Shown: positions 1 through 64,000 of the stretch, piece after piece
How the letters are laid out: every line of letters begins with the position of its first letter
Numbering within the stretch: the stretch's first letter is position 1
Source: Gammaproteobacteria bacterium
GTDB taxonomy: Bacteria > Pseudomonadota > Gammaproteobacteria > SG8-11
Length of the DNA stretch: 64,000 bases
Assembly (NCBI GenBank): GCA_024641505.1
Contig: JAHECY010000005.1
Location: 11,502 to 75,501, forward strand
Direction of reading: 5' to 3'
Translations under genes and position numbers: made by a program
Notes under the pieces: generated by a model
Told to the model about the DNA's origin: nothing
The model's input: only the letters and a program-made list of their open reading frames with translations
Databases searched by the model: none

Positions 1-707
1 AACACCGCCCCCACCAATACCACGGGCGGCAGCATACTATTCACCACCTGCTTGAGGTTGACGGACCGTGACCTACCCGCGTCATCGACTATCGGTGGCG
101 CCCACTGGGGACGAAGCCAGGCGACGGTAAACAAATAGACAACGAACAAGACCACCAGCAACATACCCGGCACCACGGCGCCCATGAACAAACGACCCAC
201 GGGCACGCCCACAACATCACCCAACAGCACCAGAATGATGCTCGGCGGTATGATCTGACCCAAGGTACCGGCGGCGGCAATGGTACCGGTTGCGAGTTCC
301 GGTTGATAACGGTGTTTCAACATGGCCGGCAGCGCAATGATGCCCATGGTGACTACAGTGGCGCCGACCACCCCGGTGGTAGCGGCAAGCAACATGCCGA
401 CAAACATGATCGATACCGCCAATCCACCGCGCAATTTACCGAACAAGGCGCCCATGGTCTCCAGCAGCTCTTCCGCCAACCCGCTTTTTTCCAGAACCAC
501 GCCCATCAAAATAAAAAGGGGTACCGCAAGCAGCGTAAAATTGGTCATGATGCCCCAAATCCGCAGCGGCAACAGGTCGAAAAATCTCAGCTCAAGAAAG
601 ATACCTCCAAACAGGAGCGCGACCGCGCCCAGCGTGAATGCCACCGGATAGCCGACCAGCAGCAGAACTACCGCCACCAGCAACATGACCAATGCCCAGG
701 CTTCCAC
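1..707 (-). CDS. dctM: TRAP transporter large permease DctM (5' part; runs off the left edge)
   Basis: Not in the ORF track; translated by hand from a GTG at 707 overlapping the dctQ stop (TAGTG): MEAWALVMLLVAVVLLLVGYPVAFTLG...LLAVPLFILMGVVLEKSGLAEELL...GTIAAAGTLGQIIPPSI, which are DctM signature motifs. Confidence 0.9.
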   Translation of the reverse strand, partial: MEAWALVMLLVAVVLLLVGYPVAFTLGAVALLFGGIFLELRFFDLLPLRIWGIMTNFTLLAVPLFILMGVVLEKSGLAEELLETMGALFGKLRGGLAVSIMFVGMLLAATTGVVGATVVTMGIIALPAMLKHRYQPELATGTIAAAGTLGQIIPPSIILVLLGDVVGVPVGRLFMGAVVPGMLLVVLFVVYLFTVAWLRPQWAPPIVDDAGRSRSVNLKQVVNSMLPPVVLVGAV

Positions 708-1231
708 TATGCCCTCCCTGCAGAACCATGGGAGCGAATCACCCGCAAAGCGCGTATCATGATCGCGATACCCTGCAACGACAACAGGCCAAAACTCACA
801 GGAATCGCCAGCTTCAACAGGTAACGATAAGGCAAACCGCCGGGGTCCGGCGACCCTTCGACGAAGACGTAGGCATTGTAAACAAAGGGTACCGAGGTAT
901 AGATGATTAATGCGCAAAACGGCATCAAAAACAGCAGCGTGCCTAACAAGTCAATCCAGGCCCGGTGATAATCGGTAACCGACCGGCCACGATAAAAAAT
1001 ATCGACGCGCACATGGTCATCCTGCTTGAGGGTGTACGCCGCCGCCAGCAAAAACACCAGGGCGAACAGGTGCCATTCCAGTTCTTGCAGGGCCACGGAC
1101 CCCCACAGAAACAAATAGCGCATGGAGACATCGAAGACGATGATTGCCACCATGACCAAGATCAGCCAGGCGACGATTTTACCAAGCACATCACTTATTC
1201 TTTCGATTTGCTCGGCTATACTGTGCCACAT
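707..1231 (-). CDS. dctQ: TRAP transporter small permease DctQ (FcbT2-like)
   Basis: Four hydrophobic helices; ELEWHLF, HVRVDIFY and SPDPGGLP motifs; adjacent to dctM. Start moved from 1309 to ATG 1231 (MWHSIAE). Confidence 0.85.
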   Translation of the reverse strand: MWHSIAEQIERISDVLGKIVAWLILVMVAIIVFDVSMRYLFLWGSVALQELEWHLFALVFLLAAAYTLKQDDHVRVDIFYRGRSVTDYHRAWIDLLGTLLFLMPFCALIIYTSVPFVYNAYVFVEGSPDPGGLPYRYLLKLAIPVSFGLLSLQGIAIMIRALRVIRSHGSAGRA

Positions 1232-1400
1232 GGTTGAATACACCCGTAGTTTGGTTCCTGCCGATAGTCGCGTGACCGATATTGTACATGCCCAGGGCTC
1301 AATTAACAAAAAACTAAGGGTTTTACCTCCGTTTGGAATGATTTGAACGGATACAGCCGTTGCATTATCATGGAAAACTTTTCAGCTACCGGGGCGCAAT

Positions 1401-1416
1401 CGGCACTTAGGTTGCA
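1401..1416 (+). promoter_or_regulatory. Putative sigma54 -24/-12 promoter upstream of the TraF-like gene
   Basis: CGGCACTTAGGTTGCA has GG-N10-GC spacing with GGCAC and TTGCA cores, about 160 nt upstream of ATG 1576. Confidence 0.55.
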
Positions 1417-1575
1417 TAGATTCAACGGCAATGACATTAACGACAGGGTCCACATTAAAGACTTCTGGCACCCAGCCGAAGCTTATTACTTGAAGTCAGC
1501 AAAGATTCACCCGCGGCTATTGCTAGGATAATTTCCAACACAGGGTGGAACAGATTAATTCCTGGAGGCAAAATA

Positions 1576-3051
1576 ATGAATAAGGTTTGGTTTTCCGCAT
1601 TGTTGGCAACACTGGCGTCCGGCTCCAGCATGGCGACCCCGGTTTACCACCCTCCCGGACCCAACCTTATCTACGGAGCCATCAGCAATAATCAGTCGAT
1701 CATGTCGGAAGTGACCAATCCCGCGGCAGGCGCCTCGGCGCTGCTGGAAGAAAAAAGTCGTTACCGGTTTGGCATTCTCAGCTCTATCGGATTTGGCTAT
1801 GAATTTGGCAATGTGACTGACTTATACAACGAAATAGACAGCACTACCACCACCTTGGTGGACCAGCAATCCGCCAGCCTGGAAACCTGGGTGAACGACC
1901 CTGCGAATATCGACACTACCCAGTATCTGCTCGACGCCAGCTATCGCTCCCAAATACATGACAATATCGCCAATCTGATCAATACCGGCACCATTGATCC
2001 GCTAAACCAATTGCAACGAAAAATCGACGAGGATGGTTACTTCAAGGGCTTTGCGTCCGGCCATGTGCCCTTGATGCCGTTCGTGGTCAGTCATCGCGGC
2101 TTAGGCGGCAGTTTCACCCTGGATGCCAATGTCACCGTCGCCGGTTTCCTGGACTATCTCGCCGCGGATATTCCCCAGCTCAACGGCAGCTACCTGGAGA
2201 CCAATGCTGACTTGCAGAATGTACTGACTAATTACATCAACGGTACCTCCACCAACGCCACCGTGCTCTATGACATGCTGGCAAGCGATTCCACTTTACT
2301 GGTGAAGGGCGCATATGTTACCGAACTGTCCCTGGGCTACAGCTGGATCGCCATGAACCACGCCTTGGGCAATCTGTTTACCGGGGTACGTGCAAAATAT
2401 TACCAAGCCAAATTGACTCAATATGCGCAACGACTGTCCGATCTCTCCTCCAGCCAGAATTCAAAAGACACCTTCAATAACCAGAAAGGTGACAATTATG
2501 AAACGTCCACCGCTCTGGGTCTGGATTTCGGCGCCCTGTGGGTAGCCGATCATTATCGGGCCGGCGCCACCATCGACAACATCAATAAGCCCAGCTTTAA
2601 ATATCCCACTCTGGCCTTGACCGACTCCCTGGGTAACATGAATTACGATACCAGCGGCACGGTCTACAACGATTTGCGCAAGGGATCGACCTATGAAATG
2701 AAACCGCAATTGCGTCTGGAAGGTGCGCTGTTTACGCGCAATACCAACTGGGTCACGGGTGCCGCGCTGGATGTCAACGCCGTGGAAGATCCCTTTGGCC
2801 AGGAATACCAATGGGCAACGCTCAGTGCCGCATACGCCGCCAGCAAATTTTACATTCCCAGCGTACGCGTGGGTTACCGCGCCAATCTGGCGGGCAGCAA
2901 GCAGGACTACATTGGTATGGGATTCACCTGGCTGACCATAAACTTCGACGTCGCGTACGGCCTGGACGAAATCACTTACACGGAAAACAACAAGCAAAAG
3001 AAAGCGCCACGCTCCGCCATGTTCAACATTGGCTGGGCCATGACCTTTTAG
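1576..3051 (+). CDS. TraF_2-family (conjugal transfer protein TraF-like) outer-membrane beta-barrel protein
   Basis: Signal peptide, GGAGG RBS, alternating amphipathic strands (DFGALW, YRAGATIDNIN, RVGYRANLAG) and C-terminal aromatic BAM signal (WAMTF); family call from recollection. Confidence 0.6.
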   Translation: MNKVWFSALLATLASGSSMATPVYHPPGPNLIYGAISNNQSIMSEVTNPAAGASALLEEKSRYRFGILSSIGFGYEFGNVTDLYNEIDSTTTTLVDQQSASLETWVNDPANIDTTQYLLDASYRSQIHDNIANLINTGTIDPLNQLQRKIDEDGYFKGFASGHVPLMPFVVSHRGLGGSFTLDANVTVAGFLDYLAADIPQLNGSYLETNADLQNVLTNYINGTSTNATVLYDMLASDSTLLVKGAYVTELSLGYSWIAMNHALGNLFTGVRAKYYQAKLTQYAQRLSDLSSSQNSKDTFNNQKGDNYETSTALGLDFGALWVADHYRAGATIDNINKPSFKYPTLALTDSLGNMNYDTSGTVYNDLRKGSTYEMKPQLRLEGALFTRNTNWVTGAALDVNAVEDPFGQEYQWATLSAAYAASKFYIPSVRVGYRANLAGSKQDYIGMGFTWLTINFDVAYGLDEITYTENNKQKKAPRSAMFNIGWAMTF

Positions 3052-3238
3052 CGCCGCGCTGGCCGCCGGCCAACGTACGGCGCCAAACTGCGATATTTAT
3101 CTCACGTCAAGACGTCAAGTGCGCGGCGGCAGGATTGCTTCAACTCCAGGAGTTACTGCGCCACACACTTGGCGCCTTGGCGCGAACGCGGAGGTTAAAA
3201 CACCGTCGCCTTACCCGCTATCGAGCCTGGAACTCTGC

Positions 3239-4435
3239 TTAGAACTGTATATTCAGATGGGCGCTGGCTCCAGTTACACCCCGGCCATTTTCAATCGCCA
3301 CATCCAGACGATGCCCTCCGATATCGATACCGCCACCGCCGGTGAATACCAACTCCTGTTCGCCGACAAGATTGACCTTCATCCCCGCGCGCAGGCTCAA
3401 ATGATCGCCGACGGCGACTTCACCGCCAAACGCCGCATAACGGCTGCGGCCGACAAAAGCGACTTCAGGGTTAGAGGTCAAGTCCACGTCCACGACGAAA
3501 GTGCGCTCCTTGCGTTCATACGCCAATCCGACGCGCGCCTGAGGATTCACCACCACCCGCTCACTGCCGTCTGAAATGTACCGGAATGACATGGGCAACA
3601 AATTGCGCACGGCAAATCCCAGGGTGGTGAAACGGCTGAACTCCTTAAGCACGCCCACATCCACATTGAACGCGGAATTATCGTTGGCCTCACTGGCCGT
3701 CAGCACTACGTTGCTGGACGCGCTGCTGATTGGTTCCCGATACAATGTGGAACTTACCAACAACAACTTGGGCACGAATCCAACCACGACGTTATCGATC
3801 AAGCCCAACAACGAAAGGCGGTATTGCGCAAATCCGACTCCATGTTCGGTAACATCCATGGCTCTCTTCTCCACGTAGGAGTTCACTTGCACCCGTGTCG
3901 GGTCGGAGGCGTCAACCACTATGCGCTGCCCGCGAAACTTGTCCTGCAGTAGATACAAACCACCGCCGAAAACATCACTGGGCACCGTGGCCACCAGGGC
4001 GGAAAATTGATGATGCGTGCTGGTTTTGTCGCTTAAGCCCAACAATTTGTTCGCCGCAGGATTGGCCTGGTAAGCATCCAATGATCCCGCGAAGTCGTTC
4101 ACATCCATTTGCTGCCACCCGATACTGGGCAAACTCAAACTCCAGTCCACGAACTCACGCGCTCGACCCGCCAGCGCCATGTTCTGTACTGCGGCATAGC
4201 GATCTGACAACGCCACGGCCGCACCCCCCATGGCAGCCGCGCGCGGATCGTAGACGCCATAAGGCATCGCCAGCAAACGCAGTGGCGCGCATAACAGCAG
4301 CGCCGCCAAGATCCAGTGACCACCGGCGCCCCAACCCAGCGCTTGCCGTGATAGCGACGCAGACGCCAGTCGTCCGCACTTTTCTGTTACTTTATGGATT
4401 CTGCGCATCGGGGCTATCGACCTATTTGATTTCAC
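3239..4435 (-). CDS. TraF_2/FadL-like outer-membrane beta-barrel protein
   Basis: Mature N-terminus YDPRAAAMGGAAVA (DxRxxAMGG plug motif of TraF_2/PorV/FadL-like barrels), beta-strand pattern and C-terminal LNIQF; true start may lie downstream. Confidence 0.65.
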   Translation of the reverse strand: MKSNRSIAPMRRIHKVTEKCGRLASASLSRQALGWGAGGHWILAALLLCAPLRLLAMPYGVYDPRAAAMGGAAVALSDRYAAVQNMALAGRAREFVDWSLSLPSIGWQQMDVNDFAGSLDAYQANPAANKLLGLSDKTSTHHQFSALVATVPSDVFGGGLYLLQDKFRGQRIVVDASDPTRVQVNSYVEKRAMDVTEHGVGFAQYRLSLLGLIDNVVVGFVPKLLLVSSTLYREPISSASSNVVLTASEANDNSAFNVDVGVLKEFSRFTTLGFAVRNLLPMSFRYISDGSERVVVNPQARVGLAYERKERTFVVDVDLTSNPEVAFVGRSRYAAFGGEVAVGDHLSLRAGMKVNLVGEQELVFTGGGGIDIGGHRLDVAIENGRGVTGASAHLNIQF

Positions 4436-5309
4436 TCACCAGATTTTGTGCCATGGTTTGCGCCTGACCGAGATACGACGCGCCAAACAGATTGACGTGA
4501 TTTAGAATATGATAAAGATTGTATAACACCTTGCGCAGCCGGTACCCGTCATCCACGGGGTAGGCTTCATGATAAACCCGGTAAAAAGATGCGCCAAATC
4601 CACCAAACAATTCAGTCATCGCCAGATCCGCTTCCCGATCACCATAGTACACCGCGGGATCAAACACCACCGGCTCGTCATTCACGAAACCATAATTACC
4701 GGACCACAAATCGCCATGCAACAAACTCGGGACCGGTGTGTAGCCTGCGAACAGGGCGCCAAGATTGGTCATCAAGAACTCAATCGTAGACCGCAGCCGG
4801 TGCTCACTGCCGGTGCGTTGCATCAGCTGCAGCTGAAATCCCAGGCGGCGGTCCCGCCAGAACTCCAACCAATTGTCATTCGCTGTATTTACTTGCGGTG
4901 TCGATCCAATCGTATTATCCCGATACCAACCAAAGTGTTGCCCATGGATCCGATGCATGGCCGCAAGCTGGCGCGCCAGGAACACCATGCCCCGATCATC
5001 ATGTCTGCGCGTCAATGGTAAGTATTCCAGCACGATATAGGCGGTACCGCCGGCCTGGCCAAAGCACAACGGTTGCGGTACGCGCAAGGTCGCACTAGCG
5101 GCGATTTCGTTGAGTCCCGCGAATTCCGCGGCGAACATTTCGACAAAGCGCTCATGATTACGCTTAACAAAGTAACGAATACCGGCATGCTCGACAAGGT
5201 AACTGTCATTAATGCTGCCCCCTGTCAAAGGCGTCAGCCCAACGGCAGCAAAATGCCGACCAGAGGCAGCGGTGATATGTTCCGATATCTTATTCCAGGC
5301 AATATCCAT
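4422..5309 (-). CDS. Fructosamine kinase family protein (YniA-like)
   Basis: GGSIN, YFVK, FGWYRDNTIGSTPQ, LLHGDLWSGN and DPAVYYGDREADLAMTELFGGF motifs. Confidence 0.93.
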   Translation of the reverse strand: MDIAWNKISEHITAASGRHFAAVGLTPLTGGSINDSYLVEHAGIRYFVKRNHERFVEMFAAEFAGLNEIAASATLRVPQPLCFGQAGGTAYIVLEYLPLTRRHDDRGMVFLARQLAAMHRIHGQHFGWYRDNTIGSTPQVNTANDNWLEFWRDRRLGFQLQLMQRTGSEHRLRSTIEFLMTNLGALFAGYTPVPSLLHGDLWSGNYGFVNDEPVVFDPAVYYGDREADLAMTELFGGFGASFYRVYHEAYPVDDGYRLRKVLYNLYHILNHVNLFGASYLGQAQTMAQNLVSEIK

Positions 5310-5334
5310 GGACCTTCCTTAGGTCTTTCTTTCC

Positions 5335-5343
5335 TGTGGATAA
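5335..5343 (-). promoter_or_regulatory. Perfect DnaA box (TTATCCACA)
   Basis: TGTGGATAA on the + strand in an AT-rich intergenic region, followed by a degenerate TGTGGACTA. Confidence 0.4.
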
Positions 5344-5540
5344 CTGTGTGGACTAAATCCGTTAACGAAAGCTTGCCGAGACCTTACGCCGTGAGAGCGT
5401 ACGGACGGCAAATTCCTTCACTCATTATTATTCTTATTAATCATGCAATTACAGAGAACTGCAAATAATTAACATCATGTATCTTTGCTAACTGATAAGG
5501 ATATAACTCAATGCGTTAATGTGTATAACTGCCGGCCCCA

Positions 5541-5575
5541 TAAAAAAAGCCGGCCATCATGGCCGGCTTTCTTTT
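5541..5575 (-). terminator. Rho-independent terminator of the cytochrome c gene (possibly bidirectional)
   Basis: AAAGCCGGCCA-TCA-TGGCCGGCTTT hairpin flanked by an A7 tract and a T-rich tract, about 20 nt past the stop at 5596. Confidence 0.9.
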
Positions 5576-5595
5576 AGTACCTGTGTATTCTGGAA

Positions 5596-5934
5596 TTATT
5601 TGCCCAGAGACAGTACGAATTCAACCAGACCTTCGATGTCGGCATCAGCTACACGGGGGGAGTAGGGAGGCATTGGCACTTCGCCCCATACGCCTTTACC
5701 ACCGGCTTTAACTTTGGCTACCAAGCGGGCTTTTTCGTCTTTGCCTTTGTACTTGTTACCAACGTCCTGCCAAGCAGGACCAACAACTTTCTTTTCGATG
5801 CTGTGGCAAGCCAAGCAACCGCTTTTCTTGGCCAGTTCCAGTGCCGCAGCTTGATCCATGGCTGCATTAGCCTGGCCAGCCATCATCATAACCGCTGCTG
5901 CGGGAACTGCGATCCAACGTAATTTCATTTTCAA
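5596..5934 (-). CDS. Class I monoheme cytochrome c (c551/c552-like)
   Basis: Signal peptide, CLACH heme motif, VVGPAW, and distal Met in GVWGEVPMPP. Confidence 0.93.
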   Translation of the reverse strand: MKMKLRWIAVPAAAVMMMAGQANAAMDQAAALELAKKSGCLACHSIEKKVVGPAWQDVGNKYKGKDEKARLVAKVKAGGKGVWGEVPMPPYSPRVADADIEGLVEFVLSLGK

Positions 5935-6248
5935 TCCTCCGTCATTTTTACAAAACTACCGCTCCCTTGTATTAGCACCTGAGGTAAACGGCTTGCTCTA
6001 CAATCTATAGGAGTTATTTTGGTTCAACCCCCCATCCTGTAATACGCTTAACATAATCCAAGCATGCGCCGCGCACAGGTTGAGGCTTTATGCCACTTAG
6101 ACCGTACCCTGTCAAGGCCATGTAATAAAATTAGCGTAGCGCGAGCTGCATGCGCCGCGACACAAACTCGAAAATTCTCCGCATCAATTGCCGGCAATCA
6201 AATCCTAGCGCTTTGAATTATCGACATTAACAGATCGTAGACTCGATC

Positions 6249-6587
6249 TTACCAGCGCAATAAAACCCAGGACGGCGCTCGGAAACCACGCTCCAATTCA
6301 CTGCGCCGTGACTCCATACGGCCATCCCCATCGGTGTCCAGCAAATAGTAGGGCTTACCCTTGGAGGGCTGAATTTCTATCATGTAAAGCTGGCCTTTGA
6401 TGCGGTATTCCTTAACCACCAGGTTCTGTTCCTCGGTAATAACGATAGCAGGCTCTTCGACAGTCGATGACGGTGCATCGTCAAACAGGGGCGGTTCCGC
6501 CTGCACGGACTCCTGCGCCAGACCCGGGGACATGTACAGCCACACCGGCCCGAGCAGCCCCAGCACCAAACCTTTTATCCATTGCAT
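6249..6587 (-). CDS. DUF2782 domain periplasmic protein
   Basis: Signal peptide; VKEYRIKGQLYMIEIQPSKGKPYYLLDTDGDG...PSWVLLRW; divergent from polA as is typical. Start moved from 6848 to ATG 6587. Confidence 0.8.
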   Translation of the reverse strand: MQWIKGLVLGLLGPVWLYMSPGLAQESVQAEPPLFDDAPSSTVEEPAIVITEEQNLVVKEYRIKGQLYMIEIQPSKGKPYYLLDTDGDGRMESRRSELERGFRAPSWVLLRW

Positions 6588-6939
6588 TGTTAAGGCCCCT
6601 TCTGCCTCTACCACTATTAAATGTCCAGCGAAGAAAAATGGCGACCATGTTCTCCCCGGAGCTATTGGTATTTTAAACAGAATCAAGTCCCGTTGACCAT
6701 TCATATACTCCCACGTCGGCAACTTTCCGCGTTGTGCATACATGCTTGCCGCCACCAACAATCGCGCATTTTCTGCGCAACACCTGCTAATTTCTCGAAA
6801 CCATCGACAAACTCCGCCATAATCTGCAAAACTTTCCAGGATGCCCACATCAACAGGGCGACATCAACGGGAATTACCCTGGATGGAAGTGCCTGGCCAC
6901 ACTCGCCCCTAGCTTCCCATTAAATTACTAAAGGATGCG

Positions 6940-9645
6940 ATGTTTACTGAAAAAAAATTTGTACTGGTCGACGGCTCATCATACCTGTATCGAGCCTTTC
7001 ATGCCTTGCCGCCCCTGACCACCGCCAAGGGTCAGGCCACCGGCGCGGTTTATGGTGTCATCAACATGTTACGCCGGCTGCTCCTGGACCAGGCTCCTGA
7101 CTACATGGCGGTGGTATTCGATGCCAAGGGGAAAACTTTTCGTCATGACCTGTATGACCAGTACAAAGCGAATCGCCCGCCGATGCCCGATGATCTGCGC
7201 AGCCAGATCGAGCCTCTACACGAAATCATCGAAGCCATGGGAATTCCCCTGCTGGTGGTCGAAGGCGTAGAAGCGGATGACGTTATTGGCACACTGGCCC
7301 GTCAGGGCGAAGCACATGGCATGCGAACCCTCATTTCCACCGGCGACAAGGACATGGCCCAGCTGGTTGACGACCATGTCACCCTCATCAATACCATGAC
7401 CAATACGGTGACCGATACTGCGGGGGTACGCGAGAAGTACGGCGTGACTCCGGAGCAGATCGTGGACTATCTGACACTGGTGGGCGACACGTCCGATAAT
7501 ATTCCGGGAGTCCCCAAGGTCGGCCCGAAGACCGCCAGCAAGTGGTTGCAGGATTACGGCAGCCTGGATGAGGTAGTGGCGCACGCCGCTGACATCAAAG
7601 GAAAAATCGGCGAACATCTCCGCGCCGCACTCGATCAACTGCCGTTGTCCCGCGTTCTGGCTACGATCAAGTGCAACGTGCCGCTCGCGGTCACGCCGGA
7701 ACAGCTGTCATTGTCGCCGCCGGAACAAAGCCGGCTCGGCGCGTTGTTCACACAGTTGGAATTCAATACCTGGTTAGCTGAACTTAGCGCTCAGCCTGCC
7801 CCGCCGACAATGGCGCCAACGCAGGCCACCGCATCAACGGTGACCTATGAAACGATTCTCAGTCAAGTGGATTTCGAGCGCTGGCTGCAACGTCTCGCGC
7901 GCGCCGAGCTGATTGCTTTCGATACCGAAACCACCAGCCTGGATTACATGGAAGCGCAAATCGTCGGCGTTTCTTTTGCGGTGACGCCAGGCCACGCCGC
8001 TTATGTGCCGCTGGCACACGATTACGCCGGTGCCCCGCAACAACTGGCGCGGCATGAGGTACTGAATGCGCTCAAACCGCTGCTCGAAGATCCGCAACGC
8101 TTGCTGCTCGGGCAAAACCTGAAGTATGACATGAATGTACTGGCCAACTACGACATTCACCCGGCGGGCATTCACCACGACACGATGCTGCAATCCTACG
8201 TACTCAACAGCACCGGCAGTCGTCATGACATGGACACCCTGGCACTGAAGCACCTGAACCGGCACACGGTGCATTACGAAGACATCGCCGGTAAAGGGGC
8301 TAAACAGATCACCTTTAATGAAATTGATATCGACACTGCAGCACACTATGCTGCCGAGGACGCCGATGTCACTCTGTGCCTGCACCAGGCGCTGTGGCCC
8401 AAATTGCAACAGGAACCGTTGCTGCAACACGTGTATGAAGCCATCGAAATCCCCTTGATTCCGGTATTGTCCCGCGTGGAACGCAACGGCGTGCTGGTCG
8501 ATGCGCGAAAACTTGAGGAGCAAAGCCGGGAGATCAGCGCCAAGCTGATCGTCCTGGAAGACCAGGCTTATCAACTGGCCGGCGGGATGTTCAATCTGGG
8601 ATCACCGAAACAGATTCAGGAAATCCTGTTCGAGAAACTGGGCCTGCCGGTACTGCAAAAAACGCCGAAAGGCCAGCCCTCGACCGCGGAAGGGGTATTA
8701 CAGGAATTGGCGCTGGACTACCCGCTGCCACGGGTCATCATGGACCACCGTGGCCTCAGCAAGCTGCGCTCTACCTACACCGACCGCCTGCCGGAGCAGA
8801 TCAATCCGGGTACCGGCCGCGTGCACACCTCCTACCATCAGGCGATAGCCTCCACGGGGCGCCTGTCTTCCAGCGATCCAAACCTGCAAAATATTCCGAT
8901 TCGCACCGAGGAAGGACGCCGTATCCGGCAGGCATTCGTGGCGGCTCCCGGATACAGGATTCTGGCCGCCGATTATTCGCAGATTGAATTGCGCATCCTG
9001 GCCCATTTGTCGGAAGATGCCGGTCTGTTACAGGCATTTGCCCAGGGCGCCGACATTCACCGCGCCACCGCCGCCGATGTGTTCAATACCACCCCTGACC
9101 GTGTCAGCACCGAGCAGCGACGCAGCGCCAAAGCCATTAATTTTGGCCTGGTGTATGGCATGTCCGCCTTCGGCCTGGCAAAGCAGTTAGGCGTTGACCG
9201 CGGCACCGCCCAGGAATACATCAATATGTATTTCGCACGTTATCCGGGCGTGAAACTCTTCATGGACCGTACCCGCGACCTGGCCCGTGCACAAGGTTAT
9301 GTCTCCACGGTATGTGGACGGCGCTTGTACCTGCCGGAAATCAACTCCCGTAACGCACAGCGCCGCCAATACGCCGAGCGCACGGCCATCAATGCGCCCA
9401 TGCAAGGTACCGCCGCGGACATTATCAAGTTGGCCATGATCGCGACTGACCAGTGGTTAACGCAAGAAAACATCAACGCACGCATGATCATGCAAGTACA
9501 CGATGAGCTGGTATTTGAGGTCGCAACCTCTGCCGTGGACACACTGCGGGAGCAAGTCAGCGCGCTCATGAGCGGTGTACTGCAACTAAACGTGCCGTTG
9601 GTGGTCGACGCCGGTGTTGGCGAAAACTGGGATCAGGCCCACTGA
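6940..9645 (+). CDS. polA: DNA polymerase I
   Basis: LVDGSSYLYRAFHALP 5'-3' exonuclease, AFDTETT 3'-5' exonuclease, ADYSQIELR, KAINFGLVYGMS and QVHDELVFE. Confidence 0.99.
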   Translation: MFTEKKFVLVDGSSYLYRAFHALPPLTTAKGQATGAVYGVINMLRRLLLDQAPDYMAVVFDAKGKTFRHDLYDQYKANRPPMPDDLRSQIEPLHEIIEAMGIPLLVVEGVEADDVIGTLARQGEAHGMRTLISTGDKDMAQLVDDHVTLINTMTNTVTDTAGVREKYGVTPEQIVDYLTLVGDTSDNIPGVPKVGPKTASKWLQDYGSLDEVVAHAADIKGKIGEHLRAALDQLPLSRVLATIKCNVPLAVTPEQLSLSPPEQSRLGALFTQLEFNTWLAELSAQPAPPTMAPTQATASTVTYETILSQVDFERWLQRLARAELIAFDTETTSLDYMEAQIVGVSFAVTPGHAAYVPLAHDYAGAPQQLARHEVLNALKPLLEDPQRLLLGQNLKYDMNVLANYDIHPAGIHHDTMLQSYVLNSTGSRHDMDTLALKHLNRHTVHYEDIAGKGAKQITFNEIDIDTAAHYAAEDADVTLCLHQALWPKLQQEPLLQHVYEAIEIPLIPVLSRVERNGVLVDARKLEEQSREISAKLIVLEDQAYQLAGGMFNLGSPKQIQEILFEKLGLPVLQKTPKGQPSTAEGVLQELALDYPLPRVIMDHRGLSKLRSTYTDRLPEQINPGTGRVHTSYHQAIASTGRLSSSDPNLQNIPIRTEEGRRIRQAFVAAPGYRILAADYSQIELRILAHLSEDAGLLQAFAQGADIHRATAADVFNTTPDRVSTEQRRSAKAINFGLVYGMSAFGLAKQLGVDRGTAQEYINMYFARYPGVKLFMDRTRDLARAQGYVSTVCGRRLYLPEINSRNAQRRQYAERTAINAPMQGTAADIIKLAMIATDQWLTQENINARMIMQVHDELVFEVATSAVDTLREQVSALMSGVLQLNVPLVVDAGVGENWDQAH

Positions 9646-9703
9646 AGACGGCCGGCCGCCAACGGCCACGACGCACAGTTGCCACATACATGAACTTTTT
9701 TCA

Positions 9704-9730
9704 GAACTTTTTCCCAAAGCTCGCGTCAAA
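9704..9730 (+). promoter_or_regulatory. SigmaE (RpoE/AlgU) promoter
   Basis: Exact GAACTT-N16-TCAAA; a second GAACTT lies 12 nt upstream at 9692. Confidence 0.7.
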
Positions 9731-9735
9731 CGGGT

Positions 9736-9845
9736 TCTGTGTGTCTCCACAGCCCGTTTGGCCCCCCCGAACGGCGCTGTTCCCGGTCCCCTAAACCGGG
9801 TATTACTTCAACCCCCGGCTCACCCCTCTGGCCGGGGCTTTTTTA
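9736..9845 (+). ncRNA. Putative small RNA at the Spot42/ErsA syntenic position (polA-engB)
   Basis: About 110 nt between the sigmaE promoter and an intrinsic terminator; hairpins with C-rich loops; the 5' end is inferred. Confidence 0.6.
9811..9844 (+). terminator. Rho-independent terminator (sRNA/polA)
   Basis: CCCCGGC-11 nt loop-GCCGGGG followed by C and T6; the T tract overlaps the engB stop codon. Confidence 0.8.
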
Positions 9846-10439
9846 TGTTAACCACGACAACAGACGCGCCTCCAGGTCTTCGATGCCACTGTGGTCATGC
9901 GCGGAGAATAACTGCACGCTGGCATCCTGCCCAAGGGTCTTCAAGTGCTGCTGCGCTTTGAGCAGTGCGTTCTTGGCGCTGCCCCGGGTCAACTTGTCCG
10001 CCTTCGTCAGCAACACATGAACATCCAGCCGGTACTCGGCGCACCAGGCCAGCATCTGCTCATCGGAATCCTTGAAGGGGTGCCGTATGTCCATCACCAG
10101 CACCAAACCGCGCAGACTTTGCCGATGACTGAAGTAGTCCTCCAGCAGTCGATGCCACGCCAGTTTCTTCTGCGCAGATACTTTCGCGAAACCATATCCC
10201 GGTAAATCCACCAAACGTCGCCCGGATTGCCATTGGAAAAAATTCAAAAGTTGGGTGCGACCGGGTGTCTTGCTGGTCTTGGCCAATTTTTTATTGGCGG
10301 TCAATGTGTTGAGTGCACTGGATTTTCCTGCATTGGAGCGTCCGGCAAAAGCCACTTCAACACCCTCATCCCCTGGGGCCTGAAATAGTTGCGCGGCGCT
10401 CAGCATGAATTCCGTGGAATTAAATTTCCGAGAGCTCAC
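9843..10439 (-). CDS. engB: Ribosome biogenesis GTP-binding protein EngB/YihA
   Basis: [31 protein letters not shown] and TKADKL motifs. Confidence 0.98.
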
Positions 10440-10613
10440 GTATATTATTTCCTGTTAACCCGTTGCAAAGCATAGCGATCATGGTTACTGTTTAAGGCTC
10501 AATTAACAATCAACTAAAAATACCAAACAATTATAAGAGGGCGCTGTTTAAGCGCGTTTACTGATATACACGGTGAAAAACCGGTGATGTTTGATGTTTT
10601 CCAAGGCTAGCAC

Positions 10614-10946
10614 ATGAAAATTTTTTTTAATATCAATCTATTGATGTTGTTCTTGGGGCTCGGCCCAGTTCTCGCCCCCAACGCCTGGGCCGCAGGCGAC
10701 ATTGAAACAGGAAGAACCAAGGCCGTCGCCTGTCAAGTGTGTCACGGCAAGGGCGGCAAAAGCACCAACCCTCTCTATCCAGTGCTCGCCGGCCAGCATG
10801 CGCAGTACATCATCAAGCAACTACGGGCCTTTAATGCCGGCACCCGTAAAGATCCCATCATGAATGGCATGGCTGCGCCCTTGAGCGAACAGGACATGGA
10901 GGATCTGGCGGCATTCTTCCACAGCAACCAGGCGCCCCAGGAATAA
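10614..10946 (+). CDS. Monoheme cytochrome c (c4-like single domain, c553/c554)
   Basis: Signal peptide, AGDIETG, a single CQVCH, YPVLAGQHAQYIIKQLRAF and IMNGMA. Confidence 0.9.
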   Translation: MKIFFNINLLMLFLGLGPVLAPNAWAAGDIETGRTKAVACQVCHGKGGKSTNPLYPVLAGQHAQYIIKQLRAFNAGTRKDPIMNGMAAPLSEQDMEDLAAFFHSNQAPQE

Positions 10947-10949
10947 CCG

Positions 10950-11438
10950 TTACCGCTTGCCAGGCCCATAGAAATATTGGGAGTATGTGGCGACATCCAT
11001 CGTGACCCGACGAAACAGATGATCAAGACTGACGATCGCGTGTTCCAGGAGGTTTACCGCGATGAACGGATGCTCGATGCGCAAACGTTCATATTTTACC
11101 CGCGTCAGTTTAAGCAGCTGTGTGTTGTCGCGTGTGGCCCGCATTTGCACGGAGCGGGGTTTGCGATCAAAAAATGACATTTCGCCAATCAGCTCGCCCT
11201 CCTTCATGCGCCCGACTTCGGTCTCGGCGTCAGCGCCGCCGAATATCAGGACCGCTTCCCCGGTAATCACAAAATAAAGCGCCTCGCCCACATCACCGAC
11301 ATCCGCAATGATCTCCGATTTGCGGTAACTCACCAGTTCCGTGTAATCCAGCAATATCTGGACTTCTTTTACGGTTAATGCTTCACACAGGTATTGCTGA
11401 TTTAGAAAAGCTGCCAGGTCGATTTTTCCCGATGTCAT
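10950..11438 (-). CDS. Stand-alone cyclic nucleotide-binding domain protein
   Basis: GDVGEALYFVITG and GELIGEMSFFDRKPRSVQMRA phosphate-binding cassette; no HTH. Start moved to ATG 11438, which has an AGGAG RBS. Confidence 0.85.
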   Translation of the reverse strand: MTSGKIDLAAFLNQQYLCEALTVKEVQILLDYTELVSYRKSEIIADVGDVGEALYFVITGEAVLIFGGADAETEVGRMKEGELIGEMSFFDRKPRSVQMRATRDNTQLLKLTRVKYERLRIEHPFIAVNLLEHAIVSLDHLFRRVTMDVATYSQYFYGPGKR

Positions 11439-11718
11439 GCTACGGCTCCTGATTTCGACATGCGTCCACGATGCATGCACTGTTTCTCATTCATTGACGC
11501 GCTGCCCATTCCAGTTAAGGGTACACAGCCCCTGCGCAATCAACAAGAGCGCGGATAAATTTTCCGGCTTGCCATCTCCAGGGCTAACACGCTTTCGAAA
11601 ATGCCGTATCATAGGACAGATCCGAGTCGCGCAGGCAGCCCGGTTGATCGAAAAACAAGAGCCATACAGGATTGAGGTTTCATGGCATGCTGGTTATTTG
11701 CTAAATTGCCCTGCCAGG

Positions 11719-11745
11719 GAACAAAGCGACGACCGCAAACTCTAA
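11719..11745 (+). promoter_or_regulatory. Possible sigmaE promoter of dsbA
   Basis: GAACAA-N16-TCTAA, 55 nt upstream of dsbA; the -35 matches only 4 of 6 positions. Confidence 0.35.
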
Positions 11746-11800
11746 TTCCACCACTTTACTATGCATATACAAAAACTGGATCACTACTCCGGAGGAAGCA

Positions 11801-12433
11801 ATGATAAACAAAGCATCAATACTCGCTGTGCTCATGCTCAGCTCGACCCTGCTTTCCGTCAGCGTTGGAGCAGCCGACTATATTGAGGGGAAGCACTATG
11901 AAGTCATCTCTCCGGCTCAGCCGACCAGTACCGGAGCCAAGGTGGAGGTACTGGAATTGTTCTGGTATGGCTGCCCCCATTGTTTCAACTTTGAGCCCTA
12001 CATTGTCAGGTGGTTAAAAACCAAGTCGCCACAAATCGAATTTGTGCGGATGCCCGGAATTCTCCGACCCGAATGGGCATTGTACGCACGGGCATATTAC
12101 ACCGCTGAAGTCCTGGGTGTTCTGGACAAAATCCACGAACCGCTGTTTGAAGTCATTCACGAACTGCGTCAACCACCCAAGGATGAAGCGGCACTCAAAG
12201 GCTTTTTTAAGGAACATGGCGTATCTGAAGAGGACTTCACCAAGACCTTTCGTTCCTTCACGGTGGAGAGCAAAGTACGCAGAGCCCAGGACATGAGCCA
12301 ACGCTATGGTGCCAGCGGTGTTCCCACCATGATAATCAATGGCAAATATCGCACCAGCGGCTCATTGAGTGGCGGGCCCGCAGATGTATTGAAGGTCGTC
12401 GACTACCTGGCGCAAAAAGAGGAAAAAAAATAG
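11801..12433 (+). CDS. dsbA: Thiol:disulfide interchange protein DsbA
   Basis: Signal peptide, ELFWYGCPHC and cis-Pro GVPTMIINGKY. Confidence 0.97.
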   Translation: MINKASILAVLMLSSTLLSVSVGAADYIEGKHYEVISPAQPTSTGAKVEVLELFWYGCPHCFNFEPYIVRWLKTKSPQIEFVRMPGILRPEWALYARAYYTAEVLGVLDKIHEPLFEVIHELRQPPKDEAALKGFFKEHGVSEEDFTKTFRSFTVESKVRRAQDMSQRYGASGVPTMIINGKYRTSGSLSGGPADVLKVVDYLAQKEEKK

Positions 12434-12581
12434 TCCCGGTAACGCCCGGCGCAGCGGTTCGGAAGCCAATCCCACGCCGCTGATGCACCACGCCGGGCAT
12501 ACCTGTTTTGTCGTCTGACAGACATCGCGTCTGAATCGGCATTCGCTCTGGAGATGATACCCGTTATGACGAGCGTTACAC

Positions 12582-13382
12582 GTGTCCATCATTGAATCTC
12601 AAATTCAACCCCGCGCCAGTACCGACAGGATAGTGCGCTTGCTCTCCTATAATATACAGGTTGGTATTTCCTCAACCCGCTACCATCATTATCTGACGCA
12701 TAGCTGGAAACATGTCCTGCCCCATGCCCAGCTTTATGAAAATTTAAACCGTATTGCCCATCTGATTGCCAACTACGACATTGTCGCCTTGCAAGAGGTG
12801 GACGCGGGAAGCGTACGCAGCGGATTTATCAACCAGACCCAGTACCTGGCGGAGAAAGGCGGCTTTCCTCACTGGTATCACCAAGTGAACCGGAATCTGG
12901 GTCGTTTCGCCCAGCATAGCAATGGACTACTGAGCCATTTCAAACCCACGGAAATCGTCGATCACAAGCTGCCGGGCATCATTCCCGGGCGCGGCGCGAT
13001 GTGTGTCTACTTCGGCGCCCTGGACAATCCCCTGGTACTGGTCGTGATCCATCTCGCGCTGAGTAAGAAAGCCCGCTACCGGCAACTCACCTCGATCGGC
13101 GAAATTGTCCGTAAACATGAGCACGTGGTAGTAATGGGCGACTTGAACTGCCAGCCTAACAGTCAGGAAATGGCCATGCTGCTGTCCACCACCCACTTGT
13201 GCGAACCCACACACGGACTCAATACCTTTCCCAGTTGGCGGCCGCACCGAAAAATTGATCATATTCTGGTCTCACCCAGCCTGGAAGTGGCGGACATCCA
13301 CGTGCTCAATTATCCATTTTCAGATCATTTACCCATTGCCATGGATATCGTACTGCCGGAAAGTATCGACCTGCAGGCGTGA
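12582..13382 (+). CDS. Endonuclease/exonuclease/phosphatase family protein
   Basis: LSYNIQ, ALQEVD, GDLNC, IDHILVS and SDHLP motifs. Confidence 0.92.
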   Translation: MSIIESQIQPRASTDRIVRLLSYNIQVGISSTRYHHYLTHSWKHVLPHAQLYENLNRIAHLIANYDIVALQEVDAGSVRSGFINQTQYLAEKGGFPHWYHQVNRNLGRFAQHSNGLLSHFKPTEIVDHKLPGIIPGRGAMCVYFGALDNPLVLVVIHLALSKKARYRQLTSIGEIVRKHEHVVVMGDLNCQPNSQEMAMLLSTTHLCEPTHGLNTFPSWRPHRKIDHILVSPSLEVADIHVLNYPFSDHLPIAMDIVLPESIDLQA

Positions 13383-13406
13383 ACTGGCAGTAAGGGCGAC
13401 GCGACA

Positions 13407-13820
13407 TTGAACACTATGACGGCTTCCTCGACGACACCCACCGGTATTAGAATCGACAAATGGTTATGGGCGGCCAGATTTTTTAAAACCCGCTCGCTGG
13501 CTGCGCAAGCTATTCGCGGCGGCAAAGTTCACAGTAATGGCGCCCGCGTCAAAGCCAGTAAGGACGTGACTCCCGGCATGCTGCTGGAAATTAATACCGG
13601 CGTCGTTACCCGGATCGTGGTGGTTACCGGTGTCAGCGAAAAACGCGGTCCCGCGGCCAGCGCCCAGTGTTGGTACCAGGAAACTGAGGAAAGTCTGCTG
13701 CGTAACCAGCGATTGCGGGAACAACATACTCAGGCCGCCCTGGCCGCGGCAGGACCGGACAGCAAACCCACGAAACGGGATCGGCGCCGCATCGTACATT
13801 TCACACGTAAAGGAGAATGA
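13407..13820 (+). CDS. hslR: Ribosome-associated heat shock protein Hsp15 (S4 domain)
   Basis: RIDKWLWAARFFKTRSLA and KPTKRDRR. Confidence 0.95.
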   Translation: MNTMTASSTTPTGIRIDKWLWAARFFKTRSLAAQAIRGGKVHSNGARVKASKDVTPGMLLEINTGVVTRIVVVTGVSEKRGPAASAQCWYQETEESLLRNQRLREQHTQAALAAAGPDSKPTKRDRRRIVHFTRKGE

Positions 13821-14734
13821 ACATCGAAGACCAAACCACCACCCCGCAACCGATCAACGAACAGGGTAAACAACGCTTGCGCCTGTATGTTCGCTTGATG
13901 CGCCTTGACAAGCCGATCGGCATTTTCCTGCTGCTCTGGCCTACCCTGTGGGCATTGTGGATCGCCGCGCAAGGCGTACCCGATTTGTTGGTGTTATTCG
14001 TGTTCACTTTCGGCGTGATCCTGATGCGCTCCGCGGGTTGCGTCATCAACGACTACGCCGATCGGCATCTCGATCACCAGGTTGCCCGTACCCGACTGCG
14101 GCCGGTGACCACCGGCCAAGTCTCGGAAAAAGCGGCGCTCACCTTGTTCGTGATACTTTGCCTGAGTGCTTTTGGCCTGGTATTGCTGATGAATACGCTG
14201 ACCATCTACCTCTCGGTGGGCGGTGCATTGCTGGCAATCGTCTACCCGTATATGAAGCGTCATACTTATCTGCCACAGGTAGTATTAGGCGCCGCTTTTG
14301 GCTGGTCGGTACCCATGGCGTTTGCCGCGCAAAGCGGCGAGATTCCACCTACCGGCTGGTTGTTGTACGTGGCAACCATCGTCTGGGCTACCGCCTATGA
14401 CACCATGTACGCCATGATCGACCGCGAGGATGACCTCAAAGCCGGGATCAAATCCACGGCCATTCTCCTGGGAAATGCCGATCGCCTCGCGATCGGCATA
14501 TTGCAGATTACCCTGTTCGTCATTCTGGTGCTGGCGGGACAACGATTGCAGCTTAGCTGGTGGTATTTCGGCGCGCTGGGCTGCAGCGCATGCACCAGCT
14601 TGTACCAGCAGTATTTGCTGCGATCGAATGATACGACGCGTTATCATTTGGCCTTCCTTAATAACAACTGGACGGGCGCCCTGGTATTCATTGGCCTGTT
14701 GTTGCACTATGTCATGCAAAACTTAGGGAGCTGA
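13817..14734 (+). CDS. ubiA: 4-hydroxybenzoate octaprenyltransferase
   Basis: RLDKPIG, RSAGCVINDYADR and YDTMYAMIDREDD. Confidence 0.97.
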   Translation: MNIEDQTTTPQPINEQGKQRLRLYVRLMRLDKPIGIFLLLWPTLWALWIAAQGVPDLLVLFVFTFGVILMRSAGCVINDYADRHLDHQVARTRLRPVTTGQVSEKAALTLFVILCLSAFGLVLLMNTLTIYLSVGGALLAIVYPYMKRHTYLPQVVLGAAFGWSVPMAFAAQSGEIPPTGWLLYVATIVWATAYDTMYAMIDREDDLKAGIKSTAILLGNADRLAIGILQITLFVILVLAGQRLQLSWWYFGALGCSACTSLYQQYLLRSNDTTRYHLAFLNNNWTGALVFIGLLLHYVMQNLGS

Positions 14735-14814
14735 ATTTTTTAGCGCCGTGACCGCTTTGTCATCCGGCATCTCCCGAAACCAGGATTTCACGCTGACACC
14801 CAACGATAACCACC

Positions 14815-15786
14815 ATGCTACTGAGCTGGTTTGCACTTTTTTCCGGACTTGTCCTGCTGACCGCGGGCGCTAATCGTTTTGTCCTGGGCACCGCCGCTAC
14901 CGCCCGCAACTTGGGTGTATCACCCCTTATCATTGGCATGACCATCATGGGATTCGGCACATCAACGCCGGAAATGCTGGTCGCGGCCATGGCCGCGCTT
15001 GAAGGCAATCCCGGCCTGGCACTGGGGAACGCCATCGGTTCGAATATCACCAACATTTCCCTGGTCCTGGGGATGGCGGCCATGTTATCGCCCATGGTCG
15101 TGGATTCCAACACCTTGCGTCGGGAGTTTCCGTTATTGTTCGCCATTATGGCTGGCGTATTCGTCATGCTCTATGATGGCTACCTTAGTCTGTTGGAGTC
15201 CTGCGCTCTGCTGGTCGCCTTCGTCTGTCTGCTGCTGTGGATAGTATTCATGGGGGTAAGCGACCAGAAAAGCGATCCGTTGCCCGCGGAATATGCCGCG
15301 GAAATCCCGGTAGACATGGCCACCAGCAAAGCTTTGTTCTGGACCCTGGCCGGTCTGGTGGTGTTAGTGCTTGGCAGTCGATTGTTGATTTGGGGCGCGG
15401 TAAATATTGCCCATGCATGGGGTATCAGTGATCTGGTTATCGGTTTGACCATCGTCGCCGTCGGCACCAGTCTGCCGGAACTGGCGGCAACCGTAATGAG
15501 CGCCATGAAGCAGGAGCACGACTTGGCCCTGGGCAACGTGTTGGGGTCTAATATGTTCAATTTATTGGCAGTGCTGGGTATTCCCGGCGTAATTTCCCCT
15601 TTTACCGTGGACCGGGAGGTTATTTTTCGGGATTTTCCCATCATGCTGCTATTAACCGTCATGCTGTGGATTTTTTCCTATGGATTCCGCGGACCGGGCC
15701 GCATCAACCGGATCAAAGGCGGGTTATTTCTGGTATTATTCGCGGGTTACTTGATTCTTCTCTATGTGGTCACCATTGCAGACTGA
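14815..15786 (+). CDS. yrbG: Calcium/sodium antiporter (YrbG family)
   Basis: Two alpha repeats GTSTPE / GTSLPE with GNAIGSN / GNVLGSN; upstream of kdsD. Confidence 0.93.
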   Translation: MLLSWFALFSGLVLLTAGANRFVLGTAATARNLGVSPLIIGMTIMGFGTSTPEMLVAAMAALEGNPGLALGNAIGSNITNISLVLGMAAMLSPMVVDSNTLRREFPLLFAIMAGVFVMLYDGYLSLLESCALLVAFVCLLLWIVFMGVSDQKSDPLPAEYAAEIPVDMATSKALFWTLAGLVVLVLGSRLLIWGAVNIAHAWGISDLVIGLTIVAVGTSLPELAATVMSAMKQEHDLALGNVLGSNMFNLLAVLGIPGVISPFTVDREVIFRDFPIMLLLTVMLWIFSYGFRGPGRINRIKGGLFLVLFAGYLILLYVVTIAD

Positions 15787-15804
15787 CAGGACCTTTCAGA
15801 CACC

Positions 15805-16794
15805 ATGACCAATCACGACATCACCGATACCGGGCTGAAAAAATTGGGCCGGGCCGTTATTGAAATAGAAGCACGGGAGGTGGCCGACCTGGTACAGCGG
15901 GTGGACGATGCGTTCGTTGCCGCGTGCCGTTTGATGCTGTCCTGTCAGGGACGCATTGTGGTATTGGGCATGGGCAAGTCCGGCCACATCGGGGGCAAGT
16001 TGGCCGCCACCCTTGCCAGCACCGGATCCCCGGCGTTTTTCGTACATCCGGGAGAGGCGAGTCATGGCGACCTGGGCATGATCACCGCGCAGGATGTGGT
16101 CCTGGCGCTGTCGAATTCCGGCGAGACCCAGGAAATTCTGACGATTCTGCCGTTGATCAAACGCCTGCACGCACCGTTAATCGCCCTCACCGGGAATCCT
16201 AACTCCACCCTGGCCCACAATGCCGACGCGCATATCAATATTGCCGTCACCCAGGAAGCCTGCCCTCTGGGACTGGCCCCCACCTCCAGCACCACCGCCA
16301 CCCTGGTGATGGGTGATGCCTTGGCGGTTGCGCTGTTGGATGCAAGGGGTTTTACGCGGGAAGATTTTGCGTTATCGCATCCCGGCGGCAGCCTGGGTCG
16401 ACGTTTGTTATTGCATGTACGTGACATCATGCATACTGGCGAGAGGATTCCGCGCGTCGCGGAGCGTGCACCGGTGAGCGAAGCGTTACTGGAAATGTCG
16501 CGCAAGGGACTGGGCATGACCGCAGTGGTGGCAACCGATGACCGGTTATCGGGCGTATTCACTGACGGCGATCTACGACGCCTGTTCCAGGATAAGGCTG
16601 TCAACGTACACACCCTTACCGCTGGCACCGTCATGACCGCCAACTGTAAAACCGCGCAACCGCAAATGCTGGCGGCGGAAGCCCTGGAAATGATGGATCG
16701 CTATAAGATCAACGGACTGCTGGTAGTGGACACGGACAATAAATTGGTAGGAGCCCTGAACATGCATGATTTGTTGCGAGCGGGAGTAGTATAG
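15805..16794 (+). CDS. kdsD: Arabinose-5-phosphate isomerase (KpsF/GutQ, SIS plus CBS)
   Basis: GMGKSGHIG, HPGEASHGDLG, CPLGLAPTSST and HPGGSLG. Confidence 0.97.
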   Translation: MTNHDITDTGLKKLGRAVIEIEAREVADLVQRVDDAFVAACRLMLSCQGRIVVLGMGKSGHIGGKLAATLASTGSPAFFVHPGEASHGDLGMITAQDVVLALSNSGETQEILTILPLIKRLHAPLIALTGNPNSTLAHNADAHINIAVTQEACPLGLAPTSSTTATLVMGDALAVALLDARGFTREDFALSHPGGSLGRRLLLHVRDIMHTGERIPRVAERAPVSEALLEMSRKGLGMTAVVATDDRLSGVFTDGDLRRLFQDKAVNVHTLTAGTVMTANCKTAQPQMLAAEALEMMDRYKINGLLVVDTDNKLVGALNMHDLLRAGVV

Positions 16795-16796
16795 CC

Positions 16797-17342
16797 ATGC
16801 AGGATATCATCGAGCGAGCGGCGCGAATTCGCCTGGTAATTTTTGACGTTGACGGAGTATTAACCGACGGCAGCCTGTTCCTGGGCGATGGCGGTGAGGA
16901 ATACAAAGCCTTCCATTCACGGGACGGTCACGGCATGAAAATGCTGCGCGAGTGCGGCGTCGAGATCGGCATCATTACCGGGCGCTCTTCCGACGTGGTG
17001 CGTCACCGCATGGCCAGCCTGGGCATCGTCCACGTATATCAGGGACAACATGACAAGCGCGTGGCGTATGAAACGTTGAAAACCCAGTTGCACTTGACAG
17101 ATGAAGCCATCGCCTATGTCGGGGACGATGTCGTGGACCTGCCAGTGATGGGGCTGGTCGGCCTCGCGGTGGCGGTGCAAGATGCCCATGCGCTGGTGAA
17201 GAAACACGCCCATTGGCAAACACCCCATGGCGGCGGCAGGGGCGCGGCACGGGACATTTGCGAATTAATCATGGAGGCCCAGGGCAAGCTGGATGCCATG
17301 CTGCGTCAATATTTGACATGGGGGGCCGACCTGCCCGCGTAG
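16797..17342 (+). CDS. kdsC: KDO-8-phosphate phosphatase
   Basis: FDVDGVLTDG, YVGDDVVD and GGRGAARDICE. Confidence 0.96.
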   Translation: MQDIIERAARIRLVIFDVDGVLTDGSLFLGDGGEEYKAFHSRDGHGMKMLRECGVEIGIITGRSSDVVRHRMASLGIVHVYQGQHDKRVAYETLKTQLHLTDEAIAYVGDDVVDLPVMGLVGLAVAVQDAHALVKKHAHWQTPHGGGRGAARDICELIMEAQGKLDAMLRQYLTWGADLPA

Positions 17343-17381
17343 CACTATGCCTGACCGAATCCGAGGATAAACGAAAACGCC

Positions 17382-17957
17382 ATGTCATCCCTGTTCATGC
17401 ATCGGGTACTGCCGATTGCCTTGCTGCTATTGCTGGTATCTCTGACCTGGTGGATTCAGGTCAAGGTGGCGCCCGGCATCCGGCAAGTGGCGCAGTTGCA
17501 ACGTCACGACCCGGACTACATCATGGAGAATTTTGAGGCCACTACTATGAACACACAGGGTAATATGGAATACCGGGTGACTGCGCGCAAAATGTCTCAC
17601 TATCCTGACGACGACAGCACGGTTGTGGAGCATCCCTTGATCACGACTTATGTCGATAGCCTTGCCGCCTGGCAGGTACAGGCAGACCGCGGCGTGGCGC
17701 GCGCCCAGGACGAAGAAGTGTTACTGGCGGGCACCGTGGTTGCTAACCGGCTGGCAACGGCGGAACAAGGAGCCGTCAGCATCGCCACCAGCAATCTGAC
17801 CATCAAGCGCGCGCAGCAGATTGGTGAAACCGCGGATCCGGTGACTATCACCGAGACGCACGGCACCACCCGCGCCACGGGCATGCGGATTTTCCTGAAA
17901 GAAAAACGCCTGGAATTACTTTCTGAAGTGAGAGGTTCCTATGCCACGACCAACTGA
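17382..17957 (+). CDS. lptC: LPS export protein LptC
   Basis: Single N-terminal TM, PDYIMENF, beta-jellyroll pattern and synteny. Confidence 0.93.
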   Translation: MSSLFMHRVLPIALLLLLVSLTWWIQVKVAPGIRQVAQLQRHDPDYIMENFEATTMNTQGNMEYRVTARKMSHYPDDDSTVVEHPLITTYVDSLAAWQVQADRGVARAQDEEVLLAGTVVANRLATAEQGAVSIATSNLTIKRAQQIGETADPVTITETHGTTRATGMRIFLKEKRLELLSEVRGSYATTN

Positions 17958-18453
17958 CATTATCTATCTGGCAACACTGTTGATTGCTGTCAGCGGCACG
18001 GTATTCGCGCAACAAGATCCGCAGGAACGCATCGAGCTGGAGGCGGACCGGGTGGAGATCGACGAAAAGTCCGGCTTCAGCACCTACCTGGGCAATGTAA
18101 AAATGGCCAAAGGCGCTATCACCATCAACGCGGAAATGATGACCGTGTACAAGCAACAGGATAAGTTGCTGAAAATCGTGTTCCAGGGCAAGCCCGTAAG
18201 TTTCGTGCAACTCCCCGGACCGGACCGTAAAGCGGTCAAAGGCCAGGCGGACCTGATCGAATACAGCGCTGCCGAAAAAGTCGTCGTATTGTCGGAACAT
18301 GCCGAATTGTGGCAGGAACAGGATCGATTCAGCGGCAATATCATACGCTACAACATTGACCAGGAGCTGGTAAGCGCGCAGAAAAGCGAGACTGGACGTG
18401 ATCGGGTGAAGGTCATCATCCATCCCAAGACGGACAGCGAACCTTCCCAATAG
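17941..18453 (+). CDS. lptA: LPS transport periplasmic protein LptA
   Basis: Signal peptide, [22 protein letters not shown] and RVKVIIHP; synteny. Confidence 0.93.
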
Positions 18454-18461
18454 CGGCGACC

Positions 18462-19187
18462 ATGAGCATACTCAAAGCACAAGATCTGGCGAAGCAATTT
18501 TCGTCGCGCAAAGTCGTGAAATCCGTAACTGTTGAAGTTCACAGCGGGGAAGTCGTGGGCCTGCTCGGACCCAATGGTGCCGGCAAGACCACCTCGTTCT
18601 ATATGATTGTCGGCCTTATTCCCTGTGACCAGGGACGCATCCTTCTGGATGATCACGACATCACCCATTTTCCGCTCCATGCGCGGGCGCGCCTCGGTAT
18701 CGGCTACCTGCCCCAGGAGGCATCGGTATTCCGCAAACTGACCGTCGAGGAAAATATAATGGCCATCCTGGAAGTGCGCCCCGACCTGAGCCGGGCCGCA
18801 CGGCAACAGGCCCTGGACGATCTATTGCAGGAATTTCATATTCACCATATTCGTGATACCCGGGGCATGAGTCTGTCAGGGGGGGAACGGCGCCGGGTGG
18901 AAATCGCGCGAGCGCTGGCGGCGGAACCCAAATTCATTCTCCTGGATGAACCTTTCGCCGGCGTCGACCCCATATCCGTTATCGATATTCAGAAGATTAT
19001 CAAACACTTAACAGAGCGGAATATCGGCGTTCTGATTACCGACCACAATGTGCGCGAAACCCTGGGTATTTGCGATCGCGCCATCATCATTGTGGATGGT
19101 AGCGTCATTGTGACGGGCGCACCCGCGGATATCCTTAATAATGCGCAGGTTAAAGAAGTGTATCTCGGTCACGAATTTCGTCTCTGA
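18462..19187 (+). CDS. lptB: LPS export ABC ATPase LptB
   Basis: [28 protein letters not shown] and [11 protein letters not shown]. Confidence 0.98.
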
Positions 19188-19419
19188 GATCTCGATTATT
19201 TTCGTCAGGGTGGGTGTTATATGGCTGATACCGGCCGCTACTTAAGGCAACAGGACCAGTTTCTGAACGGAAATTCCCGGACCGTAACAGCGCCTATCCG
19301 GCCGTGGCGAGCTTGCGTATGGTAGCGCGCCTGTCATTTGCCTGTAACGAGGCCGGAAATAAGGGTAAAATGGCTCCAGTTCGAGCCGCCAAGCCTTGGC
19401 GCGGAAACAATTAATTTTT

Positions 19420-20889
19420 ATGAAACAAACTCTTCAGCTAAAGATCAGCCAAAACCTCACCATGACACCGCAGCTGCAGCAGGCGATACGCCTGTTGCAG
19501 TTGTCAGGCGTGGAATTGCAGGAGGAGATACAACAAGCGATCGAATCCAATCCCATGCTGGAAATGCCGGAAGACGATGGCCCACGCACCGATGAACAGA
19601 TAAACGCGCACGAAAATCCGCCGGAAGATCTCAAGTCCGAGGACCCCCAAGACAGCGCGCTGGACAACAGCCAGAGCACGATCCCCGAAGACCTGCCCGT
19701 GGACAGTAATTGGGAGGACACCTTCGACAATACTTATCTTTCCGGCAGCAGCGGCGGTGGTGAAGACAGCGATCGTGATTTTGAAGTGCAAGGCCAGAAC
19801 AGCGAAAACCTGCATGAACACCTGATGTGGCAAGTTGAGGTATCACCCTTTACCGACAAGGATGCCACCATTGCCATGGCCATCATCGACGCCATTGACG
19901 ACGACGGCTACCTCACGCTACCACTGGAAGAGCTACGCTTGGGATTACCGCCGGAACTGGAAACCGAACTGGACGAGGTGGTCGCAGTGCTGCATCGCAT
20001 CCAGAATTTCGATCCGGTCGGCGTGGGCGCGCGGGACTTGCGTGAAACCATGTTACTGCAGTTGCGCCAACTGGAAACCGTCAGCCCCTGGCATGAGCAG
20101 GCGACCCTGTTACTGCGCGATCATTTCGACATTCTTGCCAATCGGGATTATGCGCAACTGATGCGCAAACTCAAACTGACGGAAGAAGAACTGCAGCAGA
20201 TCATCGGCCTGGTACAATCGCTGAATCCCAGACCGGGTAATGCCGTTATGAGCGGCCAGACCGAATACATCGTGCCAGATGTATTCGTCAGTAAAAAAGA
20301 CGGCAAATGGCTCGTGGAACTGAACCCGGACGTAACGCCAAAACTGCGCATCAACAATCTTTATGCCGGCATGATAAAACGCGCCAATAACAGCACCGAT
20401 AACGTGTACATGAAAAATCAACTGCAGGAAGCACGGTGGTTTATCAAGAGCTTGCACAGCCGCAGTGAAACCCTGCTCAAAGTAGCCACTTGTATCGTGG
20501 AACGCCAGAAGGCCTTTCTTGAATACGGCGAAGAAGCCATGAAACCGCTGGTCATGTTCGATATCGCCGAAACCGTGGAAATGCATGAATCGACCATTTC
20601 GCGCGTTACCACCAAAAAGTATATGCACACTCCCCAAGGGATTTATGAGCTGAAGTATTTTTTTTCCAGCCATGTCAGCACCGCTAACGGCGGCGAATGT
20701 TCGTCCACGGCAATACGCGCTATGATAAAGAAACTTGTTTCCGTGGAGAAACCGGGAAAGCCACTCAGCGACAGCAAGATCGCCCACATGCTTTCGGAAA
20801 AGGGCATTCAGGTGGCGCGGCGCACCGTAGCCAAGTACCGGGAAGCCATGGCGATTCCACCGTCCAACGAACGTAAACGATTAATCTGA
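19420..20889 (+). CDS. rpoN: RNA polymerase sigma-54 factor
   Basis: [21 protein letters not shown] and RpoN box [10 protein letters not shown]. Start moved to ATG 19420. Confidence 0.99.
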
Positions 20890-20911
20890 ATAACTCAGGA
20901 GCCTTACCATT

Positions 20912-21202
20912 ATGCAAGTCGACATCACCGGACATCACGTGGACGTTACCGACGCACTGAAGGACTACGTACACAGCAAAATGGAACGCGTAAAGCGCCA
21001 TTTCGACCAGCTAATTTCCGTGCATGTGGTCTTGAGCGTAGAAAAATTGAGACACCAGGCCGAGGCGACGATTGCGGTCAGTGGCGCCAATCTGGTTGCG
21101 GTTGCCGAGGATGCCGATATGTATGCCGCCATTGATGCCATGACCGACAAGCTTGACCGGCAGGCTATCAAAATAAAAGAAAAAAAATCCAATCACCGTT
21201 GA
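20912..21202 (+). CDS. hpf: Ribosome hibernation promoting factor
   Basis: ITGHHVDVTDAL and DMYAAIDAMTDKLDRQ. Confidence 0.96.
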   Translation: MQVDITGHHVDVTDALKDYVHSKMERVKRHFDQLISVHVVLSVEKLRHQAEATIAVSGANLVAVAEDADMYAAIDAMTDKLDRQAIKIKEKKSNHR

Positions 21203-21241
21203 TAGCCACTGCCGCGGAACACGCTAGGATTGCCAACAGCC

Positions 21242-21691
21242 ATGGACGTTAAAGACATTATCGTGCCCGAACGTGTCACCTGTCGCGCCAACGTATCCAG
21301 TAAAAAACGCGCACTGGAGTTGCTCAGCGAACTCTTGGCGCACGACAGCGCCCTCAACTCGCAACAGATATTTGAAAGCCTGCTAACACGGGAAAAACTC
21401 GGCACCACCTCCCTGGGACATGGCGTAGCGTTACCGCACGGACGCCAGCAGGCCAGCGAGCAGACAGTGGGCGCTTTCGTAATGCTGGAACAGGGGATCG
21501 ACTACGATGCCGTGGACGGTGTGCCGGTAGACTTGCTGTTTGCTTTGCTGGTGCCCAAGGATTCCACAGATCAACACCTGCAACTCCTGGCACAACTGGC
21601 TGAAATGTTCAACAACGAAGTATTTCGGCAACAGTTGCGCGACGCAAGCAATAACCACCAGGCTTACAAGCTGCTCACCTCCGGCCCCTAG
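21242..21691 (+). CDS. ptsN: PTS EIIA(Ntr)-like protein
   Basis: REKLGTTSLGHGVALPHGR with phospho-His; follows hpf. Start moved to ATG 21242. Confidence 0.93.
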   Translation: MDVKDIIVPERVTCRANVSSKKRALELLSELLAHDSALNSQQIFESLLTREKLGTTSLGHGVALPHGRQQASEQTVGAFVMLEQGIDYDAVDGVPVDLLFALLVPKDSTDQHLQLLAQLAEMFNNEVFRQQLRDASNNHQAYKLLTSGP

Positions 21692-21697
21692 ACTCCC

Positions 21698-22639
21698 ATG
21701 CCTGCCATCACCTTATCTGGATTGGTGCAGCGGGTCGATCAGCGCCTGGAGCTGCAATGGGAAGCGCAACTCGCCACCGACCCGGTACTGACGGACGGCG
21801 ACGCCGGAAATGACGCCATCCATTCCCTGGTTGGTCATATGAATGTTATATATCCCCACAAGATCCAGATCCTGGGCCAGGATGAAATAACTTATCTCAA
21901 AGCCTTGCATGCCGCCACCCTGGAAGACATCCTGCAACGGCTCACCTCGCACAACACCACCGCCATTATTTTCGCTGATGACCAGGCGCCCGACGCGCGC
22001 ATCACCGCTTCGGCGTCCGCCAGCAATATCGCCGTGCTCAAATGCCGCCAGACGGCCGATGAGGCAATTGAACTGATTCAGCAACTGCTGCGGGATCTGA
22101 TTACCAACCAGGTGATCGTGCATGGTGTATTCATGGAAGTGATCGGCATCGGTGTATTGATTACCGGTGCCAGCGGCATCGGTAAGAGCGAACTGGCGCT
22201 GGAATTGTTAAGTCGCGGACACCGGCTGATAGCCGATGACGCACCCCAGTTTTCCAGCGGAGCTCCGAATAGTGTCACTGGCACCTGCCCGCGCGCCCTG
22301 CAAGACTTCATGGAAGTGCGCGGCCTGGGTATTCTCAACGTACGCGCCATGTTCGGCGACAGCGCCATCAAACGCAAGAAGGATCTGCGCCTGGTCGTGG
22401 AGCTGCAGGAAATGTCCGACAAACAACTGGCACACGTAGAACGGGTCTCCGTGTCCCAGAAACGCAACATCCTGGGCGTTGACCTGCCATTGGTAACCAT
22501 ACCGGTTGCGCCCGGCCGCAATCTGGCTATTATTGTGGAAAGCGCCGCACGAAATCAAATACTGCTGAACAAGGGCTACAATGCGGCGGAAGCGTTTTCT
22601 CGCCAGCAACGGAGCATCATGGAGAACCCTGAATCATGA
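21698..22639 (+). CDS. hprK: HPr(Ser) kinase/phosphatase
   Basis: HGVFMEV, Walker A GASGIGKSELALEL, LIADDA and MEVRGLGI. Confidence 0.96.
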   Translation: MPAITLSGLVQRVDQRLELQWEAQLATDPVLTDGDAGNDAIHSLVGHMNVIYPHKIQILGQDEITYLKALHAATLEDILQRLTSHNTTAIIFADDQAPDARITASASASNIAVLKCRQTADEAIELIQQLLRDLITNQVIVHGVFMEVIGIGVLITGASGIGKSELALELLSRGHRLIADDAPQFSSGAPNSVTGTCPRALQDFMEVRGLGILNVRAMFGDSAIKRKKDLRLVVELQEMSDKQLAHVERVSVSQKRNILGVDLPLVTIPVAPGRNLAIIVESAARNQILLNKGYNAAEAFSRQQRSIMENPES

Positions 22640-23493
22640 TTCTGGTGGTCGTCAGTGGTCTGTCTGGATCCGGCAAGAGTACCGCATTGCATGCGCTTGA
22701 GGATCTGGATTTCTATTGCATCGACAACCTCCCGGTTGGGCTGCTACCGGCATTTTCGGATCACATTCTTGACCCCGGCAAGCATTTTCCCAAACGTGTC
22801 GCACTGGGTATCGACGCGCGCAACATCATCGACGATATCAGGCAATTTCCTACCACCCTGGATACCCTGCGCCAGGCGAACATCACCTGCGATGTGATCT
22901 TTCTTAATACCGACGACGATATCTTGATCAAGCGCTTCAGCGAAACCCGGCGCAAACACCCGTTATCCAGCGCCAAGCTGTCCCTGGCCGATGCTATTAC
23001 CCGGGAACGCGAGATCCTCGAACCGATTACCGACTGCGCGGATCTGTTTGTCGACACCAGTTACTACAATGTGCACCAATTGCGCGAAGTGATCATGAAC
23101 CGCCTGGGTAACCGGCGTCAGGAGGAAATGTCGATCCAGTTCAAATCATTCGGCTTCAAACACGGGGTGCCCTCGGATGCAGACTTCGTGTTCGATGTGC
23201 GCTGCCTGCCTAACCCCCATTGGGTCGCCGCCTTGCGCCCCTACACCGGGCTGCAACAACCGGTTATCGAGTACCTGAAACAACAGCCCGCAGTGGATGA
23301 AATGTACCGCTATATTCGTGATTTCCTTGAAACCTGGATACCGCATTTCGTGAAGGAAAATCGCACCTACATGACGATCGCCATCGGTTGTACCGGCGGC
23401 ATGCACCGGTCGGTATATCTCACGGATATGCTCGCCAGGCACTTTCATGGCAAATACCCCAAGGTCATGGCGCAACACCGGGAACTGCCATGA
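22636..23493 (+). CDS. rapZ: RNase adapter RapZ (YvcJ)
   Basis: GLSGSGKS, DNLP, FDVRCLPNPHW and GCTGGMHRSV. Confidence 0.97.
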   Translation: MILVVVSGLSGSGKSTALHALEDLDFYCIDNLPVGLLPAFSDHILDPGKHFPKRVALGIDARNIIDDIRQFPTTLDTLRQANITCDVIFLNTDDDILIKRFSETRRKHPLSSAKLSLADAITREREILEPITDCADLFVDTSYYNVHQLREVIMNRLGNRRQEEMSIQFKSFGFKHGVPSDADFVFDVRCLPNPHWVAALRPYTGLQQPVIEYLKQQPAVDEMYRYIRDFLETWIPHFVKENRTYMTIAIGCTGGMHRSVYLTDMLARHFHGKYPKVMAQHRELP

Positions 23494-23891
23494 GCGTCGG
23501 CCTGTTGCTCGTCTGTCATAACAATATCGGTAACGCCTTGATCGACACGGCATTATCGCTCATGGAAACCGTTCCGCTGGAGATCAAGGTCCTCAACGTG
23601 TACCGCGACAGCGCGCCGGAACACATCGTGGAAATGGCTCGGGACATGGTATTGGAAATGGACACCGGGGATGGCGTGCTGATTTTGACCGATTTATTCG
23701 GCGCCACGCCCAGCAACATCGCCGCCAAACTTTACGGAGGCCATCGCGTCGCCATCATCGCCGGACTCAACCTTCCCATGCTGATTCGCACGCTTAACTA
23801 TCCGACACTGGACCTGGATCTGCTTGCGGAAAAAGCTCTGACGGGTGGCCGGGACGGCATTGTCATGTACAAAACAGATAGCACACACTGA
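23490..23891 (+). CDS. PTS EIIA component, mannose/fructose family (stand-alone)
   Basis: LLLVCH, DGVLILTDLFGATPSN and GLNLPMLI. Start moved to ATG 23490 (ATGA overlap with the rapZ stop). Confidence 0.9.
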   Translation: MSVGLLLVCHNNIGNALIDTALSLMETVPLEIKVLNVYRDSAPEHIVEMARDMVLEMDTGDGVLILTDLFGATPSNIAAKLYGGHRVAIIAGLNLPMLIRTLNYPTLDLDLLAEKALTGGRDGIVMYKTDSTH

Positions 23892-24160
23892 TGATCGAAC
23901 AGGACATTACCATATGCAATAAATTGGGCTTGCACGCCCGTGCTGCCGCCAAATTCGTCACTCTGGCGTCCACCTTTCTTTGTCACGTCACCGTGCGCCG
24001 GGACAAACGCACGGTGAACGGCAAAAGCATCATGGGCGTTATGATGCTGGCCGCGTCCAAAGGCACCACATTGCAGTTGCAAGCTGACGGCCCCGACGAA
24101 CAAGAGGCCGTCATGCAATTGGTAGCGCTGGTCAATAACAAATTCGAGGAAAGCGAATAG
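23891..24160 (+). CDS. ptsH: Phosphocarrier protein HPr/NPr
   Basis: GLHARAA (His15) and GKSIMGVMMLAA (Ser46). Confidence 0.95.
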   Translation: MIEQDITICNKLGLHARAAAKFVTLASTFLCHVTVRRDKRTVNGKSIMGVMMLAASKGTTLQLQADGPDEQEAVMQLVALVNNKFEESE

Positions 24161-24185
24161 CCATGGACCCACCGGGCACCCCACA

Positions 24186-25907
24186 ATGCCACTGGCACTG
24201 AACGGCAGCGGCATCACCAATGGCATCGCCATTGGTTACGCGCACATCATGCGTCAGGGCGTCGGCGATATCGCACGTTTCGACATCGCGCCCGAGGACT
24301 TGGACAATGAAGTGCGCCGCTATCTCGCCGCCGTTGAACTTGCCATTTCACAACTACACACCATTCGCGCCGACATTCCCAAACATATTCCCAAAGATGT
24401 CGCCGCCTTCATCGATACCTATTTGCTCATGCTGGACGACGACGCCCTCAAAACCGGGCCGGTGCACCACATCCAGGAGCAGCACTGCAACGCCGAATGG
24501 GCGTTGCAGATACAATGCAGCGCCATCGAAAGTGTATTTCAGGAAATGCAGGACCCGTACCTGAAGACCCGAATCGACGACATCAATCATGTGGTGAACC
24601 GCATTCAGCGCATCCTCGCCATCAGCGAAGATTCGGATCGGACCGAAACCATTCTCCCGGCGCAAACCATCATCATCGCCGACGACTTGAGCCCGGCTGA
24701 GACCTTGACATTTCTTCATGATCAGGTGGCAGGCATTGTGCTTCAGGGCTGCGCGCCCACGTCCCATACCGCAATCCTGGTGCGCAGCCTGGGCATACCC
24801 ACGATCATTGGCGTTGACCACGCGCTGCAACTGTTGCAGGAACGGGAACCGGTGGTCATTGATGCCCGCAAAGGCGTGATTCTGGCGGGTCTGGATATCG
24901 AGCAAACCGCACATTACCGGTTGCTGTTGCGCCGAGAGAAAGCCGCGGCGCAAACCGCGCTCCGCAGCGTTCGTCTGGCCAGTGTCACCCTGGACGGAAT
25001 CAAGGTAGCGCTGCGCGCCAACCTGGAACTGCCCCATGACCTGAAACTCGCCCAAACCATGCACGCCGCCGGCGTGGGCCTGTATCGCACGGAATTTCTT
25101 TATCTTGGGGGATTGGTGGCCTCCGAAGCGGACCAACTGCGTGCCTACAGCCGGGTGCTCAAAGCCATGCCGCGCCAGCCCGTTACCATCCGCACCCTGG
25201 ATATCGGCGCCGACAAGAATTTTGAGGATGCCGCGACCACCAGTAACAGCGCCTTGGGCCTGCGCGCAATACGCCTGTGCCTCAAGGATCAGGCCATGTT
25301 CAAAGTGCAGTTGCGCGCGATTCACCGGGCTGCGGTTTATGGTCAAACCCGTATCCTGCTGCCCATGGTGACCGCCTTACCGGAAATTCAGGACGTGAAA
25401 CGATTGATCCGGGAATGCGTTGCCGAACTCGCGCGCAAAGGCATCAAACATAAATCCCGGTTGCCCCTGGGGTGCATGATTGAAACTCCCGCCGCCGCCC
25501 TTACCGCCGCCCAACTGGCGCCGCACATCGATTTTTTTTCCATCGGCACCAATGATTTGATCCAGTACACCCTGGCCGTTGACCGCACGGAAAGCAGTGT
25601 CAACTATCTCTATGACAATTGTCATCCCGCGGTGCTGGGCTTGCTGGATCACGTATTGAAGGTCGGCACCCGCACTGGTAAATCCGTGGCACTTTGCGGC
25701 GAAATGGCCGGCGATCCGTTCTTTACCCGTTTTCTGCTCGCCATTGGTTTACGGGAGTTCAGTCTCCACCCCATTAACCTTCCGGAAATCAAGAACATCA
25801 TACGCACCAGCAAAGTCAGCGGCATGCAGCGCATGGCACGCCGCATTATTAACGCCGCCAGTCCTCAGGAAGCCCGATTTCTGATACGCACTCTCAATGC
25901 GTCCTGA
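24186..25907 (+). CDS. ptsI: PTS enzyme I (no GAF domain)
   Basis: TSHTAIL phospho-His, GVGLYRTEF, RTLDIGADK, FFSIGTNDLIQY and CGEMAG. Confidence 0.95.
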   Translation: MPLALNGSGITNGIAIGYAHIMRQGVGDIARFDIAPEDLDNEVRRYLAAVELAISQLHTIRADIPKHIPKDVAAFIDTYLLMLDDDALKTGPVHHIQEQHCNAEWALQIQCSAIESVFQEMQDPYLKTRIDDINHVVNRIQRILAISEDSDRTETILPAQTIIIADDLSPAETLTFLHDQVAGIVLQGCAPTSHTAILVRSLGIPTIIGVDHALQLLQEREPVVIDARKGVILAGLDIEQTAHYRLLLRREKAAAQTALRSVRLASVTLDGIKVALRANLELPHDLKLAQTMHAAGVGLYRTEFLYLGGLVASEADQLRAYSRVLKAMPRQPVTIRTLDIGADKNFEDAATTSNSALGLRAIRLCLKDQAMFKVQLRAIHRAAVYGQTRILLPMVTALPEIQDVKRLIRECVAELARKGIKHKSRLPLGCMIETPAAALTAAQLAPHIDFFSIGTNDLIQYTLAVDRTESSVNYLYDNCHPAVLGLLDHVLKVGTRTGKSVALCGEMAGDPFFTRFLLAIGLREFSLHPINLPEIKNIIRTSKVSGMQRMARRIINAASPQEARFLIRTLNAS

Positions 25908-25976
25908 TGTCATAGATCCCAGCGCAGTAGTGATGCCCAGTTTAAAGGTGTAAGATGGGCGCGCCCCCAAAGCGCC

Positions 25977-27350
25977 ATGGCAACCATGCGGATCATTGAA
26001 ATGGCCAGTGAACAGCAGAAACAGAACACATTGGAAGAATTCATGGCGCTGCTGGAATCCGGCACCCTGTCCCATGTGCGCGAATCACTGTCCGGCATGC
26101 ACGCCGCCGACATCGCCCTGATCCTCGAGTCGCTGCCCACCGAAGACCGCCTCACCATTTGGGAACTGGCACCCAAGGACAAATACGGCGACACCCTGGC
26201 GCACGTCAATGAAGCGGTGCGTGCCCAACTGATCCAAAAAATGGCCGCCCAGGACCTGATTGACGCCACCGAAGGTCTCGACACCGACGACTTGGCGGAT
26301 ATCTTTGAAGACCTGCCGCACCAGGTTTCCAAGGAAGTGCTGCAGTCCATGGACGAGGACAATCGGCAGCGTCTGCAGCAGGCGCTCGCCTTTCCGGAGG
26401 ACAGCGCCGGCGGTTTGATGAACTTTGACTACATCACGATTCGACCGGACCTTAATGTGGAAGTAGTGCTGCGCTATTTGCGGTTTCGCGGCCAGATTCC
26501 GCCGAGCACCAATAAACTATTTGTCATTGATCGCAGCGGCCTGTTTCTGGGAGAGGTGATGCTCGGTAATTTACTGGTGGCGGACCCGGAAACCGCGGTC
26601 GACGACATTATGAAGCGCGACACTGATCCGGTACGGGTCACCACCCCCGCTAGAGAAGTGGCCAGCCTGTTCGAGCGCAGAGACCTGATTTCCACCGCCG
26701 TACTTGATGAACACGGCATCATCGTTGGACGTATTACCATCGACGACGTGGTCGACGTCATTCGCGAAGAAGCGGAACATGAGATGATGAGCCGGGTTGG
26801 TTTGAGTGAAGACGATGACATGTTCGCGCCGGTGGCCGCCAGCTCACGGCGCCGCGCCGTATGGCTGGGTATCAATCTGCTTACCGCGTTGCTCGCCTCC
26901 TGGGTAATCGGCCTGTTCGGCAAAACCATCGAAAACATCGTGGCCCTTGCGATTCTGATGCCGGTGGTTGCCAGCATGGGCGGCATCGCCGGCAGCCAAA
27001 CCCTGACCCTGGTGGTGCGGGGCCTGGCGCTCAAAGCCATCAGCGAAAGCAACGCCCGCAGCATTATGCGCAAGGAGCTGGCGGTCGGCATTCTCAACGG
27101 CATCATCTGGGCCGTGGTCGTCGGCATAATCGCCATGTACTGGTTCACCGATGCCAACCTGGGCGTCATCATTGGGTTGGCGATCATCATTAATCTTATC
27201 TGTGCCGCGGTGGCGGGCACCATCATTCCCCTGGCTCTCAAGCGCATGAACATCGATCCGGCATTGGCCGGCGGCGTGGTGCTCACTACCGTCACGGACG
27301 TGGTGGGTTTCTTCGCGTTTCTTGGCTTGGCGACCGTGTTTCTGATTTAG
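25977..27350 (+). CDS. mgtE: Magnesium transporter MgtE
   Basis: CBS pair, [18 protein letters not shown] and [18 protein letters not shown]; start may be 26001. Confidence 0.97.
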
Positions 27351-27360
27351 CGCCAGCACC

Positions 27361-27819
27361 ATGCCCGCACCCATCACACCACCGATTGCCGTCGACGCCA
27401 TCATCGAACTGGTGGATCGGCCGGAGCGACCTATCGTACTCATCGAACGCCTGAATCCCCCACCTGGCTGGGCGATCCCGGGCGGCTTCGTTGATATCGG
27501 CGAAACCACGGAACAAACCGCGAGGCGCGAGGCCCGCGAAGAAACCTGTCTGGAGATTGAATTGATCACGTTACTGGGCGTGTACTCCGATCCGCGGCGT
27601 GATCCCCGGGGACACACCATCGGAGTCGTCTATGTCGCGCGTGCCTCTGGCATGCCGCGCGCCGCCGATGACGCCGCCGCCGTCGGCATTTTCGATCCCA
27701 GCGCACTGCCCGCGCCACTGGCCTTCGATCACGAGCGCATCTTGGAGGACTACCTGCGTTTCCGACAAACCGGCCGGCGGCCGGACTTAAGTTACGGAAC
27801 TCATGTCCTTTCCGATTGA
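27361..27819 (+). CDS. NUDIX hydrolase
   Basis: [24 protein letters not shown] Nudix box; [11 protein letters not shown]. Confidence 0.93.
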
Positions 27820-30295
27820 CCCACTGCTGCCCGAATTACTGGACCGGCTGAGCACCCATCCCAATGTGGTGCTGCAAGCCGCCCCCGGGGCCGGCAAAAC
27901 CACGCGCATTCCCATTGCGTTATTGGACGCGCCCTGGCTGGCGGAAAAAAAAATGGTGATGCTGGAACCGCGGCGCATTACCGCGCGCGCCGCCGCGCGC
28001 TACATGGCCGCCAGCCTTGGACAGCAGGTCGGCGACACCGTCGGTTATCGGGTGCGCCAGGACAGCAAAGTCGGTGCGCGTACCCGTATCGAAGTGGTTA
28101 CTGAAGGCATTCTCACCCGCATGCTGCAACAGGACCCCGCTCTGGAACAATACGGCCTGGTGATCTTCGATGAATTCCACGAACGCAATCTCAATTCGGA
28201 TCTGGGTTTGGCGCTGTGCCTGGATGCCCAACAGGGATTGCGAGACGATCTGCGCCTGCTGGTGATGTCCGCCACCCTGGATGGTGCTTCGGTCGCGCGC
28301 CTGATGCAGGACGCACCAGTACTCAACAGCACCGGTCGCAGCTTCCCCGTCACCGTGCACCACCGGCCATTGAAAGCGAGTTTGCTGCAAGACAAACGCG
28401 CTTTTCTCCAGGGTGTCGCGCACACCATCGCCGACATATTGCGCACCGAACATGGCAGCGTACTGGTATTTCTGCCCGGCGCCGGGGAAATCACCCAGAT
28501 TCATGCACTGCTGCGACATTTGCCATTGGCAGCGGATGTCATACTGGCGCCGCTTTATGGTCAACTGAGCCCACAACAACAGGATCAAGCCCTGCTGCCG
28601 GCGCCGGCCGGGATGCGCAAAGTGGTGCTTGCCAGCGCCATCGCGGAAACCAGCTTGACCATCGAGGGCATTGGCATCGTCATCGACAGCGGCCTGATGC
28701 GCCAACCCCGGTTCGATGCTAACACCGGCCTGACCCGTCTGGTCACTTTGCCGGTATCCCAGGCCAGCGCCGAACAACGCTGCGGACGCGCCGGGCGCTT
28801 GTCTGCCGGCACCTGCTATCGGTTGTGGCCAGCTCAACAATATTTGCTACCGTATACCGCCCCGGAAATTCTGGCGGCGGACCTGGCGCCATTGGTGCTG
28901 GAACTTGCTCAATGGGGCGTTCCGGATTACCGGCAATTGCGCTGGCTGGACGCGCCGCCGCAGGCCCATGTGGCACAAGCCCAAACGCTGCTGCAAGAAC
29001 TCGGCGCATTGGACGGCAACGGTCGCATCACCCGCCATGGGCAGGCTATGGCGCAATGGGGCGCTCATCCCCGCTTGACGCACATGATGCTGCGCAGCAC
29101 CGCGCTGCATCAGGAAACGCTGGCCTGCGAACTCGCTGCGTTGCTCAATGAACGGGACCCGATACGCGGCGGCGCGGGGCGCAGTTGCGATTTACGGCTG
29201 CGCATCGAACTGCTGCGCGCCCCACAACCCGGCGCTGACGTCGATAAAGGCGCCCTCACCGCCATCCGGGATACCGCCCGGCAGTGGCGACGGCAACTAC
29301 CCTCGAGTGACGCGCGCCCCACGGGCGACCTGGATGATATTGGCGTGATGCTTGCCTACGCCTATCCCGATCGTGTGGCACGCCGGCGTGACAGCGCCCG
29401 CCCCCGCTATTTGCTGGCCAATGGCCGCGGTGCCTGGCTACCCGAAGACGAACCCTTGGCCCGGGAAGAGTATATCGTCGCCGCACATTTGGACGGTGAA
29501 CGTGAGGCTCGGATTTTTCTCGCCGCCGCCATCGATAAAAAACAATTGCTGGAATTTCATCAAGATCTGATTCAAGAACACCATAGTGTGCTCTGGGATG
29601 ACCGTAACGACTGCGTTCAAGCCCGCAAGTACACGCGCATCGGCCAGGTCGTACTAAGCGATGAACCGTGGCAGCAAGCTGACCCGGATGCCGTGCACCA
29701 AGCCTTGATACAAGGTATCCGCCAAGCGGGTAGCAGTTGTTTGCCCTGGACTGACAAGGCGCGCTCACTGCAGGCGCGCTGCAACTTTCTGCATGAACAC
29801 ATGGCTGCCGGCTGGCCGGATTACAGCGAGCAGCGACTCCTGGCGACCTTGGAATCCTGGCTGTCACCTTACCTGGGCACCGCATCACGCCTGTCACATC
29901 TGCATAAAATCGATATTTATGGCGCATTGCTGGCGCCCTTGACCTGGGAGCAGCAACAACAACTGGAACAACTGGCTCCCACCCACCTCACGGTGCCCAG
30001 CGGTTCGCGCATCGCACTTGACTATACCGTGTTTCCGCCGGTGCTGGCGGTACGCATGCAGGAGATGTTCGGCCTCTCTGACACACCGCGCATTGCCGGC
30101 AATCGCATCAGTGTGTTGCTGCATCTGTTGTCCCCGGCCCGGCGACCCGTGCAAATCACCCAGGACCTCGCTGGATTCTGGCAAACGTCCTACCTGGAAG
30201 TAAAGAAAGAGCTGAAAGGACGCTACCCGAAACATTACTGGCCCGATGATCCATTGCAGGCACAACCGCGCACCGGGATCCGCAAGAAACCCTGA
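27803..30295 (+). CDS. hrpB: ATP-dependent RNA helicase HrpB
   Basis: [42 protein letters not shown] and C-terminal RYPKHYWP. Confidence 0.97.
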
Positions 30296-30525
30296 CCTTC
30301 CGTCCGCCCGCAGTGAAATCAGAATCTGTCGACGGCCACCCTGAATTCAAAGAAACAGATGCGCGCTACTCCACTGAGCACGCCCAGAATCATGGCGCGC
30401 AGGGCGTCGACGGGTAGCGTCTGACATCGGGCACAGGCACAGCATGGCGCTGCTGTTTGTTACTGGTCGCCGGGTTTTTCTGACGTGCTTATTACCCTGG
30501 CGCACATCCGCAGTTGCTGGCCACA

Positions 30526-32541
30526 TTATCGGACGGCACCGGATTCACGACGCAGCAACAGGTTCCCCTGCGTATCGCGCCGGCAGCGCCAGCCGGACTC
30601 GACGAGGGTAGTGGCCACCGGCTCGGTAACCAGCAGCGGCCCGCTGATTTCGGACGACGGCACGGCATTACGCTCATATACCGGTACCGGGCGGGTGTGG
30701 CCATGAAGCTGTGTGTAAGCCGCCGGACCGGCACCTGTGACCAGCGCATCGTCCGCTTCATGATGAAACCGTATTGACGGGCGATGGCCTGATAAGCGCA
30801 ATCGCACGTTGACCAACTCCACCGGCAAATCGAGATCATGGCCATAACGCCTGCGATGCAGCTCATGGAACAATGTCGCGCTATCATTCAGCCCCTGCCA
30901 CGGCACATTCAGACAATACGTCTGCCCCTGGTAGCGCAAATCCAGACTCGAGCGCACCTGCAATTCCGACTCGCGCACACCTTCGCTCGCCAGCTCGGGT
31001 TGCGCTTGCCGCCTCAGCGACAGCATGAGGTCTTCGATCCGAGCCTCGGTCGTGGCACTCAACAAACCGCCCACGGTGAGCGACAACTCGCGCGCAGGCG
31101 GCGCCACCAGCATGCCCAGCGCCGACAGCACACCGCTGTGCAAGGGCACGATGGCCTGGCGCATTTCCAACGCATCCGCCAGCGCGCACACATGCAGGCC
31201 GCCGGCGCCACCGAAACATACCAACGCCATGGTGCGCGGGTCGGCGCCGCGCTGCACGGAGATAACACGCAACGCCCGCGCCATGTGTTCATTGGCCAGT
31301 TGCACCACACCCAGTGCCGCCTGATGCACGGTCATCGCCAATTGCTCCGCGAGCAACGCCACCGCCCCATGGGCTTGCGCCACATCCAGCACCATGCGTC
31401 CTCCGAGAAAACGATCCGGTAACAACCTTCCCAACACCAGATTGGCATCGGTAACCGTTACCTGGGTACCGCCCTGGCCGTAACAGGCCGGCCCCGGTGA
31501 CGCCCCCGCCGATGCCGGCCCCACTTGCAACATGCCACCCGCGTCCACGCTGGCAATGGAACCGCCACCGGCACCTATGGTATGCATATCCACCATGGGT
31601 ACCGCGACCGGATAAGGACCGATATGGCCCTCACTGGTGAGTTGCAACTCGCCGTCGATTAATGCCACGTCCGTCGAGGTGCCACCCATATCGAAACTCA
31701 ACACGCGCCTCTGACCCGATAACGCCGCCATATGACGCGCCCCGGCAAGACCACCGGCCGGACCGGATAACAGCAGGCGCACCGCGTGGCGGCCGGCTTG
31801 CCGCGCATCCATGGTGCCGCCGGTACTTTGCATCACCGCCAGCGAGACATGGGGCAGCTCCGCTTGCAGGTGCGCCAGGTACCGGGCCATAACCGGCCCG
31901 ATCCAGGCGTTGAGCCAGGTGGCGATGCCACGCTCATATTCCCGGTATTCGGGCAGCACCTCCGACGCACGGCTGATGAAAATATCATCCCCCAGCGCCG
32001 CCGCCAGCGTCTGTTCATGCCGTGCGTCCAAAAACGAAAATAACAGATTGATCGCCACCGCTTCCGGCCGTAACCGTGCCACCGCGGCCCGTACCGCCGA
32101 CACATCATCGGCAGTCAACGCCGTGATCTGCGCGCCATTCGCCCCGATACGCGCGCCCACTTCCACGCACAAGTCCCCGGGTACCGGTGGTATAACCGCG
32201 GCAGGCTCTAATTGATAAAGATGGCGCCGCGCCTGACGGCCCAGGGTCAAAACATCTTTAAATCCACGGTTGGCCACATACAGCGTACGCACGCCTTTGC
32301 CTTCCAATACCGCATTGGTGGCAACCGTGGAGCCATGAACAATATATAAATGGGCGCCGTGGCCGTCCAAACCCAACTCGTTGATACCTTGCAGAATGGC
32401 CCGGGCGGGATCGGCAGGCGTGGACAATACCTTATGAATGCGTACCGTGCGACCATCAAAAACCACGAAATCAGTGAATGTTCCTCCGGTATCGACACCC
32501 AGGAATACCCCTGACAATGGACTACTGCTCTCATCGTTCAT
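30526..32541 (-). CDS. Hydantoinase A / oxoprolinase family protein
   Basis: GVDTGGTFTD, LSGPAGG, DMGGTSTDV, GAGGGSI and GPASAGASPGPACYG. Start moved from 32688 to ATG 32541. Confidence 0.92.
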   Translation of the reverse strand: MNDESSSPLSGVFLGVDTGGTFTDFVVFDGRTVRIHKVLSTPADPARAILQGINELGLDGHGAHLYIVHGSTVATNAVLEGKGVRTLYVANRGFKDVLTLGRQARRHLYQLEPAAVIPPVPGDLCVEVGARIGANGAQITALTADDVSAVRAAVARLRPEAVAINLLFSFLDARHEQTLAAALGDDIFISRASEVLPEYREYERGIATWLNAWIGPVMARYLAHLQAELPHVSLAVMQSTGGTMDARQAGRHAVRLLLSGPAGGLAGARHMAALSGQRRVLSFDMGGTSTDVALIDGELQLTSEGHIGPYPVAVPMVDMHTIGAGGGSIASVDAGGMLQVGPASAGASPGPACYGQGGTQVTVTDANLVLGRLLPDRFLGGRMVLDVAQAHGAVALLAEQLAMTVHQAALGVVQLANEHMARALRVISVQRGADPRTMALVCFGGAGGLHVCALADALEMRQAIVPLHSGVLSALGMLVAPPARELSLTVGGLLSATTEARIEDLMLSLRRQAQPELASEGVRESELQVRSSLDLRYQGQTYCLNVPWQGLNDSATLFHELHRRRYGHDLDLPVELVNVRLRLSGHRPSIRFHHEADDALVTGAGPAAYTQLHGHTRPVPVYERNAVPSSEISGPLLVTEPVATTLVESGWRCRRDTQGNLLLRRESGAVR

Positions 32542-32853
32542 ATAAAATCCAGAATATAGCGCCTCGCTGATCATCATGTGCTCAGAATATGGCCACCGCG
32601 CAATCCTCTCTTGCCAGCCGTCCCGGCATTTCAGAGAATGCAGTTTAACAAGTAAAGGAACGCCTGGTCCGACCGAGACCGCTGCCACGCTCCATTGTCA
32701 CCTGGCCACCGGTGATCGCAAGCCGGTGTAGGTTAAATGTAAGGCGTAACGGCTATAATCCCCCGATCATTTAGGGAATTTAATTTACTCAACCATTACG
32801 ATGCCATGATCAGACAACGACTCACTACCCGGTTTTTCAGCACCATCACCTCG

Positions 32854-35439
32854 ATGGTCCACCGCTACAGCCACCTGGCCGCAAGCTTGATGGTGGCGAC
32901 CCTGCTGCTCAACGCGTGCGCCAATCAAGACGGCCATAGCGCGAACCAAGGTGAACGGATAATGCTGCCCGCCAGCACCCAGGTCCTGGGCTACTTGAAA
33001 AAAGGTGAAAACTTCTTTATCCGGCTGATTCTCGACGGCAACAGGGATACGGCGACACTCTTTACCGACTTATCCGTTGACGGCAATGAAATTTCCGGCA
33101 ACCTCAGGCTACAGGTACATCAGGGTAATCATTCATTCCAGCTGGAATACTTCGTCATCCTGGACGATGCTGAAATCATCATCGCCACCTCCAAGCTGAA
33201 AGAGTACTCCATCAACCCCGGCTCTACGAATGTCATCAACTTCATCGACGACAGCGACGCACTGAATCGGGGCCTGGATTACGATAGCCACGACGAAGAC
33301 CAGGATGGCCGTTCCAACATCGATGAAATCAACAATCACTGGAATCCCAAAAAAGCCAATCCCCCGCAACCGCAGAATGTGCACGTCACGCCCCAGGACC
33401 GTAACATTCTTTTAACCTGGGACGCCGTTGATAATGCCCTCGATTACACCGTGTACATGGCCTCGGAACCGAACGTGACCGTCGCGAATTACAACATCAA
33501 AGCCCGGGGTATGACCCATCCCGGCAGGACCGAACTCTCGTTTCAGCATCCGGACGCGCTGGAAAACGATGTGACCTATTATTTTGTGGTGACCGCGCGC
33601 AATGAATTTGGCGAGAGCCTGGAATCGGCGGAAGTCGCGACCACTCCGCAACCCATCGGCAGCACCGTGCCGGCAGCGCCCGCGGACGTCACCGGCAGAC
33701 CACTGGATGGTAACGTCGAACTTACCTGGACGGCGGTTACGGGTGCGACCTCTTATGTCGTTTATATGGCATCAACAACCGGTGTCACCAAAACCACCTA
33801 TGCGGAACTGAATGGTATGGCTCACACCCTCACCGCGCCGCCCTGGAACCACCCGGCACCCGGCCTGGCCAACGGTACCACCTGGTACTTCGTGGTCGCT
33901 GCCGTGAACGCTGCCGGCGAAAGCGGGGCATCCAACGAAGTCCGCATCGACGTGCACCCTCCCGCGGCGGCACCATCCGCACCGCGCAACCTGTCGCTGT
34001 CCACTGGCGACGGCCAAGCCATGGTGTCATGGAGTCCACCGCCGGAGCCGCTGGCCAGCTATGCGGTTTATTACCGCAACCAGCCGGGCGTCACCAAGGC
34101 CAACAGCACCCGGATCACCGTGGGTAACGCCAGTGTCACCAGCCTGCTGCTGCCGCCCCTCACCAACGGTAAAACTTACTACGTGGCAGCCAGCGCCAGC
34201 AACAGCGACGGCGCGGAGAGCGGGCTTTCCACGGAGGTCATGGGCACACCCCTGGCACCATGGCAGGAAAAGAACATTGATGCGGCTTTGATCGGCTCCA
34301 AATCCGAATCCGGGTCAAGTTTCACGATTATCGGCGGCGGTACGGACATCTGGGACAACACAGATGAATTCTTCTATGTCTACCAATCGTTGCCCAACAA
34401 CCGCATGATCACCGCCAAAATCACCAGTCAAACGGTCAGTCATCCCTGGGCCAAGGCGGGCCTGATGATTCGCCAGTCTCTGACCGGCAACAGTAAGTAC
34501 GCCATGGTGCTGCAGACCGCGCAGAACGGTATCGGCCTGGACTACCGTGCGGAACCCGGCGCCGTGTCCCAGCATGTAACCGGCGAGCCCGGTACTTTAC
34601 CGCGCTGGCTGCGTCTGATCCGGTATGGCAACAACATCGAGGCCCAGAAATCCGATAACGGCACGACCTGGCGCTTATTCGGCGTCATCTCCTATCCCGT
34701 ATTCAGCGACCCGTTGCTGGTCGGCATGGCGGTGACTTCTCATGATGCGACCCAGACGAGCACCGCGGCATTCGAAAATGTCACCATCACGGACGCCAGC
34801 GACCTGAATATCCAGTTGCCGCAGAACCCTACCGACATGACCAATAAATTGCCGTTATCCCAGAACAGCGGGCTCGCCAATCGGTTTTACGTGGTCCACA
34901 ACCTGACCGCCAACACCAAATACTCGGTGGAAGCACGCAATCCCTCCGAAGATGTCGATATCATGGCTTATGATAAAACGACGGGTGACCTGATCTGCGG
35001 TTCGTTTATCGATGGCACGGTGAGCGACTCCTGCGTCGCCACCGCCGACGCTGGCGGCGATATTTACCTGCGCACCAACGGCTCCAATGCCGCGACCGCG
35101 GGCGGTAACTACACGCTCAATGTCGTGCCTTACAATCCCAGCGTCGTCGCTCTGGGAACCACGGTGTCGCACCAAATCGATCACACCTTCAAATATTATG
35201 AGGTGCGCGGTGTTACCCCGGGCACGCTTTACACCATCAACATCAGCAACCTGTCGGATGACGTAGATCTCTACATCTATGCCGACGAGTTTAAATCCAT
35301 GCAGTATTATCAGGTCAAAACCGGCACCACCGTGGAAAAGTCCGGTCTTATCGCCCGCAGCAATACACTTTATTTTCGCATTGACGGTTCGAATATCGGC
35401 GGCGCCACTGCAACTTATGATCTTTTGGTGCAACCCTAG
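32854..35439 (+). CDS. Large lipoprotein: FN3 repeats, ConA-like (DUF1349-type) module and PPC-like repeats
   Basis: Lipobox LLLNAC; Ca-binding-like DEDQDGRSNIDE; three FN3 repeats (W...Y.VY...YYFVV.A.N..GES); GTDIWDNTDEF...WAKAGLMIR module; two YxxEV...DVD(I/L)Y repeats. Start moved to ATG 32854. Confidence 0.7.
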   Translation: MVHRYSHLAASLMVATLLLNACANQDGHSANQGERIMLPASTQVLGYLKKGENFFIRLILDGNRDTATLFTDLSVDGNEISGNLRLQVHQGNHSFQLEYFVILDDAEIIIATSKLKEYSINPGSTNVINFIDDSDALNRGLDYDSHDEDQDGRSNIDEINNHWNPKKANPPQPQNVHVTPQDRNILLTWDAVDNALDYTVYMASEPNVTVANYNIKARGMTHPGRTELSFQHPDALENDVTYYFVVTARNEFGESLESAEVATTPQPIGSTVPAAPADVTGRPLDGNVELTWTAVTGATSYVVYMASTTGVTKTTYAELNGMAHTLTAPPWNHPAPGLANGTTWYFVVAAVNAAGESGASNEVRIDVHPPAAAPSAPRNLSLSTGDGQAMVSWSPPPEPLASYAVYYRNQPGVTKANSTRITVGNASVTSLLLPPLTNGKTYYVAASASNSDGAESGLSTEVMGTPLAPWQEKNIDAALIGSKSESGSSFTIIGGGTDIWDNTDEFFYVYQSLPNNRMITAKITSQTVSHPWAKAGLMIRQSLTGNSKYAMVLQTAQNGIGLDYRAEPGAVSQHVTGEPGTLPRWLRLIRYGNNIEAQKSDNGTTWRLFGVISYPVFSDPLLVGMAVTSHDATQTSTAAFENVTITDASDLNIQLPQNPTDMTNKLPLSQNSGLANRFYVVHNLTANTKYSVEARNPSEDVDIMAYDKTTGDLICGSFIDGTVSDSCVATADAGGDIYLRTNGSNAATAGGNYTLNVVPYNPSVVALGTTVSHQIDHTFKYYEVRGVTPGTLYTINISNLSDDVDLYIYADEFKSMQYYQVKTGTTVEKSGLIARSNTLYFRIDGSNIGGATATYDLLVQP

Positions 35440-35541
35440 CGCATAATGGCCGCGGGTAGGCCGTCGTTAATCGTTGTCAGGGAGCGCTGACAGCGCCCGG
35501 CACCTCGCGCTTAGCGCACTGCCGACAAGCTCCCGCAAACG

Positions 35542-36684
35542 TCACCACCGGTGCGCGGACTCCATGGCCGATGCATAAAACGCCACCTGGTTGCGACCGC
35601 GCGCTTTCGCCTGGTAGAGCGCCTGATCCGCTCTATTGATTATCGTATCCACGGTATCCCCGGGTTGCGCGTGGTACAGCCCCAAACTGATGGTAATTGA
35701 AATACGTTGTTCCCGAATATTGATCGGCGTGCTCGCGACACGCTGCACGATACGCAGGGCAATGTCCCGTGCGATTTCCGGTTCAGTGGCGACAAACAGC
35801 ACCATAAACTCCTCACCGCCGTAGCGACTTACCGAATCCTGGCGCCGCACGGTGGCTTTCAACCGCCCGGCTACATCGCGCAACACCACGTCACCCACCT
35901 GATGTCCGTAGTTATCATTGATTTGCTTGAAATGATCAAGATCCGCCATGATCAGGCACAGGGACGCACCACTGTTCGAGGTATCCTCCCAAGCCGCCGC
36001 CAGGCGCTCCATGCCGCATTCATGGTTACATAAACCGGTAAGGGAGTCGGTATTGGCCAGCAGCCGCAAGTAGTCGTCTTCCCGACGCAGGAAATTGATG
36101 GAATCATGCAACCGATTCATATTGACGGTATGATAGGTCTGCGCCGCCAGCGACATATCCAGCGTCATTATCTTTCGGATAAATCTGTAGAGAACGTCCC
36201 GCAATACGGGATCCGTGCGCCGGCTGTCGCTGATAACATTGTATATGGCCTGCTCAAGAAGCCGGGAAGCCTGAAGATACAAGCTCAACGGCACACCCAC
36301 CCGGGCGTGGACCATTCCCACCCGCAAGCGATTCTCGAAATACTCCAGAGTGTCGAAATTCCCGCCGAGGGACAGCACATACGCCGCCTGCATGACACGC
36401 AAGCGCTGCAAGGTAGCATCATCGGTGATATATTTGCTGGCGGGCGTAATTTGCAGCAGCTTGCTGTAAAATTCACCAACTATTCGGTCAACGTTCGGCG
36501 CAATGACTTCCGAGTGCAGGATTTCCGACAATTCCCTGTCGGTAGCTTCCAGCTCCAATGCCGTCAGACAGGCCTGGATCGACCCATTGTCAAAACCAAA
36601 GAGTTCACAGTTGCTTAATGTCATGTTGTTAGTCGAACTCGCATTGACCTTTGCACCGATACCTCTATCATAAGCGACAATCAA
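35542..36684 (-). CDS. Globin-coupled diguanylate cyclase (protoglobin plus GGDEF; DosC/YddV-like architecture)
   Basis: IVGEFYSKL and RVGMVHARVGV sensor-globin motifs; DSLTGLCN, ADLDHFKQINDNYGHQVGD and RRQDSVSRYGGEEF; start may be ATG 36624. Confidence 0.85.
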   Translation of the reverse strand: MIVAYDRGIGAKVNASSTNNMTLSNCELFGFDNGSIQACLTALELEATDRELSEILHSEVIAPNVDRIVGEFYSKLLQITPASKYITDDATLQRLRVMQAAYVLSLGGNFDTLEYFENRLRVGMVHARVGVPLSLYLQASRLLEQAIYNVISDSRRTDPVLRDVLYRFIRKIMTLDMSLAAQTYHTVNMNRLHDSINFLRREDDYLRLLANTDSLTGLCNHECGMERLAAAWEDTSNSGASLCLIMADLDHFKQINDNYGHQVGDVVLRDVAGRLKATVRRQDSVSRYGGEEFMVLFVATEPEIARDIALRIVQRVASTPINIREQRISITISLGLYHAQPGDTVDTIINRADQALYQAKARGRNQVAFYASAMESAHRW

Positions 36685-36711
36685 AGCCTGACGGTAATTT
36701 CCGGAAAATCT

Positions 36712-37674
36712 ATGTCATCTGAACAGGTTCTTGTCAAACTCGAGCAGGTATCTCGCTACTACGGCACACACACGGCCGTTGATAGTATCAGCTTTGAAGT
36801 AAGACGCGGCGAAGTATTGGGGTTTCTCGGCCCCAATGGCGCCGGCAAATCCACCACCATGCAGATATTGACCGGGAATCTCGCCCCCAGCGCGGGCCTA
36901 ATCCTCATCAACGACATTGATATCTTGGATCAACCAAAAGCGGCTAAAGCCCATATCGGGTACCTGCCGGAACAACCGCCCCTGTATCGGGAACTGACGG
37001 TGCTGGAATATCTCGATTACTGTGCGCGCCTGAACCGGATCCCCAAAAACCAGATTAACAGCGCAGTCGATAAAGCCATAGAACGCTGCGCCCTGGGCGA
37101 GGTTCGGACGCGCCTGATCAGCAATTTATCCAAAGGATTTCAACAGCGCGTGGGTATCGCCCAGGCGATTATTCATACACCGGCCATCGTCGTCCTCGAC
37201 GAACCCACTGTCGGCCTGGACCCCATACAAATCCGCGAGATCCGCAACTTAATCAAGGAAATTGGTGACGATCACAGCGTGATACTCTCCACGCATATTT
37301 TGCAGGAAGTACAATCAGTGTGCGACCGCGTGCAAATCATCAGCCGCGGTAAATTGGTGTACGCCGATACCATTGCCGGATTGCGTACCCACATCGACAC
37401 CACTGCCATCATCGTGCGCCTGGAAATGCCACCCGAAAGTAAAATTTTGCAAGCCCTTCCCGGCGTCCAGGACGTGCGTGAACTGTCCGCGAAAAAATTC
37501 CGGCTGCAATACGGGGAGACCAATCCCACGGAAGCGCTGCTGGCCGCGGCAGTCACCAACCGCTGGCAGTTGACGGAACTCTACCCGGACCGCTTGAGTC
37601 TGGAAGACGTATTCATGGAAATGACCGCGACCGACCATACCAGTGGCACCGCGATGCAGGAGCTAACGCCATGA
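36712..37674 (+). CDS. ABC transporter ATP-binding protein (GldA-like)
   Basis: GPNGAGKSTTM, LSKGFQQRVGIAQA, LDEPTVGLDP and ILSTH. Confidence 0.92.
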   Translation: MSSEQVLVKLEQVSRYYGTHTAVDSISFEVRRGEVLGFLGPNGAGKSTTMQILTGNLAPSAGLILINDIDILDQPKAAKAHIGYLPEQPPLYRELTVLEYLDYCARLNRIPKNQINSAVDKAIERCALGEVRTRLISNLSKGFQQRVGIAQAIIHTPAIVVLDEPTVGLDPIQIREIRNLIKEIGDDHSVILSTHILQEVQSVCDRVQIISRGKLVYADTIAGLRTHIDTTAIIVRLEMPPESKILQALPGVQDVRELSAKKFRLQYGETNPTEALLAAAVTNRWQLTELYPDRLSLEDVFMEMTATDHTSGTAMQELTP

Positions 37675-38423
37675 TCTTCACCATCGCCTCCCGGGAACTG
37701 CGCAGCCTGTTTTTTTCGCCCCTGGCCTGGGTCATGCTGGCTATCGTCCAGCTATTGATGTCCTACTTCTTCCTCATCTATATCGAACGCTACACCCAGA
37801 TGCAATCGAGCCTGGCGCAAATGGCCAACGCGCCCGGTGTCACCGAAGTGATCGTGGCGCCGTTTTTTGATACCGTCTCGGTAATTTTACTGCTGGTGAT
37901 GCCGATCATTACCATGCGCCTGCTCAGTGAAGAATACCGCAACCAGACGCTGCCCTTGCTGTTCAGTGCGCCGGTGTCCATGACCGAAATCGTACTGGGA
38001 AAATACTGTGGTATCCTGTGTTTTCTCGGTTTAATGGTGTTGTTGTTATGCGCGATGCCGTTGTCGCTGGCACTCGGCACCACCCTCGACGCGGGCCTGT
38101 TGCTGGCCAACATTATTGGCCTGCTGCTGCTGGTGGCGGCCTTTGCCGCGGTCGGGTTGTATATCTCCGCGTTGACTGCGCAACCGACGATCGCCGCGGT
38201 GGGCACCTTTGGCGCACTGTTGCTGTTGTGGATCATCGACGCCGCGGCCACCACCGGCAGCGACGGCACCAGCGTGTTGACCTACCTCTCGATACTGAAA
38301 CACTACCAGAGCTTTCTACGCGGTGTCTTCAACTCCACTGACGCCCTGTACTACCTGCTGTTCATCGCCACTTTCATCGTACTGGGAATTCGCCGCCTTG
38401 ATTCCCACCGGCTGCAGGATTAA
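37671..38423 (+). CDS. ABC transporter permease (GldF-like)
   Basis: RELRSLFFSPLAW, TMRLLSEE and EIVLGKY; six TM helices. Confidence 0.9.
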   Translation: MIFTIASRELRSLFFSPLAWVMLAIVQLLMSYFFLIYIERYTQMQSSLAQMANAPGVTEVIVAPFFDTVSVILLLVMPIITMRLLSEEYRNQTLPLLFSAPVSMTEIVLGKYCGILCFLGLMVLLLCAMPLSLALGTTLDAGLLLANIIGLLLLVAAFAAVGLYISALTAQPTIAAVGTFGALLLLWIIDAAATTGSDGTSVLTYLSILKHYQSFLRGVFNSTDALYYLLFIATFIVLGIRRLDSHRLQD

Positions 38424-38428
38424 CGTCT

Positions 38429-39793
38429 ATGCGCATCAACGCCCGTTACCGCACCCACCTCAAGGCCCAAAACGCTTCATTCGTGATCCTGTTTCTGGCC
38501 GTGGTTTTTCTGCTGGCGTGGTTCAGCCGTCAATACAGCGCGGAGTGGGACTGGAGCAGCAGCAGTCGCAACACTCTTTCGGTGGCCAGCACCCAGTTGC
38601 TGGACACCATCGACGGCACCATTACCATCACCGCTTACGCCACGGAAAATGCCCAATTGCGTCAGGGCATCACGGAACTGGTCGGGCGATACCAACGGGT
38701 GAAGCCCGGTATCGCGCTGATTTTCGTCAATCCGGAAAAGGAACCGGACCAGACCCGTGAACAAGGCATCAAGCTGGACGGTGAGCTGCTGCTCGCTCTT
38801 GGCACGCGCAGTGAGCACATCAGCACACTCAACGAAGAAACCATCAGCAACGCCCTGCAACGCCTGGCCCGCGACGCAAACCATTGGGTAGTGTTCGTCG
38901 AAGGTCATGGAGAACGCAAACCACGCGGTATCGCCAATCATGATCTGCAGACCTTCACCAATCACCTGGAACAGAAGGGTTTTAAAATACAATCGATAAA
39001 TCTGGCCCAAACACCCGCCATTCCCACCAATACCAAGGTGCTGGTCGTCGCCAGCCCCCAAAGCGCGTATCTGCCGGGTGAAGTCGCATTGCTGCAGCAG
39101 TTCATCACCGACGGCGGCAATCTGTTGTGGTTGCTGGAACCCGGTCCGACGCTGCAAAACCTGGAACCCGTGGCGGAACAACTCGGCATCGAGCGCTTCC
39201 CCGGTACTGTGGTCGATCCCACCACTCAATTATTTGGTCTGCAGGACCCCCGCTTTGCCCTGGTCAGTGAATACCCGCCCCACGCCATCACCCGGGATTT
39301 CGAACTCATCACTTTGTTTCCTCAGGCCGTTGCGCTTGACATAATCGAAAAAGAAGGCTGGCGTAAGGATGCGTTTCTCACCACCGTTGACCGCGCCTGG
39401 TCGGAAACCGGACCCTTGAAAGACCAAATTGAGTTCACCACCGGCAGCGATATCCCCGGCCCGCTGAATATCGGCGCCGCCCTGCAGCGTGATGTCGACA
39501 GCGTGGCCCAAGGCAATGTCAAGGAACAACGGATTGTGGTGATCGGAGACGGGGATTTCCTCACCAATACTTACCTGGGCAATAGCGGCAACCTTGACCT
39601 GGGCCTGCACATCTTCAACTGGCTGAGTGCGGACGATAACCTGATCAGCATTCCCGCGCTGACCCGAGGCGATACCAAGCTGGAACTGGCGCAAAGCAGC
39701 CAATATCTCATCGGCTTCGGATTTCTGATCGCCCTGCCCCTGCTGCTCGCCGGCGCCGGCATCAGCATCTGGTTACGGCGCCGCAAACAGTGA
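38429..39793 (+). CDS. GldG-family ABC auxiliary protein (GIFT domain)
   Basis: WDWSSSSRNTLS, FVNPEKEP, FVEGHGER and IVVIGDGDFLTN; TM at both ends. Confidence 0.88.
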   Translation: MRINARYRTHLKAQNASFVILFLAVVFLLAWFSRQYSAEWDWSSSSRNTLSVASTQLLDTIDGTITITAYATENAQLRQGITELVGRYQRVKPGIALIFVNPEKEPDQTREQGIKLDGELLLALGTRSEHISTLNEETISNALQRLARDANHWVVFVEGHGERKPRGIANHDLQTFTNHLEQKGFKIQSINLAQTPAIPTNTKVLVVASPQSAYLPGEVALLQQFITDGGNLLWLLEPGPTLQNLEPVAEQLGIERFPGTVVDPTTQLFGLQDPRFALVSEYPPHAITRDFELITLFPQAVALDIIEKEGWRKDAFLTTVDRAWSETGPLKDQIEFTTGSDIPGPLNIGAALQRDVDSVAQGNVKEQRIVVIGDGDFLTNTYLGNSGNLDLGLHIFNWLSADDNLISIPALTRGDTKLELAQSSQYLIGFGFLIALPLLLAGAGISIWLRRRKQ

Positions 39794-39803
39794 TGGCCGG
39801 GCC

Positions 39804-40640
39804 ATGAATACCCGCAACCTGCTCAATATTTCGCTGCTGATCGTGGTTGTGCTGTTAGCCGTGATCGCCGTGTTTGCGCCCCAGAGCAAAACACCCCCGG
39901 CGGACTATTTGGTTACCGGTGACGCCGCGGCCGTTGACAAAATCAGCATCCGTCAAAATACCGATACCGTGAGCTTTCACAAACAGGATGCCCGTTGGTT
40001 CATGGACACTCCCTACCATACCCGGGCGAACGATGCGCGATTGGAAACGCTACTGGAAATCTTCACCACGCGCGCACTATCCCGTTTCAGCGCCGGCACC
40101 GATCTCGCCAAGTACGGTTTCGACGCGCAAACCGCCAGGGTAAGCTACAACGATATTGTCGTTCAGTTTGGCGATACGGAACCGTTGCAACACCGGCGTT
40201 ATGTGCTCTATCAAAACGAGATCGCGCTGATTGATGGTGACTTCAAATACTTGCTTACCCAGGCGCCGGAAAATTTCCTGTACCGAGGCCTAGTGCCGGA
40301 TCAGGCATTGCCGGTTTATTTCGCTCTGCCCGAACTGACCCTGGAACTGGACGCTGACAGCTGGCGCGTCACCGGCACCGGCATCTCCTACAGCCAGGAA
40401 CAAGTGACCGCGCTGGTGAACGAATGGCGCTACAGCCAGGCGCAGCGCATCTCCCGCGCGGCGCAGGACAAGACGGATAAGAGCATCGACATCCGCTTGG
40501 CTGACGGCAGCTCACGGCACTATTTATTAACGGTCAACGACCAGGAAACCCGCTTTATCGATCCGGCACTCGGCGTGCAATACCATTTCGGCAACGATAT
40601 CGCCAAACGTCTGCTGACGCCGGCCGCACCCAGCCCATAG
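39804..40640 (+). CDS. DUF4340 domain protein
   Basis: N-terminal TM, W.M..PY...A, LAKYGFD and FGDTEPL; typical fourth gene of this cluster. Confidence 0.75.
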   Translation: MNTRNLLNISLLIVVVLLAVIAVFAPQSKTPPADYLVTGDAAAVDKISIRQNTDTVSFHKQDARWFMDTPYHTRANDARLETLLEIFTTRALSRFSAGTDLAKYGFDAQTARVSYNDIVVQFGDTEPLQHRRYVLYQNEIALIDGDFKYLLTQAPENFLYRGLVPDQALPVYFALPELTLELDADSWRVTGTGISYSQEQVTALVNEWRYSQAQRISRAAQDKTDKSIDIRLADGSSRHYLLTVNDQETRFIDPALGVQYHFGNDIAKRLLTPAAPSP

Positions 40641-40659
40641 GGTGCGTAATACGCACCCT
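40637..40659 (+). repeat. REP-like palindrome between convergent genes
   Basis: (A)TAGGGTGCGTAATACGCACCCT has 10-bp perfect arms and resembles GTAG-type REPs; single copy in the window. Confidence 0.4.
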
Positions 40660-40691
40660 GCGCACGCACAGGATTCTTGTATATACACCGT

Positions 40692-41099
40692 TCAAGTTCC
40701 GGACAGCGCTTTGAGCCGGGTGGCGATTTCATCGGCCAGCACGCCCGTCCACTGGTTGTAGTTTCCGTGAATGTACTCCAGACCGGAGCGCTCCAGGTAT
40801 TTCATGTTGATACTTTCCTTGTAACGGAAGGTCACGGCGTCACCGCTGAAATCGATGACGATCTTGATCACATGCTTGCGAATCGCCAGCGTCGCCACCA
40901 GCGCGTTGTTCTCCACTTTACCCGGCTGCCACCCCCGATAGTCCATGGCCGCCAATATCAGTTCCCGCACCTGATCCTTGTGCGCAGCCGCCGGCAATGG
41001 AATCGCGGCGGGGTCCTGCAACAGGGTCGCGCCAGTCACCGCAAACCAGCATAGCAGCGCAAACAGCGCTGGAAATATTCGTGTACGATACGTTTGCAT
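40692..41099 (-). CDS. Conserved exported hypothetical protein
   Basis: Signal-like N-terminus; RGW...ATLAIRKH...Y..S.NM.Y...IHGNYNQW recalls a widespread small lipoprotein family. Start moved to ATG 41099. Confidence 0.7.
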   Translation of the reverse strand: MQTYRTRIFPALFALLCWFAVTGATLLQDPAAIPLPAAAHKDQVRELILAAMDYRGWQPGKVENNALVATLAIRKHVIKIVIDFSGDAVTFRYKESINMKYLERSGLEYIHGNYNQWTGVLADEIATRLKALSGT

Positions 41100-41210
41100 G
41101 CGAGTATCAGGCACCAGAAACCGAGATTGACGTAGAATCATTGCTTAATAACCCGGTCTTCGTCAATTGACCTGGCACCGCCTTGAGGTCCACGCCACGC
41201 ACCTGCCGAA

Positions 41211-43328
41211 TCAGCCGGCATTGCGCAGCAACAGGGTGCCCTGGGCGCTGACCGCTTCCGCTTCCAAAGCAGGCGTCAGGCGCGTATAGACACCATCCCG
41301 ACCCAGGATCCAGGCCTGACAGTTGTCCCGCAGGTTCAACTCAAGGTCACTGATGATACGATCGCGCAGCTTTTTCGGTTCGACCGGAAACGCTACTTCC
41401 ACACGGCGAAAGAAATTACGTTCGATCCAATCGGCGCTGGCGCAGAACACATGGGGATCGCCATTATTGTGGAAATAATATACACGCGGATGCTCGAGAA
41501 ACCGGCCGATAATGGAACGCACCGTAATATTTTCCGAAATACCCGGCACGCCGGGCCGCACCGCGCACATGCCGCGCACGATCAAGTCAATCTTCACGCC
41601 CGCCATCGATGCCCGGTACAAAGATTGGATGATTTGCGGCTCCACCAGTGCGTTGACTTTGACAATGATATGCCCATTACCGCCCTGTTGTTGATACTTG
41701 ATTTCACGATCGACATAACTGAGCAGGGTTTTATGCAAAGTAAACGGCGACTGCAACATTTTCTTGGATTCTGAAAACCGACCCAGGCTCGTCAATTGCC
41801 AGAACACCTTGTGCACATCCTCGCCCAACACTTCATCGCTGGACATCAAGCCATAGTCGGTATAGACGCGAGCGGTGCGCGAATGGTAATTACCGGTGCC
41901 CAAATGCACATAGTTACGCAGACGCTTACCCTCGCGCCGGATCACCAGAATCATCTTGGCATGGGTCTTAAATCCCACCACACCATACACCACATGGGCC
42001 CCGGCTTCCTGCAACCGCGTGGCGAGATTGATATTGGCTTCCTCGTCGAAGCGCGCGCGCAATTCGATGACCACGGTCACTTCCTTGCCTTTCTTCGCCG
42101 CATCGACCAGAGCATCGACGATCACCGAGCCGGAATCGGTGCGGTACAGGGTTTGCTTGATTGCCAGCACCTTCGGGTCGCGCGCCGCCTGTCGGACAAA
42201 CTCCACCACCGGCAGAAATGACTCATAGGGATGGTGTAACAGAATGTTTTGTTTACGCAACACTTCGAAGATACTGCCGGCGTTTTCCAGTTTCGGTGGA
42301 ATCCCCGGGGTGAACGAGGGATACACCAGATCCGGCCGATCCACCAGATCGGCGACGCTGAGCAGGCGATTGATATTCACCGGACCGTCGACCATATACA
42401 GGTCTTCCGGCTGCAGCCGAAATCGTCCCTGCAGGTACAACGCCAGGTCTTCCGGGCAATTGTCCGCCATTTCCACGCGCACGGTATCGCCATAACGACG
42501 CGCCGCCAGCTCCCCTTCCATGGCGATCAACAGATCATCCACTTCCTCCGCATCCACGAACAATTCGCTGTTGCGGGTAGCGCGGAACTGATAGCAACCC
42601 TTCACCGTCATCCCGGGAAACAATTCGTTTACGTAGGAATGGATTATCGATGACAGAAACACAAACCGGTAACCCACTTTGGCGATATCACCGGGAATTC
42701 GAATGATGCGCGGCAAGGCGCGAGGCGCCTGAATGACCGCCATGCCACTGTTGCGTCCGAAAGCATCCTTACCCTGCAGCGCGACGATAAAATTCAAACT
42801 CTTGTTCAGAATGCGCGGGAAAGGATGTGCCGGATCCAGACCGATAGGACTCAGCAGCGGAAACACTTCCTGCTGAAAATACTCCTGCATCCATTTGCTT
42901 TCCTCATCCGTCCAGTCGCCGCGACGAATGAAATGAATATTTTGTGCGGCCAGCTCAGGGATCAGCAGCTCATTCAAGACACGATACTGTTCCGCCACCA
43001 GACTGTGCGCTTTGGCAGCGACCACATTCAGCACATCCTGGGGCGTCATATTGTCGGGTCCGGCATGCACCGAACCCAAGGCCGCCTTTTGTTTCAGGCC
43101 GGCAACGCGGATCTCGAAAAACTCATCCAGATTGGTACTGGAAATACACAGGAAGCGCAGCCGTTCCAACAGCGGCGTGGCGCTATCCTTGGCCTGTTCC
43201 AGCACCCGCCGGTTAAATTCCAACAAGCTCAGTTCACGATTGATATAAAGATCCGGTTGTTTGAGATCCGGTTCAGGCACCGCGGACATTTCGATTTCCG
43301 TACTGATTTTAGGATCCAGACTTGGCAT
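41211..43328 (-). CDS. ppk1: Polyphosphate kinase 1
   Basis: INRELSLLEFNRRVL, LLHHPYESF, IKQTLYRT, ELRARFDEEANI, KTHAK and GRFLEHPR. Confidence 0.98.
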   Translation of the reverse strand: MPSLDPKISTEIEMSAVPEPDLKQPDLYINRELSLLEFNRRVLEQAKDSATPLLERLRFLCISSTNLDEFFEIRVAGLKQKAALGSVHAGPDNMTPQDVLNVVAAKAHSLVAEQYRVLNELLIPELAAQNIHFIRRGDWTDEESKWMQEYFQQEVFPLLSPIGLDPAHPFPRILNKSLNFIVALQGKDAFGRNSGMAVIQAPRALPRIIRIPGDIAKVGYRFVFLSSIIHSYVNELFPGMTVKGCYQFRATRNSELFVDAEEVDDLLIAMEGELAARRYGDTVRVEMADNCPEDLALYLQGRFRLQPEDLYMVDGPVNINRLLSVADLVDRPDLVYPSFTPGIPPKLENAGSIFEVLRKQNILLHHPYESFLPVVEFVRQAARDPKVLAIKQTLYRTDSGSVIVDALVDAAKKGKEVTVVIELRARFDEEANINLATRLQEAGAHVVYGVVGFKTHAKMILVIRREGKRLRNYVHLGTGNYHSRTARVYTDYGLMSSDEVLGEDVHKVFWQLTSLGRFSESKKMLQSPFTLHKTLLSYVDREIKYQQQGGNGHIIVKVNALVEPQIIQSLYRASMAGVKIDLIVRGMCAVRPGVPGISENITVRSIIGRFLEHPRVYYFHNNGDPHVFCASADWIERNFFRRVEVAFPVEPKKLRDRIISDLELNLRDNCQAWILGRDGVYTRLTPALEAEAVSAQGTLLLRNAG

Positions 43329-43423
43329 AAAGGCATGCGATTCTAAATGATGGTTTTCATAGCGACGTCGCTAAACATAATCCCAGACTTCCAATCATGT
43401 TACCTGATATTTCCCGAACTATG

Positions 43424-43441
43424 ATGACATTTTTGTGACAG
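43424..43441 (-). promoter_or_regulatory. Pho box upstream of ppk1
   Basis: Minus strand CTGTCAC-AAAA-ATGTCAT, a 7-4-7 direct repeat matching the PhoB consensus, about 95 nt upstream of the ppk1 start. Confidence 0.75.
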
Positions 43442-43482
43442 AGAAGCAGTAAGGTGCCGGCACAGGCTCTCGCCAAAGCGTA

Positions 43483-44022
43483 TCATGGAGCGGTTTTGAG
43501 CAATTTACTCTCCCGCAAGACCTTTGGTCTCGCCACTTCGATCAGCTTGCCCTTGCCCCGATCCAGTTGCCGCCATTCATTTTCCACTGTGACATGAGCA
43601 ACATTGGCGGTGGTCATCAATTTACCCTGCTTGGTTAAGGGTATCGGATCTGCCACCAGAAAATTGAGTAAATGTTCCAAACCGGGATTGTGCGCGACGA
43701 TCAGCAGGCTGCCATGGGCATTGCCATGCTCATGAATAATACTCACCAGCGTGGAGCGATCCGCGAGATACAGTTTTTCCAGAAACTGAATCCGGTCCCG
43801 AGATACTCCCCAGGCGTCGCACAAACCCTCGATGGTGGATTTAGCGCGCAGCGCCGGCGATGCCAGAATCGCACCCGGCATGATGGCTTTCGCCTTGAAC
43901 CAGTCGGCGACCACCGGCAAATCCTGGACGCCGCGCTTCGCCAGCGGTCGGTCAAAATCCTTCAGCGCATCATCTTTCCAGGACGATTTCGCGTGGCGCA
44001 TCAAAAACAGATTTCTTGGCAT
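43483..44022 (-). CDS. sixA: Phosphohistidine phosphatase SixA family
   Basis: LMRHAKSSW, DFDRPL, SPALRA and VAHNPGL. Start moved to ATG 44022. Confidence 0.88.
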   Translation of the reverse strand: MPRNLFLMRHAKSSWKDDALKDFDRPLAKRGVQDLPVVADWFKAKAIMPGAILASPALRAKSTIEGLCDAWGVSRDRIQFLEKLYLADRSTLVSIIHEHGNAHGSLLIVAHNPGLEHLLNFLVADPIPLTKQGKLMTTANVAHVTVENEWRQLDRGKGKLIEVARPKVLRESKLLKTAP

Positions 44023-44033
44023 GCTTTTCCCTC

Positions 44034-44924
44034 TCAATGCCGGGTCCGCGGTACAACCGGCGAGACTTCGGCGGCGAATAACTGTTCCACATCAACGCGA
44101 TCAAAATCATACCGTTGATTGCAGAATTCGCAATGTACGGTAACCGCACCCTCTTTTTCCAGCACCTCATCGACGTCTGCGATACCCAAAGCACGTAACA
44201 TATTGCGCACCCGCTCGCGAGTACAGTTACATCGGAAACTGATCGGCTGCAACTCGAATAAACGCAGGTTTTCCTCATGATACAGGCGATACAATAAATC
44301 CGCATTGGGCAATGTCAGCAACTCTGTCTCGGTCAGAGTCTGCGCCAAACGCGTAACCCGATCCCAGGCATCGGGGTCGGGACTGTCACCGGGCATTTTC
44401 TGCAACAATACGCCCCCGGCGCAGGCGCCATCGGCAGCCAGCCACAGCGTAGTTGCTAATTGCTCCGACTGCGTCAGGTAGTTCTGCAGCATTTCCGCCA
44501 CGGTGTCACCGCTCAGGGGCACGATGCTCTGATAGCGATGTGCCGACTCGCTCTGGTCGATGGTGATCACAAACTTGCCATCGCCCACCAGTTCCTTGAA
44601 ACTGCCCTGCGTGACTTCCTGCCAATGGGCGATGCCCCGCAAGGTATGTTCATGGGTATACTCCACCACCATCAGGGTAATCGGCCCACTGCCCTGTACC
44701 TGCAAGGTCAAAGAACCACGGTATTTGATGGTGGACGCCAGCAGCGCCGCCGCCGCCAACAATTGCCCCAGCAAACCGCGAATCGGTTCCGGATAGGCAC
44801 GACGTTCCAATATCGCTTCCCAGGCGGCGTTCAAATGCACCATGCCGCCGCGCACGGGAAAATCGTCGAAAACAAACCGCTGTAATAGGTCTTTGTCCAT
44901 CGGCCCGTGTTCTGTATCAGGCAT
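44034..44924 (-). CDS. hslO: Redox-regulated chaperone Hsp33
   Basis: DLLQRFVF, LTLQVQGSGP and Zn site CNC...CEFC. Confidence 0.96.
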   Translation of the reverse strand: MPDTEHGPMDKDLLQRFVFDDFPVRGGMVHLNAAWEAILERRAYPEPIRGLLGQLLAAAALLASTIKYRGSLTLQVQGSGPITLMVVEYTHEHTLRGIAHWQEVTQGSFKELVGDGKFVITIDQSESAHRYQSIVPLSGDTVAEMLQNYLTQSEQLATTLWLAADGACAGGVLLQKMPGDSPDPDAWDRVTRLAQTLTETELLTLPNADLLYRLYHEENLRLFELQPISFRCNCTRERVRNMLRALGIADVDEVLEKEGAVTVHCEFCNQRYDFDRVDVEQLFAAEVSPVVPRTRH

Positions 44925-44954
44925 GAGTGAAATTACGCGACAATACGCCGCGCA

Positions 44955-46385
44955 TTACTGAAGTTTTTTACGCAACAAATCGTTTAATTGCTGCGGATTG
45001 GCTTTACCCTTGCTGGCCTTCATTACCTGCCCCACAAAGAAACCGAAAACTTTTTCTTTTCCCGCCCGGTACTGTTCAACCTGCTGCGGATTGGCGGCGA
45101 TAATCTCATCAATCAGCACCTCAATGGCACCGCTATCGGTGACTTGACGCAAGCCCTGATTTTCGATGATCTCGTCCGCGTCACCGGCGCCACCCCACAT
45201 CGCCTCAAACACCTGCTTGGCGATCTTGCCGGATATGGTGTTGTCGTCGATGCGCTTGATCATACCCCCCAGCTGCTGTGGCGTAACCGGGCTGGCGCCG
45301 AGTTCGAGTCCGGCACGATTCAAGGCGCCAGACAGCTCGGTAATGATCCAGTTGGCGGCAAGCTTGGCGCTGCCGCCGGCGTCCAGGGTGCGCTCGAAAT
45401 AGTCGGCCAGTTCCCGGGAAGATGTAAGAATACCCGCATCGTATTCCGAAACAGCAAAAGTTTCGATAAACCGCCGCCGTTTGGCGTCAGGCAACTCCGG
45501 CAGACTGGCGCGCACGGTATTCAAAAAAGCATCGTCCAGCGCCACCGGCAGCAGATCCGGGTCCGGAAAATAGCGGTAATCCATCGCTTCTTCCTTGCTG
45601 CGCATGGCGCGGGTCTGGTTGTTGTCGGCGTCGTATAGGCGCGTTTCCTGCACTACCTTGCCGCCACTTTCCAGGATATCGATCTGGCGCTCCACTTCGA
45701 TATTGATGGCTTTTTCCACGAAACGAAACGAGTTGATGTTCTTGAGCTCGGCACGCGTACCGAATTCGCGCTGCCCCTTGGGACGCACGGACACGTTGGC
45801 GTCGCAACGGAAAGAACCCTCCTGCATATTGCCATCGCAGATTTCCAGATAGCGCACCAGGGAGTGAATTTTTTTCATGTAAGCCACCGCTTCCTGCGCG
45901 GATCGCATATCCGGTTCGGAAACAATTTCCAGCAGCGGCGTACCGGCGCGGTTGAGGTCGATACCGGTCATGCCGTGGAAATCTTCATGCAGCGACTTAC
46001 CCGCATCCTCTTCCAAATGCGCCCGGGTCACGCCAATGGTTTTATGGGTGCCGTCTTCCAGTTCGATCTGTACCTTGCCGCCGGCCACGATCGGCAATTC
46101 ATACTGGCTGATCTGGTAACCTTTGGGCAAATCCGGATAGAAATAATTCTTACGTGCAAATATCGACCGATGCGCAACGGTGGCGCCGATCGCCAAACCG
46201 AACTTCGCGGCCATGCGCACCGCCTCTTTGTTTAACACCGGTAACACGCCGGGCAGACCGAGATCGACGGCACAGGCCTGAGTGTTCGGTGCCGCGCCAT
46301 AGGCGGTGGCGGCGCCGGAAAAAATCTTGCTGCGGGTCTGCAACTGGGCATGGATTTCCAAACCGATTACCGTTTCCCATTCCAT
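44955..46385 (-). CDS. gatB: Asp/Glu-tRNA amidotransferase subunit B
   Basis: [33 protein letters not shown] and YRYFPDPDL. Confidence 0.99.
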
Positions 46386-46408
46386 GATATCTGTTACCTT
46401 CGCTGCGC

Positions 46409-47866
46409 TTACCGGGCAAATGCCGGCGGAACTTGTTGGTGCCAGCCGGTCATTTGCTGGTATTGGTGCGCCACGTTAAGCAGACGCGCCTCCTGAAAAT
46501 AGTTGCCAATGAGCTGCAACCCCACCGGGCGGCCCGCAACAAACCCCGCGGGCACCGACATGCCGGGCAGACCCGCCAGATTTACCGCGATCGTGTAAAT
46601 ATCGGACAAATACATCGTGACCGGGTCCTCAGTACGCTCGCCGAGATTGAAAGCAACGGTAGGGGATGTCGGCCCCATGATGACATCCACCTGCTTGAAG
46701 GCATGCACGAAATCTTCACTGATCAACTGCCGCAGTTGCTGCGCCTTCAAATAATAAGCATCATAGTAACCGGCCGACAATGCATATGTTCCAATCATAA
46801 TGCGGCGTTTGACTTCCGCGCCGAAACCCTCACCGCGCGAGCGCCGGTACAAATCGAGAAGATCCGCAGGCTCCTGGCAGCGATAACCAAAACGCACGCC
46901 GTCGAAACGGGAGAGATTGGAAGAACATTCCGCCGGCGCCACCACATAGTAGGTCGGCACCGACAGCTTGCTGTTGGGTAGCCGGATATCCACCAGCACC
47001 GCGCCACGCGCCTCGAACGCCTTGAGAGCGTCGCGAATCACCTGCTCCACACCGGCATCCAACCCCTGCTCGAAGAATTCCACCGGCACGCCGATTTTCA
47101 AACCGCGAATGTCGCGATCAAGCGTGGCCTGATAGTCGGGCACCAACCGTTCCAGACTGGTGGAATCCCGGGCATCAAACCCCGCCATCACCTGCAGCAG
47201 CATGGCGCAGTCGCGTGCGCTGCGCGCCATCGGTCCCGCTTGGTCGAGACTGGACGCGAAGGCGATCATGCCATAACGGGAAACCAGTCCATAAGTGGGC
47301 TTCAATCCGGTAATGCCGCACAAGGCCGCCGGCTGGCGAATGGAACCGCCGGTATCGGTGCCAGTGGCCACGGGCGCCAAACCCGCCGCCACCGCCGCCG
47401 CGGAGCCGCCGGACGAACCACCGGGCACCGCCGCCAGATCCCAGGGATTTTTCACCGGGCCGTAATAACTGGTTTCATTGGACGAACCCATCGCGAACTC
47501 ATCCATATTGGTTTTGCCCAACACCACCATATTGGCCTGGTAACACCGGGTCACCACCGAAGCGTCGTAAGGCGCAATGAAATTGTCCAACATGCGTGAC
47601 CCACAACTGGTACGGATACCATCGGTGCAGAAAATATCTTTATGGGCAATGGGAATGCCGGTAAGCGGTCCACCACGACCAGACCGCAACAAGGTATCCG
47701 CCGCCGCCGCCTGAGCCAATGCTTTCTCCGGCGTAACCGTAACATAACTATTGATTTCTTTATCGAAACGCGCGATGCGGTCCAGATACATCTGGGTCAA
47801 TTCCACGCTGGTGAACTGTTTAGCGTGAAGCCCGGTGGCAAGCTCGGCAAGGGTCTTGTTCTGCAT
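46409..47866 (-). CDS. gatA: Asp/Glu-tRNA amidotransferase subunit A
   Basis: [21 protein letters not shown] and [12 protein letters not shown]. Confidence 0.99.
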
Positions 47867-47886
47867 AGTTATCGCCCGGTTCCCTG

Positions 47887-48174
47887 TTATTCGATGACTT
47901 TGGGCACAAGATAGAGGCCATTTTCTACACTGGGCGCATGTTGTTGAAAATGTTCCCGCTGGTTATCCTCGGTCACTACATCCTCACGCAAGCGCTGCAC
48001 GGTATCCAGCGGGTGCGCCATCGGCGTCACCTGCGAAGTGTCCACAGCACTCATCTGCTCGACTAATTCCAGAATATTAGACAGGTTTCGCGCATAATCC
48101 GGAATACTCTCGTCGTCAATCTGCAACCTGGCCAAATGGGCAATGCGTTCCACGTCGGCGCGCGATAAAGACAT
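47887..48174 (-). CDS. gatC: Asp/Glu-tRNA amidotransferase subunit C
   Basis: [19 protein letters not shown] and YLVPKVIE. Confidence 0.98.
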
Positions 48175-48461
48175 AGTAATAGGGCTCCAAAAAAAAGCTA
48201 AACATTATCATAGGCTCTGCCGTTAAACTACGGCAAATAAATTGCATTAGAAACACCCGGAGCCCATCAACTCCGGCTCAGGGGCCTTGGAGCGTCAAAT
48301 TCACGACCCTTGCACCGACAAAACAGGCAGAATTTATTGTACGAGGTAGCAACGACAGCCCATTGAGCGTAGCACGGCGCAAGTAAAGAAATCCGGACCG
48401 ACCCTTGCAGCCGACTCTAAGCTCGCTCATAATCCTGCCGGTTGCTTAATTACTTTTTTAA

Positions 48462-49541
<1,080 letters not shown>

Positions 49542-49627
49542 CCCGAGTTTAAACCACGGCATTCCACCCGATGACAAGCACACCATTGCTTCGGGGCGCT
49601 GACCGCTCTTCATGACGGAGGTATCCC

Positions 49628-50539
49628 ATCAAGCAGCTATTTGCGCAGGGTCCCACGATTACCGCGCGCATGATCGTATTGATCATCGCGTCCGTTGCCA
49701 TGATGTCGGTCGATCATCGATCGCAAAATTTGCAATTCCTCCGTGCGGCAATCTCGATTTTCGTGTTACCGGCTCAGTACCTGGTTAATATCCCGGTCGA
49801 AGCCGGCTATTGGGCCGGCGAAAGCCTGCAGTCGCGTGGCCAGCTGGAAGACGATAACGCACAGCTGAAAATGCAAAATACCCTGTTGAAAACCCAGCTC
49901 CAGAAACTCAACGCGATTGAGGCGGAAAACCAGCGGTTACGGCAATTATTGCGTTCCTCGAAGCGTGTCGGTGAAAAAATCCTGATCGGCGAGGTAATCG
50001 CCGTCGACCTTGACCCCTTCTCCCGGCAGTTGGTGCTGAATAAAGGCATTGATGCCGATGTCTTCGAAGGCCAGCCAATCCTGGATGCCGACGGCGTAAT
50101 GGGCCAAGTGGTTCATGTGGCGGCGTTCAACAGCATCGCCATGCTGATCACCGATCCCAATCATGCCATTCCGATTCAAGTAAACCGTAATGGGTTGCGG
50201 GCCATTGCCGTGGGCACCGGCAATCAGCAGCAGTTGGATATCCCGAATTTGCCCAACAACACCGATATCAAGGAAGGCGACCTGTTGATCACCTCCGGTC
50301 TGGGCGGCAGATTCCCGCCGGGCTACCCGGTGGCGCGCGTAACAAAGGTCGAAACCAATCCCGCCGAAGCGTATGCCAGGATTACCGCGGAACCCACGGC
50401 GAAACTGGACCGTAACCGCGAAGTGCTGATGGTGTGGCCGGAAAGCCGGCTCAACAAGCCCGACCTGACCCAGGTGCCGGCTGAAGACAGCGCCGACGGC
50501 AGTCCGCAGAAGACGCCAGCACAGGCCACGACCCCATGA
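49628..50539 (+). CDS. mreC: Rod shape-determining protein MreC (probable non-canonical ATC start; first in-frame ATG at 49670)
   Basis: TM, coiled coil, LNKGIDA, TSGLGGRFPPGYPV; GGAGG SD 6 nt before an in-frame ATC. Confidence 0.95.
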   Translation: MKQLFAQGPTITARMIVLIIASVAMMSVDHRSQNLQFLRAAISIFVLPAQYLVNIPVEAGYWAGESLQSRGQLEDDNAQLKMQNTLLKTQLQKLNAIEAENQRLRQLLRSSKRVGEKILIGEVIAVDLDPFSRQLVLNKGIDADVFEGQPILDADGVMGQVVHVAAFNSIAMLITDPNHAIPIQVNRNGLRAIAVGTGNQQQLDIPNLPNNTDIKEGDLLITSGLGGRFPPGYPVARVTKVETNPAEAYARITAEPTAKLDRNREVLMVWPESRLNKPDLTQVPAEDSADGSPQKTPAQATTP

Positions 50540-51015
50540 GATCATCCGGCTCCCTGGTTATCATATTGTCGTTTTTCATGGCCCTCACCGTGGCCATCGT
50601 GCCGCTGCCCGACTGGGCCGTCAACCTGCGCCCCGAAGCGGTGACCATGATGCTCATCTACTGGTGTCTGGCCTTACCCGAACGGGTGGGTGTGGGCATT
50701 GGCTGGCTGGTGGGACTGTTCATGGATGTCGCCAAAGGCGCGTTGCTGGGCCAATATGCCCTGTCTTTGACCATCGTGGCATGGCTTACCTTGAAATTGC
50801 ATCAACGTATTCGCGTTTTTCCACCCTGGCAACAGGCGCTTAGCGTTTTAATCCTGGTGGGCCTGGGTCAAATCGTCATACTGTGGGTCAAAGGGATCAT
50901 CGGTCAATCTCCCCAGAGTTGGACCTATTGGTTGCCCGCGGTTACCAGCAGCATACTGTGGCCCTGGTTTTTTCCGCTCATGCGCCGGGTAAGGCATTAC
51001 TACAAAGTCAGCTAG
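50536..51015 (+). CDS. mreD: Rod shape-determining protein MreD
   Basis: LRPEA...LIYWCL.LPERVG and GLFMDV..GALLG. Confidence 0.96.
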   Translation: MRSSGSLVIILSFFMALTVAIVPLPDWAVNLRPEAVTMMLIYWCLALPERVGVGIGWLVGLFMDVAKGALLGQYALSLTIVAWLTLKLHQRIRVFPPWQQALSVLILVGLGQIVILWVKGIIGQSPQSWTYWLPAVTSSILWPWFFPLMRRVRHYYKVS

Positions 51016-51022
51016 TGTTTCG

Positions 51023-52894
51023 ATGCGTGTACAAATCACCATTAAAGATCATATTCGCGAAGGTCAGCTGTTCACCAACCGGGCGGTGGCATTCGTCATC
51101 CTGTGTACCGCCCTGGTGCTGGTGATTATTTCACGCCTCGCTTATTTACAAATCATCAGCCATGAACATTTCACCACCTTATCGCAGAATAACCGGCTCA
51201 ATGTATTGCCCATCGAGCCGATTCGCGGGCTCATCTATGACCGTAACGGCGTAGTGCTTGCCCAGAACGTACCGATCTACAATCTCAAGATTACGCCGGA
51301 ACAGGTGTCGGATCTGCCCACAACCTTGAACAAGCTCGCAGAATTGGTGGAAATCACTCCACAAGATCTGGAACGCTTTCAAAAATTACGGAAGCAAAAC
51401 CGGTCATTCAAGGCGCTACCCTTGCGTTACCGGCTCACCGACCAGGAAGTAGCCAAATTTGCGGTCAACCGACATCGTTTTCCCGGCGTGGATATCGAAG
51501 CGGAATTGAGCAGGCATTACCCCCTGGGCGACCTGGTGGCGCATTCCGTGGGCTATGTGGGCCGAATCGACGAATCTGAATTGCAGCGTGTAGATCAAGC
51601 CAACTATGACGGCACCAGCCACATCGGCAAAACCGGTGTCGAAAGATACTACGAAGACATCCTGCATGGGCAGGTTGGCCACCAGGAAGTGGAAATCAAT
51701 GCCGCTGGTCGCATACTGCGGGTGGTCAACAAGAATGCGCCGATACCCGGCCAGAACCTGCATTTGAGCATCGACGCCCGTTTGCAGAAGATCGCCCAGG
51801 ATGCGTTCGCCGACAATAACGGTGCCCTGGTGGCGATCAACGCCAACAACGGTGCGGTGCTGACATTGACCAGTCTGCCGACATTCGACGCCAATCTTTT
51901 CGTCAACGGCATTGATGCCAAAACCTACCGCGAGTTGCGGGATTCCGAAGATCATCCGTTGATCAACCGGGCACTTTACGGCCAATACCCTCCCGGCTCC
52001 ACGATCAAGCCCTTTCTTGGCCTGGCGGGTCTGGAGCATTCCGTGAACAAGGGCGGGCACGTATTCTGCCCTGGTTATTTCTCCCTGGAAGGCGACAGCC
52101 ACCGTTATCGCGACTGGAAAAAAGAAGGGCATGGCATCGTTGACCTGGACAAAGCCATCGTCGAATCCTGCGATGTTTATTTCTATGACTTGGCGGTAAG
52201 CCTCGGTGTCGATCGGATCGCGACGTTTCTCAAACAATTTGGTTTCGGTGCGCGCACCGGTATCGATATCTACGGTGAATCCACCGGCCTGATACCCTCC
52301 CGGGAGTGGAAGGAGAAAGAACGCAAAGCACCGTGGTACCTTGGGGAAACCGTAAATATCGGCATCGGCCAGGGTTACACCTTGGTGACACCGTTGCAAC
52401 TGACCTTGGCGGTGGCGACCCTGGCCAATCGGGGGCTGCGCATCAATCCCCGACTGGTATCCGGCATTCAGGACCCGTTGAGCCGGGAAATGCAGCTGAT
52501 CGCGCCGACCCTGGCCGGTAATGTGGATGTGGTCAATCCAGATAACTGGCAACAGATCGTCAGGGCCATGACCCGGGTGGTGCATTTCTACAAAGGTACC
52601 GCCAAGGGCATCAGCGCCAACCTGCAATATCAGATCGCCGGCAAAACCGGCACCGCCCAGGTATTCGGCCTCAAGCAGGATGAAGAATACAAAGAAAAAG
52701 ACGTTCAGAAAAAACTGCGGGATCATGCCTTGTTTATCGCTTTCGCCCCGGCGGACCATCCGCAAATCGCGGTCGCCGCCATTGTCGAAAACGGTGGCCA
52801 CGGAGGCTCCGTCGCAGCACCCATCATTCGCAAAATCATGGACGCCTATTTGCTCAAAGAAGGTAACCTGGCGTCAGAGGAGACCGTGAACTGA
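51023..52894 (+). CDS. mrdA: Penicillin-binding protein 2
   Basis: YPPGSTIKP (SxxK), SCDVYFY (SxD) and KTGTAQ. Confidence 0.98.
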   Translation: MRVQITIKDHIREGQLFTNRAVAFVILCTALVLVIISRLAYLQIISHEHFTTLSQNNRLNVLPIEPIRGLIYDRNGVVLAQNVPIYNLKITPEQVSDLPTTLNKLAELVEITPQDLERFQKLRKQNRSFKALPLRYRLTDQEVAKFAVNRHRFPGVDIEAELSRHYPLGDLVAHSVGYVGRIDESELQRVDQANYDGTSHIGKTGVERYYEDILHGQVGHQEVEINAAGRILRVVNKNAPIPGQNLHLSIDARLQKIAQDAFADNNGALVAINANNGAVLTLTSLPTFDANLFVNGIDAKTYRELRDSEDHPLINRALYGQYPPGSTIKPFLGLAGLEHSVNKGGHVFCPGYFSLEGDSHRYRDWKKEGHGIVDLDKAIVESCDVYFYDLAVSLGVDRIATFLKQFGFGARTGIDIYGESTGLIPSREWKEKERKAPWYLGETVNIGIGQGYTLVTPLQLTLAVATLANRGLRINPRLVSGIQDPLSREMQLIAPTLAGNVDVVNPDNWQQIVRAMTRVVHFYKGTAKGISANLQYQIAGKTGTAQVFGLKQDEEYKEKDVQKKLRDHALFIAFAPADHPQIAVAAIVENGGHGGSVAAPIIRKIMDAYLLKEGNLASEETVN

Positions 52895-54021
52895 TGGAAT
52901 TTCGCTCTTACGCCTCTCCTGGCAACTCCCAGGCCAACACCAGCTTGCTGTACCGCTGGCATATCGATTTGCCCCTGCTGGCGGGCATCACCACGCTGGC
53001 CTGCGCCAGCCTGCTGATCCTCTACAGTTCCGGCGGCCAGGACCTGAACCTGATCTACCGCCAGATACTGCGATTCCTGATGGCGTTTGTGATTATGTTC
53101 GTAATGGCGCAAATCGCGCCCCATCACATTCAACGCTGGTCTCCTTGGCTATACGGCATCGGGCTGGCACTGTTGTTGGTGGTACTGTTGGCCGGAGAAA
53201 TCGGCAAGGGTGCGCAACGCTGGCTGGACCTCGGCCTGTTCCGGTTTCAACCCTCGGAAATGATGAAGGTGGCGGTACCCATGATGATAGCCTGGTATTT
53301 TACCGAGCAAGTCCTGCCACCACGCACCTCCCGCATCGCAGTAGCCACGTTGATGATCGTGGCCCCGGTATTCCTGATTTTCAAACAGCCGGATCTGGGC
53401 ACCGCAATCCTGGTGGGCAGCGCCGGTGTATTTGTGTTGCTGTTCGCTGGCCTTTATTGGCGCTGGGTGATCCTGGTGGGAATCTCCATCAGCGGCATGG
53501 CGCCAATCCTCTGGAACTATCTGCATGATTACCAGAAACAACGGGTGTTGACCTTTCTGAATCCGGAGAATGACCCTCTGGGCGCCGGGTATCATATTAT
53601 CCAGTCCAAAATCGCCATCGGTTCCGGTGGCATCTATGGCAAAGGCTGGCTCAACGGCACGCAGTCACAGCTGGATTTTCTGCCGGAACGTTCCACTGAC
53701 TTCATTTTCGCCGCGTTCGCGGAAGAGTTTGGGTTTATTGGCGTAGTGCTGCTCATGTCACTGTATTTATTCATCGTGCTGCGCGGCCTCTACATTGCCG
53801 CCATGGCCCAGGACACTTTCTCTCGCCTGCTCGCCGGCAGCCTGACAATGACCTTTTTTATTTACGTATTTGTCAACATCGGCATGGTCACCGGCTTGTT
53901 ACCCGTGGTGGGGTTGCCATTGCCGTTAATCAGTTTTGGCGGTACGTCTGTGGTAACCTTACTGGCGGGATTTGGTTTGCTGATGGGCATCCACACCCAC
54001 AGAAAACTGTTACCCGCCTGA
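52894..54021 (+). CDS. rodA: Peptidoglycan glycosyltransferase RodA
   Basis: GAQRWL, QPSEMMK, QPDLGT and PERSTDFIF. Confidence 0.98.
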   Translation: MEFRSYASPGNSQANTSLLYRWHIDLPLLAGITTLACASLLILYSSGGQDLNLIYRQILRFLMAFVIMFVMAQIAPHHIQRWSPWLYGIGLALLLVVLLAGEIGKGAQRWLDLGLFRFQPSEMMKVAVPMMIAWYFTEQVLPPRTSRIAVATLMIVAPVFLIFKQPDLGTAILVGSAGVFVLLFAGLYWRWVILVGISISGMAPILWNYLHDYQKQRVLTFLNPENDPLGAGYHIIQSKIAIGSGGIYGKGWLNGTQSQLDFLPERSTDFIFAAFAEEFGFIGVVLLMSLYLFIVLRGLYIAAMAQDTFSRLLAGSLTMTFFIYVFVNIGMVTGLLPVVGLPLPLISFGGTSVVTLLAGFGLLMGIHTHRKLLPA

Positions 54022-54066
54022 CCGGCCGCCATACGGGCCGGTGACGGCACGACTGACGGGGGGAAC

Positions 54067-55083
54067 ATGATGTCACAAAAACCAGCCGCCGTGATGATAG
54101 CGCTGCTCCTGGGAATATTGCTGGCCACCGAAACGCTGGCCGCGCCCAAGCGCGACACCAAAGGTATGCACCAGTTTATCAACGAGATGGTACGCGAACA
54201 TAAATTCAAGCGCGCGCGCCTTAAGAAATTGTTCAAGCAGGCGCAGTATCAAGACAGTATCATCGAAGCCATGACCCGGCCCGCCGAGGCCAAACCCTGG
54301 TACGTATACCGCGAAATTTTTCTAACCCCTGCTCGGCTTGCCGGGGGCAATGCGTTCTGGGAACAGAACCGGGAAACGCTGCTGCGCGCCGAGCAAACCT
54401 ATGGCGTACCGGCGGAAATCATTATCGCCATCCTGGGTGTCGAAACCCGCTATGGCGAGCAGCAAGGCGGCTACCGGGTATTGGATGCCTTGACCACTTT
54501 GGCCTTCTATTATCCGAAGCGCGCGACCTATTTTCGTAAGGAACTAAAGGAGTTTTTGCTGCTTACTCGCGAAGAAAAACTCAACCCCCTGGAGATAAAA
54601 GGCTCTTATGCCGGCGCCGTCGGTGAACCTCAGTTCATGCCCAGCAGCTATCGCCAGTACGCAGTGGATTTCGACAATGACGGTAAACGCAATCTCATGG
54701 AAAGTACCGCCGACACTATCGGCAGCGTTGCCAATTATTTCAAAAAACATAAATGGCAAACCGGCGCGAGCGTCATCACTCGGGCCTCGGTCAATGACGC
54801 GCAACTCAAACCACTGCTCGACCTCGGCCTCAAGCCCGCGACACCCGTGGCGAAACTGATGCAACAGGGAGTCGTACCCGCTGATCCCAACCTGGCACCC
54901 TCCACCCTGGGCGCTTTGATCGAGCTGGAGGACCAGGACGGCCCGGAACATTGGATCGGTCTGGATAACTTTTATGTGATAACGCGCTATAACCACAGCC
55001 CCTTATACGCGATGGCGGTATATCAGCTCAGCCAGCAAATTCTTGCCCAGCGCACTCCCGACGACCCCCAGGCAAATCGCTGA
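54067..55083 (+). CDS. mltB: Lytic murein transglycosylase B
   Basis: ILGVETRYG, GSYAGAVGEPQFMPSSY and YVITRYNHSPLYAMAV. Confidence 0.95.
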   Translation: MMSQKPAAVMIALLLGILLATETLAAPKRDTKGMHQFINEMVREHKFKRARLKKLFKQAQYQDSIIEAMTRPAEAKPWYVYREIFLTPARLAGGNAFWEQNRETLLRAEQTYGVPAEIIIAILGVETRYGEQQGGYRVLDALTTLAFYYPKRATYFRKELKEFLLLTREEKLNPLEIKGSYAGAVGEPQFMPSSYRQYAVDFDNDGKRNLMESTADTIGSVANYFKKHKWQTGASVITRASVNDAQLKPLLDLGLKPATPVAKLMQQGVVPADPNLAPSTLGALIELEDQDGPEHWIGLDNFYVITRYNHSPLYAMAVYQLSQQILAQRTPDDPQANR

Positions 55084-55094
55084 GCACGCTCGCC

Positions 55095-55922
55095 ATGCGC
55101 CACTTGCACCTGGGACTCTGCCTGTTACTCGCCACGGGCACCGGCTGCACCGGGTTATCGTCACACCCCGGATCACCGCAGGAACGAGCGCCAGCGGCGC
55201 AAGACCCGTCGGACACGGCGCCCGTGGGTCCGGTGAATCTGGCGTTGATCAAGGAGCCCACTCCGCGTCAGGAGGCACCGAGCCGATTTGGAAATCCGCA
55301 AACCTATGCCGTCAATGGGCGTCAGTACCAGGTCCTGGCGAGCGCCAAAGGCTACCGGGAAAAAGGCATAGCTTCTTGGTACGGCAGCAAATTTCATGGC
55401 CGACGCACCTCCAGTGGCGAAGACTACGACATGTATGCCTACAGCGCCGCGCACCGCAACCTGCCGTTACCCACCTATGTGCGCGTCACCAATTTGGTGA
55501 ATAACCGCAGTGTCATCGTCAAAGTAAACGATCGCGGCCCTTTTCATGACAATCGCATCATCGATCTGTCTTATGTCGCCGCCTTGAAACTCGACATGGT
55601 CGCCTCGGGTACCGCTTTGGTGGAAATCCAGACCCTTGATCCCCTATCCCCCGCCCCTGCCTCGGTAACGGTAAATCCCACCGGCACCGCAGCCGTGTTC
55701 ATCCAGGTGGGCGCTTTCACGGTCCCGGCCAATGCCCGTGCGCTGTCGACACGACTGCAACACCAGGGCATCGACCCTGTTCAAATACGTTCACCCACGA
55801 TCCCTGAGGACAGCTGGTATCGGGTCATCATCGGTCCCCTTGCTTCCGTGGCACAATCCGACGACCTGGTCAACCGTTTGAAAACATTGGGTATTTATGA
55901 CGTCAGGGTATTGGTGGATTAA
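55095..55922 (+). CDS. rlpA: Septal ring lytic transglycosylase RlpA (DPBB plus SPOR)
   Basis: GIASWYG, AAHRNLPLP, NDRGPF, IIDLSY and SPOR QVGAF. Confidence 0.96.
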   Translation: MRHLHLGLCLLLATGTGCTGLSSHPGSPQERAPAAQDPSDTAPVGPVNLALIKEPTPRQEAPSRFGNPQTYAVNGRQYQVLASAKGYREKGIASWYGSKFHGRRTSSGEDYDMYAYSAAHRNLPLPTYVRVTNLVNNRSVIVKVNDRGPFHDNRIIDLSYVAALKLDMVASGTALVEIQTLDPLSPAPASVTVNPTGTAAVFIQVGAFTVPANARALSTRLQHQGIDPVQIRSPTIPEDSWYRVIIGPLASVAQSDDLVNRLKTLGIYDVRVLVD

Positions 55923-56038
55923 CCCGGGGAAGTCGTTGTCAGAAATGACATGCCAGCCGGTAGGACCCGGCGGTCATGAATGCTAAACTCAACCATTAAT
56001 TGTTAAACCTAATTACCCTTATACGAGACCTGTAAATA

Positions 56039-57187
56039 ATGACACTTTTTCGGCATACATGGATGTTTATGGCCTTGCTGTTGACGCAGCAGACCCCCGC
56101 CGACCCATTGTTGGCTCCCACTCCCCCGGCGATCGACGCCAAGGGCTATATCCTTCTGGATTTCCATAGCCTGCGCGCCATTGCCAAAAGCAACGCGGAC
56201 CAGCGCATGGAACCGGCCAGTCTGACCAAGATGCTGAGCGCTTATGTCGTTGCCCATGAACTCGATGCCGGCCACATCCACGGGGATGATGAAGTCCTGA
56301 TCAGCGAAAAGGCCTGGCGCATGCCGGGGTCGCGCATGTTCATCCGGGCCGGAAGCAAGGTAACCGTCGATAACCTTCTCAGAGGCGTTATCATCCAGTC
56401 GGGCAACGATGCGGCGGTGGCCCTGGCGGAACATGTGAGCGGTACCGAGCAAGCCTTTGTCGTGTTGATGAATGAGCATGCCCAGCGCCTTGGCCTCATC
56501 AGCTCGCATTTCATGAATAGCACCGGCTTGCCCGACCCGGATCACTTCACCACGCCCCGGGATATGGCGACGCTGGCCAAAGCCATTATTCAGGATCATC
56601 CCGCCAGTTACAGCCTGTACGCCACCAAGGAATTCCAGTTCAACAATATCGTGCAACGTAACCGCAATGACCTGTTATGGCTGGATGACGACGTGGATGG
56701 TTTGAAAACCGGCCACACGGACAGCGCCGGCTACTGCCTGGTGGCATCCGCCCGCAAGAACAATATGCGCTTGATCGCCGTGGTGCTCGGCACCCGCAGT
56801 GAAGACGCCCGCGCCCAGGAAACCATAAAACTACTGGACTATGGATTCCGATTTTTCGAAACCCGGCGCTTGTATGAAGCCAATGAACCCATAACCGAAG
56901 TCACCATCTGGAAAGGCGCAAAAAAGAATCTAAGCCTGGGTTTGCGCGAGGATCTTTATGTCACCATTCCCCGTGGCCAATTTGACAACCTGGAAACCCG
57001 GCTGGACACCGAAACACGTATCATGGCGCCTGCCGTCAACGGCCAACAACTGGGCACCATGACCGTCAAACTCGGGGAGCAAGCTTTCGCCGAACGCAAT
57101 CTGGTGGCGCTGGAAGCCGTGCAATCCGGCACTCTGCTGGACGGCTTGATCGACGAAGTCAAACTGATGTTCCACAAAACCCCATGA
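56039..57187 (+). CDS. dacA: D-alanyl-D-alanine carboxypeptidase (PBP5/6 family)
   Basis: PASLTKM (SxxK), SGNDA (SxN) and KTGHT. Confidence 0.93.
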   Translation: MTLFRHTWMFMALLLTQQTPADPLLAPTPPAIDAKGYILLDFHSLRAIAKSNADQRMEPASLTKMLSAYVVAHELDAGHIHGDDEVLISEKAWRMPGSRMFIRAGSKVTVDNLLRGVIIQSGNDAAVALAEHVSGTEQAFVVLMNEHAQRLGLISSHFMNSTGLPDPDHFTTPRDMATLAKAIIQDHPASYSLYATKEFQFNNIVQRNRNDLLWLDDDVDGLKTGHTDSAGYCLVASARKNNMRLIAVVLGTRSEDARAQETIKLLDYGFRFFETRRLYEANEPITEVTIWKGAKKNLSLGLREDLYVTIPRGQFDNLETRLDTETRIMAPAVNGQQLGTMTVKLGEQAFAERNLVALEAVQSGTLLDGLIDEVKLMFHKTP

Positions 57188-58041
57188 GCATCGTTTATCT
57201 GAACGGGAAGTTCCTGCCCGCTGACCAGGCATTGGTACCCGTACTCGACCGCGGCTTCATCTTCGGCGACGGAGTATACGAAGTCATACCCGTGTATCAC
57301 GGGCGACTGTTTCGCCTGGAAGAACATCTGCGGCGTTTGCAAGACAGCATGGACGGCATCCGGTTGCACAACCCCCACACCGTGGCCGAATGGTCAGCGC
57401 TGCTGACGGAACTGGTGCAACGCAACGGCGGCGGTGATCTTTCCTTGTACCTGCACATTACCCGGGGGGTCGCGGAACGTGACCACGCCATGCCGCCTGG
57501 CATCGCGCCTACCGTCTATGCCATGTGCAACACGCTGAAAGCGCCGCCCGCACAACAACTGCAAGCGGGTATCGCCGCGATTACCGTCCCGGACATTCGC
57601 TGGCAATACTGTCACATCAAAGCCATTGCCCTGCTGCCCAATATTTTATTGCGCCAGCAGGCTGTTGACCGCGGCGCCATGGAAGCGATTCTGATTCGGG
57701 ATGGTGAGATGACGGAAGGCGCGGCAAGCAACATCTTTGTGGTACATAACGATGTCATCGCCACGCCGCCCAAGGGCCAACACCTGTTACCGGGCATCAC
57801 GCGCGACCTGATCGTGGAACTGGCGCAGACCCACGGCCTGGTGTGTGAACAACGTCGCATTCGGGAAGCCGAACTGGCCACCGCCGACGAGTTGTGGCTG
57901 ACCAGTTCCACCAAGGAAATCCTGCCGATTACCCGCCTCAATGACGCGCCGGTGGGCACCGGTAACCCAGGCAAGCAATGGCGCCGCATCTATGAAATCT
58001 ATCAGCAATTCAAGCGTGATCTTGCGGATACCCCGTCATGA
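57184..58041 (+). CDS. dat: D-amino-acid aminotransferase (PLP class IV)
   Basis: DRGFIFGDGVYEVI, IKAIALLPNIL, EGAASN and LPGITR; directly after dac. Confidence 0.8.
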   Translation: MSIVYLNGKFLPADQALVPVLDRGFIFGDGVYEVIPVYHGRLFRLEEHLRRLQDSMDGIRLHNPHTVAEWSALLTELVQRNGGGDLSLYLHITRGVAERDHAMPPGIAPTVYAMCNTLKAPPAQQLQAGIAAITVPDIRWQYCHIKAIALLPNILLRQQAVDRGAMEAILIRDGEMTEGAASNIFVVHNDVIATPPKGQHLLPGITRDLIVELAQTHGLVCEQRRIREAELATADELWLTSSTKEILPITRLNDAPVGTGNPGKQWRRIYEIYQQFKRDLADTPS

Positions 58042-58310
58042 CCGGCGAAGATAACGACTCACTGCTGGAATTTCCCTGCCAGTTTCCGATCAAGATCATG
58101 GGCCGCAATGCCGGCGACTTTCAAGACCGGGTGGTCGCCATGGTACGCCACCATGCGCCGGACTTATCCGCGGACGCGGTTCAAGTCAGGGCCAGCGGCC
58201 AAGGCAACTATCTGGCGGTCACCGTCACCATTGAAGCCCAAAGCCGGGCTCAGCTCGACGCCATATATCGTGAATTGACCGCCTGCGAAGACATCCTCAT
58301 GGCCCTGTGA
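58038..58310 (+). CDS. ybeD: YbeD/DUF493 family protein
   Basis: [20 protein letters not shown] and QLDAIY. Confidence 0.92.
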
Positions 58311-58311
58311 T

Positions 58312-58968
58312 GTGGAATCCGCTGTGATGATCATACGCAATCTGGGCCTGCAGCCCTATGTCGAAACCTGGACCGCGATGCGCCGGTTTACCGATACCCG
58401 CCAAGGCGAAACTCCGGACGAGGTGTGGCTGCTGGAGCACCCGCCGGTCTTTACCCAGGGACTTAACGGCAAAGGTCACCACATTCTGGACCCGGGTCCG
58501 ATTCCCGTGATCCAGGTTGACCGCGGCGGTCAGGTGACCTATCACGGCCCCGGTCAACTGGTGGGGTACATCCTCATGGATATGCAACGCCGGCAATGGG
58601 GTGTGCGACGACTGGTCAGCACCATAGAACAAACGCTGGTGCAATTATTGGCGACTTACGGCATTAGCGCCCAAGCCCGCGCCGAGGCGCCCGGTGTCTA
58701 TGTGGGCTCGGCGAAAATTGCCGCCCTGGGGTTGCGCGTGCGGCGCGGTGGCAGTTATCACGGTTTCAGTCTCAATGTCGACATGGACCTGACAGCGTTT
58801 TCCCGCATCAATCCCTGCGGTTATCCGGGGATGGCGGTAACCCAACTGGCGGCCTGGCAACCGGGCATTACCGTGGCACAGGTAATCCAGGACCTGACAC
58901 CGCTGCTGAGCCGGCGTCTGGTCGACGATGACGACATATTACAGCAACAACTTTCTTCAGGCGCATGA
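58312..58968 (+). CDS. lipB: Lipoyl(octanoyl) transferase LipB
   Basis: [36 protein letters not shown] and INPCG; start may be ATG 58327. Confidence 0.97.
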
Positions 58969-58971
58969 CCC

Positions 58972-59916
58972 ATGAGCACATCCGACAAAAAGGCCCAACG
59001 GGGCCAGGACAAAGTGGCACGGATTCCGGTAAAAGTGGAACCCACACAAGTACCGCTGCGCAAACCCAAATGGATAAGGGCCAAAGCCGCTAACAGCCAG
59101 CAAGTAGCGCGACTAAAATCCGTGCTGCGTGAACACCATCTGCACACGGTGTGCGAGGAAGCCTCCTGCCCTAATCTGGGAGAATGCTTCAGTCATGGCA
59201 CCGCCACCTTCATGATCATGGGCCATATTTGCACCCGGCGTTGTCCGTTCTGCGACGTGGCCCATGGCAAACCCGATCCTCTGGACCCGGAGGAACCACG
59301 CAACCTCGGGCGCACCATCGCCGCCATGGCGCTGCACTACGTGGTCATTACCTCCGTGGATCGGGACGATTTGCGCGACGGCGGCGCCGAGCATTTCGCC
59401 GCCTGTATTCGCGAAGTGCGTAGTCAGGTGCCGGGTATCAACATCGAAATCCTGGTGCCGGATTTCCGCGGCCGGGTCGAGCGGGCGCTGGAAATGCTGG
59501 CCATGGCACCGCCCGATGTTTTTAATCACAACCTGGAAACCGTGCCCCGCCTTTACAAACAAGCGCGGCCCGGTGCCGATTACCAGGGCTCCTTGCAACT
59601 GTTGCAAGCGTTCAAATCGCAACACCCGGCACTGCCCACGAAATCGGGCTTGATGGTGGGGATCGGCGAGACGCGCGAGGAGATTCTGCAGGTGATGGCG
59701 GACTTGCGCGCCCATGGCTGCGATATGCTGACCATTGGTCAATACCTGCAGCCCAGCAAATTTCATTTGCCGGTAGTACGCTACCTGGAGCCCGCGGAGT
59801 TTGAGGCCTTCGCCGCCGACGCCAAAGCCATGGGCTTTGACAAGGTCGCCAGCGGACCCATGGTGCGTTCCTCGTATCACGCGGATTTGCAGGCGGCGGG
59901 CGCCAGCGTCAGTTGA
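58972..59916 (+). CDS. lipA: Lipoyl synthase
   Basis: [20 protein letters not shown] and RSSYHA. Confidence 0.99.
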
Positions 59917-60014
59917 ATCATTGCCAAGGGAAAGCATGGTATGACTGGCGCGGCGCAGACGCGGTCGAAGTTAAAGCCGGTCATTGATTAGAGATATACT
60001 GTACAGGTATCGTA

Positions 60015-60290
60015 TTGACCAAGATAATACCAAGATTGTTATTCTTGATAAAAATAGTTCTGATCCTGGTCGGCGCACTGATGTTGGTAGGCGGTGGCGT
60101 CTGTGTGGCCTCCAATGCCGTGTTCACTTTCTCGAGTCTGCGCGACAATGGTGAATATTCAATTTATTTGGCACTCATGGGAATATCTGCCGTAATATCA
60201 GTCATCGGCTGGTGGTTGACCAAGGTTTCGCGCCGGATTGACACTACAGCGACTGCCGCCGTACAACAACAAGCAAGACACGATGAGTGA
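60015..60290 (+). CDS. Small two-TM membrane protein with LMLVGGGVC motif (Cys30)
   Basis: TTG start, basic N-region, TM1 ending in GGGVC, second TM; stop overlaps the next GTG start. Confidence 0.65.
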   Translation: MTKIIPRLLFLIKIVLILVGALMLVGGGVCVASNAVFTFSSLRDNGEYSIYLALMGISAVISVIGWWLTKVSRRIDTTATAAVQQQARHDE

Positions 60291-60982
60291 GAAGGGGACG
60301 TATGCGGGATCAACTGCAGTGGTTAGCTCTGGTGGCCGGTTTTTGCGCGCTGGTTGCCGGTTCACTCGGCTGTGCCACCATGCTGGTTTCAGATGCCACC
60401 GATACCCACGACTACACCCCGACGCCGGTTCTGACTGACGAGATAATTGCCATTGGCCAGCCCGACGCATCACTTTCGAAGAAACTCGGCCAACCCGACG
60501 TCATCGCCTTTATCGGCAAGAAGAACACCTATATGCTTTACCAGGGCGGCAAGGAATTAGCGGCAATCGCCGGGCTGCAGCTCGACGGCAGGCACATGAA
60601 TATCGACGCGGACTCCAGCCGGAATCTCTTTATCAAGGACCAGAAGGTATGGGGTCAATTGGTGCTGCAATACGGGGAAGACATGGAAGTTTCCACCGAC
60701 GAACGAGCCAAGCTGAAGGATGCCGGCTTCACGCAAATTGACCAAACCGAAGTTTACAGCAGGACGGTTGATATCGAAGGCGTCGTTTACCCCGCCATTT
60801 CGCTGACCGATGCCCAAATGGAAAAATTGACAACTCAACGTAAAATCAGTCTCTATGACCCCAACGACAACAGCCCGCCGCTTAACCTGAGTAAACTTCT
60901 GCTGATACCGGCCATTGCCGTGGATATTGTCCTGACACCGGTTTATCTTTTTGCCGGTTTGGTTATTCTTGTCTCCAATTAA
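60287..60982 (+). CDS. YidX-like lipoprotein
   Basis: Signal ending GSLGC; DEIIAIGQP...IAFIGKKNTYML; C-terminal hydrophobic LLIPAIAVDIVLTPVYL recalls E. coli YidX; start may be ATG 60302. Confidence 0.6.
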   Translation: MRRGRMRDQLQWLALVAGFCALVAGSLGCATMLVSDATDTHDYTPTPVLTDEIIAIGQPDASLSKKLGQPDVIAFIGKKNTYMLYQGGKELAAIAGLQLDGRHMNIDADSSRNLFIKDQKVWGQLVLQYGEDMEVSTDERAKLKDAGFTQIDQTEVYSRTVDIEGVVYPAISLTDAQMEKLTTQRKISLYDPNDNSPPLNLSKLLLIPAIAVDIVLTPVYLFAGLVILVSN

Positions 60983-60996
60983 TCGCCGCCCAAATC

Positions 60997-61749
60997 ATGT
61001 TTCCTCTCACCCTGCACCCCCACCTGATGCATGCGTTGTTTGAAATAGCCGCGGTGTCAAGCGGGGCATACTATTATCGCTACATCATGCGCCGCAACGG
61101 TATATCAACACAGGCACTGCTCAACGGCGGTCGGTTTGCCGTGGTGATTGGATGTATCTTCGGCGCGGCTATCGGCAACAAGGCGATGTTCTGGCTCGAG
61201 ATGCCGCAGCTGTTCCCACAGTTCTGGAACCAACCCGAGGTGTGGCTTGCCGGGCAGTCCATGGTAGGGGGCCTGCTGGGTGGTCTGATAGGAGTGGAGC
61301 TGGCAAAGAAATTTTCGGGGGTGACAAGCTCGACCGGGGACGCATTCGTGTTTCCCATATTGCTTGGACTGATCATCGGCCGTTTCGGCTGCTTCGTCGC
61401 TGGCCTGGATGATGGCACCTATGGCTTGCCAACCACCTTACCCTGGGGCGTCGATTTTGGTGACGGCATTGCGCGGCATCCCACCCAATTGTATGAAATC
61501 GTATTTGCCGGCGCACTCTGGCTGGGATTGCATTACACTCAACGGCATTTTTTGCTGCGGCAGGGTCTGTTATTTAAGCTCATGCTCGGCAGCTACTTAT
61601 TCTGGCGCCTGTTGGTGGATGCGCTCAAACCCAATCCTTTCGATTATGGTCTCGGCTTATCGGGCATCCAGATCATCTGTATTGTCGCGTTGTTCATCTA
61701 CCTGCCATACGCCTATTTCCAAATACAAAGACGCAGTATCGAAGCATGA
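60997..61749 (+). CDS. Prolipoprotein diacylglyceryl transferase (Lgt) paralogue
   Basis: GQSMVGGLLGG, GRFGCF, PWGVDFGDGIARHPTQLYE and WRLLVDALK; multiple TM helices. Confidence 0.85.
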   Translation: MFPLTLHPHLMHALFEIAAVSSGAYYYRYIMRRNGISTQALLNGGRFAVVIGCIFGAAIGNKAMFWLEMPQLFPQFWNQPEVWLAGQSMVGGLLGGLIGVELAKKFSGVTSSTGDAFVFPILLGLIIGRFGCFVAGLDDGTYGLPTTLPWGVDFGDGIARHPTQLYEIVFAGALWLGLHYTQRHFLLRQGLLFKLMLGSYLFWRLLVDALKPNPFDYGLGLSGIQIICIVALFIYLPYAYFQIQRRSIEA

Positions 61750-63230
61750 GCAGAAAAATTCGTCCGTGGCTGTTTTACGACACGACAGCCTCGGTATGTG
61801 CGAGTTGTCGACGCCAGGTAGAGGCTAAAATCGTCATCAAGGGCGACCAGGTGTTCCTGGAGAAATGGTGTCCCGCGCATGGGTTCGAGCGTACATTGAT
61901 ATGTGACGACGCCGAGTACTACCGACTGTGCCGCGAGGTGTATGTAAAACACCCCGAAATGCCCAGGCAGTTCAACACTCAGATGGTGCATGGCTGTCCC
62001 TACGACTGCGGTCTGTGCCCGGACCATATGCAACACTCCTGTTTGTCCATCATCGAAATTACCGACAATTGCAATTTGACTTGTCCGGTATGCTTCGCGG
62101 AGTCCGCACCACATCTGCGGCATCGACCGTTGCCTGATGTGATCGCGATGCTTGACGCGGTGGTGGCAAACGAAGGGGAAGCCGATGTGGTCCAGATATC
62201 CGGCGGTGAACCGACGCTGCACCCGGATTTTTTCGCCATTCTGGATGCCGCCAAAAGGCGGCCTATTCGGCACCTGATGGTGAACACCAACGGGCTGAAA
62301 ATCGCCACCGACCCGGACTTTGCCGACAAACTCGCCCAATATGCACCCGGGCTGGAGATCTATCTTCAATTCGATTCATTACGCGACGACACCCTCAAAC
62401 TCATTCGCGGCGCCACCCTGGCTGACAGTCATCAACGCGTGCTGGATCGCCTGGAATCAAGATCTATTTCCACGACCCTGGTGATGACGGTGATTTCCGG
62501 CATCAACGATGACCAGATCGGCGAGGTGATACAGCATGCGACAAAATGGCGATGCGTCAGGGGTGTAACCTTGCAGCCGGTGAGCGCAGTGGGACGGTTA
62601 ACGCTGGAACACCCGACTGAGCGCCTGACCGTAAGCGCAATACGTCGCATGGTCGCCGATCAATCACGGATTTTCACCAAGGAGGATGTGGTCCCGGTGC
62701 CGTGTAATCCCGACACCTTGGCGATGGCCTATGCGCTGAAGCATAATGACGCGATCATACCCCTGACCCGCCACCTGGGGTCGGAGGCATTACTTGCCGG
62801 TCCACGGAATACCATCGTATTTGAACGCGACCCCGCGTTGAAAGAACAGGTATTCAAGCTTTTTGCCACCAATCATTCACCGCAGTCCCAGGCGGCTTGC
62901 CTTGCCGAATTACTGTGTTGCCTGCCAGCAGTCGCCGCACCTGATCTTGGTTACGAAAACGTGTTCCGGGTATTGATCGTACAGTTAATGGATATTCACA
63001 ACCTGGATTTGCGCGCGCTGAAAAAATCCTGTATTCATTTCGCGCTACCCGATGGCAGATTAATCCCGTTTGAATCCTACAATCTGTTTTATCGAGGCAG
63101 ACTTTTCGCGCAAACAAGGAAAATCCAGGCGGAAATTGCCAAGCATACTCAAGATCGAGCCAAGACCGGGTCGGAAACGGTGTCATCAAGTGACCTTGTT
63201 CAAACAGACTCGCTGCATATTACAAATTAA
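61746..63230 (+). CDS. Radical SAM protein, Tes/GDGT-MAS (MJ0619)-like family
   Basis: C18xxC21...C42xxH45, C84PYDC88GLC91PDH94, C109NLTC113PVC116, ISGGEPT, LMVNTNG, IYLQFD and KKSCIH...DGRLIPFESYN; ATGA overlap with the Lgt paralogue. Confidence 0.85.
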   Translation: MSRKIRPWLFYDTTASVCASCRRQVEAKIVIKGDQVFLEKWCPAHGFERTLICDDAEYYRLCREVYVKHPEMPRQFNTQMVHGCPYDCGLCPDHMQHSCLSIIEITDNCNLTCPVCFAESAPHLRHRPLPDVIAMLDAVVANEGEADVVQISGGEPTLHPDFFAILDAAKRRPIRHLMVNTNGLKIATDPDFADKLAQYAPGLEIYLQFDSLRDDTLKLIRGATLADSHQRVLDRLESRSISTTLVMTVISGINDDQIGEVIQHATKWRCVRGVTLQPVSAVGRLTLEHPTERLTVSAIRRMVADQSRIFTKEDVVPVPCNPDTLAMAYALKHNDAIIPLTRHLGSEALLAGPRNTIVFERDPALKEQVFKLFATNHSPQSQAACLAELLCCLPAVAAPDLGYENVFRVLIVQLMDIHNLDLRALKKSCIHFALPDGRLIPFESYNLFYRGRLFAQTRKIQAEIAKHTQDRAKTGSETVSSSDLVQTDSLHITN

Positions 63231-63982
63231 TCCGTGACTGAGGAGTGATGCGGCGGGCCCTCCGAAGGCTGTGCGGGCAGGTGCTGCGGATGCCAGAGCT
63301 GCATCACCGGCGCCGTCAGTATCCACAGACCGAAACCCATTACCAGGCACGCGGCGGCCGTGCGGGTACCGGCACGACTGACCCATCGGCGCAATGGTTC
63401 GGCGAGCCCGCCCACCAACATCATGATCGGCAACGTACCTGCGCCGAAACTGACCATGATCGACGCACCCAGCACCCAGTGACCGCTGGCCGCCGCCACC
63501 ACCAGTGCGCTGTACACCAGACCGCAGGGCAGCCAACCCCATAAACTGCCGAGCAGCACCGCTCGCCACGGCCGATCCACAGGGATCACCAAGCGCACCA
63601 ATGGTTGTATATGCCGCCACACCAAGCGCTCACCCACACGCTCGAGCAGTGCCAAACCACGCCACCAGCCGCTCAGGTACAAGCCCATGGCAATAACCAC
63701 TGTCCCGGCCGCTACGCGTGAGACCGTCATCAACCAGCCCGCATGGATATGCAGCCAGCCGGCAAGGCCGCCGGCTAAAGCTCCGATCAACGCATAGCTG
63801 GCCACGCGCCCGACATTGAACAACAGCAGCAACAGCAAGTGTCGCGCACCGGAGCGCTGTCCCGTGACCATGGCGAAATTCAAACTGTTGACGATACCGC
63901 CACACATCACAACGCAATGCACCCCACCGAACACACCGACCAGTAGCGCCGACCCCAGCATCAATATTGAATCCGGCATCAT
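63227..63982 (-). CDS. DsbD_2 / sulfite exporter TauE/SafE family membrane protein (cbb3-oxidase maturation-associated type)
   Basis: GVFGGVHCVVMCGGI, FNVGRVASY, WGWLPCGLVYSAL and FGAGTLP. Confidence 0.85.
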   Translation of the reverse strand: MMPDSILMLGSALLVGVFGGVHCVVMCGGIVNSLNFAMVTGQRSGARHLLLLLLFNVGRVASYALIGALAGGLAGWLHIHAGWLMTVSRVAAGTVVIAMGLYLSGWWRGLALLERVGERLVWRHIQPLVRLVIPVDRPWRAVLLGSLWGWLPCGLVYSALVVAAASGHWVLGASIMVSFGAGTLPIMMLVGGLAEPLRRWVSRAGTRTAAACLVMGFGLWILTAPVMQLWHPQHLPAQPSEGPPHHSSVTD

Positions 63983-64000
63983 GCTAAACCATCCGTTCTA

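Follow-up and report, generated by a model that had tools for sequence, protein, structure and literature searches.

The gap between polA and engB in the 64-kb stretch of gammaproteobacterial DNA analyzed here (hereafter, the window) very probably contains a genuine small RNA (sRNA) gene, whose predicted product has three hairpins with C-rich loops and is preceded by a sigmaE/AlgU-type promoter. Comparison with related loci shows in part that this RNA belongs, as a divergent member, to a widespread group of homologous RNAs located at the 3' end of engB, which includes Pseudomonas ErsA and Burkholderia anti-hemB/ncS04, and to which sX13 of Xanthomonas probably also belongs. The interpretation proposed earlier for this locus from inspection of the letters and open reading frames alone (hereafter, the sequence-only reading) is supported in all of its computationally testable parts. 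The evidence is presented below with respect to the structure of the predicted RNA, its relatives, its promoter, its relation to the known sRNA families, and its possible mode of action.

Genomic context and predicted structure of the sRNA

The polA-engB gap is 197 nt long by direct reading. The sequence-only reading had placed an unannotated sRNA in this gap, and the open reading frame (ORF) list and Pfam domains confirm the site, with the sRNA on the polA strand and convergent with engB. The stop codon of engB (TTA, 9843-9845) falls inside the U-tract of the sRNA, and the extended synteny of the window is dsbA - cytochrome c - engB - sRNA - polA. The genes and the predicted elements of the locus are as follows.

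6940-9645, forward strand: polA, DNA polymerase I (901 aa), upstream of the sRNA and on its strand; from the ORF list and Pfam (DNA_pol_A and the 5'-3' and 3'-5' exonuclease domains)
9692-9697, forward strand: second GAACTT, 12 nt upstream of the main -35 box (direct reading)
9704-9709, forward strand: -35 box GAACTT of sigmaE/AlgU type; GAAC is invariant in the alignment with three relatives (L006, L009, and L012, see below)
9726-9730, forward strand: -10 box TCAAA, 16 nt past the -35 box, with the same spacing in relatives
9737-9844, forward strand: predicted sRNA of ~108 nt; putative start 6-8 nt past the -10 box, end at the U-tract
9737-9752, forward strand: 5' tail with UCUCC at 9744-9748, a candidate seed
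9753-9775, forward strand: hairpin 1, stem CCGUUUGG/CCGAACGG (9754-9761/9767-9774), loop CCCCC (9762-9766)
9782-9800, forward strand: hairpin 2, stem CCCGGU/ACCGGG (9782-9787/9795-9800), loop CCCCUAA
9801-9812, forward strand: linker UAUUACUUCAAC, A/U-rich and single-stranded, before the terminator
9813-9844, forward strand: hairpin 3, the intrinsic terminator, stem CCCCGGC/GCCGGGG (9813-9819/9831-9837), loop UCACCCCUCUG, followed by C and U6 (9839-9844)
9843-10439, reverse strand: engB/yihA, coding for a ribosome-biogenesis GTPase (198 aa) and transcribed toward the sRNA; from the ORF list and Pfam

The RNA 9737-9845 folds at -44.7 kcal/mol compared to -31.5 +/- 3.2 kcal/mol for shuffled sequences (z = -4.15), and none of the 200 shuffles equaled it; the corresponding z values of the relatives' RNAs range from -3.9 to -7.4. 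The fold contains both hairpins described in the sequence-only reading (CCCGGT/ACCGGG and CCCCGGC/GCCGGGG on the DNA level) at their expected positions, together with their C-rich loops and the U-tract. In the minimum-energy fold the 5' tail is unpaired; alternatively, it forms a weak hairpin (CUGUG/CACAG) that exposes UCUC in its loop. The linker UAUUACUUCAAC is a possible Hfq site, and its ...GUU(C/G)A... motif is conserved in the relatives and in ncS04. A simple terminator scan flagged the middle hairpin and missed the 3' hairpin because the loop of the latter exceeds the 8-nt limit of the scanner; therefore, the terminator was called from the fold and by reading the sequence directly.

Related loci and covariation of the three hairpins

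All related loci were fetched via the EngB protein alone, so that their selection was blind to the RNA. The EngB scan of a species-genome collection identified five relatives with 55-60% identity, in none of which was polA adjacent to engB or an Rfam match found. From the protein database we obtained EngB relatives at 80%, 74%, and about 60-63% identity, the contigs of which were fetched, and a metagenome scan by EngB added 80 more loci (53-63% identity). The window sequence itself was found in sediment metagenomes only. Three metatranscriptomes from the same sample contained no contig on the region; these data sets were small and the organism was present at 3-12x DNA depth, so that this result speaks neither for nor against transcription.

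The two nearest relatives, L006 and L009, as well as L012, have the same convergent polA/engB gap, which contains C-rich-loop hairpins, a terminator that abuts the engB stop codon, and an (A/G)UCUCC motif; in L006 and L009 this motif is conserved in the same place as in the window. A sigmaE-type box followed by a hairpin and a U-tract, convergent with engB, was detected in 52 of the 85 loci that have at least 60 nt after engB, and the interval from box to terminator is 90-135 nt in nearly all of these 52 loci. The terminator is located 1-20 nt from the engB stop codon in most relatives and at a distance of 130-1200 nt in some loci. At approximately 15 loci engB and polA are at most 30 nt apart or overlap, and no RNA is found there. 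The unit stays on the engB side where other genes part engB from polA (L013, L019, L028, L031, L060, and L100), and two units are present in tandem in L083, L063, and L060. In the cultured Halioglobus japonicus (CP019450.1), the unit is found at about 555,800-555,965 on the minus strand, as derived from L019 4572-4720. In the anti-hemB-like and Halieaceae-type members, a hairpin of unrelated sequence takes the place of the 5' tail.

Two covariance models were used to compare these RNAs. The first model (R1) was built from the three-hairpin core of the window RNA, nine relatives, and the published ncS04 of B. cenocepacia. MAFFT placed hairpin 1 in three registers, and RNAalifold then lost that helix; because of this misregistration, the structure for R1 was set by hand and the sequences were realigned to the model. 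The second model (R2) was built from 15 unnamed loci and included no ErsA and no Burkholderia sequence. In a search over 1 Mb, R1 scored 73 bits on the window RNA and 54-68 bits on several loci that were not in its seed, whereas R2 scored 70 bits on the window RNA; the matches of both models cover 9747-9845. All 51 of the R2 matches with E < 0.01 adjoin engB on the convergent strand, and the first off-target match appears at E = 0.013, with model E-values that are rough. A weak model match at 5540-5676 on the reverse strand of the window was rejected as the terminator after a cytochrome c gene.

The three helices covary. Among the 15 best sequences, in an alignment fitted to the model, compensatory changes on both sides were observed for 16 of the 20 modeled pairs, namely for 6/6 pairs of helix 1, 5/6 of helix 2, and 5/8 of helix 3. 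The fraction of pairing cells in these 15 sequences was 85.7% compared to 74.8% after shuffling. The covariation score was 0.42 versus 0.21 for the shuffled alignments, none of 500 of which reached the observed value, and it dropped to 0.13 or less when the partners were slid by 1-3 columns. The C runs of the loops are kept while the stems change, with a CCUCCC-type loop 1 and a loop 2 of the form CCCC(A/U)A(A/G).

SigmaE-type promoter

A search for GAACTT-N15-17-TCAAA on both strands of the window revealed a single match, compared to a mean chance expectation of 0.02 in dinucleotide-preserving shuffles (at least one match in 2 of 100 shuffles). This match, at 9704-9730, is the exact GAACTT-N16-TCAAA promoter that the sequence-only reading had named. 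The same reading let the feature begin at 9692, where a second GAACTT is indeed present, but only the 9704 box aligns with the relatives. With a 16-nt spacer the 9692 hexamer would pair with CCAAA (9714-9718), and it is possibly a secondary -35 box or part of a T-rich upstream element. The box in the gaps of L006, L009, and L012 reads GAAC(T/C)T-N16-TC(G/C)(A/T)A, and the -10 variants TCGAA, TCCTA, TCTGA, TCTTA, and TCAGA occur in the relatives with unchanged spacing.

Neither the choice of the loci, made by protein, nor the model used to locate the RNA drew on the promoter, so that the presence of the promoter in the relatives is an independent test. Of the 42 matches with enough upstream sequence, 32 have the pattern GAACT-N-N15-17-TCNNA within ~110 nt before the RNA, which is about 140-fold higher than the background of 0.0055 per equal-sized window over 1.02 Mb. 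Most of the matches lacking the box show near-misses, such as GAACCT..TCGAA or GGAACTA..TCAAT. The recurrence of the box in these EngB-fetched loci, and its retention where polA is not adjacent, support the earlier view that the RNA is encoded by a separate gene with a promoter of its own. No sigma70-like promoter was found near the RNA in the window region. Judging from the promoter sequence and its conservation, sigmaE is likely to drive the expression of the sRNA. Another possible sigmaE box, suggested earlier in front of dsbA, was conserved in all six of the distinct relatives that were checked.

Relation to anti-hemB/ncS04

At the Rfam gathering thresholds, nothing was detected in the whole window. 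A permissive search of positions 9600-9900 gave anti-hemB (RF02837) as the best match, with 30.4 bits (E = 1.8e-5) compared to a gathering score of 49.5 bits. The weaker permissive matches in this interval were to other C-rich-loop sRNAs, and the Spot 42, ErsA, and sX13 models had no match there at E <= 10. On the related loci, the anti-hemB model scored 29-38 bits for L006, L009, L018, and L020 and 44 bits for L039, and it passed the cut-off on L083 (54.5 bits).

Judged by sequence and structure, anti-hemB/ncS04 of Burkholderia is the nearest curated family. The two RNAs can be aligned hairpin for hairpin, and they share the three-hairpin core, a CCUCCC-type first loop, a short GUU(G/C)A linker, and a CCCCGG...CCGGGG terminator. 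The ncS04 gene is likewise convergent with the 3' end of engB, being located between BCAL0264 (hemB) and BCAL0265 (engB) in the arrangement <- -> <-. In contrast, the other neighbor is hemB in Burkholderia and polA in the window, and the second loop is U-rich in ncS04 and C-rich in the window RNA. Transcription of ncS04 was demonstrated by mapping of the transcription start site, Northern blotting, and 3' RACE, and the RNA is bound by Hfq; its expression was unchanged under the stresses tested (PMC5688073).

Relation to ErsA

Three of the fetched loci (L089, L093, and L097) are true Pseudomonas ErsA loci, with 135-140 bits for the Rfam model RF01719 (Pseudomon-1/ErsA; gathering score 50), and 14 more loci from soil and rhizosphere are nearly identical to them in sequence. 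The ErsA-free model R2 matched all 17 of these loci with 30-37 bits, at E-values of about 1e-6 to 8e-5 in 1 Mb, for which the calibration is rough. The distance from a start 6 nt past the -10 box to the U-tract in the ErsA loci is 128-132 nt (130-132 nt in all but one), and the published length of ErsA is 132 nt (PMC5819304). ErsA is dependent on sigma22 (PMC8575079, PMC5819304), and it binds its targets with Hfq through a seed that is a U-rich single strand (PMC8575079).

ErsA and the window RNA occupy the same polA-engB gap on the same strands, within the same dsbA - cytochrome c - engB - sRNA - polA synteny, and have a sigmaE/AlgU-type box at the same distance. The 3' module of ErsA, with a CCCUA(G)-loop hairpin, a linker, and a terminator whose loop is CCCCUCCCC, resembles that of the window RNA, and SL2 and SL3 of ErsA align with hairpins 2 and 3; this resemblance may reflect distant relatedness or convergence of the terminators. 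In contrast, ErsA has a long U-rich unstructured domain (AUGCUCCUAUGUUGUGUUAAGUGUUGGCAG) between SL1 and SL2, where the window RNA has hairpin 1, and its 132 nt exceed the ~108 nt of the window RNA. The sequence-only reading had proposed a positional ErsA analogue; the shared extended synteny and the detection of ErsA by the ErsA-free model sustain a stronger claim than this, and the window RNA is probably a distant homologue of ErsA and not a mere positional analogue.

Relation to sX13, Spot 42, and sigmaE-dependent sRNAs

The sX13 RNA of Xanthomonadaceae (RF02232) resembles the window RNA in its location downstream of polA, its unstructured 5' end, and its three stem-loops, and the hairpin-2 loop of the group described here is identical to the loop-2 consensus of sX13, CUCCCCAAG. 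[quoted passage not shown] The authors of that study asked whether other bacteria carry sRNAs at the polA locus (PMC3771888). In contrast to the window RNA, the downstream neighbor of sX13 is a hypothetical gene rather than engB, and a promoter type is not given in PMC3771888. The sX13 Rfam model had no match on the window and only sub-threshold matches on the relatives (33.4 bits for L033, 30.9 for L079, and 28.4 for L022; cut-off 50). For the action of C-rich loops on G-rich ribosome-binding sites, sX13, and not ErsA, is the best functional model.

Spot 42 (RF00021) of Enterobacterales and Vibrionales, which regulates carbon metabolism, is similar to the window RNA in position and orientation only, with polA followed by the sRNA and then by convergent engB/yihA. 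It lacks C-rich loops, and no sigma70-like promoter was found in the window region. Repression of Spot 42 by cAMP-CRP is known from work cited in PMC3771888. Membership of the window RNA in this family was rejected, as RF00021 gave no match at E <= 10, R1 scored 13 bits on E. coli spf, and R2 did not match it. The sRNAs MicA, RybB, MicL, and VrrA of enterobacteria and Vibrio are sigmaE-dependent, have GGAACTT-N16-TCAAA-type promoters, and use 5' single-stranded seeds against the mRNAs of outer-membrane proteins and lpp; they are regarded as the arm of the envelope-stress response that represses. They are unrelated to the window RNA in sequence, position, and architecture.

The window RNA was filed under none of the three families ErsA, anti-hemB, and sX13 because it is below the curated score of each. 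Among these families, it appears to be ErsA-like in its presumed regulation and sX13-like in its presumed function, and its sequence is closest to that of anti-hemB. We consider it an even chance that ErsA, anti-hemB/ncS04, sX13, and the unnamed RNAs, including that of the window, constitute one ancient family at the 3' end of engB, the members of which may have in common a sigmaE/AlgU-type promoter and C-rich loops resembling an anti-Shine-Dalgarno sequence. The intermediate sequences support this single origin, for which convergence of C-rich-loop terminators may be the alternative; G+C-rich terminators with C-rich loops contribute part of the cross-family score and could have arisen by convergence. 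No paper naming ErsA together with sX13, ncS04, or Pseudomon-1 was found in the literature searched.

Proposed mechanism and alternative explanations

The explanation that we favor on balance is a trans-acting sRNA that is driven by sigmaE/AlgU, pairs through its C-rich loops with G-rich ribosome-binding sites, and represents a divergent member of the engB-side family. Under envelope stress, RpoE/AlgU would bind GAACTT-N16-TCAAA and transcription would start near 9737, to be ended at the engB stop codon by the hairpin and U-tract at 9813-9844. The fold and the covariation show that the predicted RNA consists of a short 5' tail with UCUCC and of three hairpins, each of them with a C run in its loop. 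By analogy with sX13, these anti-Shine-Dalgarno-like loops, possibly together with the 5' UCUCC, would pair with G-rich ribosome-binding regions, and the pairing would lower the translation or stability of the target mRNAs. The sRNA would thereby add a post-transcriptional arm to the envelope-stress regulon. For the step of loop-mediated pairing with ribosome-binding sites, the conserved C-rich loops and the analogy with sX13 tip the balance slightly in favor. A point against it is that ErsA acts through a U-rich single strand, which the window RNA lacks. RNAduplex comparison of the whole sRNA with 62 crude start regions of the window, in which intramolecular structure was ignored, produced long, meaningless duplexes that were discarded.

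An sRNA with a sigmaE-type promoter could also act in the manner of ErsA, RybB, or MicA, that is, with Hfq and a single-stranded seed, either the 5' UCUCC tail or the A/U-rich linker, in which case the C-rich loops would be structural or secondary. The unpaired state of the 5' tail in the minimum-energy fold and the conservation of (A/G)UCUCC in the nearest relatives are in agreement with such a seed, and the A/U-rich linker together with the U6 terminator has the form of the usual Hfq module. Among the characterized relatives, ErsA requires Hfq and works through a single-stranded domain (PMC8575079) and ncS04 binds Hfq (PMC5688073), whereas the loops of sX13 act without Hfq and its 5' region is dispensable (PMC3771888). 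However, the anti-hemB-like and Halieaceae-type members have an unrelated hairpin instead of the 5' tail, and even very divergent relatives, in which the stems change, retain the C run in each of the three loops. We therefore regard a single-stranded seed as the main pairing element as unlikely.

The element could also act mainly in cis, either by terminating convergent polA/engB transcription or by serving the 3' end of engB as an antisense partner, and several features of the locus would fit such a role. The U-tract overlaps the engB stop codon, and a terminator 1-20 nt from this codon recurs in many relatives. The terminator scan revealed no good terminator directly after polA, so that polA read-through would end at hairpin 3; on the engB strand, direct reading showed the hairpin without a following U-tract, so that transcripts from engB may continue into the sRNA gene in antisense orientation. 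However, a simple terminator needs neither a promoter at fixed spacing nor three covarying hairpins with conserved loops, some loci have the unit 130-1200 nt away from engB, tandem copies exist, and the characterized relatives ErsA and sX13 act in trans. A mainly cis-acting element is thus improbable in our view, and a trans-acting, loop-pairing sRNA remains the preferred reading.

The stretch follows polA immediately and in the same orientation, and it might in principle be no separate gene at all but the polA 3' untranslated region with its terminator, preceded by a chance promoter match. This is very improbable, given that the box is expected only 0.02 times per window and recurs in the relatives ~140x above background at the same spacing, and that the unit persists where polA is not adjacent.

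The sequence-only reading had described about 110 nt of ORF-free sequence. The stretch is not free of ORFs in the mechanical sense, being crossed by 9614-9961 and 9739-10020 on the forward strand and by 9586-9750 on the reverse strand. These ORFs match no known family and are interrupted or poorly preserved in the relatives. The 93-aa ORF 9739-10020 has no Pfam match, its frame contains a stop codon in the relative L009, its protein sequence is not conserved, and indels between the relatives are not multiples of three; a coding reading was rejected on these grounds. Thus, despite the mechanical ORFs and the precedent of E. coli Spot 42, which has the same position and is now annotated with the small protein SpfP, there is scarcely any chance that the region encodes a small protein such as this long ORF, which is an antisense frame of engB, or is non-functional intergenic DNA, as the conservation tracks base pairs and not codons.

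Significance of the polA-engB sRNA

The feature is real yet not unprecedented; as a kind of element it is ordinary, and it is of value mainly for comparison. About half of the ~85 EngB loci, which come from Gammaproteobacteria of varied marine, sediment, and soil origin, contain the unit. Intermediate sequences link ErsA, anti-hemB/ncS04, and sX13, which until now were studied as separate families. If these constitute one family, it would be the most widely distributed envelope-stress sRNA of the Beta- and Gammaproteobacteria, which is now represented by three unconnected Rfam families. If the link is real, the regulation established for ErsA (sigma22) and the mechanism established for sX13 could be carried over to its other members, a function that can be tested would become available for ncS04, and Rfam could join the families in a clan. 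For the genome of an otherwise unstudied sediment gammaproteobacterium, the analysis provides a credible gene for a regulatory RNA and, before dsbA, another promoter of sigmaE type.

Genomic context of the sRNA

The predicted sRNA gene is associated with engB, not with polA, as judged from two observations on the related loci fetched through the EngB protein. At six of these loci (L013, L019, L028, L031, L060, and L100), the sRNA remains on the engB side despite the insertion between engB and polA of genes for a TonB-dependent receptor, peptidase M90, and others. In about 15 further loci, in which engB and polA lie within 30 nt of each other or overlap (L016, L024, L025, L027, and others), the sRNA is absent. 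In L019 (Halioglobus japonicus CP019450.1, about 4170-4560), the engB stop codon and the sRNA terminator are separated by a stretch of about 400 nt that contains long inverted repeats and may be an inserted repeat element. In some lineages, two tandem sRNA units adjoin engB; both copies carry a separate terminator and also, wherever this could be seen, a separate sigmaE-type box:

L083, 3144-3253 and 3400-3496: tandem sRNA units
L063, 1655-1753 and 1833-1933: tandem sRNA units
L060: two tandem sRNA units

Additional promoter-like elements

An extra GAACTT begins at window position 9692 (+), 12 nt 5' of the main -35 box of the sRNA promoter, and its partner at N16 would be CCAAA (9714-9718). 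This upstream GAACTT had no match to the relatives when aligned; the element (window 9692-9718) is possibly a second, weaker start or a piece of a T-rich upstream element. Two of the related loci share a conserved sigma70-like extended -10 box (TGGTCTAGAAT / TGGTCTAGTAT), located about 100 nt 5' of the sRNA core:

L018, about 4400-4440, minus strand of the locus: sigma70-like extended -10 box
L020, about 4290-4330, minus strand of the locus: sigma70-like extended -10 box

A good sigmaE box is absent from L018, and thus the transcript at this locus may be longer or be driven in a different way.

Other RNA signals in the window

The covariance models of the sRNA family gave a weak match (15-18 bits) at window 5540-5676 (-), which was rejected as a false positive, being only the terminator AAAGCCGGCC...GGCCGGCTTTTTTT 3' of a cytochrome c gene. 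Searching the whole 64-kb window against Rfam at gathering thresholds returned zero RNA families, tRNA included.

A sigmaE-like box upstream of dsbA

The sequence-only reading had proposed a possible sigmaE promoter before dsbA that would fit the sRNA regulon, and such a box was found about 55 nt upstream of this gene:

11719-11745, +: sigmaE-like box GAACAA-N16-TCTAA
11801-12433: dsbA

In all six of the distinct relatives compared (L006, L009, L012, L013, L015, and L019), an equivalent box occupies the matching position 5' of dsbA, where it takes the form GAACnn-N16/17-TCTnA or TCATA, with GGAACTA...TCTAT in the two nearest relatives (L006 and L009). The dsbA gene probably belongs to the same regulon as the sRNA.

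Follow-up and report, generated by a model that had tools for sequence, protein, structure and literature searches.

A conserved gene module of small cysteine-bearing hairpin proteins, an Lgt paralogue, and a Tes-like radical SAM enzyme points to undescribed lipid attachment or remodelling on membrane proteins

What might a compact cassette do in which a relative of the diacylglyceryl transferase Lgt is encoded directly beside a relative of the GDGT-MAS/Tes radical SAM enzymes? The locus that raises this question lies in a gammaproteobacterial window, by which we mean the whole 64-kb stretch of DNA that was analysed, where four co-oriented ORFs are found between lipA (58972 to 59916, by its LipA domain match) and a convergent DsbD_2 gene (63227 to 63982, minus strand, 251 aa, by ORF listing and domain match). 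The four genes, all on the plus strand, encode a small hairpin membrane protein (60015 to 60290, 91 aa, TTG start; ORF listing), an accessory lipoprotein-like protein (60287 to 60982, 231 aa from GTG 60287 or 226 aa from ATG 60302), an Lgt paralogue (60997 to 61749, 250 aa; ORF listing), and a GDGT-MAS/Tes-like radical SAM protein (61746 to 63230, 494 aa; ORF listing). Direct reading of the sequence places a GTGA at the junction of the small gene and the lipoprotein gene (60287 to 60290), a 14-nt gap between the latter and the Lgt paralogue gene (60983 to 60996), an ATGA at the junction of the Lgt paralogue and radical SAM genes (61746 to 61749), and the convergent stop codons of the radical SAM and DsbD_2 genes on the shared positions 63227 to 63230. 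The gene order, junctions, setting, and domains that an earlier note on this DNA had described were all reproduced by ORF calling, direct reading, and Pfam/NCBIfam searches. Its proposal that the cassette was acquired, drawn from an AT-rich 5' end, fared less well: the GC contents (0.478 for the small ORF, 0.533 for the cassette, 0.572 for positions 50000 to 59916, and 0.626 for the DsbD_2 gene) are weak compositional evidence, and a better argument is the variable genomic context, as the genes flanking the module differ from genome to genome.

The plainest answer would be that nothing special is encoded here and that the 250-aa protein is a housekeeping Lgt, incidentally placed beside a generic radical SAM gene and a small ORF. 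Pipeline names for the two enzymes are indeed "prolipoprotein diacylglyceryl transferase" and "radical SAM protein," and no second lgt is seen within the 64-kb window. Against this answer stands the recurrence of the arrangement, since the same three-gene order, with differing flanks, is found in about 80 genomes, which is far beyond chance. The conserved unit, as defined from 83 loci in other genomes, consists of small Cys protein(s), the Lgt paralogue, and the radical SAM enzyme. In 79 of these 83 loci the Lgt paralogue gene precedes the radical SAM gene in the same orientation; its stop overlaps the radical SAM start by 4 nt in 44 of the loci, and overlaps of other lengths are seen in 6. 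In 73 of the 83 the pair is accompanied by one to three small two-helix proteins, whose genes are often tandem copies situated before, and sometimes also after, the Lgt paralogue gene. Hosts are numerous among the Beta- and Gammaproteobacteria and include at least one Myxococcales genome, and the identical gene order is present in a Myxococcales MAG (L085) and on two unassigned contigs (L086 and L088). Moreover, three metagenome contigs encode a natural Lgt-radical SAM fusion of 733 to 756 aa (LGT, Zn-ribbon, and Radical_SAM domains), with a 61-aa protein after it whose last residues are ...LLGFGLC LTLAR. Conserved linkage across genomes had been set beforehand as a test of the idea of a dedicated system, and the counts, the Myxococcales order, and the fusion protein all bear it out.

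The partners can also be found apart. One radical SAM locus (L030) has no Lgt gene although its upstream sequence is intact, and three of six informative distant contexts (L087, L089, and L092) contain an Lgt paralogue without a radical SAM gene. Neither the curated families (Pfam and NCBIfam) nor the literature searched describe a pairing of an Lgt paralogue with a Tes-like radical SAM enzyme, which agrees with the earlier note, whose author knew of no characterised pathway joining these two families. The module is uncharacterised, and its composition points to an undescribed form of lipid attachment to, or lipid remodelling on, membrane proteins.

The properties of the 250-aa protein likewise count against a housekeeping role. 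It matches the Pfam LGT family (PF01790, 81.5 bits against a cut-off of 24.9, residues 12 to 234) but falls far below all NCBIfam lgt cut-offs (TIGR00544, 34.6 versus 118.9 bits; NF000778, 39.1 versus 334 bits), as do the distant Lgt paralogues. When a profile was compared with the PDB, only 5AZB was matched, and 5AZB was also the sole significant Foldseek match there to the AF2 model of the protein (pLDDT 88.9; E = 1.6e-4, probability 1.0, TMq 0.55); as modelled, the paralogue has the seven-helix Lgt fold. R143, H196, Y235, R239, and E243 of E. coli Lgt correspond to R129, H161, Y200, R204, and D208, and the E202 equivalent is also retained. Among the best-scoring 150 representatives of the family, the R143 and R239 equivalents are Arg in 149 and 139 (the rest being gaps), the Y235 equivalent is Tyr in 140, and the H196 equivalent is His in 145. 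His103 of the HGGL motif is replaced by Val90 (Val in 129 and His in 0 of the 150 best-scoring representatives), and Asn146 by C132 (Cys in 149 of the 150). The signature motif reads G-R-F-G-C-F-V-A-G-L-D-D here and G142-R-L-G-N146-F-I-N-G-E151 in E. coli, so that the Arg and Gly residues are kept, and the Glu151 equivalent is Asp or Glu across the family.

In E. coli, His103 is essential, since replacing it by A, N, Q, R, or Y abolishes complementation in every case (PMC4728403), and its absence means that neither transferase activity nor chemistry identical to that of E. coli Lgt can be assumed for the paralogue. Overall, the reading offered by the earlier note, with this protein as the lipid installer, is supported in part. 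The low scores, the loss of His103, the recurrent gene order with its fusion protein, and the size of the family (281 or more 50%-identity clusters matching the family profile at E <= 1e-30, the best-scoring 150 representatives sharing the Val/Cys signature) together contradict the housekeeping-Lgt reading, which we find scarcely credible.

The second enzyme carries the Pfam domains Zn_ribbon_HMPTM and Radical_SAM and is, judging by sequence comparison and a structural model, a full-length homologue of GDGT-MAS/Tes. It matches GDGT-MAS with a phmmer E value of 3.3e-58 and 26% identity, and its AF2 model (pTM 0.80, with low confidence at residues 343 to 401) aligns with 7TOL over 487 columns (Foldseek, TM 0.72 to 0.73, E = 4.5e-33), while the next PDB matches cover the radical SAM core only, at a TM of about 0.35, and none other extends beyond it. 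These results uphold the Tes-like identity proposed earlier; the accompanying grouping of Mss with Tes and GDGT-MAS has to be dropped, since Mss belongs to a different radical SAM family (PMC13159169). The best NCBIfam model is TrsS (NF045646), with 312.8 bits against a cut-off of 490 over profile positions 2 to 431 of 441, and the radical SAM proteins of distant Lgt-linked loci reach 282 to 334 bits with it, also under 490. The NCBIfam Tes model scores 266.7 bits against a cut-off of 450, its match being confined to residues 14 to 336. Four sets of residues are invariant in 84 sequences: a rubredoxin-like site (C18, C21, C42, and H45), an N-terminal cluster (C84, C88, and C91 with H94/H97), the radical SAM cluster (C109, C113, and C116), and the C-terminal residues C320, C385, C391, C392, M415, C429, and H431. 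The conserved, labile Met439 and the Tyr459 at the C-terminal [4Fe-4S] site of GDGT-MAS align to V412 and F432 in a HMMER alignment (residues 343 to 401 being those of low confidence in the model), and the putative counterpart of this site may therefore work differently.

As this protein is a full-length homologue of an archaeal enzyme that couples lipid tails and has free membrane lipids as its substrates (PMC9433317), the module might be concerned with lipids only, the Tes-like enzyme and the Lgt-fold protein together making a tail-coupled, macrocyclic, or membrane-spanning glycerolipid. The Lgt-fold protein would then be the subunit that, embedded in the membrane, binds or transfers lipid, with structural, regulatory, or carrier roles left to the small Cys proteins, which would not be end products. 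Bacterial Tes homologues, proteobacterial ones included, have been proposed as membrane-spanning-lipid synthases (PMC8941075), a fusion of the two proteins fits a two-domain lipid enzyme, and the loss of His103, a proposed peptide-binding residue (PMC4728403), may mean that there is no peptide acceptor.

Alternatively, the radical SAM enzyme could act on the small proteins as a RiPP maturase would, forming a thioether or C-C crosslink at the Cys or the Gly-rich motif or joining a lipid carbon to the Cys sulfur, with the Lgt paralogue contributing lipidation or mere membrane docking. Tandem genes for short Cys peptides do resemble RiPP precursor genes, the C-terminal CC pair (C391 and C392) is invariant, and C-S bond formation is within reach of the fold, because GDGT-MAS chemistry passes via a carbon-sulfur bond to a cluster sulfide (PMC9433317). 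However, a Pfam search detected no SPASM, twitch, or RRE domain in the protein, NCBIfam SPASM-family matches are confined to the radical SAM core (about residues 51 to 282, at most 53 bits), SkfB and SuiB match the model in the core only, and the sole whole-protein structural match is the lipid enzyme 7TOL. A cytoplasmic enzyme would also be a long way from the Cys motif, which sits where a transmembrane helix reaches the periplasm, and we judge modification of this kind improbable.

The small proteins are informative about what the module may act on. The 91-aa protein has no Pfam or NCBIfam family match; an HMM of its own family, made with sequences of related loci, picks it out (E = 8.6e-13) and finds no second copy in the window. 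Its GGGVC motif occupies residues 26 to 30 at the outer end of helix 1, the TGT codon of Cys30 being read at 60102 to 60104 on the plus strand, and 111 of 115 small-protein matches have a Cys at the outer end of helix 1 within a G-[GF]-G-x-C or GLCG motif window. The consensus is [GAF]-G-[L>A,F,I]-C-[G>V,A], with Gly at position -2 in 98 of 110, and conservation is concentrated at this motif while the cytoplasmic tails are not conserved. Lys and Arg are frequent ahead of helix 1 (1.78 in 10 aa) and beyond helix 2 (3.46 in 16 aa) but scarce beyond the Cys (0.23 in 15 aa), a positive-inside pattern that places the motif Cys at the outer face. The active site of Lgt is likewise at the outer face of its membrane (PMC4728403). 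Both a positively charged n-region and a hydrophobic h-region are present, but the canonical lipobox [LVI][ASTVI][GAS]C does not describe these proteins, the one in the window having G-G-V-C. The view that the GGGVC Cys is the lipid site is thus strengthened by its near-invariance at the position of an Lgt-substrate Cys and weakened by its noncanonical surroundings, with Leu at position -1 in 70 of 110. From these sequence features, the 91-aa protein is a putative dedicated substrate of the module.

For a purely lipid-synthesizing module, several of these observations are awkward. A near-invariant Cys lies exactly at the Lgt acceptor position, the small genes occur in tandem, divergent copies, which is substrate-like and unlike stoichiometric subunits, and the cytoplasmic tails that contact with the radical SAM enzyme would need are not conserved. 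Bigger proteins with the same helix-Cys topology have been recruited into the cassette, and Lgt paralogues without a radical SAM partner still adjoin lipoprotein genes (with AVAGC at L089 and ALGAC at L092). Two Lgt paralogues are even fused to a helix ending in ...SWGC. We regard lipid-only synthesis as unlikely, if still a serious contender. On the other hand, lipidation would bring the hairpin proteins no obvious gain, because they are already anchored in the membrane.

Our tentative preference, held with rather less than even confidence, is for a self-contained module in which the Lgt paralogue lipidates the hairpin Cys and the Tes-like enzyme couples its lipid tails. The chemical steps, the order of the enzymes, and the product are what we infer from the linkage, motifs, folds, residues, topology signal, and fusion. 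Small hairpin proteins, between one and three per module and in some cases accompanied by larger ones of the same topology (here the 231-aa protein), would each present a Cys that follows a Gly-rich stretch, at the point where an N-in transmembrane helix reaches the periplasm. The dedicated Lgt paralogue, through its retained Arg-Arg catalytic centre, would move a glycerolipid moiety onto this Cys, most simply diacylglyceryl from phosphatidylglycerol, and its altered acceptor site (Val for His103 and Cys for Asn146) would match the noncanonical G-L-C-G motif. The radical SAM enzyme, translationally coupled to the Lgt paralogue and fused to it in one lineage, would work at the cytoplasmic face, abstracting hydrogen from an unactivated tail carbon, either in the donor lipid or in the protein once lipidated. 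Formation of a C-C (or C-S) bond would then give a protein-bound lipid with coupled, macrocyclic, or membrane-spanning tails. With the Cys periplasmic and the enzyme cytoplasmic, the two could share chemistry only at the lipid-tail ends in the bilayer interior. It seems rather doubtful, in our estimate, that the outcome is a new posttranslational modification of ordinary, largely aerobic Beta- and Gammaproteobacteria, in which the tail ends of a lipid on the hairpin Cys are welded together or joined to a lipid from the other leaflet, so that the protein is covalently bound to a macrocyclic or membrane-spanning lipid, or else that the small proteins are templates for building such lipids.

Several known systems resemble the module in part. 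E. coli Lgt (PDB 5AZB/5AZC) shares Pfam family, fold, and catalytic-residue equivalents with the paralogue, and each acts, presumably so for the paralogue, on a Cys where an N-in hydrophobic helix meets the periplasm. It is longer, however (291 versus 250 aa), has about 42 residues between the signature motif and the RHP(S/T)QLYE segment where the paralogue has about 21 profile positions, carries His103 and Asn146 in place of Val and an invariant Cys, and recognizes [LVI][ASTVI][GAS]C and not G-L-C-G; only the paralogue has its candidate substrates, together with a radical SAM enzyme, encoded next to it. The 494-aa protein has in common with GDGT-MAS/Tes (MJ0619, 7TOL) a four-domain architecture with a CX2C...CX2H site, a CX3CX2C+His cluster, a radical SAM CX3CX2C, and a Cys-bearing C-terminal domain (PMC9433317, PMC8941075). 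Met439 and Tyr459 are not conserved in the alignment, and Tes has no reported linkage to Lgt or small Cys proteins, whereas the 494-aa family is almost always so linked. The hosts of this family are ester-lipid Proteobacteria, for which no tetraethers are known.

TrsS, compared by profile scores, ranks first among the curated families, its alignment running from end to end, although the 494-aa protein remains under its cut-off. It is a radical SAM (seleno)protein, reportedly described by Haft and Tolstoy in 2025; the gene here has no selenocysteine codon, and the Lgt paralogue and small proteins match no Trs-named NCBIfam model. The dyb RiPP-lipoprotein hybrid likewise involves a short ribosomal peptide encoded in its biosynthetic cluster, S-diacylglycerylated on an invariant Cys, but relies on a canonical lipobox and the housekeeping enzymes Lgt, LspA, and Lnt, with no dedicated Lgt paralogue and no radical SAM enzyme (bioRxiv 10.1101/2025.10.31.685832). 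Mss of Thermotoga, likewise a radical SAM enzyme, has been proposed to join pairs of acyl tails in the ester lipids of bacteria, the type of chemistry considered here, but it is not a Tes homologue, occurs in anaerobes, and has no reported Lgt or Cys-protein partners (PMC13159169).

These findings bear on how the two enzyme families are annotated. A 2022 paper noted Tes homologues in bacteria, Proteobacteria among them, and provisionally tied these to the branched tetraether (brGDGT) lipids that serve as palaeoclimate proxies (PMC8941075). A large proteobacterial clade of them is instead tied to an Lgt paralogue and Cys hairpin proteins, and counts of Tes homologues are therefore not a safe marker of brGDGT producers. 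The paralogues themselves form a large Lgt-like subfamily, defined by a distinct active-site signature, whose members genome pipelines mislabel as housekeeping Lgt. Should our preferred reading be true, protein lipidation would gain a new form and Tes-type C-C coupling its first protein-linked use; the prediction is open to direct test, as it concerns a cassette of three genes, a single cysteine, and a mass shift of defined size.

The remaining gene of the locus is a lineage-specific accessory outside the conserved core and not, as had been proposed, a member of the system alongside the others, because homologues of the 231-aa protein occur in only 6 of the 83 loci (L004 to L008 and L022). The protein belongs to no family in Pfam, NCBIfam, or PADLOC. 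It combines a signal/lipobox, LVAGSLGC|AT, kept in 7 of 7 homologues on inspection against a PROSITE-type rule, with a domain some 170 aa long and, at the C terminus, a conserved transmembrane helix, which typical bacterial lipoproteins do not have, and its N-in/C-in topology is that of the small hairpin protein. The ATG at 60302 (226 aa) is the likelier start, because a GAAGGGG ribosome-binding site precedes it and homologues begin at the aligned Met; in that case, the GTGA overlap with the small hairpin gene may go unused.

The four co-oriented open reading frames that the earlier note had placed between lipA and a convergent DsbD_2 gene are present at exactly the coordinates it claimed. In the ORF listing they run on the plus strand and encode a small membrane protein of 91 aa (60015-60290), a 231-aa protein (60287-60982), an Lgt paralogue of 250 aa (60997-61749; Pfam LGT) and a radical SAM enzyme of 494 aa (61746-63230; Zn_ribbon_HMPTM and Radical_SAM). 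This cassette adjoins the end of a housekeeping block (48489-59916) that comprises mreB, mreC, mrdA, rodA, mltB, rlpA, dacA, a class IV aminotransferase gene, DUF493 (ybeD-like), lipB and, directly 5' of the cassette, lipA (58972-59916), and on its other side it meets the minus-strand DsbD_2 gene (63227-63982; ORF listing and Pfam). The junctions also match the description: the sequence reads GTGA at 60287-60290 and ATGA at 61746-61749, 14 nt separate the second and third ORFs, and the convergent stop codons overlap. GTGA is indeed in the sequence but may be unused as a start codon overlap, since the homologues of the 231-aa protein begin at a methionine that aligns with an ATG at 60302, downstream of a GAAGGGG ribosome-binding site; the annotated GTG start is thus probably wrong, the true length being 226 aa, and a start at the ATG replaces the overlap by an 11-nt gap after the small ORF. 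GC content is 0.478 in the small ORF, 0.533 in the cassette, 0.572 upstream and 0.626 in DsbD_2. Within the window we found no Rfam families or tRNAs and no housekeeping lgt, and a promoter and terminator scan gave nothing exceeding shuffled controls.

Close relatives of the radical SAM protein number in the thousands (at least 8,000 scored candidates, all significant); they come from Methylococcales, Gallionellaceae (Ferriphaselus), Azoarcus, Thiobacillaceae, Sulfuricella and Rhodocyclales, and the best 120 share 66-83% identity with it. Our comparison covered 83 loci, 3 of them retrieved by exact look-up and 80 by a scan with one genome per species that spans Methylococcaceae, Gallionellaceae, Dechloromonas/Azonexus, Zoogloea, Pelomonas/Roseateles, Undibacterium, Massilia, Collimonas, Cellvibrio, Thiotrichales, Chromatiales and Methylotenera. 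In 79 of these loci the radical SAM gene is preceded, on its own strand, by a homologue of the Lgt paralogue, which bears out the linkage across genomes on which the earlier note had made its proposal depend; the two genes overlap, stop to start, by 4 nt in 44 of the 83 and by a different length in 6. Among the four exceptions, L015, L024 and L038 have contigs that hold little sequence 5' of the radical SAM gene, and L030 is the one genuine orphan. The radical enzyme of this clade is almost never seen without an Lgt paralogue. The orphan (L030, 1855-6428) belongs to the same clade with 66% identity and has no Lgt paralogue within 5 kb; on its 5' side are a gene that by eye resembles ComEC and a minus-strand gene for an unrelated lipoprotein, and its partner genes may be located elsewhere in that genome.

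The other neighbors are far less constant. DsbD_2 is found in 1 of the 83 loci, lipA in none and a homologue of the 231-aa protein in 6, indicating that the conserved unit moves among genomic contexts. We therefore dropped DsbD_2 and lipA as parts of the system, and the 231-aa lipoprotein, which had been taken for a core member, turns out to be a lineage-specific accessory. When stop-to-stop ORFs were clustered all against all for further partners, shadow ORFs dominated in GC-rich loci.

Neither the 91-aa nor the 231-aa protein has a match in Pfam or NCBIfam. Small proteins were recovered in 73 of the 83 loci by iterated HMM searches, where BLAST reached only 3, and as hydrophobic profiles can catch spurious helices, these calls are based on the cysteine motif together with a position adjoining the Lgt gene. 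The genes often occur as two or three divergent tandem copies 5' of the Lgt gene, and Dechloromonas-type loci carry a further copy between the Lgt and radical SAM genes. In their alignment, a basic residue and a hydrophobic stretch of about 12-13 residues precede G-[GF]-G-x-C or GFGxxGLCG, after which come a short loop, another helix and, last, basic residues. Of 115 matches, 111 have a cysteine within the motif window; the cysteine-less four comprise two second stretches in ORFs whose first stretch bears the cysteine and two weak matches. The canonical lipobox [LVI][ASTVI][GAS]C is absent, and the motif is instead non-canonical, with Gly at -2 in 98, Leu at -1 in 70 and Gly at +1 in 67 of 110 motifs. 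Mean counts of lysine plus arginine are 1.78 for the 10 residues preceding helix 1, 0.23 for the 15 that follow the cysteine and 3.46 for the 16 beyond helix 2, a clear positive-inside signal that predicts an N-in/C-in hairpin with its cysteine at the periplasmic face. By these predictions, the near-invariant cysteine occupies the position and the membrane face used by Lgt substrates.

The same topology, on a larger scale, is predicted for the 231-aa protein and its homologues, which have a conserved lipobox (AGSLGC followed by AT) and a conserved C-terminal transmembrane helix. In an Undibacterium locus (L071, 4073-4999) the gene for a 308-aa lipoprotein (LIGGTGC) with Sel1-type repeats, judged by eye, separates the Lgt paralogue from the radical SAM gene, and this is a second kind of accessory lipoprotein recruited to the cassette.

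The Lgt paralogue scores 81.5 bits against Pfam LGT and remains below every NCBIfam lgt cut-off (34.6 versus 118.9), and pipelines label members of its subfamily "prolipoprotein diacylglyceryl transferase". A single-sequence phmmer search of the PDB gave no match, a profile of the paralogues matched only E. coli Lgt, and the E. coli Lgt structure 5AZB was the sole significant Foldseek match of an AlphaFold model with pLDDT 88.9. In the profile alignment the E. coli residues R143, H196, Y235, R239 and E243 correspond to R129, H161, Y200, R204 and D208, while His103 of the HGGL motif and Asn146 of the signature motif are replaced by Val90 and Cys132. In E. coli, R143 and R239 activate the C3-O bond of phosphatidylglycerol on the periplasmic side, and His103, the proposed binder of the lipobox peptide, is essential, none of its A, N, Q, R and Y mutants being able to complement (PMC4728403). 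A HMMER search of 1.84 billion cluster representatives returned at least 281 clusters at E <= 1e-30; among the best 150 representatives, Val takes the His103 position in 129 and His in none, Cys takes the Asn146 position in 149, and each catalytic arginine is kept in every sequence aligned at its position. Together, these data define a large and distinct Lgt-like subfamily that has retained the lipid-activating residues and changed the acceptor side.

Distant relatives extend this picture. A Myxococcales MAG (L085) has the order two four-helix proteins (CVGGFC and LSGGYC), Lgt paralogue and radical SAM gene, and two other distant loci (L086 and L088) hold Lgt and radical SAM genes plus small proteins with a cysteine at a helix end; in L086 the radical SAM gene (7049-8505) is split between ORFs of 437 and 61 aa, of which the shorter encodes the conserved C-terminal segment, probably through a frameshift or assembly error. 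Moreover, LGT, Zn-ribbon and Radical_SAM domains are naturally fused in one cluster of 3 metagenome proteins (733-756 aa, on 3 contigs) with a Pro/Ala-rich linker of about 48 residues, and the fusion gene is followed by one for a 61-aa protein ending in ...LLGFGLCLTLAR. Pailler et al. in 2012 reportedly described Lgt as having seven helices and a cytoplasmic C-terminus, a topology that the fusion fits and that would put its radical SAM domain in the cytoplasm. The linkage is thus three-way and includes both translational coupling and fusion, and the possibility that these genes are merely incidental neighbors is effectively excluded.

At three distant paralogues (L087, L089 and L092) there is no radical SAM neighbor. 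Canonical lipoprotein genes adjoin the paralogue in two of these, L089 (AVAGC, overlapping the Lgt start) and L092 (ALGAC), and the proteins P0288 (L089, 4001-5392) and P0335 (L090, 243-1646) join an Lgt paralogue to an extra C-terminal transmembrane helix ending in VASWGC, followed by VGW, and a domain of about 200 aa, which looks from the sequence like an enzyme-substrate fusion. The wider Lgt-like family therefore accompanies cysteine-after-helix proteins independently of the radical enzyme.

In a PDB search with phmmer, the radical SAM enzyme matches GDGT-MAS, the archaeal Tes enzyme MJ0619 that couples lipid tails (PDB 7TOL), with E = 3.3e-58 across residues 13-328 and 400-452. Superposition of its AlphaFold model (pTM 0.80) on 7TOL gives TM 0.72 across 487 columns, and all other PDB matches of the model cover only the radical SAM core (TM about 0.35). 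GDGT-MAS contains a rubredoxin-like iron, an N-terminal [4Fe-4S] cluster held by three Cys and a His, the radical SAM cluster and a C-terminal [4Fe-4S] cluster on which a carbon-sulfur intermediate forms as the terminal carbons of two lipid tails are joined (PMC9433317). The architecture and the ligands of the three N-terminal and core metal sites are kept, as C18, C21, C42 and H45, then C84, C88, C91, H94, H97 and C99, and C109, C113 and C116 are invariant in 84 aligned sequences. The C-terminal cysteine set is likewise conserved (C320, C391, C392, C429 and H431 invariant, C385 and M415 each in 83 of 84), and as Met439 and Tyr459 of GDGT-MAS align by HMMER with V412 and F432, this site is similar but not demonstrably identical. 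We rejected a RiPP/SPASM maturase as the primary reading, SPASM and RRE domains being absent. That the radical chemistry is directed at the protein itself seems quite improbable.

The chemistry, each step of which we infer, might proceed as follows. The Lgt paralogue would lipidate the hairpin cysteine with a glycerolipid group, in the simplest case diacylglyceryl taken from phosphatidylglycerol, its altered acceptor site being suited to the G-L-C-G motif. The radical enzyme would attack an unactivated carbon in a lipid tail of the donor or the product, abstracting hydrogen, and form a new bond, giving coupled, macrocyclic or membrane-spanning tails. Leu at -1 would make signal peptidase II cleavage of the small proteins unlikely, so that the product may stay an internally lipidated hairpin. 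We favor this combination of cysteine lipidation and lipid-tail bond formation only tentatively, at somewhat less than an even chance. A pathway that makes lipids only, with the small proteins as subunits or carriers, we consider rather unlikely. In sum, the reading in the earlier note holds in part: the system exists and is widespread, and the idea of a cysteine substrate is clearly supported, but the lipoprotein is an accessory and the lipobox is non-canonical.

The system appears to be undescribed. It resembles the Lgt step of lipoprotein maturation and, in its proposed reaction, Tes, but lacks defining features of either family, as its paralogue has no His103 and falls under the NCBIfam lgt cut-offs and its radical enzyme scores below the NCBIfam Tes cut-off (267 against 450 bits). 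Among NCBIfam families the enzyme scores best against TrsS, a name reportedly given by Haft & Tolstoy in 2025, and next against Tes; it is below the TrsS cut-off too (313 against 490 bits), as are the radical SAM proteins encoded beside distant Lgt paralogues, and the Trs-named NCBIfam models match neither the Lgt paralogue nor the small proteins. The dyb RiPP-lipoprotein pathway differs in using the housekeeping Lgt and no radical enzyme (bioRxiv 10.1101/2025.10.31.685832), and Mss is a radical SAM family other than Tes (PMC13159169). Zeng et al. list 456 bacterial Tes homologues, proteobacterial ones included, and suggest a role in brGDGT synthesis, and the passages of theirs that we consulted mention no Lgt linkage (PMC8941075). 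The words Lgt, diacylglyceryl and lipoprotein are absent from a 2026 review of lipid-modifying radical SAM enzymes, and full-text searches of the openly available literature turned up no account of a module pairing Lgt, or a diacylglyceryl transferase, with a radical SAM or Tes enzyme. If the proposed chemistry is true, the module would join Lgt-type protein lipidation to a Tes-type radical enzyme.

Individual loci have neighbors of other kinds. Genes of a membrane-stress type are loosely present in three, with MgtC and an MscS-like channel downstream in L085 (7325-10248), an MscS-like channel upstream in L002 (2154-3266) and an NfeD and Band_7 (stomatin-like) pair directly upstream in L088 (1817-3197), cases too few for an association. 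In an Azonexaceae MAG (L020, 3110-4996), genes for proteins of 390 and 218 aa, AAA+ ATPase-like and TIR-like as judged by eye, separate the Lgt paralogue from the radical SAM gene, and the pair looks like an unrelated insertion splitting the cassette. We rejected an anti-phage defense role, as the PADLOC similarity to pVip is limited to the radical SAM core and these two genes look like an insertion. In a fusion locus (L084, 2989-6511), a gene overlapping the 5' end of the fusion gene by 4 nt encodes a 380-aa protein that combines a rhodanese-like loop (CAGGLRS) near its N-terminus with a multi-helix, Cys-rich membrane domain; the rhodanese hints at sulfur chemistry in that lineage.

What the first reader, a model, noticed from the sequence alone, without database searches (positions are those of the whole stretch)
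60015..60290. 91-aa hairpin membrane protein with a non-canonical lipobox-like Cys
It has signal-peptide-like layout (K3, R7, K13, then a hydrophobic helix) ending in G-G-G-V-C30, followed by a short loop and a second TM helix. The -3..-1 residues (G-G-V) do not fit the standard L-A/S-G/A-C lipobox, so the housekeeping Lgt/LspA should handle it poorly. That would explain a dedicated transferase. It contains only one Cys.
Basis: partly seen in the sequence, partly recalled or inferred. Interest (0 to 1): 0.6.

Follow-up and report, generated by a model that had tools for sequence, protein, structure and literature searches.

The report
Conserved single-cysteine microprotein beside Lgt paralogue
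The 91-residue open frame is a real gene for a two-helix membrane microprotein whose one cysteine is kept in every relative and which almost always sits next to an extra copy of the lipoprotein-lipidating enzyme Lgt and a lipid-tail-welding radical enzyme, so it is probably the protein target of an undescribed lipid modification.

Summary
Observation confirmed. ORF 60015-60290 (+, TTG start) encodes the 91-aa protein as described: K3, R7, K13, GGGVC30, a second helix and a single Cys.

It is a real gene and belongs to an unnamed family with no Pfam or NCBIfam hit.
- Of 80 loci fetched through the neighbouring Lgt paralogue, 74 carry one to three copies. All 109 hits lie on the enzyme's strand and next to it.
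- A profile search of 1.84 billion proteins gave 606 members.
- All 218 members examined keep the Cys in a G-[G/F]-G-x-C-G motif. In 88% it lies exactly 17 residues after the last K/R.
- Charge distribution puts the Cys at the periplasmic leaflet, where Lgt-type active sites face.
- dN/dS is mostly 0.13-0.5 for close pairs.
- In about 800 sampled genomes, every strong hit sat directly upstream of the Lgt paralogue and a Tes-like radical SAM gene.
- Two Bacteroidota loci carry the same Cys helix in a different architecture.

The motif fails the canonical lipobox at -3 and -1. The paralogue keeps the lipid-donor residues of Lgt but has lost H103, the proposed lipobox-binding His.

No lipidation evidence exists, and an accessory-subunit role remains open. 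I found no published description. The scan has flagged this module before, on this window and in other genomes.

The parts
60015..60290 (+). Gene for the 91-aa two-helix membrane microprotein: TTG start, invariant Cys30 in G-G-G-V-C, K13 exactly 17 residues before the Cys.
60090..60116 (+). Codons for G26-N34, the family signature G-[G/F]-G-x-C-[G/V]-x-x-[G/N]. Cys30 is the TGT at 60102-60104.
   Evidence: Column counts: C in all 218 members, G at -2 in 197 of 215, G at -4 in 170 of 215.
60302..60982 (+). Accessory 226-aa lipoprotein-like protein (p231 family). Probable ATG start at 60302 after an AAGGGG Shine-Dalgarno-like site, G-rich lipobox VAGSLGC and a C-terminal membrane helix. Present in only about 10 of 80 loci.
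   Evidence: no Pfam or NCBIfam family.
60997..61749 (+). Lgt paralogue (PF01790, 81.5 bits), far below the NCBIfam Lgt equivalog cut-offs. R143, R239, Y235 and HPxQLYE equivalents are kept; H103 is V, N146 is an invariant Cys (C132), and E243 is D.
61746..63230 (+). Tes/GDGT-MAS-family radical SAM enzyme with the N-terminal Zn ribbon (PF23545). It scores below the cut-offs of both NCBIfam TrsS and Tes. ATGA overlap with the Lgt paralogue.

Best explanation
The ORF encodes a bona fide inner-membrane hairpin microprotein. It is the third core component of a sporadically distributed, apparently horizontally moving module: Cys-microprotein, Lgt paralogue and Tes-like radical SAM enzyme.

Shown:
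- The gene is conserved and under purifying selection.
- It is co-oriented and usually start/stop-overlapped with the Lgt paralogue.
- Its only strongly conserved features are a basic residue at the cytoplasmic end of the Cys helix, a glycine-rich G-[G/F]-G-x-C-G motif, an invariant Cys a fixed 17 residues (16-17 in two Bacteroidota forms) after that basic residue, and a basic cluster after helix 2.

Inferred:
- N-in/C-in topology, from the positive-inside rule, places the Cys in the periplasmic leaflet, where the active site of Lgt-type enzymes faces.
- The Lgt paralogue keeps the phosphatidylglycerol-activating residues but has a changed acceptor-binding site. It transfers a diacylglyceryl (or related lipid) group to this thiol.
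- Because -1 is bulky, signal peptidase II does not cleave, and the product stays a lipid-bearing hairpin.
- The Tes-like enzyme works on the lipid tails from the cytoplasmic side, either on the donor lipid beforehand or on the attached lipid afterwards.
For: Association:
- All 109 profile hits among 7295 six-frame ORFs of 80 Lgt-paralogue loci lie on the enzyme's strand. They end 0-50 nt before it, or sit before the p231 gene, or lie between the paralogue and the radical SAM gene.
- 74 of 80 loci have a copy, and 2 of the 6 misses are cut off upstream.
- Reverse test from the microprotein side: in four of four proteins looked up on contigs over 10 kb (P0273, P0276, P0278, P0280) the order is microprotein, LGT, Zn_ribbon_HMPTM/Radical_SAM, with overlapping stops and starts in three of the four.
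- In 401 sampled Pseudomonadota genomes the Lgt-paralogue subfamily occurs in 3, which are exactly the 3 with the best microprotein hits, and the genes are adjacent. A fourth case came from a class-level sample.

Cys and geometry:
- Cys is present in all 218 distinct members. The K/R-to-Cys distance is 17 in 190 of 215 and 20 in 16.
- Mean K+R is 1.8 in the N-terminus, 0.5 in the loop and 4.2 in the C-terminus.
- Chondrinema and Persicobacter (Bacteroidota) have Lgt-like, radical SAM, then a 59-64-aa hairpin whose last helix ends K-x15/16-G-[A/T]-G-[V/I]-C-G. The motif and depth are the same in another architecture.

Substrate-like behaviour:
- One to three tandem paralogues per single enzyme gene, a variable position in the operon, and conservation confined to the Cys helix.
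- Other proteins encoded in the module also carry N-terminal helices ending in G-rich Cys motifs: AGS[L/F/M]GC and GGTGC in Sel1-repeat proteins.

Enzyme:
- R143, R239 and Y235 equivalents are kept, and H103 of the HGGL motif is replaced by V.
- In E. coli Lgt, HGGL is the proposed lipobox-binding site and the active site faces the periplasm (PMC4728403).
- A separate housekeeping Lgt scoring 266.7 bits exists in the same genome.
Against: - There is no direct evidence of any covalent modification, of translation or of binding.
- H103 substitutions inactivate E. coli Lgt (PMC4728403), so the paralogue may not be a diacylglyceryl transferase at all.
- G(-4), C(0) and G(+4) lie on one helix face like a glycine zipper. 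Together with near-universal presence and translational coupling, this fits a tightly packed accessory subunit equally well.
- AlphaFold2 keeps the Cys inside helix 1, 13 residues before the turn.
- Two of seven family members looked up lie next to no Lgt paralogue on the DNA held. P0136 lies between an MFS transporter and a 1326-aa BcrAD_BadFG/DUF2229 protein, and P0125 lies after a PF01553 acyltransferase on a 1.4-kb contig. A third, P0143, sits on a 1.1-kb contig that ends right after the gene and shows nothing either way.
- Four loci with full flanks have no copy.
- The more distant cassette in G030 has a different upstream membrane protein without the motif.
Confidence: 0.48

Rival explanations
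1. The microprotein is a non-substrate accessory subunit of a membrane complex with the Lgt paralogue and/or the radical SAM enzyme. Its glycine-zipper Cys helix packs against the enzyme. The Cys then serves in catalysis, thiol relay or metal binding, or is simply a small residue at the interface, and the true substrate is a membrane lipid or other lipoproteins.
For: The microprotein is present in about 95% of loci and often has 4-nt start/stop overlaps with the enzyme gene. G at -4, -2, +1 and +4 around the Cys gives a small-residue helix face. The paralogue itself has three invariant Cys, C53, C132 and C228, with C132 in the active-site motif GRxGCF, which could pair with the microprotein thiol. 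H103 is essential in E. coli Lgt and is absent here.
Against: There are one to three paralogous copies per single enzyme gene. Position in the operon varies, and in Bacteroidota the Cys helix is last instead of first. Helix 2 is weakly conserved. Some loci lack the microprotein but have other Cys-motif proteins.
Confidence: 0.25
2. The microprotein is a membrane-embedded precursor that the radical SAM enzyme modifies directly, for example by a C-S or C-C link between the peptide and a lipid tail. The Lgt paralogue supplies or positions the lipid.
For: Several precursor-like copies per locus and conservation focused on one residue. I recalled, but did not look up here, that Tes chemistry is described as passing through a carbon-sulfur intermediate on an auxiliary cluster; the review read says only that the C-C coupling depends on an auxiliary [Fe4S4] cluster.
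Against: The enzyme belongs to the lipid-tail-coupling Tes/GDGT-MAS family, not to peptide-maturase families; the best NCBIfam hits are TrsS and Tes. It has no signal peptide or membrane helices that I saw, so it should be cytoplasmic. The Cys is predicted at the periplasmic leaflet.
Confidence: 0.12
3. It is an ordinary lipoprotein precursor or small membrane protein handled by the housekeeping Lgt/LspA pathway, or by none, and it merely travels with the module.
For: It has an n-region, an h-region and a Cys 17 residues after the last basic residue. From memory, this is within the range of normal lipoprotein signal peptides (E. coli Lpp, 16). The family member P0136, and P0125 on a 1.4-kb contig, have no Lgt paralogue beside them on the DNA held.
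Against: The motif fails the lipobox [LVI][ASTVI][GAS]C at -3 and, in about 88% of members, at -1 (consensus as quoted in PMC4728403). Linkage to the paralogue is very tight in both directions.
Confidence: 0.05
4. It is not a gene: a chance open frame in the AT-richer leader of the cassette.
For: TTG start, a weak Shine-Dalgarno site (AGG, 7 nt upstream) and no convincing promoter or terminator call. No hit in the word-indexed search with the single sequence.
Against: Syntenic homologues in 74 of 80 loci, 606 family members, dN/dS mostly well below 1, and gene callers in public sources call it a hypothetical protein.
Confidence: 0.01

Closest known systems
Bacterial prolipoprotein signal peptides with a lipobox, the substrates of Lgt (phosphatidylglycerol:prolipoprotein diacylglyceryl transferase, PF01790; E. 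coli Lgt, PDB 5AZB/5AZC)
   Same: Basic n-region, a hydrophobic helix of about 16 residues, then an invariant Cys predicted at the periplasmic leaflet. The gene lies next to an Lgt-family enzyme that keeps R143, R239 and Y235.
   Different: The motif is G-[G/F]-G-[L/V/I/A/F]-C instead of [LVI][ASTVI][GAS]C. A second membrane helix follows, so the protein is probably an uncleaved hairpin. The partner enzyme is a divergent paralogue (H103 to V, N146 to Cys), not the housekeeping Lgt. Lipidation has not been shown.
Tes / GDGT-MAS tetraether lipid synthase systems of archaea (NCBIfam NF045702; PMC8941075, PMC9433317) and their uncharacterised bacterial 'Tes homologs'
   Same: The module's radical SAM enzyme belongs to this family (Zn_ribbon_HMPTM plus Radical_SAM; 266.7 bits to the Tes model). 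Bacterial homologues in Proteobacteria were noted in PMC8941075.
   Different: Archaeal Tes acts on free membrane lipids and, as far as those papers say, has no Lgt-like or Cys-microprotein partner. 'Lgt' and 'diacylglyceryl' do not occur in PMC8941075 or in the 2026 review PMC13459092.
MYXO-CTERM and similar Cys-containing sorting tags (myxosortase; PMC11980579)
   Same: An invariant Cys in a Gly-rich motif next to a membrane helix and a basic cluster. A lipid attachment by an 'Lgt-like' acyltransferase is proposed but unidentified.
   Different: Those tags are C-terminal with the opposite orientation (motif, helix, basic tail). They sit on large secreted proteins and are cleaved by an intramembrane protease. 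None of that applies here.
Small hairpin accessory subunits of membrane enzymes (general class)
   Same: Size of 70-100 aa, two helices, glycine-rich packing face, and translational coupling to a membrane enzyme gene.
   Different: Such subunits are normally single-copy and lack a single invariant Cys at a fixed membrane depth. Here one to three paralogues occur per locus.

Membership tests
Canonical bacterial lipoprotein precursor (lipobox [LVI](-3)[ASTVI](-2)[GAS](-1)C; consensus as quoted in PMC4728403) | Positively charged n-region followed by a hydrophobic h-region | tested here: met
   K3, R7 and K13, then I14-V29. K/R at the family position in 102 of 108 and 147 of 150 sequences.
Canonical bacterial lipoprotein precursor (lipobox [LVI](-3)[ASTVI](-2)[GAS](-1)C; consensus as quoted in PMC4728403) | Invariant Cys at +1 | tested here: met
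   C30. Cys is present in all 218 distinct members.
Canonical bacterial lipoprotein precursor (lipobox [LVI](-3)[ASTVI](-2)[GAS](-1)C; consensus as quoted in PMC4728403) | L/V/I at -3 | tested here: not met
   G27 in the window. Across the family -3 is F in 93, G in 82, L in 7 and I in 5 of 215.
Canonical bacterial lipoprotein precursor (lipobox [LVI](-3)[ASTVI](-2)[GAS](-1)C; consensus as quoted in PMC4728403) | Small residue (G/A/S) at -1, needed for signal peptidase II cleavage | tested here: not met
   V29 in the window. Across the family -1 is L in 89, V in 33, I in 31, F in 21 and A in only 25 of 215.
Canonical bacterial lipoprotein precursor (lipobox [LVI](-3)[ASTVI](-2)[GAS](-1)C; consensus as quoted in PMC4728403) | S-diacylglyceryl modification of the Cys and cleavage before it | not testable with these tools
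   Needs labelling or mass spectrometry.
Cys-microprotein family of the Lgt-paralogue/Tes-like radical SAM module (unnamed; defined here by alignment A2) | 65-110 aa, two membrane helices, signature [K/R]-x12-G-[G/F]-G-x-C-[G/V]-x-x-G | tested here: met
   The window protein seeded the family. It scores 1.4e-16 against the profile in the genome search and is 47% identical to the L008 orthologue.
Cys-microprotein family of the Lgt-paralogue/Tes-like radical SAM module (unnamed; defined here by alignment A2) | Encoded on the same strand next to a divergent PF01790 gene and a Zn_ribbon_HMPTM/Radical_SAM gene | tested here: met
   Window order is 60015-60290, 60302-60982, 60997-61749, 61746-63230. 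The same holds in 74 of 80 loci and in the reverse look-ups.
Any Pfam-A or NCBIfam family | Score above the curated cut-off | tested here: not met
   Only sub-threshold chance hits to membrane families, best 15.8 bits against a cut-off of 26.6. Family members in public sources are 'hypothetical protein' with no Pfam domain.

The most novel reading that the evidence does not exclude
[quoted passage not shown] The Tes-like radical SAM enzyme then welds the tails of that lipid to a lipid of the inner leaflet or to each other. The result would be a protein-anchored membrane-spanning or macrocyclic lipid, a 'proteolipid rivet', a class of protein-lipid conjugate not known in any organism. It would also give the unexplained bacterial Tes homologues a function.
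Probability: 0.12. Interest if true: 0.92.

Novelty: new variant of a known kind. Interest (0 to 1): 0.7.

Why it matters
Lipoprotein lipidation by Lgt is regarded as a single, essential housekeeping pathway with one lipobox rule. This study finds a conserved extra Lgt that always travels with a Tes-like lipid-tail-coupling enzyme and a microprotein. That microprotein's one invariant cysteine sits at a fixed membrane depth in a non-lipobox motif. Together these point to a second, specialised protein-lipid chemistry in bacteria.

The work gives a concrete candidate acceptor residue (Cys30) for the module. It also turns the open question 'what do bacterial Tes homologues do?' into a direct experiment: mass of one 9-10 kDa protein with and without two enzymes. 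Cultured carriers are available for that experiment (Collimonas, Massilia, Dechloromonas, Azoarcus, Zoogloea). In addition it defines a protein family that Pfam and NCBIfam lack.

Tried and rejected
- The word-indexed homologue search with the single 91-aa sequence found nothing. That was a sensitivity limit, not absence, as the profile searches later showed. The same index with the profile gave only 11 hits.
- A search of 40 relatives found no true homologue. The two weak hits lie inside long unrelated frames, and the module is missing from the same-genus genome, which is 79% complete.
- Complex prediction (Lgt-paralogue alignment plus microprotein alignment) was busy four times. It then returned 'no answer', score 0.00. 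This is neither support nor evidence against binding.
- The look-up of sequencing runs and the protein-atlas search were closed, so no expression data and no Atlas look-alikes were obtained.
- The promoter/terminator scan gave nothing above shuffled expectation.
- Weak profile hits in genus g45 (for example L100) proved to be a Cys-less two-helix protein without the module, and were rejected as members.
- Apparent fusions of the microprotein to the Lgt paralogue (long ORFs in L025, L026, L028) are out-of-frame over-extended ORFs in GC-rich DNA, not fusions (frame arithmetic).
- The ORF downstream of family member P0125 is not related to the BcrAD/DUF2229 protein next to P0136.
- Literature searches for an Lgt paralogue with a radical SAM partner found no description.

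Full report
**The observation**

The frame 60015-60290 (+) is open from TTG 60015 to TGA 60288-60290. It encodes 91 residues with K3, R7 and K13, a hydrophobic stretch, G26-G27-G28-V29-C30, a polar turn around R43-E47, a second hydrophobic helix and a basic/polar tail. C30 is the only cysteine. The frame opens only at 59988, and TTG is the sole canonical start that keeps the conserved N-terminal part. The next start (ATG, M23) would delete K13 and half of helix 1. The Shine-Dalgarno site is weak (AGG, 7 nt upstream). AlphaFold2 with the family alignment predicts a helical hairpin, H4-42 and H48-89, with mean pLDDT 76.8. The description is therefore accurate.

**Surroundings**

Upstream lies a housekeeping cell-wall/lipoate cluster that ends with lipB and lipA (lipA 58972-59916). 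Four co-oriented genes follow:
- the microprotein;
- a 226-aa lipoprotein-like protein with a C-terminal helix (probable ATG 60302, lipobox-like VAGSLGC, no family);
- a divergent Lgt (PF01790, 81.5 bits, far under the NCBIfam Lgt equivalog cut-offs);
- a radical SAM enzyme with the Zn_ribbon_HMPTM domain. Its best NCBIfam matches are TrsS (312.8 bits, cut-off 490) and the tetraether lipid synthase Tes (266.7 bits, cut-off 450).

A convergent DsbD_2 gene follows. GC falls from about 0.60 to 0.47 across 59900-60200. In the same-genus genome G001, lipA is 82% identical, but similarity stops at the lipA stop codon and none of the four genes is present. Among 40 relatives only G030 has a related radical SAM/Lgt-like pair. 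The block is thus sporadic and probably acquired. The genome has a separate housekeeping Lgt (266.7 bits to PF01790) on another contig.

**Is it a gene, and is the Cys conserved?**

The single sequence found nothing in the word-indexed library. I therefore took the close homologues of the Lgt paralogue (60-73% identity), aligned them (A1) and fetched 80 loci from species genomes. A radical SAM homologue lies downstream in 79 of 80; the one exception, L025, is cut by the contig end.

A jackhmmer search seeded with the window protein was run against all 7295 six-frame ORFs of these loci and the window. It gave 109 hits in 74 loci. All are on the strand of the Lgt paralogue. They end 0-50 nt before the paralogue, or sit before the p231 gene, or lie between the paralogue and the radical SAM gene. 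No hit fell on the opposite strand or elsewhere in the window. Of the six loci without a hit, two are truncated upstream and four truly lack a profile match.

In the alignment, the column of C30 is Cys in 94 of 108 rows, and 12 more rows have the Cys three residues later (GGGLxxLCG variants). Only three copies lack it, and each is an extra paralogue in a locus that also has a Cys-bearing copy.

A cleaned 76-sequence alignment (A2) was searched as a profile against 1.84 billion cluster representatives. It gave 606 proteins at E <= 1e-3 and 54 at E <= 1e-10. All but three of the best 150 are 65-123 aa (the three are 134-191 aa), and all 150 have the motif Cys.

Across 218 distinct members:
- the last K/R before the helix lies exactly 17 residues before the Cys in 190 of 215, and 20 residues before it in 16;
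- the signature is G(-4, 170 of 215) - F/G(-3) - G(-2, 197 of 215) - L/V/I/A/F(-1) - C - G/V(+1) - x - x - G(+4).

dN/dS between close species pairs is mostly 0.13-0.5. Public sources call members 'hypothetical protein' with no Pfam domain.

**Linkage tested in both directions**
- In 401 Pseudomonadota genomes the Lgt-paralogue subfamily (A1, E <= 1e-40) occurs in three: G000, G289 and G352. These are exactly the three with the best microprotein matches, and the genes are adjacent.
- A class-level sample added G578, again ordered microprotein, Lgt paralogue, radical SAM.
- Starting from the microprotein, four of four members looked up on contigs over 10 kb show microprotein, LGT, Zn_ribbon_HMPTM/Radical_SAM, with overlapping stop/start in three.
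- Exceptions exist. P0136, a clear member (K13, C30), lies between an Aas-like acyltransferase/AMP-binding protein, an MFS transporter and a 1326-aa BcrAD_BadFG/DUF2229 protein. P0125 follows a PF01553 acyltransferase on a 1.4-kb contig. A seventh member looked up, P0143, sits on a 1.1-kb contig that ends right after the gene and shows nothing either way.
- A Cys-less two-helix look-alike in another genus has no module and was rejected as a member.

**Geometry**

Basic residues are enriched in the N-terminus (mean 1.8 K+R against 0.4 D+E) and in the C-terminal tail (4.2). They are depleted in the loop (0.5 against 1.1 D+E). By the positive-inside rule this gives an N-in/C-in hairpin with the Cys in the periplasmic half of helix 1.

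Two Bacteroidota replicons were found with the Lgt paralogue as query. They carry Lgt-like, then radical SAM, then a 59-64-aa hairpin in which the Cys helix is the last one. It follows a very basic loop and ends K-x16-G-A-G-V-C-G-S-F-F (Chondrinema) or K-x15-G-T-G-I-C-G-S-L-L-S (Persicobacter). Motif, spacing and predicted side of the membrane are the same although the architecture and gene order differ. The conserved unit is therefore the Cys helix itself.

**What the enzyme next door suggests**

I aligned the paralogue to E. coli Lgt (5AZB).
- Kept: R143, R239 and Y235, the pocket that activates the glycerol C3-O bond of phosphatidylglycerol according to PMC4728403, and the HPxQLYE motif.
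- Changed: E243 is Asp. H103 of the HGGL motif is Val. N146 is an invariant Cys (GRxGCF).

PMC4728403 proposes that the lipobox peptide binds at HGGL and that the active site faces the periplasm. 'Donor site kept, acceptor site changed' fits a transferase with a different acceptor motif. However, H103 substitutions inactivate E. coli Lgt, so a different chemistry cannot be excluded.

**Other candidate acceptors**

The module often encodes further lipoprotein-like proteins with glycine-rich Cys motifs that also miss the canonical -3 L/V/I:
- the p231 family ([I/V]AGS[L/F/M]GCAT; the window and about 10 loci);
- Sel1-repeat proteins (LIGGTGCIT, IVGLGC, IIGWGC).

At -3 the residue is G or S in 20 of 28, and at -4 it is G in 17 of 28. 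Two of the four loci without a microprotein (L077, L081) have such a Sel1-like protein directly after the Lgt paralogue. L033 has a 37-codon frame ending ...IGSASCAALILLN directly upstream of the paralogue.

**Weighing the readings**

Points that favour an acceptor or substrate:
- one invariant residue at a fixed depth on the correct side of the membrane;
- conservation confined to that helix;
- one to three paralogues per enzyme gene;
- movable position and architecture;
- companion proteins with related motifs;
- the altered acceptor site in the enzyme.

Points that favour a packed accessory subunit:
- the G/C/G small-residue face;
- near-universal presence;
- translational coupling;
- three invariant Cys in the paralogue.

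A direct radical SAM substrate is less likely, because that enzyme belongs to a lipid-tail-coupling family and should be cytoplasmic, while the Cys is predicted on the periplasmic side. The complex prediction gave no verdict. I put the lipid-acceptor reading at about 0.48, the subunit reading at 0.25, a radical SAM substrate at 0.12, an ordinary lipoprotein or passenger at 0.05, and 'not a gene' at 0.01.

**Comparison with what is known, and novelty**

The protein resembles a lipoprotein signal peptide in layout, but it fails the lipobox at -3 and -1 and is followed by a second helix. It should not be filed as a canonical lipoprotein.

The papers on Tes mention bacterial homologues, including Proteobacteria, without a function and without any Lgt-like or microprotein partner. 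The 2026 review of lipid-modifying radical SAM enzymes likewise mentions neither Lgt nor lipoproteins. Searches for Lgt paralogues with radical SAM partners found nothing. Within the library searched, the family and the module are undescribed.

The scan itself has noted this module before: on this window (e1-5097490, e1-5097486) and, by its notes, in at least 76 other genomes. I used those notes as leads. I independently tested the parts that concern the microprotein. I did not test their claims of enzyme fusions, or of spread to more than ten phyla, beyond the two Bacteroidota loci.

**Verdict**

This is a new protein family that is the most likely acceptor, and otherwise a core subunit, of an undescribed Lgt-paralogue/Tes-like lipid modification module.

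Noticed in passing
window 60302-60982; L008-L014, L033, L066; L040:5716-6546, L025:6200-6865, L028:5955-6620, L077 about 5730-6406: Larger proteins encoded inside the module (the p231 family and Sel1-repeat proteins) carry glycine-rich lipobox-like motifs: AGS[L/F/M]GC, GGTGC, VGLGC, GWGC. At -3 the residue is G or S instead of L/V/I in 20 of 28. They may be further clients of the Lgt paralogue.
   Followed up: partly
L126:5546-5740 (Chondrinema litorale plasmid NZ_CP111057.1) and L127:5092-5271 (Persicobacter psychrovividus pPP1 NZ_AP025293.1): In Bacteroidota the module order is Lgt-like, radical SAM, then a 59-64-aa hairpin. Its C-terminal helix carries the same G-x-G-x-C-G motif 16-17 residues after a basic loop, and the protein ends 4-5 residues after the Cys.
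   Followed up: partly
L092:4001-4258 (GCA_009668885.1 SBEJ01000067.1) and L090:618-908: Clear family members occur outside the Lgt/radical SAM context. One overlaps the start of a 1326-aa BcrAD_BadFG/DUF2229 protein and follows an MFS transporter and an Aas-like acyltransferase/AMP-binding protein. The other follows a PF01553 acyltransferase. These neighbours also belong to families that act on glycerolipids.
   Followed up: partly
window 60997-61749: The Lgt paralogue subfamily has three invariant cysteines (C53, C132, C228). C132 replaces N146 of the E. coli signature GRLGNF, and H103 is replaced by Val.
   Followed up: partly
L033:2703-2825: Directly upstream of the Lgt paralogue lies only a 37-codon frame, MKTYYQRLVSFLIDLGLLLLFIILIGSASCAALILLN. 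It could be a one-helix version or a remnant of the microprotein; the profile did not match it significantly.
   Followed up: no
L112-L115 (metagenome contigs), downstream of the radical SAM gene: In one clade the three-gene module is followed by DoxX (PF07681), DUF6265 and a glyoxalase-family gene. In the window a convergent DsbD_2 gene abuts the module. Both DoxX and DsbD_2 are thiol-related membrane proteins.
   Followed up: no
L007:8647-9051 (-) in G030: The more distant cassette of G030 (radical SAM 49% identical) has a 134-aa three-helix membrane protein upstream instead. It lacks the motif in helix 1 and has FGSC in its last helix. Homology to the family is not significant.
   Followed up: partly
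window 59917-60014 against G001 (L122): Synteny with the same-genus genome ends exactly at the lipA stop codon. Everything from the microprotein to at least the DsbD_2 gene is absent there within 6 kb.
   Followed up: partly

What the first reader, a model, noticed from the sequence alone, without database searches (positions are those of the whole stretch)
61746..63230. Gammaproteobacterial Tes/GDGT-MAS-like radical SAM enzyme with a modified C-terminal cluster region
It shows the family layout: rubredoxin-like C18/C21/C42/H45, auxiliary C84/C88/C91/H94 and SAM-binding C109/C113/C116. The C-terminus reads KKSCIH...DGRLIPFESYN, where I recall archaeal Tes having CCIH...IPFC, and an extra LLCCLP occurs upstream. 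The C-terminal auxiliary cluster, implicated in C-C coupling, may therefore be rewired. Automated annotation would probably mislabel it as a pterin methyltransferase or MoaA-like protein. Membrane-spanning lipids are not established in Gammaproteobacteria.
Basis: partly seen in the sequence, partly recalled or inferred. Interest (0 to 1): 0.7.

Follow-up and report, generated by a model that had tools for sequence, protein, structure and literature searches.

The report
Lipid radical enzyme with Lgt partner
The gene encodes a bacterial relative of the archaeal enzyme that welds lipid tails together, and it sits in a widespread, apparently undescribed three-gene cassette with a divergent lipoprotein-lipidating enzyme and a tiny cysteine-bearing membrane protein, which points to a new kind of lipid or lipoprotein modification.

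Summary
It has the GDGT-MAS/Tes fold: PDB 7TOL has E 3e-58, and the AlphaFold model matches it at TM 0.70 over the full length. It scores below the NCBIfam cut-offs for both Tes and TrsS, so it belongs to a separate subfamily.

The C-terminal cluster site is rewired across the family. Only one of the four C-terminal GDGT-MAS cysteine positions is kept (C429). C470 has become an invariant Asp/Glu, and C320 and C391-C392 are new invariant cysteines. C385 is not conserved.

At least 595 genomes in eight or more phyla carry this enzyme at 52-83% identity. In 72 of 85 loci an Lgt paralog lies directly upstream, and it is sometimes fused to the enzyme. This paralog keeps R143, Y235 and R239 but has an invariant Cys in place of N146. 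One to three small membrane proteins with a single conserved Cys in a lipobox-like motif also flank the pair (p = 4e-52).

The best reading is a dedicated three-part lipid/lipoprotein-modification module built around phosphatidylglycerol. The chemistry is untested. No paper found describes the pairing.

The parts
60015..60290 (+). Small membrane protein of 91 aa with 2 predicted TM helices. It has a single conserved Cys30 (60102-60104) at the end of TM1 in the motif LVGGGVC|VAS. It is the proposed acceptor or partner of the Lgt paralog.
   Evidence: ORF found; TM prediction. A jackhmmer family of such proteins sits next to the module in other genomes, with consensus [LFGAV]-G-[LIVAF]-C-G. All hits are on the module's strand and within about 1.3 kb of it. 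Enrichment is 72/562 ORFs in the cassette zone against 1/2358 outside, p = 4e-52. A 64-aa example called independently by PGAP ends '...VIGAGVCGSFF*'.
60287..60982 (+). Accessory 231-aa protein. It has an N-terminal signal-anchor ending in a lipobox-like LVAGSLGC (Cys29, 60371-60373) and a C-terminal TM helix. It is a putative lipoprotein of the YidX_N type.
   Evidence: ORF overlaps the small gene by 4 bp. TM segments. A homologue at 50% identity occupies the same position in L004/L005 and is tagged PF27265 YidX_N there. It is absent from most other loci, so it is not a core part.
60997..61749 (+). Divergent Lgt paralog of 250 aa (prolipoprotein diacylglyceryl transferase fold). R129, Y200 and R204 correspond to E. 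coli R143, Y235 and R239. An invariant Cys132 (61390-61392) replaces N146, Val90 replaces H103, and His12 replaces Y26.
   Evidence: Pfam LGT scores 81.5 bits, but the NCBIfam Lgt equivalog scores only 34.6 against a cut-off of 118.9. The AlphaFold model has pLDDT 85, and its only significant PDB match is E. coli Lgt 5AZB (E 3e-4, TM 0.56/0.51). Residue conservation was measured over 74 family members. The gene lies directly upstream of the rSAM in 72/85 loci. It is fused to the rSAM in P0124 and P0242.
61746..63230 (+). GDGT-MAS/Tes-fold radical SAM enzyme of 494 aa. Its start codon overlaps the stop of the Lgt paralog (ATGA).
61797..61880 (+). Rubredoxin-like zinc-ribbon motif C18-X2-C21-X20-C42-X2-H45.
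   Evidence: Pfam PF23545 covers residues 10-54. The spacing matches C9X2C12X20C33X2H36 of GDGT-MAS (PMC9433317). It is invariant in 85 loci.
61995..62042 (+). N-terminal auxiliary [4Fe-4S] motif C84-X3-C88-X2-C91-X2-H94, plus a family-specific invariant C99.
   Evidence: It aligns with C73/C77/C80 plus His of GDGT-MAS. It is invariant in 85 loci, and C99 is Thr in GDGT-MAS.
62070..62093 (+). Radical SAM cluster motif C109-X3-C113-X2-C116.
   Evidence: Pfam Radical_SAM covers residues 103-264. The motif is invariant.
62703..63074 (+). Rewired C-terminal cluster region. The invariant residues are C320 (VPCNPD), C391-C392 (LLCCLP), C429 (KKSCIH) and an acidic residue at 443 (IPFE). V412 stands where GDGT-MAS has the labile Met439, and S428 stands where it has C455.
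   Evidence: Alignments to 7TOL. Family-wide counts. GDGT-MAS has no Cys at the CC position ('IIDLILSVLKSDY') and has Ser at the C320 position.

Best explanation
The ORF is the radical SAM component of a conserved, translationally coupled membrane module. The module has three parts. (i) One or more small membrane proteins, each presenting a single conserved Cys at the outer end of a TM helix in a lipobox-like motif. (ii) A divergent Lgt paralog. (iii) This GDGT-MAS-fold enzyme.

Shown: the three parts co-occur across phyla, the Lgt paralog and the rSAM are sometimes one polypeptide, the rSAM has the whole GDGT-MAS architecture, and the Lgt paralog keeps the arginines and tyrosine of the Lgt central cavity.

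Inferred mechanism. Both enzyme families handle lipids with a phosphoglycerol head group. GDGT-MAS acts on archaetidylglycerol and co-purifies with E. coli phospholipids, and Lgt uses phosphatidylglycerol as its donor. I therefore propose that the cytoplasmic rSAM abstracts hydrogen from the hydrocarbon tail of a phosphatidylglycerol-type lipid. It would then use its site-differentiated C-terminal Fe-S cluster (three Cys plus a labile carboxylate or Met) to hold or couple the radical, as GDGT-MAS does. The Lgt paralog would transfer the diacylglyceryl unit, modified or not, to the Cys of the small protein at the outer face of the membrane.

The order of the two steps and the exact radical product (tail-to-tail C-C link, macrocycle or another tail modification) are not established.
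For: Fold and motifs.

Distinct subfamily.

Conserved pairing: the Lgt paralog is directly upstream in 72/85 loci, and most exceptions are contigs cut short at that end. These are the only two genes conserved across the loci. The same arrangement holds for a relative at 41% identity and on a RefSeq plasmid with independent gene calls.

Fusions: P0124 (733 aa) and P0242 (671 aa) carry LGT, Zn ribbon and Radical_SAM in one chain, in the order expected if the C-terminus of Lgt is cytoplasmic.

Lgt fold and cavity residues: read against Mao et al. 2016 (PMC4728403).

Small Cys proteins.

Shared phosphoglycerol-lipid currency: GDGT-MAS substrate and bound lipids (PMC9433317); Lgt donor (PMC4728403).

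Tight packing in the window: gene junctions are overlaps of 4 bp, a 14-bp gap, and 4 bp.
Against: No experiment bears on any member of this subfamily.

Topology is awkward. The Lgt cavity opens to the periplasmic side and the small-protein Cys is predicted to lie at the outer leaflet, whereas a radical SAM enzyme must be cytoplasmic. Direct action of the rSAM on an already transferred lipid is therefore hard to picture.

The Lgt paralog lacks H103 and N146, and (from my recollection of Pailler et al. 2012) Y26. These residues matter in E. coli Lgt, so it may not be a transferase at all.

Six loci with adequate flanks show no Lgt paralog within 6 kb. About a quarter of loci show no small protein under my rules.

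The nearest curated HMM is TrsS, whose own gene context is not obviously lipid-related.
Confidence: 0.45

Rival explanations
1. One reading: a free-standing bacterial tetraether/membrane-spanning-lipid synthase. It would couple the tails of bulk membrane lipids, as Tes does in archaea, and its neighbours would be incidental.
For: Full-length GDGT-MAS fold and metal motifs. Zeng et al. 2022 proposed that bacterial Tes homologues make membrane-spanning lipids. The family occurs in many Acidobacteriota, a phylum that makes iso-diabolic acid by an unknown enzyme.
Against: The Lgt paralog and small Cys proteins are conserved partners, and the Lgt paralog is sometimes fused to the enzyme, so they are not incidental. 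The family is also present in Burkholderiales, Xanthomonadales, Bacillales, Planctomycetota and Thermoanaerobaculia/Holophagaceae MAGs. To my knowledge none of these is a known producer of membrane-spanning lipids. Tes homologues were found in only 3 of 14 acidobacterial producers of iso-diabolic acid (PMC13159169). The window protein falls below the Tes HMM cut-off.
Confidence: 0.15
2. A RiPP-like system. The small membrane protein is the direct substrate of the radical SAM enzyme, for example through modification at or near its Cys. The Lgt paralog would serve as a membrane scaffold or chaperone rather than a lipid transferase.
For: Short co-encoded proteins with one invariant residue, present in 1-3 paralogous copies, are typical of peptide-modifying rSAM systems. 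The Lgt paralog has lost H103 and N146.
Against: The enzyme has the lipid-binding GDGT-MAS architecture and no SPASM or RRE peptide-recognition domain. The conserved Cys is predicted at the outer end of a TM helix, away from a cytoplasmic enzyme. The Lgt paralog keeps R143, Y235, R239 and the G-R-x-G signature, which would be unnecessary for a scaffold.
Confidence: 0.15
3. The small proteins are only membrane-anchoring or regulatory subunits. The Lgt paralog and rSAM together remodel a free lipid, with no protein acceptor. The invariant Cys132 of the Lgt paralog would act as a catalytic or lipid-holding residue.
For: Cys132 is invariant at the centre of the Lgt cavity network. Fusion proteins exist. 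The small proteins vary in position and type between lineages.
Against: A single Cys in a conserved local motif is kept in otherwise very divergent small proteins across phyla. Simple anchoring subunits would not be expected to show that.
Confidence: 0.15
4. A non-lipid cofactor or small-molecule enzyme, such as the pterin methylation once assigned to MJ0619 or a TrsS-like role.
For: The best NCBIfam score is to TrsS. TrsS loci carry methyltransferase, C_GCAxxG_C_C and AMP-binding genes. Other relatives are fused to MobA-like or methyltransferase domains.
Against: The pterin assignment of MJ0619 was superseded by the tetraether synthase work (PMC9433317). This subfamily's only conserved partners are integral membrane proteins of a lipid-transferase fold.
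Confidence: 0.05

Closest known systems
GDGT-MAS / Tes (MJ0619, MA_1486; PDB 7TOL/7TOM; NCBIfam NF045702)
   Same: It has the same four-domain layout and fold: rubredoxin-like CX2CX20CX2H, an N-terminal auxiliary cluster CX3CX2C plus His, the radical SAM CX3CX2C, and a C-terminal domain with the FMD...C[IV]H...[IV]PF motifs.
   Different: Identity is about 25%. The score is below the Tes HMM cut-off. The C-terminal domain is about 35 residues shorter. Of the GDGT-MAS C-terminal positions C438, M439, C455, C456 and C470, only C456 is kept. New invariant residues are C99, C320 and C391-C392, plus an acidic residue at the C470 position. It is bacterial, and it is paired or fused with an Lgt paralog, which archaea lack (the last point is from my own knowledge).
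TrsS, radical SAM (seleno)protein (NCBIfam NF045646)
   Same: It is the highest-scoring curated model (312.8 bits over residues 13-447) and has the same N-terminal motifs.
   Different: The score is below the cut-off of 490. No Sec codon is needed here. True TrsS members sit beside methyltransferase, C_GCAxxG_C_C and AMP-binding genes, not beside Lgt. TrsS itself is uncharacterised.
Lgt, phosphatidylglycerol:prolipoprotein diacylglyceryl transferase (E. coli, PDB 5AZB) - relevant to the partner gene
   Same: Pfam LGT domain, the same 7-TM fold, the G-R-x-G signature start, and R143, Y235, R239 and R246(K) of the central cavity.
   Different: It has 250 aa against 291 and has lost most of the periplasmic head domain. 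H103 has become Val, N146 an invariant Cys and Y26 a His. It scores far below the Lgt equivalog cut-offs. It is dedicated to a cassette rather than being a housekeeping gene.
Mss, bacterial membrane-spanning lipid synthase (Thermotoga/Thermoanaerobacter; Sahonero-Canavesi et al. 2022)
   Same: It is a radical SAM enzyme proposed to couple lipid tails in bacteria, and it is said to be remotely related to Tes.
   Different: It belongs to a different family and is so far found only in anaerobes. It was not compared by sequence here. No Lgt partner is reported for it.

Membership tests
Tes / GDGT-MAS (NF045702) | Whole-protein score at or above the curated NCBIfam cut-off (450 bits) | tested here: not met
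   266.7 bits, with only residues 14-336 aligned to model positions 2-327 of 486.
Tes / GDGT-MAS (NF045702) | Rubredoxin-like CX2CX20CX2H domain | tested here: met
   C18, C21, C42 and H45 have the same spacing as C9X2C12X20C33X2H36 and are invariant in 85 loci.
Tes / GDGT-MAS (NF045702) | N-terminal auxiliary [4Fe-4S] ligated by three Cys and one His | tested here: met
   C84, C88, C91 and H94 align with C73/C77/C80/His and are invariant. Actual cluster binding was not tested.
Tes / GDGT-MAS (NF045702) | Radical SAM CX3CX2C and partial TIM barrel | tested here: met
   C109/C113/C116; Pfam Radical_SAM 88.6 bits; fold match.
Tes / GDGT-MAS (NF045702) | Overall four-domain fold | tested here: met
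   Foldseek against 7TOL/7TOM gives E about 2e-30 and TM 0.69-0.70 over about 491-497 columns. The model is of moderate quality (pLDDT 69.6, pTM 0.76).
Tes / GDGT-MAS (NF045702) | C-terminal [4Fe-4S] ligated by three Cys plus the labile Met439, with Met439 and Tyr459 fully conserved in 1000 archaeal homologues | tested here: not met
   M439 is V412, Y459 is F432, C455 is S428, C470 is E443 and C438 is I411. Only C456 (C429) is kept. A differently ligated cluster is likely but unproven.
Tes / GDGT-MAS (NF045702) | Binds glycerophospholipid in hydrophobic pockets and forms a tail-to-tail C-C bond | not testable with these tools
TrsS (NF045646) | Score at or above the cut-off (490 bits) and the TrsS gene context | tested here: not met
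   312.8 bits. A true TrsS locus has methyltransferase, C_GCAxxG_C_C and AMP-binding neighbours and no Lgt.
Lgt (partner gene 60997-61749) | LGT domain and 7-TM Lgt fold | tested here: met
   PF01790 scores 81.5 bits against a cut-off of 24.9. 5AZB is the only significant fold match.
Lgt (partner gene 60997-61749) | Equivalog-level score (TIGR00544 cut-off 118.9 bits) | tested here: not met
   34.6 bits; the best Lgt model gives 39.1 bits against 334.
Lgt (partner gene 60997-61749) | Catalytic cavity residues R143, R239 and Y235 | tested here: met
   R129, R204 and Y200 are 100% conserved in 74 family members. Their roles are taken from PMC4728403.
Lgt (partner gene 60997-61749) | H103 of the HGGL motif and N146 of the signature motif | tested here: not met
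   H103 is Val90 and N146 is Cys132 (100% Cys).
Bacterial lipoprotein precursor (small protein 60015-60290) | Canonical lipobox [LVI][ASTVI][GAS]C after an N-terminal signal peptide | tested here: not met
   The window protein has G-G-V-C30. The family consensus is [LFGAV]-G-[LIVAF]-C-G, with a bulky residue at position -1. Some members are canonical-like (TAC, SAC, VAAC). The arrangement resembles a lipobox without being a standard one.

The most novel reading that the evidence does not exclude
This would be a previously unrecognised lipoprotein-type modification. A dedicated Lgt paralog attaches a diacylglyceryl unit to an internal Cys of a dedicated, uncleaved small membrane protein. A Tes-like radical SAM enzyme welds the acyl tails of that same phosphatidylglycerol-derived lipid. 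The result is a protein-tethered macrocyclic or membrane-spanning lipid anchor in ordinary aerobic soil and water bacteria of many phyla.
Probability: 0.2. Interest if true: 0.85.

Novelty: new variant of a known kind. Interest (0 to 1): 0.68.

Why it matters
Tes/GDGT-MAS is the only characterised enzyme of this fold, and its bacterial homologues have been discussed only as candidate makers of branched tetraether lipids, which are used as palaeoclimate proxies. This work shows that one large and very well conserved bacterial subfamily is tied to a lipoprotein-lipidation paralog and to tiny Cys-bearing membrane proteins.

This matters in three ways:
- It turns a vague 'bacterial Tes homologue' into a concrete three-gene system that can be tested in cultured hosts, including Massilia, Pelomonas, Paenibacillus, Neobacillus, Ferriphaselus and Paracidobacterium.
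- It warns against counting these genes as tetraether synthases in metagenomic surveys.
- It offers a natural variant of the catalytic C-terminal Fe-S site (three Cys plus a carboxylate or Met) for mechanistic study of radical C-C coupling.

If the lipid-anchor reading holds, it would add a new branch to bacterial lipoprotein biogenesis.

Tried and rejected
- phmmer of the Lgt paralog against PDB sequences found nothing. The question was settled by a fold search instead.
- The promoter/terminator scan of 59700-63600 gave no more sites than shuffled sequence.
- A metatranscriptome from the same sample (X4) laid no contigs on the cassette, so there is no information on expression.
- PADLOC gave only generic radical SAM core similarity to viperins, so the cassette is not a known defence system.
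- Exact-sequence cluster look-ups of neighbouring housekeeping proteins returned no named members. Taxonomy was inferred from LipA homologues instead.
- Full-text searches for Lgt together with radical SAM or tetraether returned nothing relevant. TrsS appears only in a list of selenoproteins.
- I considered and set aside the idea that this is the missing acidobacterial iso-diabolic acid synthase. The distribution does not track known producers, but the idea was not tested.
- I considered that C385 completes a four-Cys site with C391, C392 and C429. This is rejected for the family, because C385 is not conserved.
- Cys-Cys distances and hydrophobic tunnels could not be measured, because the AlphaFold coordinates are not exposed to the scripting tool.
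Full report
**1. The observation**

The ORF at 61746-63230 (+) is open for 494 codons. The C-terminal strings KKSCIH...DGRLIPFESYN and LLCCLP are also present.

Pfam finds the HMPTM N-terminal zinc ribbon (residues 10-54) and a Radical_SAM domain (103-264).

**2. What the protein is**

Its only close solved relative is GDGT-MAS (7TOL/7TOM). phmmer gives E 3e-58 and a family profile gives E 6e-71 over residues 13-457. An AlphaFold model built on 17 homologues is of moderate quality (pLDDT 69.6, pTM 0.76). It matches 7TOL/7TOM over its whole length (TM 0.69-0.70, about 25% identity). The next hits (SkfB, MoaA, viperins) match only the radical SAM core.

Against NCBIfam it scores 312.8 bits on TrsS (cut-off 490) and 266.7 bits on Tes (cut-off 450), and the Tes alignment covers only the N-terminal two thirds. 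It therefore belongs to the GDGT-MAS/Tes/TrsS superfamily but to neither curated family.

**3. The C-terminal cluster**

Lloyd et al. 2022 describe the C-terminal [4Fe-4S] cluster of GDGT-MAS as held by cysteines plus a labile Met439. This cluster forms the S-C intermediate during C-C coupling. Met439 and Tyr459 are conserved in 1000 archaeal homologues, although both can be mutated without loss of activity (PMC9433317).

The alignment to the window protein gives these correspondences:

| GDGT-MAS | Window protein |
|---|---|
| C438 | I411 |
| M439 | V412 |
| C455 | S428 |
| C456 | C429 |
| Y459 | F432 |
| C470 | E443 |

Across 85 homologous loci, C429 is invariant, position 443 is always acidic (D 53, E 32), position 428 is S or T, and position 412 is V (44) or M (41). 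Three cysteines that GDGT-MAS lacks are invariant: C320 and C391-C392. C99, near the N-terminal cluster, is also invariant. C385 is not conserved.

The 'rewired C-terminal cluster' is therefore real at the sequence level and fixed across the family. The most economical reading is that a cluster is retained with three or four Cys (C320, C391, C392, C429) and a possible labile carboxylate or Met ligand. That part is inference, because I could not read the model coordinates.

**4. How widespread it is**

The 5.8-billion-protein search returned hundreds of homologues at 66-83% identity from Methylococcales, Gallionellales (Ferriphaselus), Azoarcus, Thiobacillaceae and Sulfuricella.

The scan of one genome per species found at least 595 loci. 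The best 80 are 52-74% identical. They span Beta- and Gammaproteobacteria, Acidobacteriota, Gemmatimonadota, Myxococcota, Planctomycetota, Bacteroidota and Bacillota (Paenibacillus, Neobacillus, Brevibacillus, Niallia, Heyndrickxia, Fictibacillus, Gottfriedia). Two Bacteroidota replicons in the plasmid collection also carry it.

Zeng et al. 2022 had already reported Tes homologues in 'various Proteobacteria' and left their function open. A 2026 review still lists bacterial Tes homologues as known only from bioinformatics.

The window itself comes from a sediment metagenome. Judging by LipA, the organism is an uncultured gammaproteobacterium near Chromatiales/Ectothiorhodospiraceae.

**5.

In the window, four genes are packed head to tail:
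- 60015-60290, a 91-aa protein with two TM helices.
- 60287-60982, a 231-aa protein, overlapping the first by 4 bp.
- 60997-61749, a 250-aa protein with a Pfam LGT domain.
- 61746-63230, the rSAM, whose ATG overlaps the LGT stop.

In 85 comparison loci, tblastn finds the LGT-like gene directly upstream on the same strand in 72. In most of the other 13, the contig ends just upstream of the rSAM. All-against-all clustering shows that these two are the only genes conserved across the loci.

The representative search turned up natural fusions: P0124 (733 aa, 45% identical) and P0242 (671 aa) carry LGT, the zinc ribbon and Radical_SAM in one chain. A relative at only 41% identity has the same arrangement of small protein, LGT and rSAM.

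Other branches of the superfamily do not have this arrangement. One has a methyltransferase downstream. TrsS sits with methyltransferase, C_GCAxxG_C_C and AMP-binding genes. Others are fused to MobA-like or methyltransferase domains.

**6. The Lgt paralog**

It passes Pfam LGT (81.5 bits) but is far below the Lgt equivalog cut-offs. Public sources nonetheless name it 'prolipoprotein diacylglyceryl transferase'. Its AlphaFold model (pLDDT 85) has a single significant PDB match, E. coli Lgt 5AZB (E 3e-4, TM 0.56/0.51).

I aligned 74 family members with E. coli Lgt. In the family, G142, R143, G145, Y235 and R239 are 100% conserved and R246 is Lys. N146 is replaced by Cys in every member, H103 by Val, and Y26 by His.

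Mao et al. place R143, N146, Y235 and R239 in the polar network of a central cavity that opens to the periplasm. They propose that the H103GGL motif binds the lipobox peptide. The phosphate-binding core is therefore kept while the acceptor side is changed.

**7. The small proteins**

Next to the module I found short proteins with 2-3 TM helices that carry one conserved Cys preceded by small or hydrophobic residues. There are two arrangements.
- Cys at the end of an N-terminal signal-anchor-like helix. The window has LVGGGVC30VAS, Burkholderiales have AGFGLCG, and Acidobacteriota have SLGLCG, often in 2-3 tandem copies.
- Cys at the end of the last helix, a few residues from the C-terminus. Bacillota and Xanthomonadales have LLNAACFG or LLVAACFG, and L087 has VSFGLCAYRF*.

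jackhmmer families seeded from these proteins cover 61 of 86 loci. All 75 short hits are on the module's strand: 27 upstream of the Lgt paralog, 21 between the two enzymes and 21 downstream of the rSAM.

I also applied a strict rule: at least two TM helices plus the Cys motif. It is met by 72 of 562 same-strand ORFs in the cassette zone. Only 1 of 555 opposite-strand ORFs and 1 of 2358 ORFs elsewhere in the loci meet it (Fisher p = 4e-52).

PGAP independently calls such a gene on the Chondrinema plasmid: 64 aa, ending '...VIGAGVCGSFF*', starting 5 bp after the rSAM gene.

By the positive-inside rule, both arrangements put the Cys at the outer end of an in-to-out helix. That is where the Lgt cavity opens. 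This placement is inferred, not shown.

**8. Mechanism**

Three things are shown: three parts are genetically coupled across phyla, one enzyme has the GDGT-MAS fold, and the other has the Lgt fold with its arginines intact.

The rest is inferred. Both parent enzymes work on lipids with a phosphoglycerol head group. GDGT-MAS uses archaetidylglycerol and co-purifies with E. coli phospholipids, and Lgt uses phosphatidylglycerol. I propose that the rSAM performs radical chemistry on the tails of such a lipid at the cytoplasmic face, and that the Lgt paralog transfers the diacylglyceryl unit to the Cys of the small protein at the outer face.

The order of the steps, the role of the invariant Cys132 and the product are all open. 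The main weakness is topology, because the two active sites face opposite sides of the membrane. I put 0.45 on this three-part lipid/lipoprotein model. The alternatives are a free-standing membrane-spanning-lipid synthase, a RiPP-like system, a system with no protein acceptor, and a non-lipid enzyme.

**9. Comparison with known systems and novelty**

The enzyme probably works like Tes at the radical step, but it fails the Tes membership tests on HMM score and on the C-terminal ligand set. The partner has the Lgt fold but fails on H103, N146 and the equivalog score. I found no paper that links an Lgt paralog with a Tes-like radical SAM enzyme.

I rate it a new variant of a known kind. The enzyme families are known. 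Their combination, with a dedicated Cys-bearing acceptor-like protein, appears to be undescribed.

Noticed in passing
window 60287-60982 (+): A 231-aa protein lies between the small protein and the Lgt paralog. It has an N-terminal signal-anchor ending in LVAGSLGC (Cys29) and a C-terminal TM helix. A homologue at 50% identity in L004/L005 is tagged PF27265 YidX_N. It is absent from most other cassettes. It could be a second acceptor for the Lgt paralog.
   Followed up: partly
window 60000-63230 compared with flanks: G+C falls to 0.52-0.56 across the four-gene cassette, against 0.59-0.63 in lipB/lipA upstream and the DsbD_2 gene downstream. Together with the patchy distribution across phyla, this is compatible with horizontal acquisition.
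   Followed up: no
window 63227-63982 (-): A convergent 251-aa DsbD_2 family membrane protein (PF13386, 158.9 bits; cytochrome c biogenesis / thiol-disulfide transmembrane region) has its stop overlapping the rSAM stop by 4 bp. It is not conserved next to the module in other loci.
   Followed up: partly
L008, L009, L010, L012, L013, L017, L023, L026 (Burkholderiales), directly upstream of the cassette: An MFS transporter fused to an acyltransferase (PF07690 + PF01553, about 630 aa) precedes the small-protein gene on the same strand in eight loci. From my own knowledge, it resembles a lysophospholipid transporter/acyltransferase. It may be a link to lipid recycling or merely lineage synteny.
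   Followed up: partly
L092 4686-6065 (+): A 459-aa rhodanese-domain protein overlaps the 3' end of the fused Lgt-rSAM gene P0242. A sulfurtransferase next to an enzyme whose relative forms an S-C intermediate is suggestive, but this is a single case.
   Followed up: no
P0215, P0229 (representative library): Other members of the PF23545 radical SAM superfamily are fused to an N-terminal MobA-like NTP transferase (P0215) or a class I methyltransferase (P0229). The superfamily therefore probably covers several unrelated chemistries.
   Followed up: no
L090 (TrsS locus): A bona fide TrsS (671 bits) sits in a run of methyltransferase, C_GCAxxG_C_C protein, TrsS, AMP-binding enzyme and XdhC, next to molybdopterin and Fe-S oxidoreductase genes. 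This is a context for an uncharacterised family that may deserve its own study.
   Followed up: no
plasmid collection hits H3-H11: More distant relatives (27-37% identity) lie on large plasmids or megaplasmids of Mycobacterium/Mycolicibacterium and of haloarchaea (Haloarcula, Halorarius, Halalkalicoccus). Zeng et al. noted that halobacterial Tes homologues occur in strains without GDGTs.
   Followed up: no
window 54067-59916 (+): Judging by the translations, the upstream genes look like the ordinary proteobacterial run mltB, rlpA, dacA, D-amino-acid aminotransferase, ybeD, lipB and lipA. Only LipA was confirmed, by homology search. The cassette appears to be inserted after lipA.
   Followed up: partly
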